Positions 1 to 64,000 of a stretch of 64,000 nucleotides of DNA are shown piece by piece; position 1 is the first letter of the stretch, and the number at the start of each line of letters is the position of its first letter. The notes below the pieces were generated by a model. The model made no database searches, was not told where the DNA came from, and saw only the letters and a list, made by a program, of their open reading frames with translations. Origin of the DNA: Chitinophagales bacterium (GTDB lineage Bacteria; Bacteroidota; Bacteroidia; Chitinophagales; BACL12); assembly GCA_041392955.1 (NCBI GenBank), contig JAWKLB010000007.1, forward strand, positions 24,567 through 88,566, given 5' to 3'. The position numbers and the translations under genes were made by a program.

Positions 1-8815: not shown

Positions 8816-10219
8816 ATGTCAACATTTAGAGTGTACATTAAAAGAAATCAGGAAGAACTTTCCTGGGATTATTTATCGACGGTAGTTGCGACTGATCAAA
8901 ATGAAGCCATTCAGCACGCATATAATAAGTGGGCAATGGAAAATCATTCATACGTTTGCCCGCCGTTGAGTAAGTGCTATGTAATAGCCAGAAAGCTGGA
9001 TACAGATCAAACCATCCTTATTGAAAACAAATACATGGATGCTGCTGTCGATCCGGCACAACAGGCCATGCAAAAACTTACCGCCCAATGGTATAATGCT
9101 GTTGTAGGTGGTTGCGGGCTTGACCCATCAACTTTTCAGTTGATCCAGGGCTCGGCACCCTTAGGCGCCACTTCGGAAGAGCTGTGGAATATATTTGATG
9201 TGGTGCCGCCATTATCTGTAAGCAATTATTACAACCCGAGCCAAAACAATGTGTTTTCATCGGATTACGGCGCCGTGATCAATAATCTGGTGGTCCCTGA
9301 CAGCCAATCATTTGTTAATGATATGGGGGATTATTATGCACAGTGGACCAAATATCTGGGATCATTAACGGATATTTCCGATTATCTGGCAACGTTCCGC
9401 AAATGGGCATTGACCCATATGCCACCCGGGCAGGCGCAAACCTGTATAACAGATTATCAGCAGATCGCAAACGGGGCCATACCAACTGCAGTCAACATGT
9501 GGAGCACTGCGCAACAGAGTGCAAATGGACCCGGGGCATATACGACAACAATAAATCAGGTGAAAAATGCGCTGAGCTCCGGCCAGTCGAAATCTTTTTC
9601 ATTCGACAGCAAATCTGAATCAAGTGATATATCAAAAACCTGGGCAAAAATTTCTGCTTCCGGATTTTATGATTTCTTTTCCGGAGATGCAAGCGGTTCA
9701 TATAGCAAGTTGACAACGAAAATGGCACAGGCAGGGATCAGCATGCATGTTAGTTTTCAAAACCTGATCACCGTTTCGGCGGGACCGCTTTCCAAGGCCA
9801 GCGGAGATCCTGTTTTGTCGCAATATACACCCTGGTATGATTCTGGAGCATTAAACATGGCGTATCAAACCGCAGACAATACAGTTTGGAAGCATACGCA
9901 CCCTACCTGGAATGATACCTTTGCGGACACAGCAAGCCAAAAAGGGAATATGTTACGCGTAACCAGTGCGCTGATCATTGTGGATGGAATTGATATTGAT
10001 ATAACCTGCAATGTTGGTTTCAGCACACAAGAGCAGCAAGAATTCCAGGCGGCGATGAGTCTTGGATTCTTCCCCTTCTTTGAAGCTTCCGGTTCCGGCG
10101 GATGGTCGAACCATCCAACATTCGACAGCAACGGTAATGTGAGCATTAAATGCACTCTGCCGGCGGGCAATCCGAGCATTTTAGGGGCTATCGTAAATCC
10201 TATCTCCGCAGTTTTATAA
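8816..10219 (+). CDS. Hypothetical 468-aa protein with a Ser/Thr-rich central segment
   Basis: This is a long ORF. I preferred the internal ATG at 8816 (MSTFRVYIKRN) over the upstream TTG-type start. It has no signal peptide and no recognised catalytic motif. Confidence 0.6.
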   Translation: MSTFRVYIKRNQEELSWDYLSTVVATDQNEAIQHAYNKWAMENHSYVCPPLSKCYVIARKLDTDQTILIENKYMDAAVDPAQQAMQKLTAQWYNAVVGGCGLDPSTFQLIQGSAPLGATSEELWNIFDVVPPLSVSNYYNPSQNNVFSSDYGAVINNLVVPDSQSFVNDMGDYYAQWTKYLGSLTDISDYLATFRKWALTHMPPGQAQTCITDYQQIANGAIPTAVNMWSTAQQSANGPGAYTTTINQVKNALSSGQSKSFSFDSKSESSDISKTWAKISASGFYDFFSGDASGSYSKLTTKMAQAGISMHVSFQNLITVSAGPLSKASGDPVLSQYTPWYDSGALNMAYQTADNTVWKHTHPTWNDTFADTASQKGNMLRVTSALIIVDGIDIDITCNVGFSTQEQQEFQAAMSLGFFPFFEASGSGGWSNHPTFDSNGNVSIKCTLPAGNPSILGAIVNPISAVL

Positions 10220-10230
10220 AGAAGAATGCA

Positions 10231-10265
10231 GCATGCGTGATCGCCGTTTCTGCTGATCACGCATG
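10231..10265 (+). terminator. Hairpin downstream of the 8816-10219 CDS
   Basis: A perfect 12-bp inverted repeat, GCATGCGTGATC (10231-10242) / GATCACGCATGC (10254-10265), starts 12 nt after the stop codon. There is no clear T-tract. Confidence 0.4.
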
Positions 10266-10356
10266 CTACTGCATTGCAATAAATATCAATCAAAAAACCG
10301 ATTCCGGGCAGTGTTTTATGCATTGCCTGTGCATTCATCAAATAAATGAAAGACTT

Positions 10357-12327
10357 ATGAAAAAATTCAATTTCGTACGGGTAAAACACCCGCATTTGTC
10401 CTTGTGGCAGTCTGTTGTCTCGCAACATGTGCGGGAACAATTAGAGCAAAAGCAAAAAAAAGTCCGGCAAAACGACCTCCTTGCCCATCCGATGGTGCAG
10501 GCAACTAACGACCATGTATTGAAAACATTCAACGGCGAGATCCCCAATAGAGACAACCTGGACCTGTCAGATGAACATGAATTACATGTGTATTTATCAC
10601 ATCTGGGGTATGAATGGGGAAATGCACTTGCAGCGCAGGATACAGAAAAGGCCGATCTGATCGGCACCACGTACCGGAAGTACAGCGACAAGGATCCGAA
10701 TTTTGCCCAATGTGCCGTTGACTACGCTAAGTATTATCTAAAATATAACGGGATAAAAAAATACAACGACTGGAAAACGACAGGTAATAATGATCTGAAT
10801 TATGGCGTAATTCAATATCAATTGCCGAACAATGCAAAAGTAGCCATCCTTGGCGACTGGGGTACGGGTTTAGCCGATGCAGAAGAATTACTGTTGGATA
10901 TTATGCAAAAACACAACCCGGATGCCATCATTCATCTCGGTGATATCTACTATTCTGCAACACCTTCAGAAGTAGACAGCAATTTCGCTCAGATATTCCG
11001 GAATGTATTTGCACAAGCGGGCAGATCGGTTCCTGTGTTCACCATTCCCGGCAACCACGATTACTATTGTATGGGTTACGGTTATTATTCTATGGTGAAT
11101 CAGTTAAACGCGGGAATTAATGGCGCTTTACAAGAAGCGAGTTATTTCTGTTTGCGCACACAGGACAACGGGTGGCAGTTTTTAGCCATGGACACAGGTT
11201 ATAATGATGCGAATCCGGCCGATCAGTTCAATACATTTGGCACCGGGCCGGCAGTTCAATCCTCGGAGCTGGAATGGCATCAGGACAAATTGGAAAATTT
11301 TAATGGCGCCACGATATTGCTTTCCCATCACCAGCTTTTTTCCTGTAATGCAAAGATCAATGGTTCCTTTTCGAAGTACAGAAGTATGCAATACATGAAT
11401 CCATATTTGCATGCTGCGTTCGGAGAATACTATGATACAAAAATTGCGGCCTGGTTGTGGGGGCATGAACACAATCTGGCATTGTATCAAAATGATCTGT
11501 TCGGATTGTCCAAAGGGCGTTTGATTGGTTGCAGCGCTTTTGAAGAACTGCAATCGGCGAACCCGTATGGGATAAAATACCCTGAGGTGCCCTATCAATT
11601 GGATCCTGCTAATGGATTGCCTTACGAATTGGGCACAAATGCTGATCCGAATGGAGTGGGCTATTACAATCACGGATATGCTGTCATAGATCTGGGCGGA
11701 CGAAAAAATCCTTCGGATGTAGTACAGATTTCCTATTATGAATATCCCTCCTGGGGAAACAACGCACCGGCAAATCCGGCATCCAATTTTATCATGTCGG
11801 AAGCGCTCGGCTTACCGGCAGCTTCTACCCGGACCAAGGTGCTCTCCAATGCGCCTGTGCATGTGTATTCGATGGAAGGCTTATGTCTGACGGACCACAT
11901 TACATCGAATCAGATAATATCACCGCATATATTTTTCTTCCCAACGCTTGGTCCCGACAATCCCGTAGATGTGAATCTTTTCTCTTTAAACGGAGGGATA
12001 AATGCTGTGTTAAGAGATGGAGATGCTATCTATATCCAGTCGCTTGAATCGGGATTGTATTATTCTCCTAATTCACACGCCAATTATCTGTTCAGTGATC
12101 CATCTATGCATTATGCATATTATCTGCAATCAAATCCGAATTTCGAAAAATGGATCATTCATAAAAGAGACACTTCAACAGGAAGCCAGATATGTTATGA
12201 TGACGAGGTGTATTTTATCAACTTCAACAGCAATGAATGGTTGGTGCCGGCATGGTCAAAAAACACAACAGATATTCTGTTGACCACTGCGCCGAATGCC
12301 GACTATTATTGGCAGATAAAGAAATAA
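10357..12327 (+). CDS. Calcineurin-like / purple-acid-phosphatase-type metallophosphoesterase with a ~200-aa C-terminal extension
   Basis: Ordered motifs are GDWGTG, HLGDIYY, PGNHDYY, LLSHHQL and WGHEHN. The ATG at 10357 (MKKFNFVRVKH) avoids the overlap with the upstream gene that the 10150 start would create. Confidence 0.8.
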   Translation: MKKFNFVRVKHPHLSLWQSVVSQHVREQLEQKQKKVRQNDLLAHPMVQATNDHVLKTFNGEIPNRDNLDLSDEHELHVYLSHLGYEWGNALAAQDTEKADLIGTTYRKYSDKDPNFAQCAVDYAKYYLKYNGIKKYNDWKTTGNNDLNYGVIQYQLPNNAKVAILGDWGTGLADAEELLLDIMQKHNPDAIIHLGDIYYSATPSEVDSNFAQIFRNVFAQAGRSVPVFTIPGNHDYYCMGYGYYSMVNQLNAGINGALQEASYFCLRTQDNGWQFLAMDTGYNDANPADQFNTFGTGPAVQSSELEWHQDKLENFNGATILLSHHQLFSCNAKINGSFSKYRSMQYMNPYLHAAFGEYYDTKIAAWLWGHEHNLALYQNDLFGLSKGRLIGCSAFEELQSANPYGIKYPEVPYQLDPANGLPYELGTNADPNGVGYYNHGYAVIDLGGRKNPSDVVQISYYEYPSWGNNAPANPASNFIMSEALGLPAASTRTKVLSNAPVHVYSMEGLCLTDHITSNQIISPHIFFFPTLGPDNPVDVNLFSLNGGINAVLRDGDAIYIQSLESGLYYSPNSHANYLFSDPSMHYAYYLQSNPNFEKWIIHKRDTSTGSQICYDDEVYFINFNSNEWLVPAWSKNTTDILLTTAPNADYYWQIKK

Positions 12328-12360
12328 GCGGCTTTAAATAAAAGCAGTTATTTTATTCAG

Positions 12361-12395
12361 GCCCGTTACGCTCATGTAAGTGTAACGGGCTTTTG
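12361..12395 (+). terminator. Rho-independent-type terminator
   Basis: The stem GCCCGTTAC (12361-12369) / GTAACGGGC (12382-12390) is followed by TTTT, 34 nt after the stop codon. Confidence 0.6.
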
Positions 12396-12454
12396 TAAAC
12401 AGGTTTAGGTGCTTCGGCGCAGGATGGTGCTATATGGCGGGGTTCGTCTTCGAA

Positions 12455-13045
12455 TCGGGGTGGAAAGTACTTCCATTTAATTATGAGCACTCTAACGTCC
12501 AAACCTCCATACGTCCATACCAGAGGTAGGGCAGGAGTAGGGGCAGGGGCATAAGCTGCTCCGTAGTTGAGTGTGTTCTTAAGCAGGTATATTTCCGTTA
12601 AAAGGAAGAGTGATGATGGGTGAATGGTGAATAGTGAATGGTGAATATCAGCCGGTTGGGTTTTTACATTACTGAGAAAATAATCTGCATCAATTAACGG
12701 TGCCATAACTTCCAAACCTCCATACGTCCATACGTCCATACCAGGGGCAGGAGCAGGGGCAGGGGCAGTCTGCTTCGAAGTTGAGATCGAACTTAATAAG
12801 AAGAGCAACTTGACAACATTTTTCGAGAGTGGAAAATGGAAAGTGTAGATTACACCCAATTAATTATAAGGCATCCTGACTTCGGACTTCCGGACGTCCC
12901 GACGTCAGGACTTTTATTCATTAAGCTTATACTCTAACCCCGCACTCCGCACCTAGAACTCCGCACCAATAGATTGGAACAATTCCCATTTCAAATATGT
13001 ACTCTAACCCGCCAACGTGACAACCTGGCAACGGACAACCTATCC
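12455..13045. repeat. Modular intergenic repeat array (family 1), second locus
   Basis: Heads are TAATTATGAGCACTCTAAC (~12478), CTTATACTCTAAC (~12925) and AAATATGTACTCTAAC (~12993). Oligo arrays include TCCATACG-type, GGGGCAGG-type, GTGAATG-type, GGACGTCC-type, CCGCAC/CTAGAAC-type and GACAAC-type. The connector CAATAGATTGGAACAATTCCCATTTC matches the one at ~5757 (near-identical) and ~6049 (one mismatch). Confidence 0.75.
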
Positions 13046-13141
13046 AAAAACGCCTTCAACCCACTCTCAATATACTTTGCACGGCATACGATGCGAGGAT
13101 GAGTCCCATGATCTTGGAGATGACGGTGATACCATATTCGC

Positions 13142-13648
13142 CTATTTTCTTTTGACCCTTTTCGCGCCGAGTAAAATGAACATGGTGATGATGATGACAA
13201 CGAAAACGAGGATGGCTGTGAGCAGTTGTTCAACAAATGTATAGTGTTGATTATCTGTCAGCAGTACCACGGCCATGATAGCACCCGGCGATGCGATGGA
13301 TGGGATGGCCATGGGAAAGATGGTGACATGCTTATAGTCTTTGATATGGTGTTTTTCCGTTTCGGGTTTTCCTTCACCGAAGATCATGGTAAGTGCAAAG
13401 AGAAAGAGGATAACGCCGCCGGAAATGGAGAATGCTTCCAGCGACACCTGCATACCTTCCAGGATGAGCTGGCCGAGCACAATAAAAAAGAGCAGAACAC
13501 CGAAGGCCACGAAGGAGGCGCGCACAGCGATCTTGCGCTTGTGTATGCTGTCGAAATGTTTGGTTGCCTCCAGATACACCGGCACCGATCCCAGCGGATC
13601 AATGACCGCGATGAGGAAGAAGAGGGTGGTGAGGATGGATGTGAGCAT
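13142..13648 (-). CDS. MarC-family (UPF0056) integral membrane protein, C-terminus apparently frameshifted (reading resumes to 13056)
   Basis: The N-terminus MLTSILTTLFFLIAVIDPLGSVPVYLEATKHF is typical of MarC. After the stop at 13142, the adjacent frame encodes IGEYGITVISKIMGLILASYAVQSILRVG*, ending at 13056. That is the expected MarC C-terminal helix. Confidence 0.8.
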   Translation of the reverse strand: MLTSILTTLFFLIAVIDPLGSVPVYLEATKHFDSIHKRKIAVRASFVAFGVLLFFIVLGQLILEGMQVSLEAFSISGGVILFLFALTMIFGEGKPETEKHHIKDYKHVTIFPMAIPSIASPGAIMAVVLLTDNQHYTFVEQLLTAILVFVVIIITMFILLGAKRVKRK

Positions 13649-14230
13649 GGGGTAAAGGTAGGGGAAAGGGAGATATTATGGACGTTTGGAGGTAAAGGGG
13701 CTTAGAAGATTTGATTGTGTACATTTGAAATGATCAAGGCAATATGAAGCTTGGAATCGGTTTAGAGTGGACAGTGGTTGTGTCGAAGCGGCTTATGAGC
13801 ATAACGCACCACAACTGCCAATGGGGAGTTGAATCAAACACTCAAAAAGTGTCCATGGATTAATCATTTAGCGCTACAAAACACTTAAATTTTAACTGCT
13901 TGAGGTTAAAAAAGCATAAAAACAAAATTCAAACACCAATATCTAATTCAAAAGACACACATTTCAAATAAAACAGGTGAAATTGTATACATATAGAAAA
14001 TACTAATGTAAAAGTTGTTTAATAAGTATATTAACCAGGTTTTATAGACATCTGTCAAAATGGGTTTTCAAAAAATTCTGCTTACCTGTTTTCAGGGAAA
14101 AATATTTTTGAAGCAGGATCTATGATAACTATTTCATATAAAAGAATATATTTGATTAAGGATAATCACTCGATCAGACGGATTATTCAACAACAAAACC
14201 CATTAGTACTTACATTTTTAACAGGCATCC

Positions 14231-15472
14231 ATGAGATTACACGCAACACTGATGGCTGTGCTACTAGCATTGGTCTCTAATATCCGATCTCAAACCTTAC
14301 CGGATTACATTCCTACAGACGGCCTTTTGGGCTGGTGGCCCTTTACCGGCAACGCCAATGATGAGAGCGGAAATGGCAATGACGGCATTGTAAATGGAGC
14401 TGTTCTGACCATAGATCGCTTTGGCGCAGAAAGTAGTGCGTATCAATTCAACGGGTTGGACCAAAACATATCAGGAACCATATCCGGCCTTACAGGACTG
14501 GTTGAAAATACCCTTACCATTTGGATGAAATATACGGGTGATGCCGGTGGCCAACCGTATGACACATTTTACCAGTTAGGCGAATACGGTATACACACTT
14601 TCGGCTACGGATACGACTATTCGGGGCAAAATTTAAACTTCTATTCTTTCTGTACGGGTGGAATAGAGTCCTATCCGGTTGTCGATCTGAACGATGACTG
14701 GCATTTTGTTGCCATAGTAGATAATGAAGCCGGGACGGCTTTATATATCGACGGTGTATTATTTGAATCCGGGTTGGGCGGTCCAGCAGGCGATTGTTAT
14801 CAGGGAAGTCCGGCTTTTGAAATAGGCGGTGGCTCTGATAATCAATGGGTTACCGGCAACCTTGATGATATCGGTTTCTGGAACAGGGCTTTAACTGCAG
14901 AAGAGATATACGCTATATACCATGCATGTACATTGGAAGTAATAGCCGATCCTGAAGATGGAACAGTAACAGCTGGAAGTGACGCAATGTTTACAGTTCA
15001 ATCTTCTGAAGCCGGTTCTTCATACCAGTGGCAGACCGATCTAGGTGTCGGCTTTCAGGACCTGAACGAAGTTGGCCAGTATGTCGGTGTTAACAGCGAT
15101 ACCCTAAATGTATTAAATACCACCTTGGGCAATGATAACCAACCTTTCAGGTGTATTGTTCAAAGTGGAGGTTGTTTGGATACTTCGGCCGTTGCTGTTT
15201 TATATGTTTCAGAAAATGTTGGCATTACGAATTCGAATGCTAATAATGAGATTTTTATTTGGCCAAATCCGTTTACGGACCAAGTGCACATTAAATTGAA
15301 TCAAAAAATACAAAATGGGTGGATATGGATTTATAACAGCGAGGGAAAGATGGTATTAAGGGAGCAGATGCAAGAAACTGAACAGGATTTTGAATTTGGT
15401 GGTTTGGCACCAGGGATTTATAATTTAAGAGTTGGTGAGAACATAAGCTGCATTATTATTAAATCAAAATAA
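14231..15472 (+). CDS. Secreted LamG/concanavalin-A-like lectin-fold protein with an Ig-like domain and a T9SS C-terminal sorting domain
   Basis: It has a signal peptide and a LamG_3-like N-terminus (LLGWWPFTGNANDESGNGNDGIVNGA...YQFNG). The C-terminal Por-secretion tail is IWPNPFTDQVHIKL...IYNSEGKMVL...GIYNLRVG. Confidence 0.75.
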   Translation: MRLHATLMAVLLALVSNIRSQTLPDYIPTDGLLGWWPFTGNANDESGNGNDGIVNGAVLTIDRFGAESSAYQFNGLDQNISGTISGLTGLVENTLTIWMKYTGDAGGQPYDTFYQLGEYGIHTFGYGYDYSGQNLNFYSFCTGGIESYPVVDLNDDWHFVAIVDNEAGTALYIDGVLFESGLGGPAGDCYQGSPAFEIGGGSDNQWVTGNLDDIGFWNRALTAEEIYAIYHACTLEVIADPEDGTVTAGSDAMFTVQSSEAGSSYQWQTDLGVGFQDLNEVGQYVGVNSDTLNVLNTTLGNDNQPFRCIVQSGGCLDTSAVAVLYVSENVGITNSNANNEIFIWPNPFTDQVHIKLNQKIQNGWIWIYNSEGKMVLREQMQETEQDFEFGGLAPGIYNLRVGENISCIIIKSK

Positions 15473-15581
15473 ACGAGAATAAGATCAAATATTAATAAAA
15501 AATAAAGCTAGTAGTATCAAGAAATTAGTCACCGATTTGAATGAAATTATACAGAAAAAATAGTTAAAGAGGCGCATTTAT

Positions 15582-18500
15582 ATGAATTTAATAGCTAATA
15601 CAGGAATTCAATTATATACTGTTCCGTTTGAAATAGATCTGAATAACAACTTCAAAATGTATTTTCACGAATGGCGCGACATTGCAGACGAACAGAGAAA
15701 ATTGGAGATCGCGCATTATTTTTCGGAGGAAGAAGTTTGGATTAGAAAACAAATATTATATGGTAGTAATCTTGGATATGCCACTTTGCTTAATGATTAT
15801 AAAGTATCTGAATCATGGGAAACAATTTTAAATGACGATGAATTTGATAACAGTAGTATTATTCAAATAAAGACAGATGATGCACGGGATTCCGGCTGCT
15901 TTGATATATCTATTAGTAAACTCCATGGCTCATCAGATTGGAGTAAGTTTGAAAATACCTGGTTTCCGATGCCCTTCTTTCAACTAAATGGCAGGAGATC
16001 AGATTTTGGACCAACGAATTGGTGTAGGTTTAAACTTATTCCAAACCCGGAGGAGGGCAATCATTCTAAGTATTATCTCTTATTAGCTTTTGACACCAAA
16101 GCAGTGTATAAGGAAGAAGGGTTTGAAAGCGAGGACCTGCAAGAAACACCAATTTTTACTAATACGGCAATTCCATCCAAGAACTTTGCCTTATGCAATA
16201 CTGAAGAAGGGTTGATTGGGTATTGTTCAAATGAAAAAAATTGTCAATGGGTGGATAAATACCTTTTGAAACACTTTCATGGTGTCGATGATATTGATGG
16301 GATAAAATCAAATATGCCCAAAATGAAATATCTGGCGCAGTATATTTTTTTAATAAGATTTATTCAACAGTTTAATAAATTGCCTGATATTACATTGTTT
16401 TCTGATAAAAATGTTTCTTGTAGTTATGTAGATTTAGTGGTTGATATTGGAAATTCACGCACCTGTGCAGTACTTTTTGATGGTAGTGATTTTGCAAAGT
16501 CGAGTCCTTTGGAGTTACAAGATTTTACAACGCCAATCTCAAACGGCGAATTAAACAAATATCGAGATCCATTTGATATGCGATTGGCATTTCGCGAGGC
16601 CGATTTCGGGGGTAAGTTGGGTCTTGAAAGTAGCAGCCAATTTGTATTCCCGTCAATGATCCGTTTAGGAAAAGAGGCGAATAGACTAATTCATAAAGCC
16701 ACAAACATGAACACCGGGGCGGAAAGGACAAGCACTTTTTCCAGTCCGAAGAGATTTTTATGGGACGATAAGCCGCAAAAGCAGGAATGGGAATTTGTGC
16801 AATTGGAAAATGAACCGAGTAGAACCATCTATATACAGGGAATTTCTGAGCAACTAAATGAAGACGGGACAATTGGAGCGGGCTCCATCAAAAACCGGTA
16901 TTCACGAAAGGCATTAATGACATTTGCCTTTCTGGAAATTTTGGCTCAAGCACAAATGCAGATCAATAGTTATGAGCAACGTAAGCATTGGGGAAATGAA
17001 TCCATGTCTCGTAGAATTGAAAGAATTATTGTTACCTGTCCAACAGGCATGTCACGTAAAGAGCAAATTGCCCTGCGAAAATGTGCACTAGACGCTGCAA
17101 TAATCCTGGATAGATTCTTTGAGCAAACCTTTTCAGATGAGATAAATGAACTCGATGTGCGTAAAAGGTTAAAAGTTATTCCATCCGCAAGAAAGCATTC
17201 CAACAGCGAATCTCGAACAGAATGGATCTATGACGAAGCAACTGCCGCACAGTTTGTCTTTTTATATGCAGAAATAAAAGAAAGGTATAAAAAAAATGTA
17301 AAAGATTTCTTTGAATTCTATGGAAAAACACAATCAGATGAAGTTTTGACAGATTACAAAAATGGATCACTTACAGTGGGTTCTGTAGATATTGGCGCCG
17401 GCACTACAGATGTAATGATTGCAGAATATTCATATGATGATTCCGATTATCAATGCACGATAAAGCCGGTCCCCCTTTTTTGGGAGAGCTTTTATATAGC
17501 AGGAGATGATTTGATGAAGCAACTTATTAAACAACTTGTGCTTGAGGGACAATATTCGCCGCTTTACAAAAAATTGATTGAACTTGGCAATAAGCCTGTA
17601 GATATATTACAACCATTTTTAGGTACCGATGTCGGAGTATCATTTAGGGACAGACAATTACGCAGTGAGTTCAATTTACAGGTTTCCGTTCCACTTATAT
17701 CCTATTTTCTTGAACTTCTAAGAAGAAATTCAGATGATATAATTCTATCATACACGGATATTTTTGGTAATATGCCACCGACAAGAACAGTGCTTCAACA
17801 TTTTGAAGAAAGATTTGGTTTTAGTTTTGAAAGTGTTCAATGGACTTTTAAAAAGAAGATAGTAGCAGATATAGTAGAAAAAACATTTGATTCGCTTATT
17901 GGCAAGATATCATCTGTTTTGGCACATTATGAATGTGATATTGTTCTGCTTTCCGGGCGACCGACTTCTCTAAGACCACTGACGGATTTGTTTTTCAAGT
18001 ACTATGCAGTTTCTCCGAATAGGCTGAAATCTATGAATGATTATCGCGTAGGTATATGGTATCCTGAAGATAAGCGCTACCCTTTTATTACGGGGAACGG
18101 AAAGTTTATTAACCCAAAATCAATTGTTACAACAGGGGCAATGATTGGTCATTTAGCTGAAAAGGGCTTAAATGGGTTTACTTTGGATTTATCCGAAATA
18201 AAAGCAAAATTATTGCCAACGACTTTTAATTTCGGCAGACTTAATGAGGAAACTTTAATTTATTTAGAAACAATAATTTCGCGCGAAAAGAACAGGGTGA
18301 CCTTACGTGTTAATTCCATGCCATTACGTTTAGGTGTTCGGCAGATAGATATTTCATCATACCCGTCTCGTCCATTTTATACCTTAAATTTTAATGAATA
18401 TAAAATTGAAGACAGGGTGCTTGGGCGATTTGATGAAGACGAACCACCTTTAAGTCTAGTACAACATGAAATACAAAAGGAAAAAGATAAAATAAGATCT

Positions 18501-37040: not shown

Positions 37041-38900
37041 ATGCGCAGATCACTATACATCTTTAGAATATTCCTTATTCCTTATTCCTCATTCCTCCTT
37101 TCTTTTTCCTCTTTTTCCCAACCCGTCGATCGCATTGATCCGCCGAGCTGGTGGGTGGGCATGCACAATCCTGAAGTGCAATTGATGATGCACGGCAAAG
37201 GCATCGCACAATTCGACATAAGTACAGATTATCCGGGCGTGCAGATATACCAGGTACATAAAGTAGAAAATCCCAATTACCTTTTTGTAGACCTCATCAT
37301 TAGCGATACGGCAAAAGCCGGCACTATTTCTTTTCATTTCAACAAAGGCAAAATGCAATTTCAAACAGATTTTGCATTAATGGCAAGAGAAAAAAGAAGT
37401 ATGCCGTACGGCCTTGCAGGAGATGACCTCATTTATCTCATCATGCCCGATCGGTTTTCCAACGGCGATACAACAAATGATGCATTTGCGGATATGGCAG
37501 AACCCACTGCCAACAGAAACGAAATATATACGCGGCACGGTGGTGATCTGCAGGGTGTCATCAATCACCTTGATCATATTAAACAACTCGGCATGACGGC
37601 CATATGGCTCACACCACCAATGGAGAACGACCAGCCGAGCTGGAGCTATCACGGCTACGCCATCACCGATAATTACAACATCGACAAGCGCATGGGAGAT
37701 AATGCACTCTTTAAAACCTATGCAGCAGCATGTCATAAGAATGATCTGAAAGTGGTACTCGATGTGGTGCCAAATCATATCGGCAGTGGCAGCTACCTGA
37801 TGAAAGATATGCCCATGCACGATTGGGTACATCAATTCGATACCTATACGAAAACGAATTACCGCGCTTTCTCACTGGCCGATCCGCATGCAAGTGCGGA
37901 AGATAAAATGCTGATGGCAGATGGCTGGTTCGACAAACACATGCCCGATGTAAATCAGAGCAATCCTTTTGTTGCAAAATATATCACACAGAATTGTATC
38001 TGGTGGATAGAATACGCGCAGGTGGATGCATTTCGTATTGATACTTACACCTATTCCGATCTGGACTTTCTGGTGCAATGGAAAAAAGATATCAATGCGG
38101 AATATCCCGGGTTTTATATGTTCGGCGAGGTGTGGACAGAAGGCAACGCCGTGCAGGCGTATTTTGCAGGAAATAATAATATCAACTCAGGATATAATTC
38201 CATGCTGGACGGTGTCACCGATTTTAATTTGTATTGGTCTATGCTGGAAGGATTGAATGGCAATTTCGGTTGGGTGACCGGATTAGGAAAAATATATCTC
38301 GACCTCACACAGGATTTTTTATACCAGCATCCGGAAATGAATGCCATCTTTTTGGGCAACCACGACCTGGACAGAATTTATTCTGCCATTGGCGAGGACC
38401 CGGATAAAATGAAAATGGCTATCGCCTTTTTGATGACCATGCGCGGCATTCCGCAGTGGTATTATGGCGATGAGATATTGATGAAAAACTTCAAAGCACC
38501 CGACGGGCTGGTGCGCTCTGATTTTCCGGGTGGATGGCCGGGAGATTCCATCAATAAATTCAACGGTAAAAATTTAACGCCCGCCGAGAATGACATATAT
38601 ACCTACACAAAAACACTGGCCAACTGGCGACACGGGAATGATGCCATTAAAAACGGCAAGCTGATGCACTTTGCACCGGAAAATGATATGTATGTGTATT
38701 TCCGGTACACCGACACACATTGTGTGATGGTGGTGATGAACAGCAGTGCAGATGAAAAAACATTGGATACAAAACGCTTCGCGGAGAGAATGACCGGTTT
38801 TACCAAAGCGAAAAATGTGGCCACCGGCGCAACGGTTTCTGATCTTTCATCTTTACAGATAGCAGGTAAGAGCTGTTTGGTGTTGGAATTGATGAAATAA
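37041..38900 (+). CDS. GH13 alpha-amylase-family enzyme (cyclomaltodextrinase/neopullulanase-like) with signal peptide
   Basis: The four GH13 regions are in order: LDVVPNHIG, DAFRIDTYTY, FGEVWTEG and FLGNHDLDR. The N-terminal domain is of cyclomaltodextrinase type (IDPPSWWVGMHNPEVQLMMHG). Confidence 0.9.
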   Translation: MRRSLYIFRIFLIPYSSFLLSFSSFSQPVDRIDPPSWWVGMHNPEVQLMMHGKGIAQFDISTDYPGVQIYQVHKVENPNYLFVDLIISDTAKAGTISFHFNKGKMQFQTDFALMAREKRSMPYGLAGDDLIYLIMPDRFSNGDTTNDAFADMAEPTANRNEIYTRHGGDLQGVINHLDHIKQLGMTAIWLTPPMENDQPSWSYHGYAITDNYNIDKRMGDNALFKTYAAACHKNDLKVVLDVVPNHIGSGSYLMKDMPMHDWVHQFDTYTKTNYRAFSLADPHASAEDKMLMADGWFDKHMPDVNQSNPFVAKYITQNCIWWIEYAQVDAFRIDTYTYSDLDFLVQWKKDINAEYPGFYMFGEVWTEGNAVQAYFAGNNNINSGYNSMLDGVTDFNLYWSMLEGLNGNFGWVTGLGKIYLDLTQDFLYQHPEMNAIFLGNHDLDRIYSAIGEDPDKMKMAIAFLMTMRGIPQWYYGDEILMKNFKAPDGLVRSDFPGGWPGDSINKFNGKNLTPAENDIYTYTKTLANWRHGNDAIKNGKLMHFAPENDMYVYFRYTDTHCVMVVMNSSADEKTLDTKRFAERMTGFTKAKNVATGATVSDLSSLQIAGKSCLVLELMK

Positions 38901-39012
38901 TTACGAGACCCTCACCTGCGGGAGGCAGGCACGAAGACACGAAGGCTCAAAGCAACACGAAGAAATTTCCTTGTGACCCCTTTGTGGCTTCGTGCCTTGG
39001 TGGCCTCGGTTA
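38889..39012. repeat. Intergenic repeat family 2 (full copy)
   Basis: TTGATGAAATAATTACGAGACC...CACGAAGACACGAAGGCTCAAAGCAACACGAAGAAATTTCCTTGTGACCCCTTTGTGGCTTCGTGCCTTGGTGGCCTCG contains internal CACGAAG/CTTCGTG inverted repeats. Confidence 0.7.
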
Positions 39013-39097
39013 CCAAACGCTTTATTTATAAATTCCTTATCTACCCACGGCATTCTTTATATTTTCTTTATAATACCCGCCCTACCTTTGTATCGTT

Positions 39098-40240
39098 ATG
39101 GCAAATGAGCCGACACGATATGGTAAAAAGAGAGAATATCTGATCAGCATTCTTGCCGTATTGCTGGTGGCCGGCATCAGCTATATGGCACAGGATCTTT
39201 TGGGTTATAGAGTTGCAGCTTTATTGTTACTCGTAACTGTTTCCCTGCTGGCCATGCTGTTCGATATTTTGCCCGTACTCCTGGCTTCCATTTTAAGTGC
39301 CTTATGCTGGGATTATTTTTTCATTCCCCCACGATATACCATCACCGTCGGCTCCGGTGAAGACCTGCTTCTATTATTGATGTATTTTGTGATTGCACTG
39401 ATCAACGCGGCACTGACCTATCAGATACGCAAACGCGAACGTATGTTACAGCGCAAAGAGGAAAAAGAAAAAGCCATCAAATTGTATAATACGCTCCTCA
39501 ATAGTTTGTCGCATGAATTGCGCACACCCATTTCCGCCATTATCACGGCAAGTGATACCCTGAAAGAAGGAATGGACGATATGGACAGCTCTAATGAAGT
39601 GCAGTTGGTTGATGGCATTTCTGTATCTGCCATTCGCCTGCAACACCAGGTGGAGAATTTGCTGAACATGAGCAGGATCGATTCCGGCGTTCTCCAACCA
39701 AAACCCGACTGGTGCGACGTAAAAGAATTGATCTATCAGGTGATAGGAAAATGTGCACACGGCGATGCACGTAAAAATATTGTTGTGCATATATCCGAAG
39801 AGCTGCCGCTTTTCAAAATTGATTACGGACTTACCAGTCAGGTATTGGAAAATCTACTGAACAATGCCTTGTCGCACACGGCATCCGGAACAGAAATACG
39901 CATAGAGGCAAATATATCGGAAGAAATAGAGGGTTCCATTGAGGTAAATGATGGCAGCATCGCATTACACAGAGATAAAAAAACAAATTATCTGGTGCTG
40001 AAGGTGGCGGATAATGGAAAAGGTTTTCCCGAAGATGAGATGCCGTACGTGTTTGACAAATTCTACCGGCTGAAAAACACAAAACCGGGAGGCACGGGGC
40101 TGGGATTGAGTATCGTAAAAGGGTTTGTGGAAGCACAAAAAGGTGAAGTGCGTTTGAGTAACCTGCCGGAGGGTGGCGCTTTGTTCACTATTTATTTGCC
40201 GGCAGAAGTGTCGTATATAAATGCTTTGAAAAATGAGTAA
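39098..40240 (+). CDS. KdpD-type C-terminal sensor histidine kinase (DUF4118 membrane domain + HisKA + HATPase_c)
   Basis: It has four TM helices of DUF4118 type, the H-box LSHELRTPISAI, and ATPase motifs NLLNNALSH, DNGKGF and GTGLGLSIVKG. Confidence 0.85.
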   Translation: MANEPTRYGKKREYLISILAVLLVAGISYMAQDLLGYRVAALLLLVTVSLLAMLFDILPVLLASILSALCWDYFFIPPRYTITVGSGEDLLLLLMYFVIALINAALTYQIRKRERMLQRKEEKEKAIKLYNTLLNSLSHELRTPISAIITASDTLKEGMDDMDSSNEVQLVDGISVSAIRLQHQVENLLNMSRIDSGVLQPKPDWCDVKELIYQVIGKCAHGDARKNIVVHISEELPLFKIDYGLTSQVLENLLNNALSHTASGTEIRIEANISEEIEGSIEVNDGSIALHRDKKTNYLVLKVADNGKGFPEDEMPYVFDKFYRLKNTKPGGTGLGLSIVKGFVEAQKGEVRLSNLPEGGALFTIYLPAEVSYINALKNE

Positions 40241-40894
40241 GCCACGCATATTGATCATTGATGATGAGCCGCAGATCCGCAGGTTATTGCAGATCGCATT
40301 GGGAAATAATGATTTTGAAGTGGAAGAAGCAGCTACTGCAAAAGAAGGCATTGCACTGGCTGCCAGTTTGCAACCCGAAGTGATATTGCTGGACATAGGC
40401 CTGCCGGATGTAAGTGGGCACGAGGTGCTGAAGGAATTGCGCAGTTGGTATGAACGTCCTGTGATCATTTTATCTGCTCTGGATACGGAAACAGATATCG
40501 TGCATGCGTTGGACAGCGGCGCAAATGATTATCTCGTTAAGCCTTTTCGCACCGGCGAGCTGATGGCAAGAATTCGCACTGCATTGCGCAGCACGAACGG
40601 AACGGGAACAGAGTCGCAATTCATGGTGGATGATATTGTTCTCGATATTTCTGCGCACACAGTTTCCTGTTCCGGCGAACAGGTGAAGCTCACTACAACG
40701 AATTCAATTTAGCACTTTGTTCATGCGGAATGAAGGCAAGGCGCTGACACATCAGTTCATCCTGAAAAATGTCTGGGGTCCAACGCATATAAACACAATA
40801 TTGCGCGTGTTTTGTGCGCAATTGAGAAGAAAATAGAACAAGATCCCAATAACCCGAAGCATATCATTACCGAATCCGGGTGTCAGTGCACTTT
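40233..40894 (+). pseudogene. OmpR/KdpE-type response regulator with a disrupted winged-helix domain
   Basis: The REC domain is intact (ILIIDDEPQIRR, LLDIGLPDVSG, DYLVKPF). The ORF stops at 40712. The wHTH remainder (FMRNEGKALTHQFILKNVWGP ... EQDPNNPKHIITESG) is readable only by switching frames. Confidence 0.75.
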
Positions 40895-40926
40895 TGTGAT
40901 CTGAGAAACATATTAGTATTTTTGTC

Positions 40927-42864
40927 ATGCAATCAAAGAAGAGTCATTTTTCGAACAGGGTAGCCTTTGTCCCTTATTGATCGCATTGGGTATTATTACA
41001 GATATTGGAACCCGAGTCCTCTGTATGTGTTAAAGGCGATCATCGGGGATAAACCGATCTCGGAAGAGCTGGTACTCGGGGGCATTTCCTGTATATTCTG
41101 GACACTGCTTATTCAAACCACTACGAAATATATTTTCCTCACCTTGAAGGGACGAATAATCACGGCGAGGGGCGGTATATTTTCCTTGTACACTGGTGCG
41201 CAGATATGGAAAGTATCTGCGATCCCCACCATTATCGGTGCAACTACTTTGCTAGCCGATGGGATCATCACGCCGCCATCGGTATAACTGGCTGTGGAAG
41301 GATTGCAATTAATTTCTCCGGATATTCCTGTTTTACCCATAAGTCAGCCATATTGTCGCTCTTGTTTTTCTTTCAGCGTTTCAGGACAAGAAATGGGGTC
41401 ACCTTCAGTCCTATTATGCTGATCTGGTTCAGCATGCTGTGCGTGTTGGGCATGCATCAGAATGACACAATTTCCGGAAATCCTTAAAGGTTTAAGTCCT
41501 GTTTACGGATATCGATTATTGGTCATGTACTTCCGGGAGGATTTTGGCTTTTGGGCGCCGTGTTTTTGACGCACTACCGGCGCCGAAGCGTGCTATTCCG
41601 ATCTCGGACATTGCGGCAGGAAAAACATTCGTATCACCTGGATCATGGTGAAGACCTGTTTATTGGTAATATCTCCGGACAGTCGGCCTGGGTATTGCAC
41701 AGTGCCGGTGATTTTTTGAATGGCGCAATCCGTTTACGCTACCATTATGCCCGATTGGTTTTTGATCAGCGGTATCCTGATCGCCACATCGGCGACGATT
41801 CCTCGCATCGCGACGTGATCAGCGGCAGTTATCGCTCATCAGCGAAGGCAGATGAGTTTAAATTTCTGGCCGCGCGTCGCGGTGCGGCAACCACTAATTT
41901 TAAAAGGGCAGATATATATTCCCAGTGGCGAACAATATTTTATGGGTAGGATGTATCCTGATGGTGTTGTATTTTCGTGAATCGGCGAAGATGGAAGCGG
42001 CTTATGGGTTTTCCATCACCATTGCCATGTTGATGACCACCTATTTACTGTGTTACTTCCTTTTCTACCGTTTAAAATGGAGTGGCGTTTTAGTGTTGGC
42101 AATAGGCGTCTTATTCTTTATGGTAGAATCCTCGTTCTTCATTGCCAATATCGCCAAGATAAAAAAACAACGGTGGATGTTTCTGTTTTTTGAAGCTTCC
42201 ATATTTACGGTCATGTATTGTTGGTTCTATGCGCGCAAGGTGAAGAACAGGCTTACGAAATTTGTAGAGATCGGCTCCTTTGCGCATACCCTGCGCAAAT
42301 TACATGCAGATATCGATATTCCGAAGTGTGCGACCCATACAGTATCTGACCGGCCAATGCGCGGGAAGAGGTGGAAGATAGATCGTGCAATCCATTTTCG
42401 CGCACCAATCCGAAGCGGGCAGATGTATTGGTTGTGCATTTTGACAGAACAGATGCTCCACCCTGAGTTACGATGTGGAGGAATTGGTAGAGCACACCTT
42501 GATCAAAGTGAATATATATATCGGTTTTCGTGTGCAACCGCGGGCAGTGGTACAAGGATCATTGTGAAGATGATACATAAAAGAAGCAAATCGATCTGTT
42601 TATCGTTGCTTCTGCTAAATATACGAAGGAGCGCGATTTTACTTTTAGCATCGTTATTGAAAGATTCTTGTTGAGAATGAATTCACCTTGCGGGAGGGAT
42701 TGCTCCTGCGCATGTATTTTATGTTGAAACGGCTCGGTCAAAAAGATGAAAAGGCTTTTGGATTAGATAAGAGTGATGTGCTTGTTGAATATGCACCTTT
42801 GGTATATCAGCCTGCTGAGAATGTGTATTTAAAGAGAAGATACAGGGAACGCGCAGAACATTGA
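40927..42864 (+). pseudogene. kup: KUP/HAK/KT-family potassium uptake transporter, multiply frameshifted
   Basis: Kup-like peptides are scattered over at least 5 ORF fragments in different frames: SPLYVLKAIIGDKPISEELVLGGISCIFWTLLIQTTTKY; ILWVGCILMVLYFRESAKMEAAYGFSITIAMLMTTYLL; the C-terminal MLKRLGQKDEKAFGLDKSDVLVEYAPL. Confidence 0.85.
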
Positions 42865-42932
42865 TCAGTAAAGGATATATTTTTAGAACAAACATATAAT
42901 ATATCTGTAATAGCGGTAGTTTGGTGACAGAG

Positions 42933-43033
42933 TTGATGAAATAATTACGAGACCACAAAGACACGAAGGCTCAAAGCAGCACGAAGAAATTTCCTTGTGA
43001 CCCCTTGGTGCCTTTGCGCCATTGTGGCCTCGC
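42933..43033. repeat. Intergenic repeat family 2 (full copy)
   Basis: It starts with the same TTGATGAAATAATTACGAGACC as the 38889 copy, then ACACGAAGGCTCAAAGCAGCACGAAGAAATTTCCTTGTGACCCCTTGGTG...GTGGCCTCG. Confidence 0.7.
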
Positions 43034-43039
43034 CCAATG

Positions 43040-45636
43040 TTATTGCTTTCTAACCAGCGTGCACTTCTTCTTGTATTTTTCTACGTTGCCGTTCAGGTCG
43101 AAGAGTTCGGCGTATACTATGTAGATGCCGATGGGCGCAGCGGTGCCTTCATCTGTTACACCATCCCAGGTGAGAAATCCTTCGCGGCTCATCGAGAAAT
43201 TGTTAGTCAGCGCTTTTACGGTTCTTCCCTGCGCATCGAAAATGGTAAATCTGCCTGTGTAACCGTCGCTTGCAGTTGTATATGAGATCACCAGCAGATC
43301 CTGATATCCGTCCCCATCCGGTGAGAAAACGGAATATTCCAGATCAACCGTTCCGCCGGCACTAACAACGCCAAAATCGGAATTCTGATAACCGGGAGTT
43401 CCGAAATGCACATCGGCAGCTGCGCTATGCCAGTTCTGCTCATCCTGTGTGGTAAATGCGTAATTCACACGCTCCAGCGAAACACCATTTTTATCGTCCA
43501 GCAAAGCATAATGCCAGTCGTCGATATAATGTAATTGATCGATAACGTTCAGGGTTTGATCATATAATACAACAATACCCTCATCATCAGGATAATTCGG
43601 CAATGCACATTCCGTGAAATTTCCCAGATCACTTACGAAATAGGTGGAAGTGATATTGTCGATATTTTCTGTCGCGCACATATAGGCCCCCGGGAATAAT
43701 AATCTGCCACTCGTGCTGGCAAAACCCGATTCTAAAATATCTGTTGTGTCGTCCACATTCCATTCTGCAATGATGAGTTTACCCAGATCAATGATCTTAT
43801 CCGAGTTGTTGTGCAACTCCACAAAATCATAACCACCTGTAGAAGGATTGAACAATACTTCATTGATGACCACATCGCCGGGTGCAACAGGTTCCGGCAA
43901 ACCGAAAGTAGCAGTATTGAAACCGGTAGAAATATTTCCCGAACAATCGGAAGCATTTTCTACGGTTGCCGTATAGATAATGCCGCCGCTCAATGCAGGT
44001 GAAAGATATAGTGTGATCCTGTCGGGTTGCGCAGGATCCCAGATAAGTCCCGCCGGCGAACCGATAGCATTATCTATAGAAATATCGGATGCGTTTAAGG
44101 AAGAAACATCGAGTGCCTCATCATAAAACAATTTCAGGGTATCTGCAGTAACAGGATAAGCATATAATAAAACGGGTGCGGCTTCATCGGGATTACTTGC
44201 GTTCACGGAATTGATATATCCGGGTGTTCCGCCACTCGGATCAACGGAAGCGGTCCAGTTATTATCACCCTGACAAGGATTTGAAGGATCTATCATTTCC
44301 AGACTCCAGCCGCCATCATCTTTGATGGCATTATCATACCAATCGGGAGTGTATGGAACAAAATGCAATGTGTTTCCTTCCGGATCGAATAATTGCAGGT
44401 TGTCGCCCGTATTATTCAATCCGGGAAAATTATTTATGGCGATGGAATTTGTAAATGCAGTGAATAGGTCTGCATTTCCGTCATCGAAAACAATTACATA
44501 TCCGTTTGCGGGTAATATATAAGAAGGAAACGGATCGCTGTCGGTTGAGCCATCGCTGATAACACAGCCTGCGACATCAATATCGAGATCAGTGGTATTA
44601 TATAATTCAACAAACTCTGCTGCGGGTAATCCGACAACGGGGTCCGGATCGGGAAAGATCTCGTCGATGACAATGTCATAGGTATGCAAGGTGTAATAAG
44701 AAAAATCCGCGCTGCCGCTGCTCAATATATTTCCATTCTCATCGGCAATATTATGTACAGTAAGGGTGAGTGGTATCCCTTCGGGAAAATCTTCTAGAAA
44801 AGTAAGCATTACCGTGCTGTGATCTGCAGCATCTATGGAAGCATTTATCGGATTGCCCACACCATCGCTCACGGAATAATTCGATGCTGTTTCTGCAAAA
44901 CCCACTGCGAGATTTTCATTGAAATGTGCATGGAGTTGCGATGCAGAAATAAGCTCAGCAGATAAAAGAACAGGAGGGTCATTATCTGTGTAGATCGGTG
45001 GGGTGGGGGGTTTACATCATCAAAATAAAATTGTGTGCAACGGGTGGAAGTGTATTTGCAATAAAATCCGAAATAATTTCCAACGGTATAGGTTGCATCA
45101 TTAACCGTTCCTTCCGATGTGTAAGAAAATCCGCCGGTGGGGTCAACAAATAATTCCCAATTGCCGCTTGTGGAGCGCACCACTTTAATGCGCGCTGTCG
45201 GAGATGTTGCCATCTCGCCGGAAATACCACTTAAAATAGTAGTAGTTGTTGTGCCATCCTGGCGAAAGAGTTTCACTGCATCCGTGGTCCCGTCCTCGCC
45301 AATGCGGATAAAATAACCATTGAGCGAAGCGGTCAGATCGGCATTGCTGCTTTGCAGGTAAATCCTTGTCAGATTAGAGGAAGACGGATCGAATGTGAGA
45401 TCTACCCAGAACTCCCAGGTAGCGGTATCGCTTGTAGGTGCTGCAACCGAGAGGTAGTTGGTGCCTCCGGCGGCGCAATCGCCCTGGAGTTGTAACTGGT
45501 TTGTACCGTTCACGATGAAGCTGGCTGTATTGCCATCCCAGCCATCAAAATTGCCGTCGTTAAAATCATCAGAGAACTGGCCGAAGGCCGCAACAGCGCT
45601 TGCCAAAAAAAAGATAGGGGTCAATAGGCGTTTCAT
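43040..45636 (-). CDS. Secreted protein with two lamin-tail (LTD) domains and a C-terminal SPDGDG-type sorting/Ig-like domain, split by a frameshift near 45005-45015
   Basis: It has a signal peptide (MKRLLTPIFFLASAVAAFGQ). LTD signatures are IDEIFPDPDP...AEFVELYNTTDLDIDVAGC and VINEVLFNPSTGGYDFVELHNNSDKIIDLG. The tail is FSPDGDGYQDLL. The two track ORFs (44869-45636 and 43040-44905) join across the run AAACCCCCCACCCC. Confidence 0.7.
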
Positions 45637-45689
45637 ACTTCCAAAGAGCCTGAAAATTACGGAATTGTCGTTAAGCGGGGGTTAATTAT

Positions 45690-45790
45690 TGAAAGGGGTT
45701 ATCGGGTTGCCGGGTTGTCCGGTTGCCGGGTTAGAGTGCTCATATTTAAAATAAAAGTCCCGATGTCAGGGCACTTATAATTGGAAAAGA
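45690..45790. repeat. Modular intergenic repeat (family 1), inverted orientation
   Basis: GGTTGCCGGGTTGTCCGGTTGCCGG + GTTAGAGTGCTCATATTT is the reverse complement of head + GACAAC-type array. GTCCCGATGTCAGGGCAC is a GGACGTCC-type module. Confidence 0.65.
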
Positions 45791-45994
45791 GTTATGACGT
45801 TGCCCCGTAGTTGAATGGTTAAGCTGTTGGTTTCCCGGAGGTTTCATTCTACTAAGAAGCAAATTCTGCCTTCATTCAGGAATGCACCCCCAATATTACA
45901 TGTAGTGACACAGGTCACTTCTTTTGGGCAGAACGCAGGATAGCTTTGCTATATGATGCAAATCCCCGGAAAACCGCGCACAAAACTCAATTCA

Positions 45995-48271
45995 ATGAAG
46001 AACATTTCCATATCGGGAATCGCGAAAAGCACGCTCTTTTCCTGTATTCTCACCCTCGTTAGCATATTTCCGACGACCTTGCAAGCTCAGGAGCTCGACT
46101 GGGTACGGACCACCGGCACCATCTACAAACAAGGAACCATGATCGCAACGGATGCCGCCGATAATGTGGTGTCCTGCGGATTTTTGATCAACAATAATAT
46201 ATTCGTACGGAAGTGGGACAAATTCGGCAATTTTTTGTGGGAGATGGAATCCACATCCGGTGTTGCAAGCAATTACGAAAAACCGAAATGGATATTAACG
46301 GATGCTGCAGATAATATCATAACCATTGGATACAGATATACCATATCCGGAGGATCTGAATATCCGAATGCCATTGTTATTTTAAAATATACACCCGATG
46401 GCACACTGTTATATAAAAGAACTATACCCGGTGTTGTGCAATCAACACTGCGCGGCGCGCTCGACCCGGCAGGTTATCTGTACATCGCGGCGGCAGGTTT
46501 GATAACAGGCGAACCGCAAGCCGGATTTAATTTGCTCAAATTGGATACGGATGGCAACACTGTGTTTATTTCAACGCATAACTTCGGGAGCGTACATGGT
46601 ATTTATAATATGCGCTACCGGAACGGGCTCATTGCGATGACAGGCACCACCGTCATAAACGGATTTAATTGTACGACGGCATTATTCGATGACAGCGGAA
46701 ATTATTTATGGGGCAGCACGATCGCATCTTTGAGTGGCCGTGATGTGGAAATAGACGATGCAGGTAATGTTTATGTAGTAAATACAGATTATGCAACAGG
46801 CCTGGACCAGGATATCCGCGTGACAAAATATGACAATGCCGGCACGATATTATTTTCTTATATCTATGATCATGCGGGTAATTATGAAACACCTGCACGG
46901 ATCAATATGCAACCGGATGGCAATCTGGTCATTTCAGGCATAGGCTCCACACCATCAAAAGGATATGAAACCTTCAAATTGAGCGCGTCCGGTTCTTTGA
47001 TGTGGGAGCAATTTCAGGCAACCACCTATATTCCTTCGGTGAATTTTTTGTGGACGAATGATGCTACCGGCGAAACCTTCATTACGGGCAGCTCCTCTAT
47101 TGAAGGAGGCACAGCCGGTCTTACCTTGATCAAATATGCGTCAGACGGCGCCTTTGATTGGTATGTTACCTACGATTCCACCTGTATAAGTGGTATGGGC
47201 ATTGCACAGGGAAGCGACGCAAGCATTTATGTTGTTGGCGCAAACCAATGGACCATATTGCATTATTTTGATATTGTCCCCGGCGGCACTTGCGACATTC
47301 CAACCGGAGTATTTGCTTCAGGTATCACAAACGACGCGGCAACGATAAGCTGGACAGAAATTCCTGCGGCCATTGCCTATCATGTGCAATATAAAACCAC
47401 CACTGCAAACGCATGGACCGAAACCTCGATAGATATACATACAAAAACGCTCACCGGATTATTTCCCGGAACCACCTATGCGTATCGTGTGCAAACGGTG
47501 TGCGCAGGCGGAAGTTCTGACTTTAGCACGATCCAGCAATTTACCACGCTGGGAACAGGATATTGTGATTCGCATGGATTAGCTGACGCCAATGATAATA
47601 TTGCGCTTGTATGGGTTGGCGGGATATTAAATGCATCGGTAGGCAGCGGAGGATATAGTGATTATACAAATCTGTATGCCGAACTGGTTAAAGGTTCATC
47701 CTATAATCTGACCGTGACAAGCACACGTGCGGGAGCGTACACACAGATTTGGGAAATGTGGATAGATTATAATCAGGATGGCGACTTCTTTGATCCGGGT
47801 GAAAGAGAAGTTGCATTCAAGTCTACTGCATACGGATGGCAGATCAAGAATTTTAGTGTTCCGAATTCTGCACTTACCGGGACAACAAAAATGCGTGTTT
47901 CATTGAAAAAAGGCGGACCCGTACAAACGCCCTGTGATATTTTCACAAGAGGAGAGGTAGAAGATTATACCATTGTTATTTTGCCACCACGCACCGGCGA
48001 TATTGTTGCGGAAACAGCGGAAGAAAACGGCGCGTCCATTGTTGTATATCCCAATCCGACAAGTGATGTGCTGTTGTTGGAAACAAAAGGATTTACCGGC
48101 AATATGCAAATCACCATTTTTGATCTTTCCGGCAGAACAGTGATGGAAGATAATATCAGTGCGCAGGAAAGTTCAACATTGCAATTGAGGAGCTTGCCAT
48201 CCGGAATATTCGTCCTGCACATTACAGATGAAAAAGGGGTAACACAAAGCACGAAGATCATTAAACAATAA
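45995..48271 (+). CDS. T9SS-secreted protein with beta-propeller-like repeats, an FN3 domain and a GEVED domain
   Basis: It has a signal peptide. The FN3 domain is ISWTEIPAAIAYHVQYKT...TGLFPGTTYAYRVQTVC. The GEVED motif is TRGEVEDYTI. The Por tail is VVYPNPTSDVLLLE...IFDLSGRTV...GIFVLHITDEKG. Confidence 0.8.
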   Translation: MKNISISGIAKSTLFSCILTLVSIFPTTLQAQELDWVRTTGTIYKQGTMIATDAADNVVSCGFLINNNIFVRKWDKFGNFLWEMESTSGVASNYEKPKWILTDAADNIITIGYRYTISGGSEYPNAIVILKYTPDGTLLYKRTIPGVVQSTLRGALDPAGYLYIAAAGLITGEPQAGFNLLKLDTDGNTVFISTHNFGSVHGIYNMRYRNGLIAMTGTTVINGFNCTTALFDDSGNYLWGSTIASLSGRDVEIDDAGNVYVVNTDYATGLDQDIRVTKYDNAGTILFSYIYDHAGNYETPARINMQPDGNLVISGIGSTPSKGYETFKLSASGSLMWEQFQATTYIPSVNFLWTNDATGETFITGSSSIEGGTAGLTLIKYASDGAFDWYVTYDSTCISGMGIAQGSDASIYVVGANQWTILHYFDIVPGGTCDIPTGVFASGITNDAATISWTEIPAAIAYHVQYKTTTANAWTETSIDIHTKTLTGLFPGTTYAYRVQTVCAGGSSDFSTIQQFTTLGTGYCDSHGLADANDNIALVWVGGILNASVGSGGYSDYTNLYAELVKGSSYNLTVTSTRAGAYTQIWEMWIDYNQDGDFFDPGEREVAFKSTAYGWQIKNFSVPNSALTGTTKMRVSLKKGGPVQTPCDIFTRGEVEDYTIVILPPRTGDIVAETAEENGASIVVYPNPTSDVLLLETKGFTGNMQITIFDLSGRTVMEDNISAQESSTLQLRSLPSGIFVLHITDEKGVTQSTKIIKQ

Positions 48272-48294
48272 TAGGATAAACCCGGGTCTGCTAC

Positions 48295-48888
48295 CTACCT
48301 TCTCTTAAAAAGGTGTCCCGCGAATATCAGAATACCCAAGGCAAAGGATATGCCGGTGTTCACATAGGCCAGCGGGATGGCAGCCACCATGCCCAAAATT
48401 CCTATGTAGGCATAGCGACCGGTATCTTTTGTTTCCTCTACAAAAGATGGAGGTAAAAGATCCCAGTTTTTTGCAAACAGAAAAAGGAAAGAAAATAATA
48501 TATTCATTACCACGTAATTGACAAAAAGCAAGGCAACGGCGAAAGGATCCGTGTGGTGGTTACCTGCAAAAGCGGTGGAAAATGGGATCAGAGAAATGGA
48601 AAGAACAAAGAGCATGTTGAGCAGAATATATTTCCGCGTTATTTTTTTAATGTTCAGAAAGAGCAGATGATGGTCGATCCAAATGCCGAAGATCAAGAGG
48701 AAGGAACCGATATAACTGATAAAGGATGGTAATAAGTGGACCACCTGCTGTTTAGTAGAAAGCGCAGGATCACCTTCTCTCTCCGGCACACGCAATTCCA
48801 ATACAAGTATGGTCAAAATGATGGCAAGTATGGCATCAAAAAAAGCCTCAAATCGCTTTTTATCGTAGTTGAAGTTTAGCTCAGACAT
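48295..48888 (-). CDS. TMEM175/DUF1211-family membrane protein (putative K+ channel)
   Basis: RFEAFFDAILAIILTILVLELRVP is the family signature helix. There are six TM segments in total. Confidence 0.75.
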   Translation of the reverse strand: MSELNFNYDKKRFEAFFDAILAIILTILVLELRVPEREGDPALSTKQQVVHLLPSFISYIGSFLLIFGIWIDHHLLFLNIKKITRKYILLNMLFVLSISLIPFSTAFAGNHHTDPFAVALLFVNYVVMNILFSFLFLFAKNWDLLPPSFVEETKDTGRYAYIGILGMVAAIPLAYVNTGISFALGILIFAGHLFKRR

Positions 48889-48952
48889 GGTGTGTTTTCA
48901 CATGCAATGAAATACGAATCTATATCAATTTTTTTGCATTGCCACGCTTATG

Positions 48953-50656
48953 CTACCACTGGCGTTTTACCATTTTGCAGGTAGTGACCTTGCCATCGGG
49001 AGATACCACTTCGATCAGATACAATCCGTCTGCAGCGTCGCGCAGATCCATTGTTTCTGTTTCATCTGTCGTTGCCGAGCTGTATATACACTGACCGGTT
49101 GCAGCATACACATGCATGCGCGAGCCTGGCACCATTCCGCTGATGGTGCAAATACCATCATTCGGATCCGGGTAGACAAATACAGAGGATTGTATATGCT
49201 GTGTTATTCCAACGGTGGGTTCTGTATAGGGAATGATATAACTGTGATATACATCCTCTCCGCCATTTAAAGTATTTGCCCAAGCCAGATGTGCACCGGT
49301 ATCATCGGAAACCATATCGAAATAATCGCCCATTTTATTTTGACTTGGATAACCAACATGCGGGTCGAATATGTCGGACAGTTTTTCGTTTGCAGAGAAT
49401 GTTTCGCCGCCATCCATGGAATAGGAATAATACAATGCTGAATTATCTGAACCCGGACTATCGCGTGTGTCTAACCAAACGATATCGATGCGACCATTCG
49501 GTGCGACAGACATCGTGCCGAGCCACTGTACATTTTCATCTGAGGGATCGTCGTTGATGCGTATGGCAGGCTCAAAACTCAAGCCACCGTCGGTGCTGCG
49601 TGCAAACATCACGTCTGCTCCGTCGAAACTGCCATAAGGCTGCACGCTGGCAAGTATATATATATTTCCACCGGTCAAAAAGGTGCCCGACCTGTCGATA
49701 GCAATATTTGTTTGTCCGAATAAGCCTTCCGGATTAACAGAATTCCATCCTGTAATTGTTCCTTGCAGATCAACCGGAACCGGATCGTCCCATACGATAT
49801 CAGATCCTTCTTCCTGTGCGTTGGCAGAGTGCAATAAAATAAAACCGGAATAATCGTCGGAAATACCTGCTATATACAGGTCGCCATGTACATCAACATC
49901 CAAAGTACCGAAATAGGGATCGCCGGGCAAGCCGGTACAATCATCATAGGAAGTATTTTCATCTTCAGAGCGAATAAAAGATCCGGGCAAGCAGGAACTG
50001 TAGGCGAGCGTCCAGAATGCATATATATTACCGTCGCCAACACCGCCACTGCGATCAACGGTCATCCATTGTTTGTCGCCGCCGCCGGCATCGGTGCCGC
50101 TGTTCCAGGAAGCGCCGCCATCATCGGAGGCGAATACTTTGCAGACAAAATCGGGAGTAACAGACAAGCTGTTGTAGTAAAAAGTGCCGTCGGCAGTAAA
50201 ATCCAGCACCGGATCGGAGCGGAAAATACCCTCTTCTATTCTGCCGGGAAAGGTCCAGGTTGTTCCTCCGTCGGTAGTATAACTCCAACCGGCCTGACGG
50301 AAATTGCTCGCAATATTGTCGAACTGTCGCCAGCCGATAACGATCTGATCCGGATTCAGCGGGTTGACCGCGATGCTGGGTTCGTTGCCGGCATCATTTA
50401 GCATATCGTTGCCTTCCGCATCGATGTTCACCTGGTTGGTGTAGATGATGGTTTGTCCTTCACCGCGTTCTGCGGCGTTGGTATAATGATATGCAGGTTG
50501 TGCGAGGTGTTCGGTATTCGGCAAATACGGATCATCTTCTTTTTCTTCGTTCAGTTGCCGCAATGCAGCGCCTGTGACAGGGGTTTGTGCAGGCAGATGC
50601 TGTGCCATACATATGGAAAGGACAAAAGCGGGAAAAAACATTTTTCTACACATCAT
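48953..50656 (-). CDS. BNR/Asp-box repeat (sialidase-fold) protein with a T9SS C-terminal sorting domain
   Basis: There are four Asp-boxes (TTDGGTTW, SDDGGASW, STDGGLSF, SMDGGETF). It has a signal peptide and the Por tail VFVYPDPNDGICTI...DGLYLIEVVSPDGKV. Confidence 0.8.
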   Translation of the reverse strand: MMCRKMFFPAFVLSICMAQHLPAQTPVTGAALRQLNEEKEDDPYLPNTEHLAQPAYHYTNAAERGEGQTIIYTNQVNIDAEGNDMLNDAGNEPSIAVNPLNPDQIVIGWRQFDNIASNFRQAGWSYTTDGGTTWTFPGRIEEGIFRSDPVLDFTADGTFYYNSLSVTPDFVCKVFASDDGGASWNSGTDAGGGDKQWMTVDRSGGVGDGNIYAFWTLAYSSCLPGSFIRSEDENTSYDDCTGLPGDPYFGTLDVDVHGDLYIAGISDDYSGFILLHSANAQEEGSDIVWDDPVPVDLQGTITGWNSVNPEGLFGQTNIAIDRSGTFLTGGNIYILASVQPYGSFDGADVMFARSTDGGLSFEPAIRINDDPSDENVQWLGTMSVAPNGRIDIVWLDTRDSPGSDNSALYYSYSMDGGETFSANEKLSDIFDPHVGYPSQNKMGDYFDMVSDDTGAHLAWANTLNGGEDVYHSYIIPYTEPTVGITQHIQSSVFVYPDPNDGICTISGMVPGSRMHVYAATGQCIYSSATTDETETMDLRDAADGLYLIEVVSPDGKVTTCKMVKRQW

Positions 50657-50665
50657 AAGTATTGT

Positions 50666-51094
50666 TTATTGAGTTGTGCAAGGAATTTTATGTAATGACA
50701 TATCCGGTTCGAAATGCAAAGCATCAGGATGTAAAAAGATGGTTCCTTCGGCATTCATTTCCCCATAACCCTGAGTGATGGTTTCTCCATGTATCAAAAA
50801 GGCAATTTCACGACTGCTTACCATTCCTTCCGACATAAAAGTGTAGGTTGCGATGAGGGTGTCGCCATGCATATGCCCGATAAATTTACCATTATTGGCA
50901 TCTTTTTCCTGCAGAGCAATGTGCAGATCTCCTTCCACCGGATCGCCGGCATGCGTTATTTCCATGGAGATGTTGTTATGCTCGTCGGTATATGCATAAC
51001 AACCGGTATGCAATCCGGAGCCTGCATTTTCTCCGGTTTTTTTGCAGGAAACGGCGGCGCAAAAGGAGGCCATTATAAAAATATATTTCTTCAT
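50666..51094 (-). CDS. Small lipoprotein, function unknown
   Basis: MKKYIFIMASFCAAVSCKK is a lipobox-type signal. The product is 142 aa. Confidence 0.55.
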   Translation of the reverse strand: MKKYIFIMASFCAAVSCKKTGENAGSGLHTGCYAYTDEHNNISMEITHAGDPVEGDLHIALQEKDANNGKFIGHMHGDTLIATYTFMSEGMVSSREIAFLIHGETITQGYGEMNAEGTIFLHPDALHFEPDMSLHKIPCTTQ

Positions 51095-51534
51095 TATTTC
51101 TGTTGATTTTCGGTATTACCCTGCGGGCTGAAACGCATTATCATCACTTCATTCATAAGCAGCTCCAGATTACCGGCGGAATCTATGGCATATCTGTTCA
51201 CGCGCTGCATCATATCCAGGAAAGTTTTTTCCCCTTCACCGCAATACATGAGGGTGCTTGGGCCTGGTTCACCAAAAGAAATGCTGTCGGCATGGAGCGT
51301 AAACGGAGCAGAATATCCGTTGCAACCGGTATTTCCGCTCACCATTCCCGCATCTTTATCAAAAGCGATATAAGGTTTTCTGTCGGGGTAGAGTCCGTCA
51401 AAAGCGATGCGTATTCCGGAAATATACTGCATCTCCCATATTTTGCCGTATACAGGGGGCAGGGTATTTTGTTTTTGCACCGTGCAGGAAGCAACTAAAA
51501 GCAGGCAGAAAGTGACGATATATGAAAAGCGCAT
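51094..51534 (-). CDS. META-domain (HslJ-like) lipoprotein
   Basis: The ATG at 51534 gives MRFSYIVTFCLLLVASC. The META motif is SGNTGCNGYSAPFTL...STLMYC...FLDMMQRVNRYAID..LELL. Confidence 0.75.
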   Translation of the reverse strand: MRFSYIVTFCLLLVASCTVQKQNTLPPVYGKIWEMQYISGIRIAFDGLYPDRKPYIAFDKDAGMVSGNTGCNGYSAPFTLHADSISFGEPGPSTLMYCGEGEKTFLDMMQRVNRYAIDSAGNLELLMNEVMIMRFSPQGNTENQQK

Positions 51535-51825
51535 AAACTCTGTTCTGATGTGGGTGTTAGAAGGGCATTCCAAGGTACAGTATTTTTTGTGGAATAGGTA
51601 ATAAATAACAGTAGCAGGAAGATGTTTGTTCGGGAAGGAGGAAGATGTTCATACATCCTCCTATATACTACATGTAAATCGCAAACGCCCTTTGATGTAG
51701 ATCGTTCAGCATTTCCGCCGATGTTTAGTATAAAAAAGCAGGAAATTTGCGGGCACTACACTTTCAGTGAACATACATCAGGATATGAGCAATAAGCCTT
51801 ATTTTATAATTAATACGCTTGTTTT

Positions 51826-52845
51826 TTATATATATTGTTGTAAGGCGTTTTCCATTTTTTCCATAAATTCTTTCGGCTTGTCTATATGTAGTCCAAGTAT
51901 ATTAAATTTCTTTTTTATTCCATAAAGTCCAATCAATGCATTTTCTTTTTTCAAGTGAATTACCACATTATGACTTTCAAGTGCACCAAGGGGTGAGAGT
52001 GTTCTTGTTAATTTATCTTTTTCCAATGATTTTCTTGAGAGTTCTATTTTTTCTATATCGGCAAAGGGAATGTCGACTTCATTTAAAATTCCATATTTTA
52101 AAGTTAAACTACCGGTGTTTATTGAAACAGGTCTTTTTGAGAGGGATTTAGCAAACCCTAGTACCTGAATTGCGGTATAAACACTTAATGCGGTTAAAAT
52201 CCAGGCGGCAACGTTACTCCAGCGGGCAAGTAAAAAATGGAGGGCAAGTGTTTCCATCCCAATTATCATGATGAACCCGATTAATAGGGCAATTGTTCCG
52301 CTGGTTTTATGATAAGTAAATTCATTGTTTTTAATTTCTCTTGTTTTCCATACTATAAATCCATAATAGAAAACAGCAATTTCTGTAGCAAAAGGCAGTG
52401 CAAGTTTTTCAGGTAGAATATCGCGGCTAATTCTTTTTAAGGTATCATAAAAGTCGGGTGTTGCACTATTTAACGTTTTGTGGTTTTTGATGGCTTTTCG
52501 GATTTTAAATATCACGAAAATCAAAATGGAAAGTTCACATACCGGCAAGATCCAATTTTTACATATATCCAGATAGGTTTGGTTTTCCTTTGGTAAAAAA
52601 TAGGATCCAATGAAGATTCCTATCAGCATTATCGGAATTACCGTCGAGTTCGGGGTTTTTGATGTGCGAATAAGCAGAAAATACAGAAGCGGAACGGTCA
52701 CTAATAGATCCGTAGTAACAGCGAAACTCAAAGTGTCGTTTCCTTTTAGTAATGGAGATTTTATGATACATATCAGGATTGCAAATAGTAAGACAGGAAT
52801 TCCAACATTGGCGAGGTTTCGGTGTAATAGTATTTTTCTATGCAT
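51826..52845 (-). CDS. Multi-pass membrane protein with a C-terminal soluble domain, function unknown
   Basis: The 339-aa ORF is AT-rich, with ~7 hydrophobic helices followed by a ~100-aa hydrophilic tail. Confidence 0.55.
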   Translation of the reverse strand: MHRKILLHRNLANVGIPVLLFAILICIIKSPLLKGNDTLSFAVTTDLLVTVPLLYFLLIRTSKTPNSTVIPIMLIGIFIGSYFLPKENQTYLDICKNWILPVCELSILIFVIFKIRKAIKNHKTLNSATPDFYDTLKRISRDILPEKLALPFATEIAVFYYGFIVWKTREIKNNEFTYHKTSGTIALLIGFIMIIGMETLALHFLLARWSNVAAWILTALSVYTAIQVLGFAKSLSKRPVSINTGSLTLKYGILNEVDIPFADIEKIELSRKSLEKDKLTRTLSPLGALESHNVVIHLKKENALIGLYGIKKKFNILGLHIDKPKEFMEKMENALQQYI

Positions 52846-52862
52846 AGCTTTTGTTTACATTA

Positions 52863-53192
52863 CTAAACATTAATATCGGGATCAAAGTTAGGATTTACTA
52901 CCTCGCCCCTAACACCATTGGTCAGAAAAAATGCACCTGCCAATAATGCGTAATCTTTAAAAATAGCACCGTATAAAATTGAAAAAATTACACTCATAAT
53001 ATATCGGAAAATCCTAAACGTGAAGAATGCATAGGAAAAACCAAATAAAAGTCCCAAGAAAGTCATTATACCAAGCGACCAGTGATATTTGAAACTGAAA
53101 ACTTCATAAATACTTAATGCAGCAGCAAATAATAAGCAGTCTGTGAAAATGATTGCGGTTTTTCTTTTGTAGAAGATATATTTTCTGGCCAT
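52863..53192 (-). CDS. Small membrane protein, function unknown
   Basis: The ATG at 53192 gives MARKYIFYKRK. There are three hydrophobic helices. It stops 17 nt before the next start. Confidence 0.45.
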   Translation of the reverse strand: MARKYIFYKRKTAIIFTDCLLFAAALSIYEVFSFKYHWSLGIMTFLGLLFGFSYAFFTFRIFRYIMSVIFSILYGAIFKDYALLAGAFFLTNGVRGEVVNPNFDPDINV

Positions 53193-53245
53193 TATTTTTA
53201 CTTTATGTCGGTAATTCTTTTTTTGTCGTGTTGTCCTAAAATGTT

Positions 53246-53376
53246 GCCTAACGGTTAATATTTGAAAAGTAGGCGGTTTCGAAGCACTCAACTTTCGATT
53301 AAGCAGAAAGTTTGATACGAGCCAAAAGCTTTAATTTTACAAATGTCTCGCCTATTTTTTATATACATTGTCAGCA
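53246..53376 (-). other. attC-like recombination-site candidate
   Basis: On the minus strand the outer boxes are TGCTGAC ... GTTAGGC. The inner arms are AAAAAATAGGCG / CGCCTACTTTT. It begins 23 nt after the stop of the 53400-53933 ORF. Confidence 0.5.
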
Positions 53377-53399
53377 GCATCCCATTTTATTTTTCTTTG

Positions 53400-53933
53400 T
53401 CATGGGTGAAACGGCAGTTCTTGTTCACATCTATTCCAAAATTCTTCTCCGTCAATGTCGCTAAGGTGGTTTTTGAAAAAGTAAACAGTTTCGTTTTTTA
53501 TCACTGGTTTCGCTTCGTTAAAAGGTTTCCAAAATTCCACGTTTTCCGAGTCAAACATTTTTTCTTTGTCTCTCGAGTAATTGAAAGCATTAAAAATATC
53601 TCTTGGCGGAAAATTGGTTCTGTCAGTAGATGGACTGTTTCCAACGAATTTTGGATAACGTGTCAAGTTTTCAAATTTGTCGTAATAGTCATTATAGTGA
53701 GAGTAACAGACCTGGTCAACGAGAACAGTGAAAAATAGCGCAGTTCCGAAATATGCTTTCCTTTCGTTGTCAAGAAAGTCTAAATAGTCAAAGTCTTTTG
53801 TTAAGGTCTGATATTGTACGGTAAATATTTTTCTGTCGTCAAAAGTATGTTTGCTTCTCTCTGGTATCTTGGAAAAGAACGTCTGAATGTCCTGTCGAAA
53901 CTGGCCGTTGTAATATTTGTCAAATTCATTCAT
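53400..53933 (-). CDS. Hypothetical 177-aa cassette protein
   Basis: It is AT-rich. Its start is 22 nt after a GTTAGCT box. No motif was recognised. Confidence 0.55.
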   Translation of the reverse strand: MNEFDKYYNGQFRQDIQTFFSKIPERSKHTFDDRKIFTVQYQTLTKDFDYLDFLDNERKAYFGTALFFTVLVDQVCYSHYNDYYDKFENLTRYPKFVGNSPSTDRTNFPPRDIFNAFNYSRDKEKMFDSENVEFWKPFNEAKPVIKNETVYFFKNHLSDIDGEEFWNRCEQELPFHP

Positions 53934-53955
53934 TGTTGTCGTTCTTTTTGGTTGC

Positions 53956-54570
53956 AGCTAACGTCAGTTCGTGCAAAGACTAAATTACAAAACAATTTTG
54001 CATTCTATCCCGGCTTATGGCCTGGATGAGAAGATTGATTTTTTAGTTCTCAGCGGGATGCTCCATAGATCGCAATAGTGTAAAAAAGACAAAAAACACC
54101 TCTTTCAGGCGCCTCTTGGAAGCACGTAATACACATGCCTTCGTGCGTCGGGCCGGTAGTAACAAACTCCAATTTTTGCAAAGCAAGGCGATCTACAAAT
54201 TCATCTATGATCCGCACCTGATGATCTTCCGGTATCATTTCCTAAAACGTCACCGGAAAAGCAGAGGTCTGACTTCGATCTATGCCACGTATCGTGCCCA
54301 TAATGGAAAGGTAGTACAAAACATAACACCGAAGTGCTCTTCCAGTATAAAGTTATACAGGGGTTTTGCACAGTCTGACGTTTTTCGGCTTGCCGCAGGG
54401 CTGGTATTGTTGCTGTGTCAGCCTGGCAACTGAAGCCGATTGAAAAACTGATGTTGAGGTTAACAACTAAAAGCCAAATAGAATTCGGCCAAGCCCGATA
54501 TAAGCTGATAGTAGTACAACTAATGATTGTTATGCCGTCCGCCAGCCTTGCGGCAAACCTTTTGTTATGC
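53956..54570 (-). other. attC-like site candidate, interrupted by IS remnant copy 1
   Basis: On the minus strand GCATAAC (54570-54564) begins 8 nt after the stop codon. The arms are TTTGCCGCAAGGCTGG / CCAGCCCTGCGGCAAG. The GTTAGCT box (53962-53956) lies on the far side of the 417-nt insertion. The site proper is long (~198 nt). Confidence 0.5.
53963..54379 (-). mobile_element. Internally deleted IS remnant with terminal inverted repeats (DUF772-type transposase N-terminus only), copy 1
   Basis: The TIRs are GTCAGTTCGTGCAAAG (53963-) and the reverse complement GTCAGACTGTGCAAAA (-54379). The minus strand encodes ...SAFPVTF*EMIPEDHQVRIIDEFVDRLALQKLEF, resembling an IS5/IS1182-type transposase N-terminus, with an in-frame stop and truncation. 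Confidence 0.65.
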
Positions 54571-54578
54571 GTAGCTTT

Positions 54579-55514
54579 TTAGACTGCTATTTTGTTTGTC
54601 TTCAAATACGTTTGCCTTTCTTTATTAAAATCTTTACCAAATTCGCTTCTATCATGGTACTCATTATATAGCGCAGCATTAAATTTGAAAAGATATGATG
54701 AAAGATAACCAATACTATCAATTTGGTTCTTTATGTTAAATGTTGTGTCGATGTTGAAAAGCCCTTTAATAAAATTAGCATTTATTTGCTTTATGTCGAC
54801 GTAGGAAACAGAGTCTTCAATATCTAAAATTGATGATTCGCCATTGTAGTTAAGCGTGTTTCTCAAATTTGAAGGAAACTCGGATTTAAAAATTGAAAAA
54901 TGATTTAGGAATGTTCTGTAAATTGCTGTTTCATCTGCATCGCAAGTTGGTAAAAAATCTCTTAAAGTATTTTCAAGTTGAATCCAATTTAGTTTGTGTA
55001 CACTTTCCCCCTTGAAGCTGAGTGTTAAAACAATATTGCCATTAGCATTTTCCTCTTTAAAGCAAAAATAGTAGTTGCCCGAATCTAAAGATATAGGAGT
55101 TGAATACACGGCAAGTGAAAAATCCTCAAGCCGCTTTTTTTGTCCACTGTTTAAAAAAATAAATCCTTTGCTTAAAAACCTAAAAAAACATGTAGTAGAA
55201 AAGAAAGCTAAATAATACAAAGTGACGAATGACCAACAGGGGGAGTTATTGCTTGATTTTATGAAGTCGCAGTATTGGATTATAGACTTGTTCATAAAAA
55301 GCTCGATGTCACAATGCAAAGCTTTATAATAATCACTTTTACTAATCTCAATTTCTACAGACTTACCAGCCAGCTTATTTAGAGATATTATGTTTTGAGT
55401 AATAATGTCTTTTAATGACCAGAATTGAAACTTATTCCTTTGAACACCATAGTTTACTAAAGGAATTATATGATTGTTTCTTATATCAAGAAAATTGTTT
55501 CCGAATAAGTCCAT
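54579..55514 (-). CDS. Hypothetical 311-aa protein, partner of the DGQHR protein
   Basis: It starts 5 nt after the DGQHR gene stop and shares its strand and AT-rich composition. No motif was recognised. Confidence 0.6.
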   Translation of the reverse strand: MDLFGNNFLDIRNNHIIPLVNYGVQRNKFQFWSLKDIITQNIISLNKLAGKSVEIEISKSDYYKALHCDIELFMNKSIIQYCDFIKSSNNSPCWSFVTLYYLAFFSTTCFFRFLSKGFIFLNSGQKKRLEDFSLAVYSTPISLDSGNYYFCFKEENANGNIVLTLSFKGESVHKLNWIQLENTLRDFLPTCDADETAIYRTFLNHFSIFKSEFPSNLRNTLNYNGESSILDIEDSVSYVDIKQINANFIKGLFNIDTTFNIKNQIDSIGYLSSYLFKFNAALYNEYHDRSEFGKDFNKERQTYLKTNKIAV

Positions 55515-55519
55515 AAGAG

Positions 55520-56515
55520 TTAAAATAAATCTTGACTGTTAAGGTTGTTATATCGTCTCTCGTATTCGTTTAACTCCTTTCTCATGTCAGAAACAACTTT
55601 GCTTAAAGTAGCGTTACTTGTTCCTGTATATGAATCAAAATTTAGTTTTGAAATAGGTTCAAGTACATTTGAGAATGATTCAACTTTTAAATCGCTATAT
55701 TCCTTAAGGGCCTTATCAACAACTTCATGAAAAACTGCAAACAAAGCTCTAAAAAATATTGAATTGGTTAGCTTAGCTTTTTCTGATTTGCTTTTTTTAA
55801 ATACTTTTTCTGCAGCTTCAAGATAATTTTTTACCCCTTTAAAGATTGTTTCATTATCCTTGTCTTGAAAGAAGCCGCTGTCAAAAAGTTCGCTGGTTGA
55901 TTGATTAAATGAAACTCTTGTTATCTTACCTACCTGGCTTTTAGCCGGCGAAAGTAAACCAGCCATTACGCTTTCTTTATTTAAGCGATCGAATAACTGT
56001 CTTTGTCTATCCTCTTTTTTAGTTTCTCTCCCTGAAAGATTTTTTATATCTAATAATAAAGTTGTCGGTACACCTTTTTGAGTAGTGTTAATGTCAATGA
56101 AAAGATTAACCTCTTGAGTCGTATTAAGTTTGTTAAAGATAATTACTGGGATTACATACCTTTTGGTTGATTTTAATAATCCATAAAGTCTATGTTGCCC
56201 ATCAAGTACCATAAAACTATTAGGGTTTGTAACAAAGGATATTTCTCCTTTACTTGGATCAATAGCAAATCTTGCATTGTCTTGGGCACTTAAAATAAGA
56301 GCAGAGGGAATAATACCTTTTAGCTCGTCCAAATAGCGAGCTATATCTTTGGCCCGAGATTCATTTAAAGTCCTCTGAAAGCCTTTCTCAGAATCTTCAT
56401 CTCGTCTCGAAACGAAGCAAACTGATTTAAGTACGTCATTTGGGAGTATTGATACATAAAAGGTTTTGTCATTTTGTGTACACTCTAAAGTTTTAAATCT
56501 TACTGTTTTGCTCAT
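55520..56515 (-). CDS. DGQHR-domain (DndB-like, ParB/Srx superfamily) protein
   Basis: FMVLDGQHRLYGL is an exact DGQHR motif. The upstream KGFQRTLNESRAKDIARYL is ParB/DndB-like, and the downstream FIDINTTQKGV fits the family. Confidence 0.8.
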   Translation of the reverse strand: MSKTVRFKTLECTQNDKTFYVSILPNDVLKSVCFVSRRDEDSEKGFQRTLNESRAKDIARYLDELKGIIPSALILSAQDNARFAIDPSKGEISFVTNPNSFMVLDGQHRLYGLLKSTKRYVIPVIIFNKLNTTQEVNLFIDINTTQKGVPTTLLLDIKNLSGRETKKEDRQRQLFDRLNKESVMAGLLSPAKSQVGKITRVSFNQSTSELFDSGFFQDKDNETIFKGVKNYLEAAEKVFKKSKSEKAKLTNSIFFRALFAVFHEVVDKALKEYSDLKVESFSNVLEPISKLNFDSYTGTSNATLSKVVSDMRKELNEYERRYNNLNSQDLF

Positions 56516-56537
56516 AATGTATGTTTGATTAAGTTAC

Positions 56538-57120
56538 GCACAACGTCAGTTCGTGCAAAAACTAAATTACAAAACAATTTTGCATTCTATTCCGGTATAT
56601 GCCCTGGGTGAGAAGATTGATTTTTTAGTTCTCAGCGGGATACTCTATAGATCGCAATAGTGTAAAAAAGACAAAAAACACCTCTTTCAGACGCTTCAGA
56701 AGCACTTTTGGGCTTAAAATGTTGATGATGCCTCGCAGGCGCCCCATGGAAGCACCTTAATACGCAAGTCTTCGCGTGTTGCGCCGGTTGTAACAAACCC
56801 CAATTTTTGCATCTTCGGTCCATCTACAAATACATCTATGATCCGCACCTGATGATCTTCCGGTATCATTTCTTCAAACGTCACCGGAAAGGCAGAGGTA
56901 TGGCTTTGATCTATGCCATGTGTTGTGCACACAAAGCATTACACCGAAGTGCTCTATCAGAATACAGTTATACAGGGGTTTTTGCACAGTCTGACGGTTT
57001 GCATATTTGCGATGGGCGGGTTCACCAGCCTAATTATTCATGTGGTTTAAAACACATTCCACTACCGTCATACAGTCTGCAAGGTGCATAATCCCGCCTA
57101 TTGCAAATGTGTCGTTAGTG
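56538..57120 (-). other. attC-like site candidate, interrupted by IS remnant copy 2
   Basis: On the minus strand CACTAAC (57120-57114) begins 11 nt after the stop codon. The arms are ATTTGCAATAGGCGGG / CCCGCCCATCGCAAAT. GTTGTGC (56544-56538) lies beyond the insertion. The site proper is ~132 nt. Confidence 0.6.
56545..56995 (-). mobile_element. Internally deleted IS remnant with terminal inverted repeats, copy 2
   Basis: It has the same TIRs as copy 1. The minus strand encodes ...SAFPVTFEEMIPEDHQVRIIDVFVDGPKMQKLGFVTTGATRE. It is a direct repeat of 53963-54379 with visibly high but imperfect identity. Confidence 0.65.
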
Positions 57121-57131
57121 CCAGTGGGCTA

Positions 57132-58031
57132 TTATTCTATAACTACCTTTTTCACATATACTTTGTTGTCTTGCTGAACAGAAATCACATACACACCCGG
57201 AGAGAAGTAACTCATATCAATTACCTCATTGCTCGAGTTGATATTCTTTATTAAAACGGACTCTCCTTGCATATTGAGAATGCTCACCGTTACATTATGT
57301 ACATTTTCAATGTTTATGTAAACATTCTGAGCAAAGGAATACACCTCTGCTTCAAGAGTATTCCCCGAAGCAGGTATACCGCTTATCAATGTCCCGGCCA
57401 GCAATCCGGTTTCAGGTTCTGCGTTATATGCATAATCTTTGATAGTCAACACATCCGCACTATCTGACACAGAACATCTGATCCAGCCGTAATGATAGTT
57501 ATGATCACTGTCTGCAAAGTACACACCCAAGTAATGATCCGAGAAATTGAACCATCCACCGTAATCTGCAATTTGCAACCAATTTCCTGTTGAAAACTGT
57601 AAACTTATAACACCTGCCATTACTTGGGTTCCAAATCCATAAAAATCCAATTCAGGATTAATTAATACAGATTGGGACAAGTAATCTGGCTGATACCAAA
57701 ATGAGCCACTCCACGAATGATATAAAAATCCGCCGGCTATTTTATTCCCCTCTGCAGACGGGCCAGCCCAAATATAATTTCTAAACCTAATTTCAGGAAA
57801 GGATGAAAAATAGGTATAATAAGTATATAGTGCACTTGATTTGAGGAACCCAAAATCATTTATGCCATCATTATCCATATCCACAAGCGCCCCTTCACCA
57901 TTACTGTCTAAAACAATATCGGGATCGATATCAGTATATATCACCTCCGCTTCTGCTTTGTTAGCTATAACTAAAACACTTGCCGCAAAAGCTGCATACT
58001 CTGCCAACCGTATTGTTATATTACTTTGCAC
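57132..58031 (-). CDS. Secreted protein with a T9SS C-terminal sorting domain
   Basis: It has a signal peptide (AAFAASVLVIANKAEA). The Por tail is VSILNMQGESVLIKNI...SPGVYVISVQQDNKVYVKKVVIE. Confidence 0.7.
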   Translation of the reverse strand: MQSNITIRLAEYAAFAASVLVIANKAEAEVIYTDIDPDIVLDSNGEGALVDMDNDGINDFGFLKSSALYTYYTYFSSFPEIRFRNYIWAGPSAEGNKIAGGFLYHSWSGSFWYQPDYLSQSVLINPELDFYGFGTQVMAGVISLQFSTGNWLQIADYGGWFNFSDHYLGVYFADSDHNYHYGWIRCSVSDSADVLTIKDYAYNAEPETGLLAGTLISGIPASGNTLEAEVYSFAQNVYINIENVHNVTVSILNMQGESVLIKNINSSNEVIDMSYFSPGVYVISVQQDNKVYVKKVVIE

Positions 58032-58102
58032 TATTCCGTTAATATACTATGTTCACTATTCGTTAAATTTAAAATTGGATTTACATTCTCTTAAACCATT
58101 GG

Positions 58103-58185
58103 TTATAACGGATGGCAATAAGAAACGTAGAGCATTTTTTCGCCCCTACCTTTCAAGTTACTAAACCTTTTATTAGATGTTATGT
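58103..58185 (-). other. attC-like recombination-site candidate
   Basis: On the minus strand it reads ACATAAC-ATCT-AATAAAAGG ... TTTCTTATT-GCCATCC-GTTATAA, 83 nt in total. It begins 33 nt after the stop of the 58219-58962 ORF. Confidence 0.6.
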
Positions 58186-58218
58186 CATTCAAATTTACCA
58201 CTTTCTGCCCTATGTTTT

Positions 58219-58962
58219 TTATTGCGTGTTGCCCGTAGTAATTTCTTCTCCATACCAGCCTTTATCATTTTCCCTTAATCCCATTTGTTCTCTGAAAAAC
58301 AACAGGAACCTATAAAGTCGATTAACTTCATCTATATTTTTATACTTTTCAAAATTATTGTATTGAAAAAATCGATATTCATATTTTGTCGAAACTTCAA
58401 TGCAAACGGTCATAAAAGTATTTCCATAATCGCGTTCTCCTTTGTTAATTTCGATGTATTCAGGTAAAAATTCTTGAGTAGGCAATGTAGTAATTCCTAA
58501 TTGTTGAATCGAGTCTATCAAAGTTGTCCAACCACATTTTGGCGATACGATTGTGTCATAATGCCGATTAATTTTTTCATACAGTCTGGTTGGATTAAAG
58601 AAATTCAGCATTTTTATGTAGTCAGCAGAAGTCTTGCCTTTAGAATCAGTTTTTAACTCCACAAGTTCAGCGTACTGATTTAAGTTCTCTGGGTATGAAT
58701 ACCAAAATCTAATCATTAAACTATCATAACCATTTTCAGGAGCAGATAGTCCAAGTTGTTCTTGTTTCTGTTTTGTAAATCTGTAATAGGCAAACAAATC
58801 TCCATTCTCGTATCGAGGAATGTCTTTTTTTATTGAATTCTCAGGAATTTTAGGTTTCTTGGATGGTATTCTGATAGGTAACAAACTATTATAACATCCT
58901 GTCAGAATTAATCCTGACAGGATTATTAAAGATATTATTCTAATTTGTTTTATTGCTGTCAT
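58219..58962 (-). CDS. Lipoprotein, function unknown
   Basis: The N-terminus LIILSGLILTGCYN is lipobox-like. The 247-aa ORF is AT-rich. Confidence 0.6.
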   Translation of the reverse strand: MTAIKQIRIISLIILSGLILTGCYNSLLPIRIPSKKPKIPENSIKKDIPRYENGDLFAYYRFTKQKQEQLGLSAPENGYDSLMIRFWYSYPENLNQYAELVELKTDSKGKTSADYIKMLNFFNPTRLYEKINRHYDTIVSPKCGWTTLIDSIQQLGITTLPTQEFLPEYIEINKGERDYGNTFMTVCIEVSTKYEYRFFQYNNFEKYKNIDEVNRLYRFLLFFREQMGLRENDKGWYGEEITTGNTQ

Positions 58963-59021
58963 CGTCTTTTTGTTATTACTGGCAACATACTTATAGCAGC
59001 CATAAAACTACCCCAATCCAC

Positions 59022-59219
59022 CCCTAACTGACACAAATCGGCGTCAAATTGTAAAAATACCATCTGCCAAGCTTATACTTTATGTATAGTAAGTTTTAGG
59101 TTCTCATCCCGAATTTACGCGCTTAAACACTTACCCGCAAATAATCCCGCCCTTCTTGTGACTGGTTCCGGGCAGATTCCCTTTGCCTGGAAATATGGAT
59201 GCTCTCCTCCGTATTTGTG
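59022..59219 (-). other. Weak attC-like candidate
   Basis: On the minus strand GCTACCTGCACAAATACGG pairs with GCCGATTTGTGTCAGTTAGGG (GTTAGGG box at 59028-59022). It is long (~198 nt) and its arms are imperfect. Confidence 0.3.
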
Positions 59220-59250
59220 CAGGTAGCAAAATATACAACACAGTGCCGGA

Positions 59251-59628
59251 TCACATATTTATCACTTCATGGCTGCTGCCCCAGATGATCAGCGATTCAA
59301 AAACAGGGCGCAGCGTTTCGCCATAAGGTGTGAGGGAATATTCCACCTTCGGCGGCACGGTGGGAAACACTTCGCGGTGTATGATCTTGTCTGCCTCCAG
59401 TTCATCGAGGCGCTGTGCGAGCACCTTTTCCGAGAGCCCGGGAATGGCCTTCATCAGCTCGCTGTTCCGCTTGTTGCCTTTGAGCAGCAGGTAGAGGATG
59501 GTGAGCTTATATTTTCCGTTCAGCCGGTGAAAGGCGTTGGTTGCGGGACAGTAGTCGGGGCTGTAGTCTATATCGTCGATCAGGTTGATCTCGAGCGATT
59601 CGCTGCCGTTGTGAAAAATAGTTTTCAT
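59251..59628 (-). CDS. HxlR-family winged-helix transcriptional regulator
   Basis: Only the last 125 aa of the 299-aa track ORF look real: CPATNAFHRLNGKYKLTILYLLLKGNKRNSELMKAIPGLSEKVLAQRLDELEADKIIHREVFPTVPPKVEYSLTPYG. The ATG is at 59628. Confidence 0.8.
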   Translation of the reverse strand: MKTIFHNGSESLEINLIDDIDYSPDYCPATNAFHRLNGKYKLTILYLLLKGNKRNSELMKAIPGLSEKVLAQRLDELEADKIIHREVFPTVPPKVEYSLTPYGETLRPVFESLIIWGSSHEVINM

Positions 59629-59781
59629 TTTTTTAAAAATATTTTTTTGCGGAAAGGGCGGACCTGTAAAAAACTTACTTTTTGGTAAGTGCCTTACCTC
59701 CCGGTTAGCTCTTGTTTTAAACAAATATACACGTATTCTTTGTGCCATTATTTCATAGCACAAACTAAAAATAAGCAAATT

Positions 59782-60198
59782 ATGTCTGACAGTAAACAGT
59801 TGACCATCGCCATTCACGAGGCGTTTTCCAACAATGCATTTGATCAAGTTCTGGCGCTCTGTCACGAAAACGTGGAAGTGCATGCACACGCCTTTGGCGC
59901 CGTTTTTACGGGCAAAGAAGGATTCATGCAATTCATGCAGAGTTTCAAAACGGGCTTTCCCGATGTGCGTATAGCGCATGAACATTTTGTGGTAGAAGGC
60001 GGCAGCGTTGCGGTGCAATTTACCGGCCGCGGAACACATACGGGGACCCTGCAAACACCGGCGGGAGATATTCCTGCAACGGGAAAAAAGGTTGAGCTCC
60101 ATGTTGCGGAATTTCTTGTATGGGAGAACGGCAAGCTGAGAAGTTTGCACAATTACCAGGACGCAGGATCCTTATTGCGGCAGATAGGCGCGATGTGA
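59782..60198 (+). CDS. SnoaL-like / NTF2-fold ester-cyclase-type protein
   Basis: The ATG at 59782 gives MSDSKQLTIAIHEAFSNNAFDQVLALCHENVEVHAH...HVAEFLVWENGKLRSLHNYQD. It is divergent from the HxlR gene, which is a common pairing. Confidence 0.7.
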   Translation: MSDSKQLTIAIHEAFSNNAFDQVLALCHENVEVHAHAFGAVFTGKEGFMQFMQSFKTGFPDVRIAHEHFVVEGGSVAVQFTGRGTHTGTLQTPAGDIPATGKKVELHVAEFLVWENGKLRSLHNYQDAGSLLRQIGAM

Positions 60199-60212
60199 TG
60201 CGCACGGAATTT

Positions 60213-60246
60213 ACCCTGCAATGCAAAGTTGCAGGGTATTTTATTT
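60213..60246 (+). terminator. Hairpin terminator after the SnoaL-like gene
   Basis: The stem ACCCTGCAA (60213-60221) / TTGCAGGGT (60229-60237) is followed by ATTTTATTT. Confidence 0.6.
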
Positions 60247-60273
60247 GGACTGTGTTTTCTTGTTGCGGGATCT

Positions 60274-60642
60274 TTATTTTATCCAACAATCAAATACCGC
60301 ATTTTCTGCAGAATGCATTCCTTTCATTTCAAAGCCCGGGAGGGAAAAAGCAAAGTTGAGCAACGCTTCTTCACCGCTGCAACCCTGCGGAATTTCGATG
60401 CGTTGTGTTTGCGTTTCCATACCCCACCATACATCGCAAAACCAGGGACCTGCATCCGTAGTGCGCACATAGAAGCGCGCAATGGTATGGAGATCTAAGG
60501 TCCTTTTATGTCCGTTCCAATCGGTGGAATACAGGATGTTATTTGTGATCCGGATCTGCCAGCTGCTTTCGGGGAAAAGCGCTCCGGCAGTTTTTGGTTT
60601 TTTAGCCGATCTGTTTTTTATCCATGCAAAGAGACCCATCAT
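60274..60642 (-). CDS. Hypothetical 122-aa cassette protein
   Basis: The start is 16 nt after a GTTATGC box. No motif was recognised. Confidence 0.5.
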   Translation of the reverse strand: MMGLFAWIKNRSAKKPKTAGALFPESSWQIRITNNILYSTDWNGHKRTLDLHTIARFYVRTTDAGPWFCDVWWGMETQTQRIEIPQGCSGEEALLNFAFSLPGFEMKGMHSAENAVFDCWIK

Positions 60643-60658
60643 CTTGATGCCGAATTGA

Positions 60659-60738
60659 GCATAACTACAACTTAAAACAGGTATTTATTTAAATCCGTTC
60701 TCGACATAGGATATTATTCTTCATGGATCGTGGTATGC
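60659..60738 (-). other. attC-like recombination-site candidate
   Basis: On the minus strand GCATACCACGA ... GTTGTAGTTATGC spans 80 nt. It begins 12 nt after the stop of the 60751-61284 ORF. Confidence 0.5.
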
Positions 60739-60750
60739 GCCGGAAACCTT

Positions 60751-61284
60751 TTAAATAGGTGTCTCTTCGGAAAAATCAAGAAGATATACTTTCTTTTTGA
60801 AGGGGGTCCGGAAGGTGATGCTTACGGTATTGCCCCGACTGTCAAATATTGGCTTGCCCGTCAGGTTCACCCGGTCGAGATGCACCAATGTTTGTGAAGC
60901 AGTATCCAGATAACAAAGCGAACGCTGAAAGGATGGCAGTTCAACGCGGATCAAAAATAATGTATCCTGAAAAAGATAAGATATTGGCTGAAAGAATAAG
61001 TCTGCCAGTTCGGGAAGAGGAGGTTCGGTGGATACTATGTTCAGGTATAGTTCATCGAAATCGACCTCGTCCAGGCCATATCTTTCCCGGATGCTATCGC
61101 ATAAGCCCTCGACGTCATGCATGGAGGTTACGGTAAGGGGCAGAGGAAGATCTTTGTAGCGGTTTTCTTTTTTTCTTCCGGCGATTTTCTTCCAGTCCAT
61201 CTGTAATAATATTTTGCCAGGACGTAATTCGTAAGAATGCAGATACAGGGCAATAAGGGGGATAGAAAGGGCGATCACTACCAA
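60751..61284 (-). CDS. Hypothetical membrane-anchored protein, N-terminus uncertain
   Basis: The TM helix is VVIALSIPLIALYL. The track start is a TTG. An ATG ORF upstream (MEQDAPLTFGEKPTDILRFLTPLVYLLAFPFW*) ends in another frame at the T-run CCCTTTTGG, so the N-terminus may be frameshifted. Confidence 0.5.
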   Translation of the reverse strand: MVVIALSIPLIALYLHSYELRPGKILLQMDWKKIAGRKKENRYKDLPLPLTVTSMHDVEGLCDSIRERYGLDEVDFDELYLNIVSTEPPLPELADLFFQPISYLFQDTLFLIRVELPSFQRSLCYLDTASQTLVHLDRVNLTGKPIFDSRGNTVSITFRTPFKKKVYLLDFSEETPI

Positions 61285-61517
61285 AAGGGAAATGCCAACA
61301 GATACACCAAGGGTGTTAAAAAGCGCAATATGTCTGTAGGCTTTTCGCCAAAAGTGAGCGGGGCATCCTGTTCCATGATACGAGGTCGTTGGAAGTAAAC
61401 GTGCAAGTAAAATTAGGGTATCGCGGGCATGGAGTTGTATTCGGATCCCCGGTGGAGATGTTCACTATTGCCCGGATGCCGTGGATAGGAGGGTCAGGAT
61501 GGGGCGGGGTTTTGGTG

Positions 61518-61644
61518 GGATAACAGTTTGTATTTATGTGCTGTCGGTTGTAATAACCTCAGCATGCACATGGAAAATCGTTGTTAAAAAAATGTATTAA
61601 TTATTTGGTTGTCCACTACCGGCGGCACAAACACTTTGTTATTT
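61518..61644 (-). other. attC-like recombination-site candidate
   Basis: On the minus strand it reads AAATAAC-AAAGTGTTTGTGCCGCCGG ... CCGACAGCACATAAATACAAACT-GTTATCC, 127 nt in total. It begins 15 nt after the stop at 61660. Confidence 0.55.
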
Positions 61645-61659
61645 GCCGTGCCATCATGC

Positions 61660-62249
61660 TTAAATTTCTAATAAATTGGCATTGTCATTTAAGTCCGAGC
61701 CTGATTTCGGATCGTAACCGTCCCACAACCCATTTGTTATACCAAACCTTGTCCTTTTTATTCCTTTACTCTCCAAAATATCATCTTTGTCAACCCAACC
61801 GTACTTTTGGTCAAATATTTCCACGAAGATTTGCGACCGGTCCGAAATGATCTTAATTTTTTTCTGTCCCTTTGACAGTTCAAACACAAAATTCCAAACA
61901 CTTTAAAATCGTAATGAGATGAATCTACACTGTAACCGTAGAGCCCGGTGAGAAATTTAAAATGGTTTTCAAAAATGATTTTTAATTCTTGTGTCATTGA
62001 CTTTAGGATATTGCAGAAAGGTTTGCAGATTTGCGATGGGGGGGGTTCGCCACAAATGTTGATTCGGAGCACAAAACTTTCGGCTACCACAAAACTGGCC
62101 GCGAAAACTTTGACCCCGCCTATAGTAAAAGTGCTGTTAAGTACAGCGCTTATCATGGTGCCGTAAAGGTTCAAAATAAAAAAGAAGTCAAACATTTTTG
62201 TCAATAACCCTTCCACAATCGCCCTATAATCTTCTATTTGAGTATCCAA
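61660..62249 (-). pseudogene. Hypothetical cassette ORF, apparently frameshifted near 61887
   Basis: Two overlapping minus-strand ORFs lie in different frames (61758-62249 and 61660-61887). The tail of the first is R/K-rich junk, while the second reads protein-like (FELSKGQKKIKIISDRSQIFVEIFDQKYGWVDKDD). Confidence 0.4.
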
Positions 62250-62496
62250 AATGTTTAAGGTCGCTCTTTGATGGATAAGGTCACACCGTAATTTGTAGTA
62301 GTGTCCAATTTTTTTTAAGAATAGGATTGCTAATCTTGATGTGAGTTTTCACTTCATTTTCTACTCTAGTCCGATTTTCTGCAATAGTTTGAATTTTGTC
62401 GCTCCAATACTCGTTTCATTTACAGGAATTCTTTGCAACGCTATTTCTAATGTGCTGTCTAAAATTAATAAAAATATTCTGTTTTTCTGAGGGAAA

Positions 62497-62604
62497 GATT
62501 AGCAGAAAATTAAATCTGCAAGCAAGAATGCTGTCAAGCAGTCCGCCAGCCCATGGCTTTTGAACAATTTTTAGCTGCATTTAGTTGGTTAATTTCTGTT
62601 GCAA
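62497..62604 (-). other. attC-like candidate with a degenerate 3' box
   Basis: On the minus strand TTGCAAC abuts the GHKL stop codon. The arms are AGAAATTAA / TTAATTTTCT. The inner pairing is AATGC...GCATT around GGCTGGCGGAC, the same core motif as the 54.5-kb site. The 3' box GCTAATC lacks the GTT. Confidence 0.4.
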
Positions 62605-63726
62605 TCATGTTTTACTGGAGGTGATGTCGGAAGATAGTTTTGGAATACTTGCAATTGTTTCCAGGGTTTCACTAATAATGTGTCCTGTATTGAATGGAAA
62701 TACTTCGTCATCCCATTTTCCCTGTAGGCCCCTAGAAATTTGAGCATACCTTTTTGTAGCATCAATTATGCTTTGTCTTATGGCTTGAAAAACCGGATGT
62801 TTTAAATTAATTCCTGATTTGCTACTATCCCAAGGCATATCGCGAGATTGCCCACGTAGTTTTACAATGGTACGAGTAAGAGAAATATTATAGTGTGGAT
62901 TGCCAATCATTCCTGACGAAAAACCAACCGAAAAATCGGTTAGGGCTCTTCCAATTAACCTATTATTACAATAAAGAAAAACTCCGTAAGAATTGTCTGG
63001 GTCACCAGGATGGTCTATTAGTCCTGAAATAATTTCAACATCTACGAATCTATCTTCAGCGGGAATTTTAGCGGAGAATTGTATTGGAAAAAGGTTGGGC
63101 GGATATGACCATTCATTTTCAAAACTTCGTGCATTTAATTTATCGGTGTTCACTATTATAGAAGTCCCTCTTTCGATAAACATTGAATATATTTCTGAAA
63201 GATGATTTTTTAATTCAATAAGAGCTGGTTCATCAAGCCTGATCCTTAGCCTGGTTAATTCAATTAAAGTTGTTGAAGGATTTAACTTGATTTTTGATTC
63301 GCTATAAGGCAACTTCCAACTTCCTCCGTCTGTAATCCAGGTGTCGTCAAATTTTATGGTAAATGATTTGTCATTTTGGTATCTTGAATGAATTGAAATG
63401 TCCTGCGCCAAGGCGACAACGGCTCTTTTACTGCCAACACCGAAATATCCAATCACATCATCTGAAATATCATTTGTCGTTTTACCCGGACTCACAATGT
63501 GGTCGAGTTTTTGTTCTTCAATCCCACCAGCGTTGTCCATAATGGAAATAGTTTGCTGCTGAATGTCTGCTTTAATTATTATTTCAAGGTCACGTTTTTT
63601 TGTCTTGGACCAAAGGTCGATGGCATTGTCAATAAGTTCGCACACTGACCTTTTTAAGTCATACTCAGAGATAATTGAAAGAAAAATTCGTTTTTCTGGT
63701 GTCGCGTCTAATACTTTGTCCGCCAT
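62605..63726 (-). CDS. GHKL-superfamily ATPase (HATPase_c_3 / MORC-like type)
   Basis: The N-box is CELIDNAIDLW, G1 is MDNAGGI and G2 is GYFGVGSKRA. The 373-aa protein has no recognisable kinase or topoisomerase partner domain. Confidence 0.8.
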   Translation of the reverse strand: MADKVLDATPEKRIFLSIISEYDLKRSVCELIDNAIDLWSKTKKRDLEIIIKADIQQQTISIMDNAGGIEEQKLDHIVSPGKTTNDISDDVIGYFGVGSKRAVVALAQDISIHSRYQNDKSFTIKFDDTWITDGGSWKLPYSESKIKLNPSTTLIELTRLRIRLDEPALIELKNHLSEIYSMFIERGTSIIVNTDKLNARSFENEWSYPPNLFPIQFSAKIPAEDRFVDVEIISGLIDHPGDPDNSYGVFLYCNNRLIGRALTDFSVGFSSGMIGNPHYNISLTRTIVKLRGQSRDMPWDSSKSGINLKHPVFQAIRQSIIDATKRYAQISRGLQGKWDDEVFPFNTGHIISETLETIASIPKLSSDITSSKT

Positions 63727-63769
63727 GTTATTAGTTTTTGATGAGTAATTGGTCCAATGTTAACGTTGC

Positions 63770-64000: not shown

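Follow-up and report, generated by a model that had tools for sequence, protein, structure and literature searches.

Two probable relics of an IS1182-family insertion sequence at the C|GTT core of attC-like sites in a Bacteroidota cassette array

Our results suggest that two short direct repeats in the 64,000-nucleotide stretch of Chitinophagales DNA analysed here (contig JAWKLB010000007.1; the whole stretch is called the window) very probably descend from one IS1182-family (DDE) insertion sequence (IS) that had suffered an internal deletion, that they survive as non-autonomous relics halfway between an IS and a MITE, and that both landed at the C|GTT of attC-like sites. In support of this, dozens of Bacteroidota relatives sit at the same nucleotide as the window copies, and the sequence comparisons thus support the view that this transposon lineage homes to attC-like sites. 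We call the sites attC-like, and not proven attC, because no canonical IntI was found in the genomes checked. In the source genome the best TIGR02249 match scored 234 bits (cut-off 265) and is an IntI-like recombinase, encoded on another contig, without model positions 181-237 and without the IntI-specific additional domain; five other host genomes gave no TIGR02249 match above the cut-off.

Copy 1 (53963-54379, minus strand, 417 bp) and copy 2 (56545-56995, minus strand, 451 bp) lie only 2.6 kb apart within one array, at exactly the coordinates that an earlier note on this DNA had given for a pair of direct repeats. Pairwise alignment showed them to be collinear, with 86% mean column identity, the length difference being due to one 48-bp and one 16-bp indel. 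Each is bounded by terminal inverted repeats (TIRs), as the note had described, which measure 18 bp and are imperfect. The low-coordinate end reads GTCAGTTCGTGCAAA(G/A)AC, and the high-coordinate end is the reverse complement of GTCAGACTGTGCAAAA(C/A)C. Read on the minus strand, the transposase-proximal end (IRL) of copy 1 is GTCAGACTGTGCAAAACC (54362-54379) and adjoins the L'-side spacer ...GCCGAAAAAC, while its IRR, ...GTCTTTGCACGAACTGAC (53963-53980), adjoins the R' box GTTAGCT. In copy 2, on the same strand, the IRL is GTCAGACTGTGCAAAAAC (56978-56995), next to ...ATATGCAAACC, and the IRR is GTTTTTGCACGAACTGAC (56545-56562), next to the R' box GTTGTGC. In agreement with the note, the flanks of the two copies show no homology apart from a shared AAC at one end and a shared G at the other, and they lie outside any larger duplication.

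Both copies carry the same internal deletion, with the same junction; what remains of the transposase is about 65 codons of the N-terminus and 25-40 of the C-terminus. The N-terminal remnant of copy 1 (54105-54301, minus strand, approximately residues 1-65) is interrupted by the in-frame stop read in the earlier note, a TAG at 54242-54244, and is 78% identical to the copy 2 peptide. The copy 2 remnant (56714-56938, minus strand; ..SAFPVTFEEMIPEDHQVRIIDVFVDG..KLGFVTTGATRE..) has lost its start codon to a 16-bp deletion and shares 56% amino acid identity with the N-terminus of the full-length transposase described below. Since the DDE catalytic region is deleted in both, the window copies are non-autonomous derivatives, and they resemble MITEs in being short, TIR-bounded, devoid of a functional ORF and present as two copies with a common deletion. 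Neither a further copy nor a parent IS was found in the source genome (3.13-Mb, 79%-complete assembly), and the two copies would now be inert unless a full-length element resides in the unassembled 20%.

The family assignment of the window copies rests on their homology to a full-length relative in a genome of the same genus (G007:C1, L013:4995-6661), a 1667-bp IS located at another attC-like site and in the same position. Its transposase scores 361 bits on NCBIfam NF033551 (cut-off 270) and also matches Pfam DUF772 and DDE_Tnp_1_6. The window copies align to its first ~270 nt and its last ~190 nt, which bears out the idea of an internally deleted IS, and their TIRs, GTCAG(ACT/TTC)GTGCAAA, are identical to its ends and conserved across the clade. 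The remnants had been described as a 60-70-residue fragment of a DUF772-type (IS5/IS1182-like) transposase. The IS5 superfamily, the IS1182 family and the N-terminal position (about 65 aa) stand, but DUF772 itself does not: the three window peptide fragments gave no Pfam match to it because the retained peptide is only N-terminal to that domain. Among 400 genomes of the order, the closest match to the N-terminal peptide was the G007 element (56% identity), and a degenerate back-translated pattern of MIPEDHQVRIID had no match in the metagenome contigs. As far as sequence can tell, these comparisons support both segments being relics of an IS5-superfamily (IS1182-family) IS.

In silico removal of either copy restores an attC-like site in which the insertion point is ...C|GTT, at the 5' edge of the R' box. 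Thus, the proposal that removal reconstitutes an attC-like 3' arm held, with box and arm pairing in both sites, as did the placement of both insertions directly 5' of the GTT core and in the same orientation. The 5' part of site 1 (54380-54570, minus strand) consists of R'' GCATAAC (54564-54570), L'' TTTGCCGCAAGGCTGG, a long variable loop, L' CCAGCCCTGCGGCAA and the spacer GCCGAAAAAC; its R' box GTTAGCT (53956-53962, minus strand) is separated from the remaining site by copy 1. Similarly, site 2 consists of a 5' part (56996-57120, minus strand) with R'' CACTAAC (57114-57120), L'' CATTTGCAATAGGCGGG, a loop, L' CCCGCCCATCGCAAATATG and the spacer CAAACC, and of the R' box GTTGTGC (56538-56544, minus strand), which copy 2 separates from it. 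The restored sites, of 198 nt (site 1) and 132 nt (site 2), begin 9-11 nt past a stop codon, and both show R''/R' pairing, imperfect L''/L' repeats with bulged bases, unpaired spacers, a variable loop and a location 3' of an ORF. Note that the R' boxes GTTAGCT and GTTGTGC deviate from the strict GTTRRRY consensus. An uninterrupted site at 63770-63901 has the same normal spacer as the restored sites, and homologous cassette boundaries without the element also exist.

Since a naive AAC...GTT duplex scan of the whole window was too noisy, we replaced it by junction-anchored scores, compared with background. By these, the arm pairing of the restored sites falls in the lowest 0-2% of the background; for site 1, no background site was as low in one scoring and 0.05% were in another. 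Folding of the whole of site 1 (198 nt) was no better than that of shuffled sequences (z ~ -0.9); because the loop is long, the whole fold is uninformative here and the arm pairing informative, and the 14-bp L stem is present in the folding centroid. For site 2, folding of the bottom strand gave z = -2.94, a result equalled by 1 of 200 shuffles. An Rfam search of 50000-64000 gave no match.

The position of the relatives was analysed in 70 sites pooled from genomes and metagenomes. These came from two separate samplings, one using the element end and the other the transposase protein, and the protein-based sample of the order is independent of the end sequence. The end-pattern scan of genome contigs yielded elements with both ends which, with the G007 element and the two window copies, number 20. 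In the pooled sites, position -1 is C in all L'-side flanks (61/61) and positions +1 to +3 are GTT in all R'-side flanks (49/49), with A at +4 in 40 of the latter 49. The R' flank is conserved to +11 as GTTAGSnGCAA, which is the cassette boundary itself, and most L'-side flanks elsewhere have an arm that either is the conserved L' (AATCCGCCACnnCGCAAAGCCGnAAAC) or is paired, L'-arm pairing being enriched (13 of 33 flanks score within the lowest 5% of the background, p = 3e-9). Most sites lie between co-oriented small ORFs: the nearest ORF is co-oriented with the transposase in 12/13 cases upstream (110-250 nt away) and in 16/17 downstream (26-120 nt away). Within the genus, the same junction is used in G007, G011 and G017:C9, and the clade, which includes miniature derivatives, spans many Bacteroidota families.

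The earlier note had proposed site-specific targeting of the attC core, a claim that copies in unrelated contexts would refute. The relatives elsewhere are overwhelmingly at the same attC-like position, and the insertion position is fixed across the clade; orientation, in contrast, is specific in the window's clade, which is in the sense of the cassettes, but not in its sister clade, which is inserted both ways. A few relatives at C|GTT (L065, L069, L186, L187, G017:C305 and L031) have no recognisable hairpin arm or lie in a non-array context. The absence of a target-site duplication also had to be qualified. No unambiguous duplication is present at either window copy, but the junction can be shifted by up to 4 nt. 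If the element is taken as CAG...CTG and NCGT as duplicated, the same empty site results; for such a 4-bp duplication, the flanking N bases match in 21 of 32 cases, compared with ~46% expected by chance.

Another possibility could be that the transposase reads only the partly palindromic core (A/C)C|GTT(A), and that copies accumulate in cassette arrays since insertions there do no harm, and not through any sensing of the attC structure. The core is indeed invariant, AAC|GTT is palindromic and one clade inserts in both orientations. Moreover, several copies without an obvious hairpin arm (L065, L069, L187 and G017:C305) are still at C|GTT, with C|GTTA, so short-sequence recognition does contribute. 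However, the motif [AC]CGTT[AG] occurs 3918 times in the source genome, and thus the hexamer alone cannot explain the preference: both window insertions are in attC-like sites, most L'-side flanks elsewhere show the conserved L' or a paired arm, and the conservation of the R' flank extends to +11, over the cassette boundary. We consider this explanation unlikely. Still less probable is that a circularised element, with its ends abutted (CTGAC|GTCAG), was integrated at G|TT by the tyrosine recombinase of the array, in the manner of a pseudo-cassette. The first letter of the element is G, so that the junction may also be read as ...CG|TCAG...GACG|TT..., precisely where integron crossover takes place; the lack of a clear duplication and the strong orientation bias in the window's sub-lineage would also fit. 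Against this, close relatives are found in both orientations (L027 versus L031, L019 versus L021), which polar recombination would not yield, the elements carry a complete DDE transposase, their ends have no R''/L'' boxes, some copies lie outside arrays, and IS1272 likewise makes no duplication in a host without integrons.

That the repeats are not mobile at all, and represent a segmental duplication or part of the attC/cassette structure, has next to no probability in our view. The proximity of the copies in one array would favour it, but it is refuted by their unrelated flanks, by the TIRs and transposase remnants, by the full-length relatives with identical ends, to which the copies align, and by the homologous cassette boundaries that exist without the element.

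Transposition into attC-like sites would proceed as follows. A deletion derivative that kept both TIRs would have been moved at least once by a transposase acting in trans. Each time, it would have entered the 3' end of an attC-like site in a Bacteroidota cassette array at one and the same nucleotide, with the spacer C on one side and the GTT of the R' box on the other. The transposase would recognise the attC end by its short core (A/C)C|GTTA together with the adjacent arm or hairpin, which fits the habit of IS1272 of inserting into stem-loops without target duplication (PMC5678879). By splitting R' from L', each insertion should disable the site for the array recombinase and weld the neighbouring cassettes.

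The two copies exactly bracket one complete two-gene cassette (54579-56515, minus strand), which encodes a 331-aa DndB-like protein and a 311-aa ORF. Copy 2 sits in the attC-like site of the ORF for a T9SS-tail protein (57132-58031, minus strand), and 30 nt downstream of copy 1 is a 177-aa cassette ORF (53400-53933, minus strand), whose homologue is a G007 cassette at a different array position (44% identity, E = 4e-52). The transposase remnants of both copies read in the same direction as the cassettes. Because of this arrangement, the same-orientation copies around the DndB-like cassette could conceivably form a composite unit mobilisable by a transposase, and the R'-proximal end of a copy might drive the downstream cassette 30 nt away, although we regard both ideas as speculative and rather improbable.

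To our knowledge, published attC homing is confined to IS1111-type IS and group IIC introns, and in the literature consulted we found nothing linking IS1182 with attC. If true, the homing of a large clade of ordinary DDE (IS1182) transposons to one nucleotide at the other end of attC would add a third solution, independent of these two. It would show that parasitic elements have long targeted Bacteroidota cassette arrays, whose recombinase is without the IntI hallmark domain, provide a simple genomic marker for such arrays, and allow the reading of a hairpin-forming site by a DDE transposase to be studied in a tractable system. Each insertion should also freeze cassette boundaries, whereas a composite unit, if real, would give cassettes a second, recombinase-independent route out of and into arrays.

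The host array resembles the rAID-1 arrays of Bacteroidales, with their co-oriented small genes, integron-like intergenic repeats and an XerD-like/IntI-like tyrosine recombinase in the same orientation (bioRxiv 10.1101/471110); this likeness concerns the target only, not the element, and does not imply rAID-1 membership. Like bacterial MITEs, the window copies are short, TIR-bounded, non-coding IS derivatives dependent on a transposase in trans, and they enclose one cassette as a pair of direct copies, which recalls the MITE-bracketed integrons (integron mobilization units); unlike MITEs, they are 417-451 bp long, retain recognisable transposase ends, number only two and are 14% diverged. Their transposase family is that of IS1272 and IS1182 of Staphylococcus (IS1182 family). 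New insertions of IS1272 target inverted-repeat (stem-loop) structures without target-site duplication, and IS1272 is reported to replace diverse small hairpins (PMC5678879). In contrast, nothing is replaced here, and one nucleotide of one defined class of site is used. The group IIC-attC introns (for example S.ma.I2), whose insertions are in the bottom strand of attC, close to its 5' end and antisense to the cassettes (PMC3001079), are likewise a monophyletic subset of mobile elements homing to attC via a hairpin and a short motif, but they are retroelements with a ribozyme and a reverse transcriptase. Finally, the IS1111-attC group comprises ISPa21, ISPst6 and ISKpn4 of the IS110/IS1111 family (Tetu & Holmes 2008 and Post & Hall 2009, as summarised in PMC3001079 and PMC11187229), whose DEDD transposase relies on a seekRNA for guidance (PMC11187229). 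In the summary given by PMC3001079, these elements are antisense to the cassettes and located close to the 5' end of attC. As far as these accounts go, the window element shares with them an IS lineage inside the attC sites of arrays, one fixed position and the interruption of the recombination site. It falls outside that group in having an IS1182-type DDE transposase instead of a DEDD enzyme and, by the same accounts, in inserting at the 3' end (the 5' edge of R'), with the window's sub-lineage in the sense orientation; its hosts are Bacteroidota arrays without canonical IntI. The analogy that the earlier note had drawn, with attC-targeting IS1111-type elements and group IIC introns but through another transposase family, is therefore apt, the IS1182-type DDE transposase being confirmed in the full-length relative.

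The earlier note had described two direct repeats at attC-like sites, and both lie within 53700-57300: copy 1 (53963-54379, 417 bp) and copy 2 (56545-56995, 451 bp), which a repeat finder split into three collinear blocks with 84-94% identity, each copy carrying its transposase remnant on the minus strand. Aligned pairwise, they are 86% identical on average and differ by two indels, of 48 bp and 16 bp. The flanks are indeed not homologous: the homology stops at the element ends, and beyond them the copies share no more than a left-hand AAC and a right-hand G. Both start with GTCAGTTCGTGCAAA and end with the reverse complement of GTCAGACTGTGCAAA, without other full matches in the window, and BLAST of both copies found no further ones in the assembly of their own genome (3.13 Mb, 54 contigs, 79% complete). 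The minus-strand peptide of copy 2 reads ..HGIDQSHTSAFPVTFEEMIPEDHQVRIIDVFVDGPKMQKLGFVTTGATRE.., its start codon having been lost through a 16-bp deletion, and that of copy 1 reads MGTIRGIDRSQTSAFPVTF*EMIPEDHQVRIIDEFVDR.., with the in-frame stop previously noticed there, a TAG at 54242-54244. Note that what lies between the two copies is exactly one complete cassette of two genes (55520-56515, DndB-like, and 54579-55514), a composite-transposon-like arrangement spanning 53963-56995, and that G+C is 0.35-0.39 over the cassettes around them (52000-58000) versus 0.44-0.46 in the adjoining DNA.

Using copy 2 as query within the family, 30-nt end matches were obtained in three genomes of the same genus. 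In one of these, G007, both element ends lie 1667 bp apart (L013:4995-6661), and the transposase gene between them, in which one in-frame TGA has to be read through, reaches 361 bits with the NCBIfam model NF033551 (IS1182 family transposase, cut-off 270) and carries the Pfam domains DUF772 (aa 55-123) and DDE_Tnp_1_6. Copies 1 and 2 correspond to ~270 nt at the start of this IS and ~190 nt at its end; since they match its ends only, ~65 N-terminal and 25-40 C-terminal codons were kept and the catalytic core is gone. Thus, of the DUF772-type transposase fragment initially proposed, the IS1182 relationship stands through the full-length relative, whereas Pfam detects no domain in the fragments themselves, because the retained N-terminal part lies almost wholly upstream of DUF772. 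Copies 1 and 2 are collinear over the deletion junction and therefore come from one deletion derivative, which would have moved at least once since, using a transposase provided in trans. The assembled part of the window's genome contains no full-length member; the nearest one found is the G007 element, with 56% aa identity at the N-terminus. A situation parallel to that of the window was seen in another genome, at locus L134, where two internally deleted derivatives of ~0.5 kb each (883-about 1480 and 2838-3353) keep the transposase N-terminus and sit at the C/GTTAG (slash, insertion point) of separate attC-like sites.

The ORFs from ~51.8 kb to 63.7 kb are all on the minus strand; the majority have no Pfam match, and the T9SS sorting domains among them mark the host as a member of the Bacteroidota. 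As claimed, removing each copy rebuilds an attC-like site, the flanks joining on the minus strand between the spacer C and the GTT of R'. Site 1 (minus strand, 54570-54380 plus 53962-53956, 198 nt) reads GCATAAC-AAAAGG-TTTGCCGCAAGGCTGG...CCAGCCCTGCGGCAA-GCCGAAAAAC/GTTAGCT, and site 2 (minus strand, 57120-56996 plus 56544-56538, 132 nt) reads CACTAAC-GACA-CATTTGCAATAGGCGGG...CCCGCCCATCGCAAATATG-CAAACC/GTTGTGC. A stop codon precedes each site by 9-11 nt, and 30 nt beyond the element the next ORF begins. In folds with RNA parameters, R''/R' and L''/L' pair with bulged bases in both sites, and by a junction-anchored arm-pairing score both rank within the lowest 0-2% of control sites with CGTT and the lowest 0.05-2% of random positions. 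With DNA parameters, site 2 (56538-57120) gave z = -2.94 on the bottom strand (1 of 200 shuffles as good) and z = -0.6 on the top strand, an asymmetry in line with the bottom strand being the one that folds and recombines. The whole fold of site 1, which has a long loop, was no better than shuffles; its centroid retains a 14-bp L stem. One uninterrupted site of this class (63770-63901, ...GCCGCAAAAC GTTAGGTGCAAC) has a spacer equal in length to those of the restored sites, which therefore miss nothing. The cassette gene adjacent to copy 1 (53400-53933) is matched in G007 by a homologue, 44% identical and at another array position, that is preceded by ...AATAT GTTAGCGGGC without an IS. GTTAGC is thus part of the cassette boundary and not of the element.

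The insertion position was tested in three independent samples, drawn by genus, by element ends and by transposase similarity. Within the genus, the G007 element sits in ...CCCGCACGAACGCAAAGCGCCAAAAC/IS/GTTAGCCGCAACC, with an R'' GCTAAC 135 nt upstream, and the other junctions read ...CTGCC/GTTAGCTGCAACC (G011), ...CCCCGCCATCGCAAATCTGCAAAAC/GTCAG (G017:C9) and ...CACAACCACGGC/GTCAG (G017:C305). An exact element-end scan of 185,579 species genomes gave 80 loci, about half of them chance matches in other phyla; the Bacteroidota loci all run on into IS sequence, with ..AC, ..CC or ..GC as the last bases of the outer flank. Both ends lay within the available sequence in twenty elements, including the two window copies and that of G007. 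Five further distinct sites came from a metagenome scan, a clear attC arm being present in three. Finally, the transposase-chosen sample (29 loci with 40-54% aa identity, drawn from 400 genomes of the order), for which end sequence was not a criterion, showed the same ends, GTCAGnnTGTG(A/C/T)AAAAAC, and the same junction.

In the pooled set of 70 sites, position -1 is C in 61/61 flanks, +1 to +3 are GTT in 49/49 and +4 is A in 40/49; on the R' side conservation reaches +11, as GTTA(G/T)SnGCAA, and AATCCGCCACnnCGCAAAGCCGnAAAC is the pattern of many L' arms. For arm pairing, 13 of 33 L' flanks fall in the lowest 5% of the background (p = 3e-9), by a measure that scores short textbook sites (e.g. 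L120) too low. Co-oriented ORFs lie upstream of the element at 110-250 nt (12 of 13 cases) and downstream at 26-120 nt (16 of 17), and this spacing is the geometry of cassette junctions. The core alone cannot explain the insertion pattern, since the hexamer [AC]CGTT[AG] occurs 3918 times in the window's genome. As to whether all copies sit in attC-like sites, an overwhelming majority share this position, with exceptions: the G017:C305 insertion, upstream of a hydrolase gene, is not obviously attC-like.

The target-site duplication reported as missing was likewise not observed in unambiguous form, and the junctions can be read in two ways. Because CGT is present at both, the element can also be written as CAG...CTG flanked by a duplicated NCGT, and the two readings imply one and the same empty site. 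The two N bases match in 21/32 elements, versus ~46% expected by chance. The terminus next to R', be it the transposase-proximal (IRL) or the distal repeat (IRR), tends to CTGCC or CTCCC instead of CTGAC (e.g. L018, L025, L034 and L035 compared with L022 and L027), which suggests that target or repair determines 1-2 of the terminal bases. Two loci of one MAG (L094 and L095) have near-identical flanks on two contigs, one junction with an additional GTC: ..GCTAAAC/GTCAG versus ..GCTAAACGTC/GTCAG.

Orientation behaves differently from position. In the window's clade (G007, G016, L059 and two metagenome elements) the transposase reads in the direction of the cassettes, as it does in two other clades, and among the ~28 elements with the window's end type two are probable antisense cases (L073 and L075). 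The clade with GTGAAAAAAC ends comprises 10 antisense and 4 sense insertions, and here near-identical transposases are found in opposite orientations (L027 versus L031, L019 versus L021). Orientation changes on the tree number 5, compared to 9.8 in shuffles (0/500 as low). The tree and the mixed clade together indicate that insertion position is a property of the whole clade and orientation bias one of sub-lineages.

A distant second IS1182-family element, also matching NF033551, lies at the window edge (63902-64000) and runs on to about C52:90203. Its transposase (519 aa, 298 bits) shares no more than 26% identity with the first lineage, the terminal repeats are GTTGCACAACTCC / GGAGTTGTGCAAC, and the insertion point is 5' of the attC-like site at 63770-63901, on its R'' side. 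Opposite ends of attC-like sites may thus be targeted by two IS1182 lineages.

What kind of array do these elements inhabit? No protein of the window's genome reaches the integron integrase cut-off (TIGR02249, 265), nor is there an integrase above it in any of five host genomes. The best candidate for the array recombinase lies outside the window, at a contig end (C14:60895-61996): a 373-aa IntI-like tyrosine recombinase whose best match is TIGR02249, with 234 bits, below the cut-off but above its own XerC/D scores, and which is without model positions 181-237, the location of the IntI-specific domain. Downstream comes ...AAACAA GTTATCGG and then an ORF start in the same orientation. In G007, a truncated C-terminal recombinase remnant (L013:3389-3556, G007:C1), cassette-oriented, is directly upstream of the array, and a full copy elsewhere is followed by ...AATTA GTTATGTGC; a second remnant was seen at C1:50496-50621. 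The arrays therefore look more like the recombinase-associated arrays of Bacteroidales (10.1101/471110) than like classical integrons, and because of this resemblance we term the sites attC-like.

Full-text literature searches returned no description of attC targeting by an IS1182 element or MITE as seen here. IS1272, a member of the IS1182 family, inserts into inverted-repeat structures without duplication (PMC5678879), a behaviour in line with a family-level taste for hairpins. The published attC-homing elements are the IS1111-attC elements and the group IIC-attC introns, both of which insert antisense to the cassettes and close to the 5' end of the site (PMC3001079); the transposase of IS1111 elements is of the DEDD type and works with a seekRNA (PMC11187229). 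In contrast, the present lineage has a DDE transposase of the IS1182 type and occupies the 3' end of the site.

Follow-up and report, generated by a model that had tools for sequence, protein, structure and literature searches.

A DGQHR-domain gene and its partner form an integron-type cassette in a Chitinophagales genome and are a candidate two-gene defence module

The gene pair and its cassette

Analyses of the window, a 64-kb stretch of a Chitinophagales contig (64,000 nucleotides), identified two adjacent genes on the minus strand: a DGQHR-domain gene (positions 55520–56515), whose product has 331 aa and a pI of 9.2, and a partner gene (54579–55514), whose product has 311 aa and a pI of 6.5. 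The two are separated by five nucleotides (55515–55519, minus strand; CTCTT on the gene strand), a spacing that is consistent with an operon or with translational coupling. These lengths, the gap and the coordinates matched exactly those of a first-pass annotation that had been made from the sequence. The open reading frame translation of the 331-aa protein carries the segments FMVLDGQHRLYGLL and EKGFQRTLNESRAKDIARYLDE.

The same annotation had stated that there are no dnd or dpd genes near the pair, and this was confirmed across the 64-kb window, in which tblastn with the A. baumannii DndB, DndC, DndD, DndE and DptH proteins as queries gave no match and none of 45 window ORFs scanned with PADLOC matched a model of the Dnd, Dpd or Ssp systems. 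Searches of the window for Rfam families and tRNAs found nothing. A scan for sigma-70 promoters showed no enrichment (16 versus 12.3 ± 2.9) and is uninformative for Bacteroidota.

The pair makes up one attC-bounded, integron-type gene cassette. The attC-like flanks described earlier both proved to be real, but each is split at its R' box, just 5' of GTT, by a MITE-like element. At the upstream side, the R' box GTTGTGC (56538–56544, minus strand), which is of the GTTGVGC type, sets the 5' boundary of the cassette at G|TT (56544/56543). The 5' part of this attC (R''-L''-loop-L', 56996–57122, minus strand, with R'' at 57122–57114) belongs to the preceding cassette (57132–58031), which encodes a T9SS-tailed protein, and the 451-bp copy B of the MITE-like element (56545–56995, minus strand) lies within the site between AAC and GTT. 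The 5' part of the cassette's own attC (54380–54570, minus strand) has an R'' (GCATAAC, 54570–54564) that is complementary to the cassette start GTTGTGC bar one G.T pair, and an L''/L' stem in which 54559–54542 pairs with 54404–54387 (an inverted repeat of 18 nt, 89%). Copy A of the element (417 bp, 53963–54379, minus strand) has the same position and orientation as copy B, and is followed by the R' box GTTAGCT (53956–53962, minus strand), which is the 3' boundary of the cassette and the point at which the next cassette, with a gene at 53400–53933, begins.

With the MITE removed, the bottom strand of the upstream attC formed an end-to-end fold (z = -4.0), and an intact attC at 63765–63908 gave a z of -6.0. 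In the minimum-energy fold of the cassette's own attC, the long-range pairing was absent (z = -1.1); the 18-nt L''/L' repeat is present. In addition, homology to two related loci, L024 and L025, starts at 56543–56545, that is, at the G|TT crossover point. L025 has a homologous attC of ~190 nt, and there the cassette start (GTTGTAC) and R'' (GTACAAC) are perfectly complementary.

The MITE-like elements (~430 bp) appear to be IS1182-derived and are attC-specific, their transposase origin being assigned from tblastn matches to full-length IS5/IS1182-type genes. Their ORF remnant had no Pfam match, and no exact copies of the MITE end were found in metagenomes. No integron integrase domain was identified among the ORFs scanned on either side of the pair, and the array may run past position 64000.

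A DndB-like protein and a partner of an undescribed family

The profile searches supported the earlier assignment of the 331-aa protein as DGQHR/DndB-like. Its scores were above the cutoffs for both the DGQHR domain (TIGR03187, 160.1 bits versus 58.85) and Pfam DndB (PF14072, 65.6 bits versus 29.1), and both the GFQR and the DGQHR motifs are present. The protein has an N-terminal ParB/Srx-fold NTP-binding domain and a C-terminal helical domain. The signature motifs are a QR pair, the DGQHR pentapeptide and FxxxN (PMC4619093), and G45-F-Q-R48, D105-G-Q-H-R109 and F139-I-D-I-N143 were invariant across 32 relatives, as was every NTP-pocket motif of the domain in those 32 sequences. The C-terminal residue, a Phe, is also invariant across relatives. 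Foldseek matched the protein to the ParB N-domain 5k5a (probability 0.99), PadC (0.98) and sulfiredoxin (0.92), from a structure model with a pLDDT of only 80 and a pTM of 0.55. A DndB-like protein is reported to bind ATP and GTP (bioRxiv 10.1101/2025.10.10.680097). The 331-aa protein, which has this nucleotide-binding ParB/Srx fold, is basic and therefore probably binds DNA. An active HEPN in its C-terminus, an idea raised for DndB (PMC3632139), was rejected as the local Rx6H is not conserved. No fused forms were seen among the 120 DGQHR hits listed.

The protein fell well short of each of the more specific models. It scored 33.7 bits against a cutoff of 328 for the DndB equivalog (TIGR03233), 65.9 against 300 (E = 3e-18) for the DpdB equivalog (NF041060), and 98.9 against 450 for phosphorothioation-associated DGQHR protein 1 (TIGR04172), which was its second-best NCBIfam match and covered the N-terminal ~150 residues only. 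The top PADLOC family was DpdB (5.5e-20), and only DpdB and DndB models were matched. The protein shares with DndB the PF14072 match, the DGQHR domain, the ParB-like N-domain and the helical C-domain, and in one genome the pair lies beside dndBCDE. Apart from the low equivalog score, it differs from DndB in lacking dndCDE linkage at 18 of 19 loci, and in having an obligate partner gene of its own, where none has been reported for canonical DndB. At the loci examined, we observed that JGI names label stand-alone DGQHR/DndB-like proteins as "DNA sulfur modification protein DndB" with no dnd genes nearby.

The 311-aa partner had been called an orphan. That description holds in that the protein is unannotated, but the partner is not alone: 70 homologues were found at 40% identity or more, and profile searches extended the family, likewise unannotated, to at least 484 clusters at 50% identity. 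The partner had no match to Pfam (E ≤ 1), NCBIfam, PADLOC or PHROG models, and a sequence profile search of the PDB returned noise only. Its AlphaFold model was confident (pLDDT 91) and showed a helical alpha+beta fold, for which Foldseek found no fold match in the PDB or BFVD (best E 0.55–0.7, TM < 0.25). The first-pass annotation had proposed a fold search for a nuclease, membrane-disrupting or NTPase effector, and these Foldseek searches gave none of the three; on this basis a nuclease, NTPase, pore-former or HEPN fold cannot be claimed. Its proposal that the partner is the effector of the pair found no support in the analysis, in which the partner resembled no effector class. A membrane effector was also rejected, as the Kyte-Doolittle 19-residue maximum was mostly below 1.6; the lone hydrophobic helix, residues 94–113, sits in the compact, high-confidence model. 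Relationship to the C-domain of the DGQHR protein was discounted as well (hhalign probability 0.1%). As judged from its sequence and predicted structure, the partner is a soluble protein of ~310 aa belonging to an undescribed family.

Ten residues of the partner are invariant (W94, Y100, Y101, R112, H173, W177, S215, R218, N222 and Y223), and the family motifs are WxxVTxYYxxFF...R, H(K/E)xxW and PSxLRNxxNY, with ~46–49 residues between H173 and N219/N222. This set of invariant aromatic, His, Arg, Asn and Tyr residues in the core suggests a catalytic or ligand-binding site. The core is conserved and the periphery is fast-evolving, and overall the partner evolves ~1.5–2x faster than the DGQHR protein, a pattern often met in specificity subunits. 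No fusions were found among the partner-family hits with listed lengths (the best 150 of 484 in one search and 78 in another), all of which were 72–351 aa.

One alternative, in line with the DpdB matches, is that the pair is a DNA-modification module like DpdA/DpdB. The DGQHR ATPase would then load or activate a partner that would itself be a new DNA-modifying enzyme, acting by base exchange or by decoration of the backbone or base, and mobile elements would use it to mark or protect their own DNA for anti-restriction or epigenetic purposes. DpdB has one enzymatic partner, DpdA, and the likeness of our pair to that arrangement, the enzyme-like character of the invariant residues, the occurrence of the pair on plasmids and in a filamentous prophage, where self-protection helps, and its presence inside one dnd modification-restriction locus are all in keeping with such a role. 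We nevertheless consider it unlikely. The DpdB score is far below the equivalog cutoff, no precursor-biosynthesis or cognate restriction genes travel with the pair, there are no dpdC-K or preQ0 genes nearby, and the partner is not a TGT-family transglycosylase, having no Pfam match and a helical alpha+beta fold that is not a TIM barrel.

Pairing, hosts and genomic neighbours

The partner was directly downstream of the DGQHR gene in all 19 distinct loci, with a gap of -4 to +14 nt, and wherever upstream sequence exists the DGQHR gene immediately precedes it. One further contig (L026), which shares its partner protein with L025, has a spacer of 159 nt, and a remote pair (L027) keeps the same order. 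No close homologues of the partner were found on sequenced plasmids or phages; the remote ones were reached via the DGQHR protein, and the partners in these plasmid and phage pairs were recognized only by profile comparison (hhalign E 4e-5 to 4e-9), with their motifs kept. The two proteins have co-diverged, with r = 0.94 over 171 locus pairs, a value that none of 2000 Mantel permutations reached. These findings bear out the earlier proposal that the pair is a conserved mobile unit, the partner being conserved next to DGQHR genes elsewhere.

The hosts include Bacteroidota, Neisseriaceae (165 contigs), Acinetobacter, Pseudomonas, Providencia, Shouchella/Priestia and Streptomyces. The pair is spread over four bacterial phyla, and was found in integron cassettes, on plasmids, in a filamentous prophage and in defence islands. 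Because this host range is broad and patchy, we attribute it to horizontal gene transfer; the two genes make up a self-contained operon and are transferred horizontally together.

As a descriptive observation, defence, toxin-antitoxin and restriction-modification genes were plentiful around the pair. The neighbours included a PIN toxin, DarT-Macro (DarTG) in a cassette array, WYL/RtcB, HNH and DpnII fragments, an OLD-type ATPase-TOPRIM, AbiH, CHAT and LmuB_C (Lamassu), DrmA/DrmB-like genes (DISARM), plasmid partition genes and, on a 10-kb plasmid, a methyltransferase with a NotI-family restriction enzyme and BrnTA. One pair is in the accessory region of the Pf prophage PfAC19; other Pf phages carry Gabija, Kiwa, a retron or Avs (PMC11878078). 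Several loci lie amid housekeeping genes (glycoside hydrolases, CTP synthase, alaS), so the defence-island signal is not universal.

Sedentary integrons commonly carry toxin-antitoxin cassettes, and the pair, which is tightly coupled, is found both in cassette arrays and beside plasmid partition genes. It could accordingly be read as an addiction or toxin-antitoxin-like stabilisation module, not necessarily anti-phage, that stabilises cassette arrays, plasmids and prophages. The DGQHR protein would then be a DNA-binding autorepressor or antidote, for which DndB, which reportedly represses transcription in an ATP-modulated manner (PMC4507180; PMC10853773), is a precedent, and the partner would be the toxin. 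This is a slightly poorer prospect than a modification module. At 331 and 311 aa, both proteins are about three times the size of typical type II components (~70–150 aa, in known superfamilies), and neither matched a toxin-antitoxin family. The complete NTP-binding motif set, invariant across phyla, goes beyond what a repressor needs, and of the two proteins it is the putative toxin that evolves faster, the opposite of the usual pattern.

The one dnd-linked pair is that of A. baumannii, which lies between dndBCDE and dptH (DptH, TIGR03237, 981 bits). In this locus a canonical dndB is followed directly by dndC, and the pair is separate, after dndE. The first-pass annotation had described the pair as stand-alone, which applies in 18 of the 19 loci and fails in this one. 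A DGQHR protein between dptE and dptH was also listed by ProPhylo (PMC3226654), and the TIGR04172 protein resembles the A. baumannii case in being a DGQHR protein between dnd modification and dpt restriction genes. The pair might, on these grounds and given the rank of TIGR04172 among its NCBIfam matches, be an accessory part of DNA phosphorothioation, either a phosphorothioate-sensing restriction module like SspE or a Dnd regulator, with dnd or ssp genes elsewhere in the genome. We regard this as very improbable. The window protein, matched over its N-terminal ~150 residues only, belongs to a different subfamily, and even the A. baumannii DGQHR protein scored only 90.8 bits against the TIGR04172 cutoff of 450. 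Apart from A. baumannii, no dnd homologue was found within ±10 kb of the other loci, and the 10-kb plasmid and the 12.9-kb Pf phage, with no annotated dnd in the regions read, are too small for a dnd cluster.

A putative defence or exclusion module

In GmrSD and SspE, nucleases are switched on by DUF262/ParB domains that serve as NTPase sensors (PMC12065111). GmrSD is either fused or encoded by two adjacent genes of ~300 aa and ~240 aa, and both GmrSD and SspE are found in defence islands and on mobile genetic elements (PMC4619093, PMC12065111). Our pair resembles GmrS+GmrD and SspE in its ParB/Srx domain, DGQ(Q/H)R motif, QR pair, FxxxN, helical middle domain and coupled second activity. It does not belong with them: the partner is not DUF1524/HNH, lacks an (E/D)H...N...N motif and has neither a Pfam nor a fold match, the ParB domain is of the DGQHR/DndB clade and not DUF262, and no fused form was present among the partner- and DGQHR-family hits with listed lengths. 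In Menshen (NsnABC), an anti-phage system, NsnA likewise has a ParB/DUF262-type sensor, a helical C-domain and separate partner proteins (PMC12065111); unlike our pair, Menshen comprises three genes, one of them for an ABC ATPase, and has other effectors, and the pair had no PADLOC Menshen match. No system in PADLOC-DB v2 (2023) was matched by both genes.

We favour, at somewhat better than even odds (about 0.55), the interpretation that the two genes are a module for defence or exclusion, so far undescribed, that follows the ParB/DUF262 NTPase-sensor theme. It builds on features that were observed directly, namely gene anatomy, domain identity, strict pairing, co-divergence, mobile-element and defence-island contexts and cassette boundaries. 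With GmrS+GmrD, SspE and NsnA as model systems, we infer that the DGQHR protein and the partner act as one complex, which would defend against phages or other mobile DNA, or exclude competitors. The DGQHR protein may bind and hydrolyse ATP or GTP to load on or scan DNA, and through this use of NTP may gate the second activity. The pair is thus a good candidate for a new system acting against phages or plasmids.

More tentatively, and with odds that we place a little short of even, the pair may represent a widespread and hitherto unrecognised two-gene immune system (Neisseria, A. baumannii, P. aeruginosa Pf prophages, Providencia plasmids and environmental Bacteroidota). The partner would in that case have a new fold and be a new enzymatic effector or specificity class, centred on H173, R218, N222, Y223 and R112 and gated by an ATP/GTP-binding, ParB-like DGQHR DNA clamp.

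Should the pair prove to serve in defence or exclusion, it would add a compact module of ~2 kb, and would assign a definite role to stand-alone proteins of the DGQHR/DndB-like type, which are common in genomes. The partner, for which no relative with a known structure or function was detected, could then reveal new nucleic-acid or nucleotide biochemistry. As clinically relevant hosts, Pf prophages and plasmids carry the pair, it may influence the outcome of phage therapy and the traffic of plasmids. The Chitinophagales locus itself documents integron-type cassettes of Bacteroidota with candidate immune genes and an attC-specific MITE.

The DGQHR protein and its partner family

The two open reading frames were as the first-pass annotation had described them, on the minus strand and 5 nt apart, with the DGQHR gene (55520..56515, 331 aa) upstream of the partner gene (54579..55514, 311 aa). 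The 331-aa protein contains both FMVLDGQHRLYGLL and EKGFQRTLNESRAKDIARYLDE, and it passed the cutoffs of the DGQHR domain model TIGR03187 (160 bits versus 58.85) and of Pfam DndB (65.6 versus 29.1). It fell well short of the equivalog cutoffs for DndB (33.7 versus 328), DpdB (65.9 versus 300) and phosphorothioation-associated DGQHR protein 1 (98.9 versus 450). Within a known domain, the DGQHR half of the pair forms a new subfamily. A Chitinophagales MAG encodes a protein 100% identical to it, and GFQR, DGQHR and FIDIN, along with many other positions, do not vary across phyla. Also invariant is the C-terminal Phe (last codon 55520-55522; 32/32 aligned relatives across phyla), with the relatives terminating in (D/N)(I/L/M)F-COOH. 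Speculatively, this ending may be the peptide on which the partner docks. The AlphaFold2 model of the DGQHR protein has two domains (pLDDT 80, pTM 0.55) and resembles the ParB N-domain, PadC, sulfiredoxin and, weakly, SspE; no solved structure close to it by sequence was found. The local Rx6H of the C-domain is not conserved, and an active HEPN there is consequently unlikely (compare PMC3632139).

The partner had been called an orphan. That description held for annotation, as there was no match in Pfam, NCBIfam, PADLOC or PHROGs, but not for conservation, as a profile search of 1.84 billion representatives returned a family of 484 clusters, 174 of them at E ≤ 1e-10. A word-indexed search identified 70 homologues at 40-90% identity, all of about 303-321 aa and all "hypothetical". 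Nearly all the matches listed by the first profile search were single-domain proteins of 290-350 aa, and no fusion to another domain was found among the matches listed by the second. Seven residues (W94, Y100, Y101, H173, R218, N222 and Y223) were invariant in a 127-member alignment and five more (W177, N219, S215, R112 and E195) were conserved at 91% or above. A 23-member alignment that took in the plasmid and phage versions had ten invariant positions (W94, Y100, Y101, R112, H173, W177, S215, R218, N222 and Y223). The family motifs are WxxVTxYYxxFF...R, H(K/E)xxW and PSxLRNxxNY.

The AlphaFold2 model of the partner was confident (pLDDT 91, pTM 0.91) and mainly helical with two beta-hairpins. 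The nuclease, membrane-disrupting or NTPase fold that the first-pass annotation had proposed looking for did not emerge, as Foldseek gave no credible match in the PDB (best E 0.7, TM <0.25) or in BFVD (best E 0.55). Hydropathy argued against a membrane protein, and no relationship to the DGQHR protein was found. The partner is an undescribed family, with a fold that is undescribed as far as the PDB and BFVD show. Its conserved polar and aromatic core and variable periphery give it the look of an enzyme or of a protein that binds a ligand.

Conservation of the pair elsewhere, on which the earlier claim had been made to depend, was found at 19 distinct loci, where the spacing was -4 to +14 nt and the DGQHR gene preceded the partner wherever the upstream region was readable. 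The loci included two Dyadobacter, Runella, Flavobacterium, Pedobacter and several MAGs among the Bacteroidota, and Streptomyces cinereus, Neisseriaceae, Shouchella and A. baumannii beyond them. In a remote pair the genes overlap by 4 nt, and still more remote pairs were present on the Acinetobacter plasmid pTR3_4, Providencia plasmids and the Pseudomonas filamentous phage PfAC19. The downstream "hypothetical protein" of these plasmid and phage versions retains the partner-family motifs (hhalign E 4e-5, 1e-6 and 4e-9). Pairwise divergences of the two proteins across the 19 loci were correlated at r = 0.94, a value reached by 0/2000 permutations in a Mantel test. Divergence is about 1.5-2 times faster in the partner, examples of identities to the window proteins (DGQHR versus partner) being 82% versus 64%, 73% versus 46%, 65% versus 33% and 55% versus 27%. 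Homology of DNA between loci stops at coding or cassette borders, and therefore the two-gene unit is what moves. The DGQHR protein and its partner are an obligate unit.

Two contigs (L025 and L026) encode the same partner protein with spacers of 4 nt (L025 3100-3103) and 159 nt (L026 2158-2316). About 50 nt is matched twice; the longer spacer may thus stem from a minor insertion or duplication, by which the tight coupling would be lost.

Cassette boundaries and the elements that split them

The pair does lie between two attC-like sites, as had been claimed, with each site split by a copy of a MITE-like element. On the gene strand, the 5' part of the upstream attC (57122-56996) is followed by MITE copy B (56995-56545) and the R' box GTTGTGC (56544-56538), where the cassette starts at G|TT. 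The DGQHR gene, the partner gene and the cassette's own attC then follow in that order. The latter comprises R'' GCATAAC (54570-54564), a stem (54559-54542 paired with 54404-54387), MITE copy A (54379-53963) and the R' box GTTAGCT (53962-53956), after which the next cassette begins. Similarity of the closest cassettes, L024 (81%) and L025 (76%), to the window starts at 56543-56545, that is, at G|TT. The L025 attC is uninterrupted, about 190 nt long and homologous to that of the window, and its R'' GTACAAC pairs without a mismatch with the GTTGTAC that starts its cassette.

Once the MITE is taken out, the upstream attC forms a fold over its whole length (z = -4.0). The minimum-energy fold of the cassette's own attC lacks long-range pairing (z about -1.1 to -1.7), and an 18-nt stem repeat is present. 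An intact attC-like site at 63908-63765 (z about -6; 23-nt stems, 87% complementary) lies upstream of a 373-aa GHKL/HATPase_c_3 gene (62605-63726). A partial copy of its loop, 70% similar, was seen at 62051-62120 inside a doubtful ORF (61758-62249). No more than three attC-like sites were found in 51.5-64 kb, so that some "cassettes" would be multi-gene. No integron integrase was found in the window; what is supported is an integron-type cassette array rather than a complete integron.

The MITE copies (A, 417 bp; B, 451 bp) are about 87-90% identical, differ by indels of 16 bp and 48 bp, and have 15-bp terminal inverted repeats (GTCAGACTGTGCAAA / GTCAGTTCGTGCAAA). Both are inserted in the same orientation exactly between AAC and GTT of the attC R' box, with no obvious target duplication. 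What remains of an internal ORF is similar to the start of IS5/IS1182-type transposases (DUF772 + DDE), with about 50% identity over 32 aa. The element looks like an attC-targeting non-autonomous IS, of a family that we take to differ from the known IS1111-attC elements. Copy A has a terminator-like hairpin and T-run at 54090-54118 on the same strand as the cassette genes (equivalent in copy B, about 56660-56700), and the MITE 3' end abuts the next cassette start, about 25-30 nt 5' of the ATG. The MITE might insulate or re-drive cassette transcription; the promoter scan does not cover Bacteroidota promoters. Two other families of short intergenic repeats in the window were 57-64-nt units containing AATTATGAGTACTCTAACCC (5617-6115 and 12464-13032) and 79-nt units containing TTCCTTGTGACCCCTT (36898-36976, 38930-39008 and 42954-43032).

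Neighbourhoods of the pair

The reported lack of dnd or dpd genes nearby was borne out. These genes and ssp were absent from the 64-kb window, where a tblastn search using DndB/C/D/E and DptH of A. baumannii gave no match and PADLOC, run on 45 ORFs, reported no model for dnd, dpd or ssp. Set beside this absence and the DpdB model score of the DGQHR protein, a DpdAB-like modification module appears an unlikely identity for the pair. The same PADLOC scan gave single weak matches to SduA/DUF4263 (1.7e-7), CARF-like models, subtilase and a GlgB-like model. Genes adjoining the window pair carry T9SS sorting domains, as would be expected of DNA from Bacteroidota.

At the A. baumannii locus (JBAWNB010000004.1, 931-12996) the pair has dndBCDE on one side and dptH on the other; dptH is on the opposite strand (TIGR03237, 981 bits), and its frame is split in gene calls by an N-run within a TEA-repeat region. 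This was the only dnd-linked pair (1/19 loci), and we consider a phosphorothioation accessory very improbable.

Neighbours read within about 10 kb of pair loci included a PIN toxin; WYL/RtcB; HNH, DpnII fragments, Peptidase_M78 and WYL; an OLD-type AAA_21/TOPRIM protein; and AbiH, CHAT and LmuB_C. DrmA/DrmB-like genes are immediately 5' of the pair in Dyadobacter CY261. Some loci sit among housekeeping genes. In a Bacteroidetes MAG (L003) the neighbours were a DarT-Macro (DarTG-type) pair and an array of cassettes punctuated by repeats. Five copies of a roughly 350-nt repeat separate these cassettes 3' of the pair (9679-16067). Besides DarT-Macro, the cassettes code for a GNAT acetyltransferase, a protease of the trypsin-like kind and small unknown proteins; the array is integron-like, with unusually long recombination-site-like repeats.

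On the 10-kb plasmid pTR3_4 (427-4303) the pair is directly 3' of an MTase and a NotI-family REase, with BrnTA also present. That the pair itself is a TA-like addiction module seems improbable. On Providencia plasmids (NZ_CP120529.1, 2793-7289) the pair is inserted between umuD and umuC. In PfAC19 (OR863248.1, 3974-5953) it lies beside the repressor, in the accessory region of the filamentous prophage that in other Pf phages holds Gabija, Kiwa, retron, Avs and similar systems (PMC11878078). The paper describing PfAC19 names TA and PfsE only (PMC11878078), so the pair went unrecognised there. Together, these neighbourhoods hint at a role in defence or exclusion.

A proposed role for the pair

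The reading that we rank as most likely, at a probability of roughly 0.55, makes the pair the two components of a module for defence or exclusion that follows the ParB/DUF262 sensor-NTPase theme. DNA binding by the DGQHR protein would depend on NTP, and a second activity would come from the partner. DndB is reported as an ATP-modulated repressor for which a nuclease or NTPase role stays possible (PMC10853773), and a DndB-like protein binds both ATP and GTP (bioRxiv 10.1101/2025.10.10.680097). In GmrSD and SspE, nucleases are switched on by DUF262/ParB domains acting as NTPase sensors, an architecture shared by Menshen NsnA (PMC12065111; PMC4619093). Because the partner evolves faster and has no effector-like fold, the roles could be reversed, with the partner providing specificity and the ParB-fold protein being the nuclease or NTPase effector.

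A literature search found no paper describing the DGQHR-partner pair, and its architecture is a new variation on the theme of a ParB sensor with a partner. Candidate defence pairs are now common, and the function given here is a proposal from sequence and context. The module is testable and widespread, and it occurs in pathogens and on mobile genetic elements.
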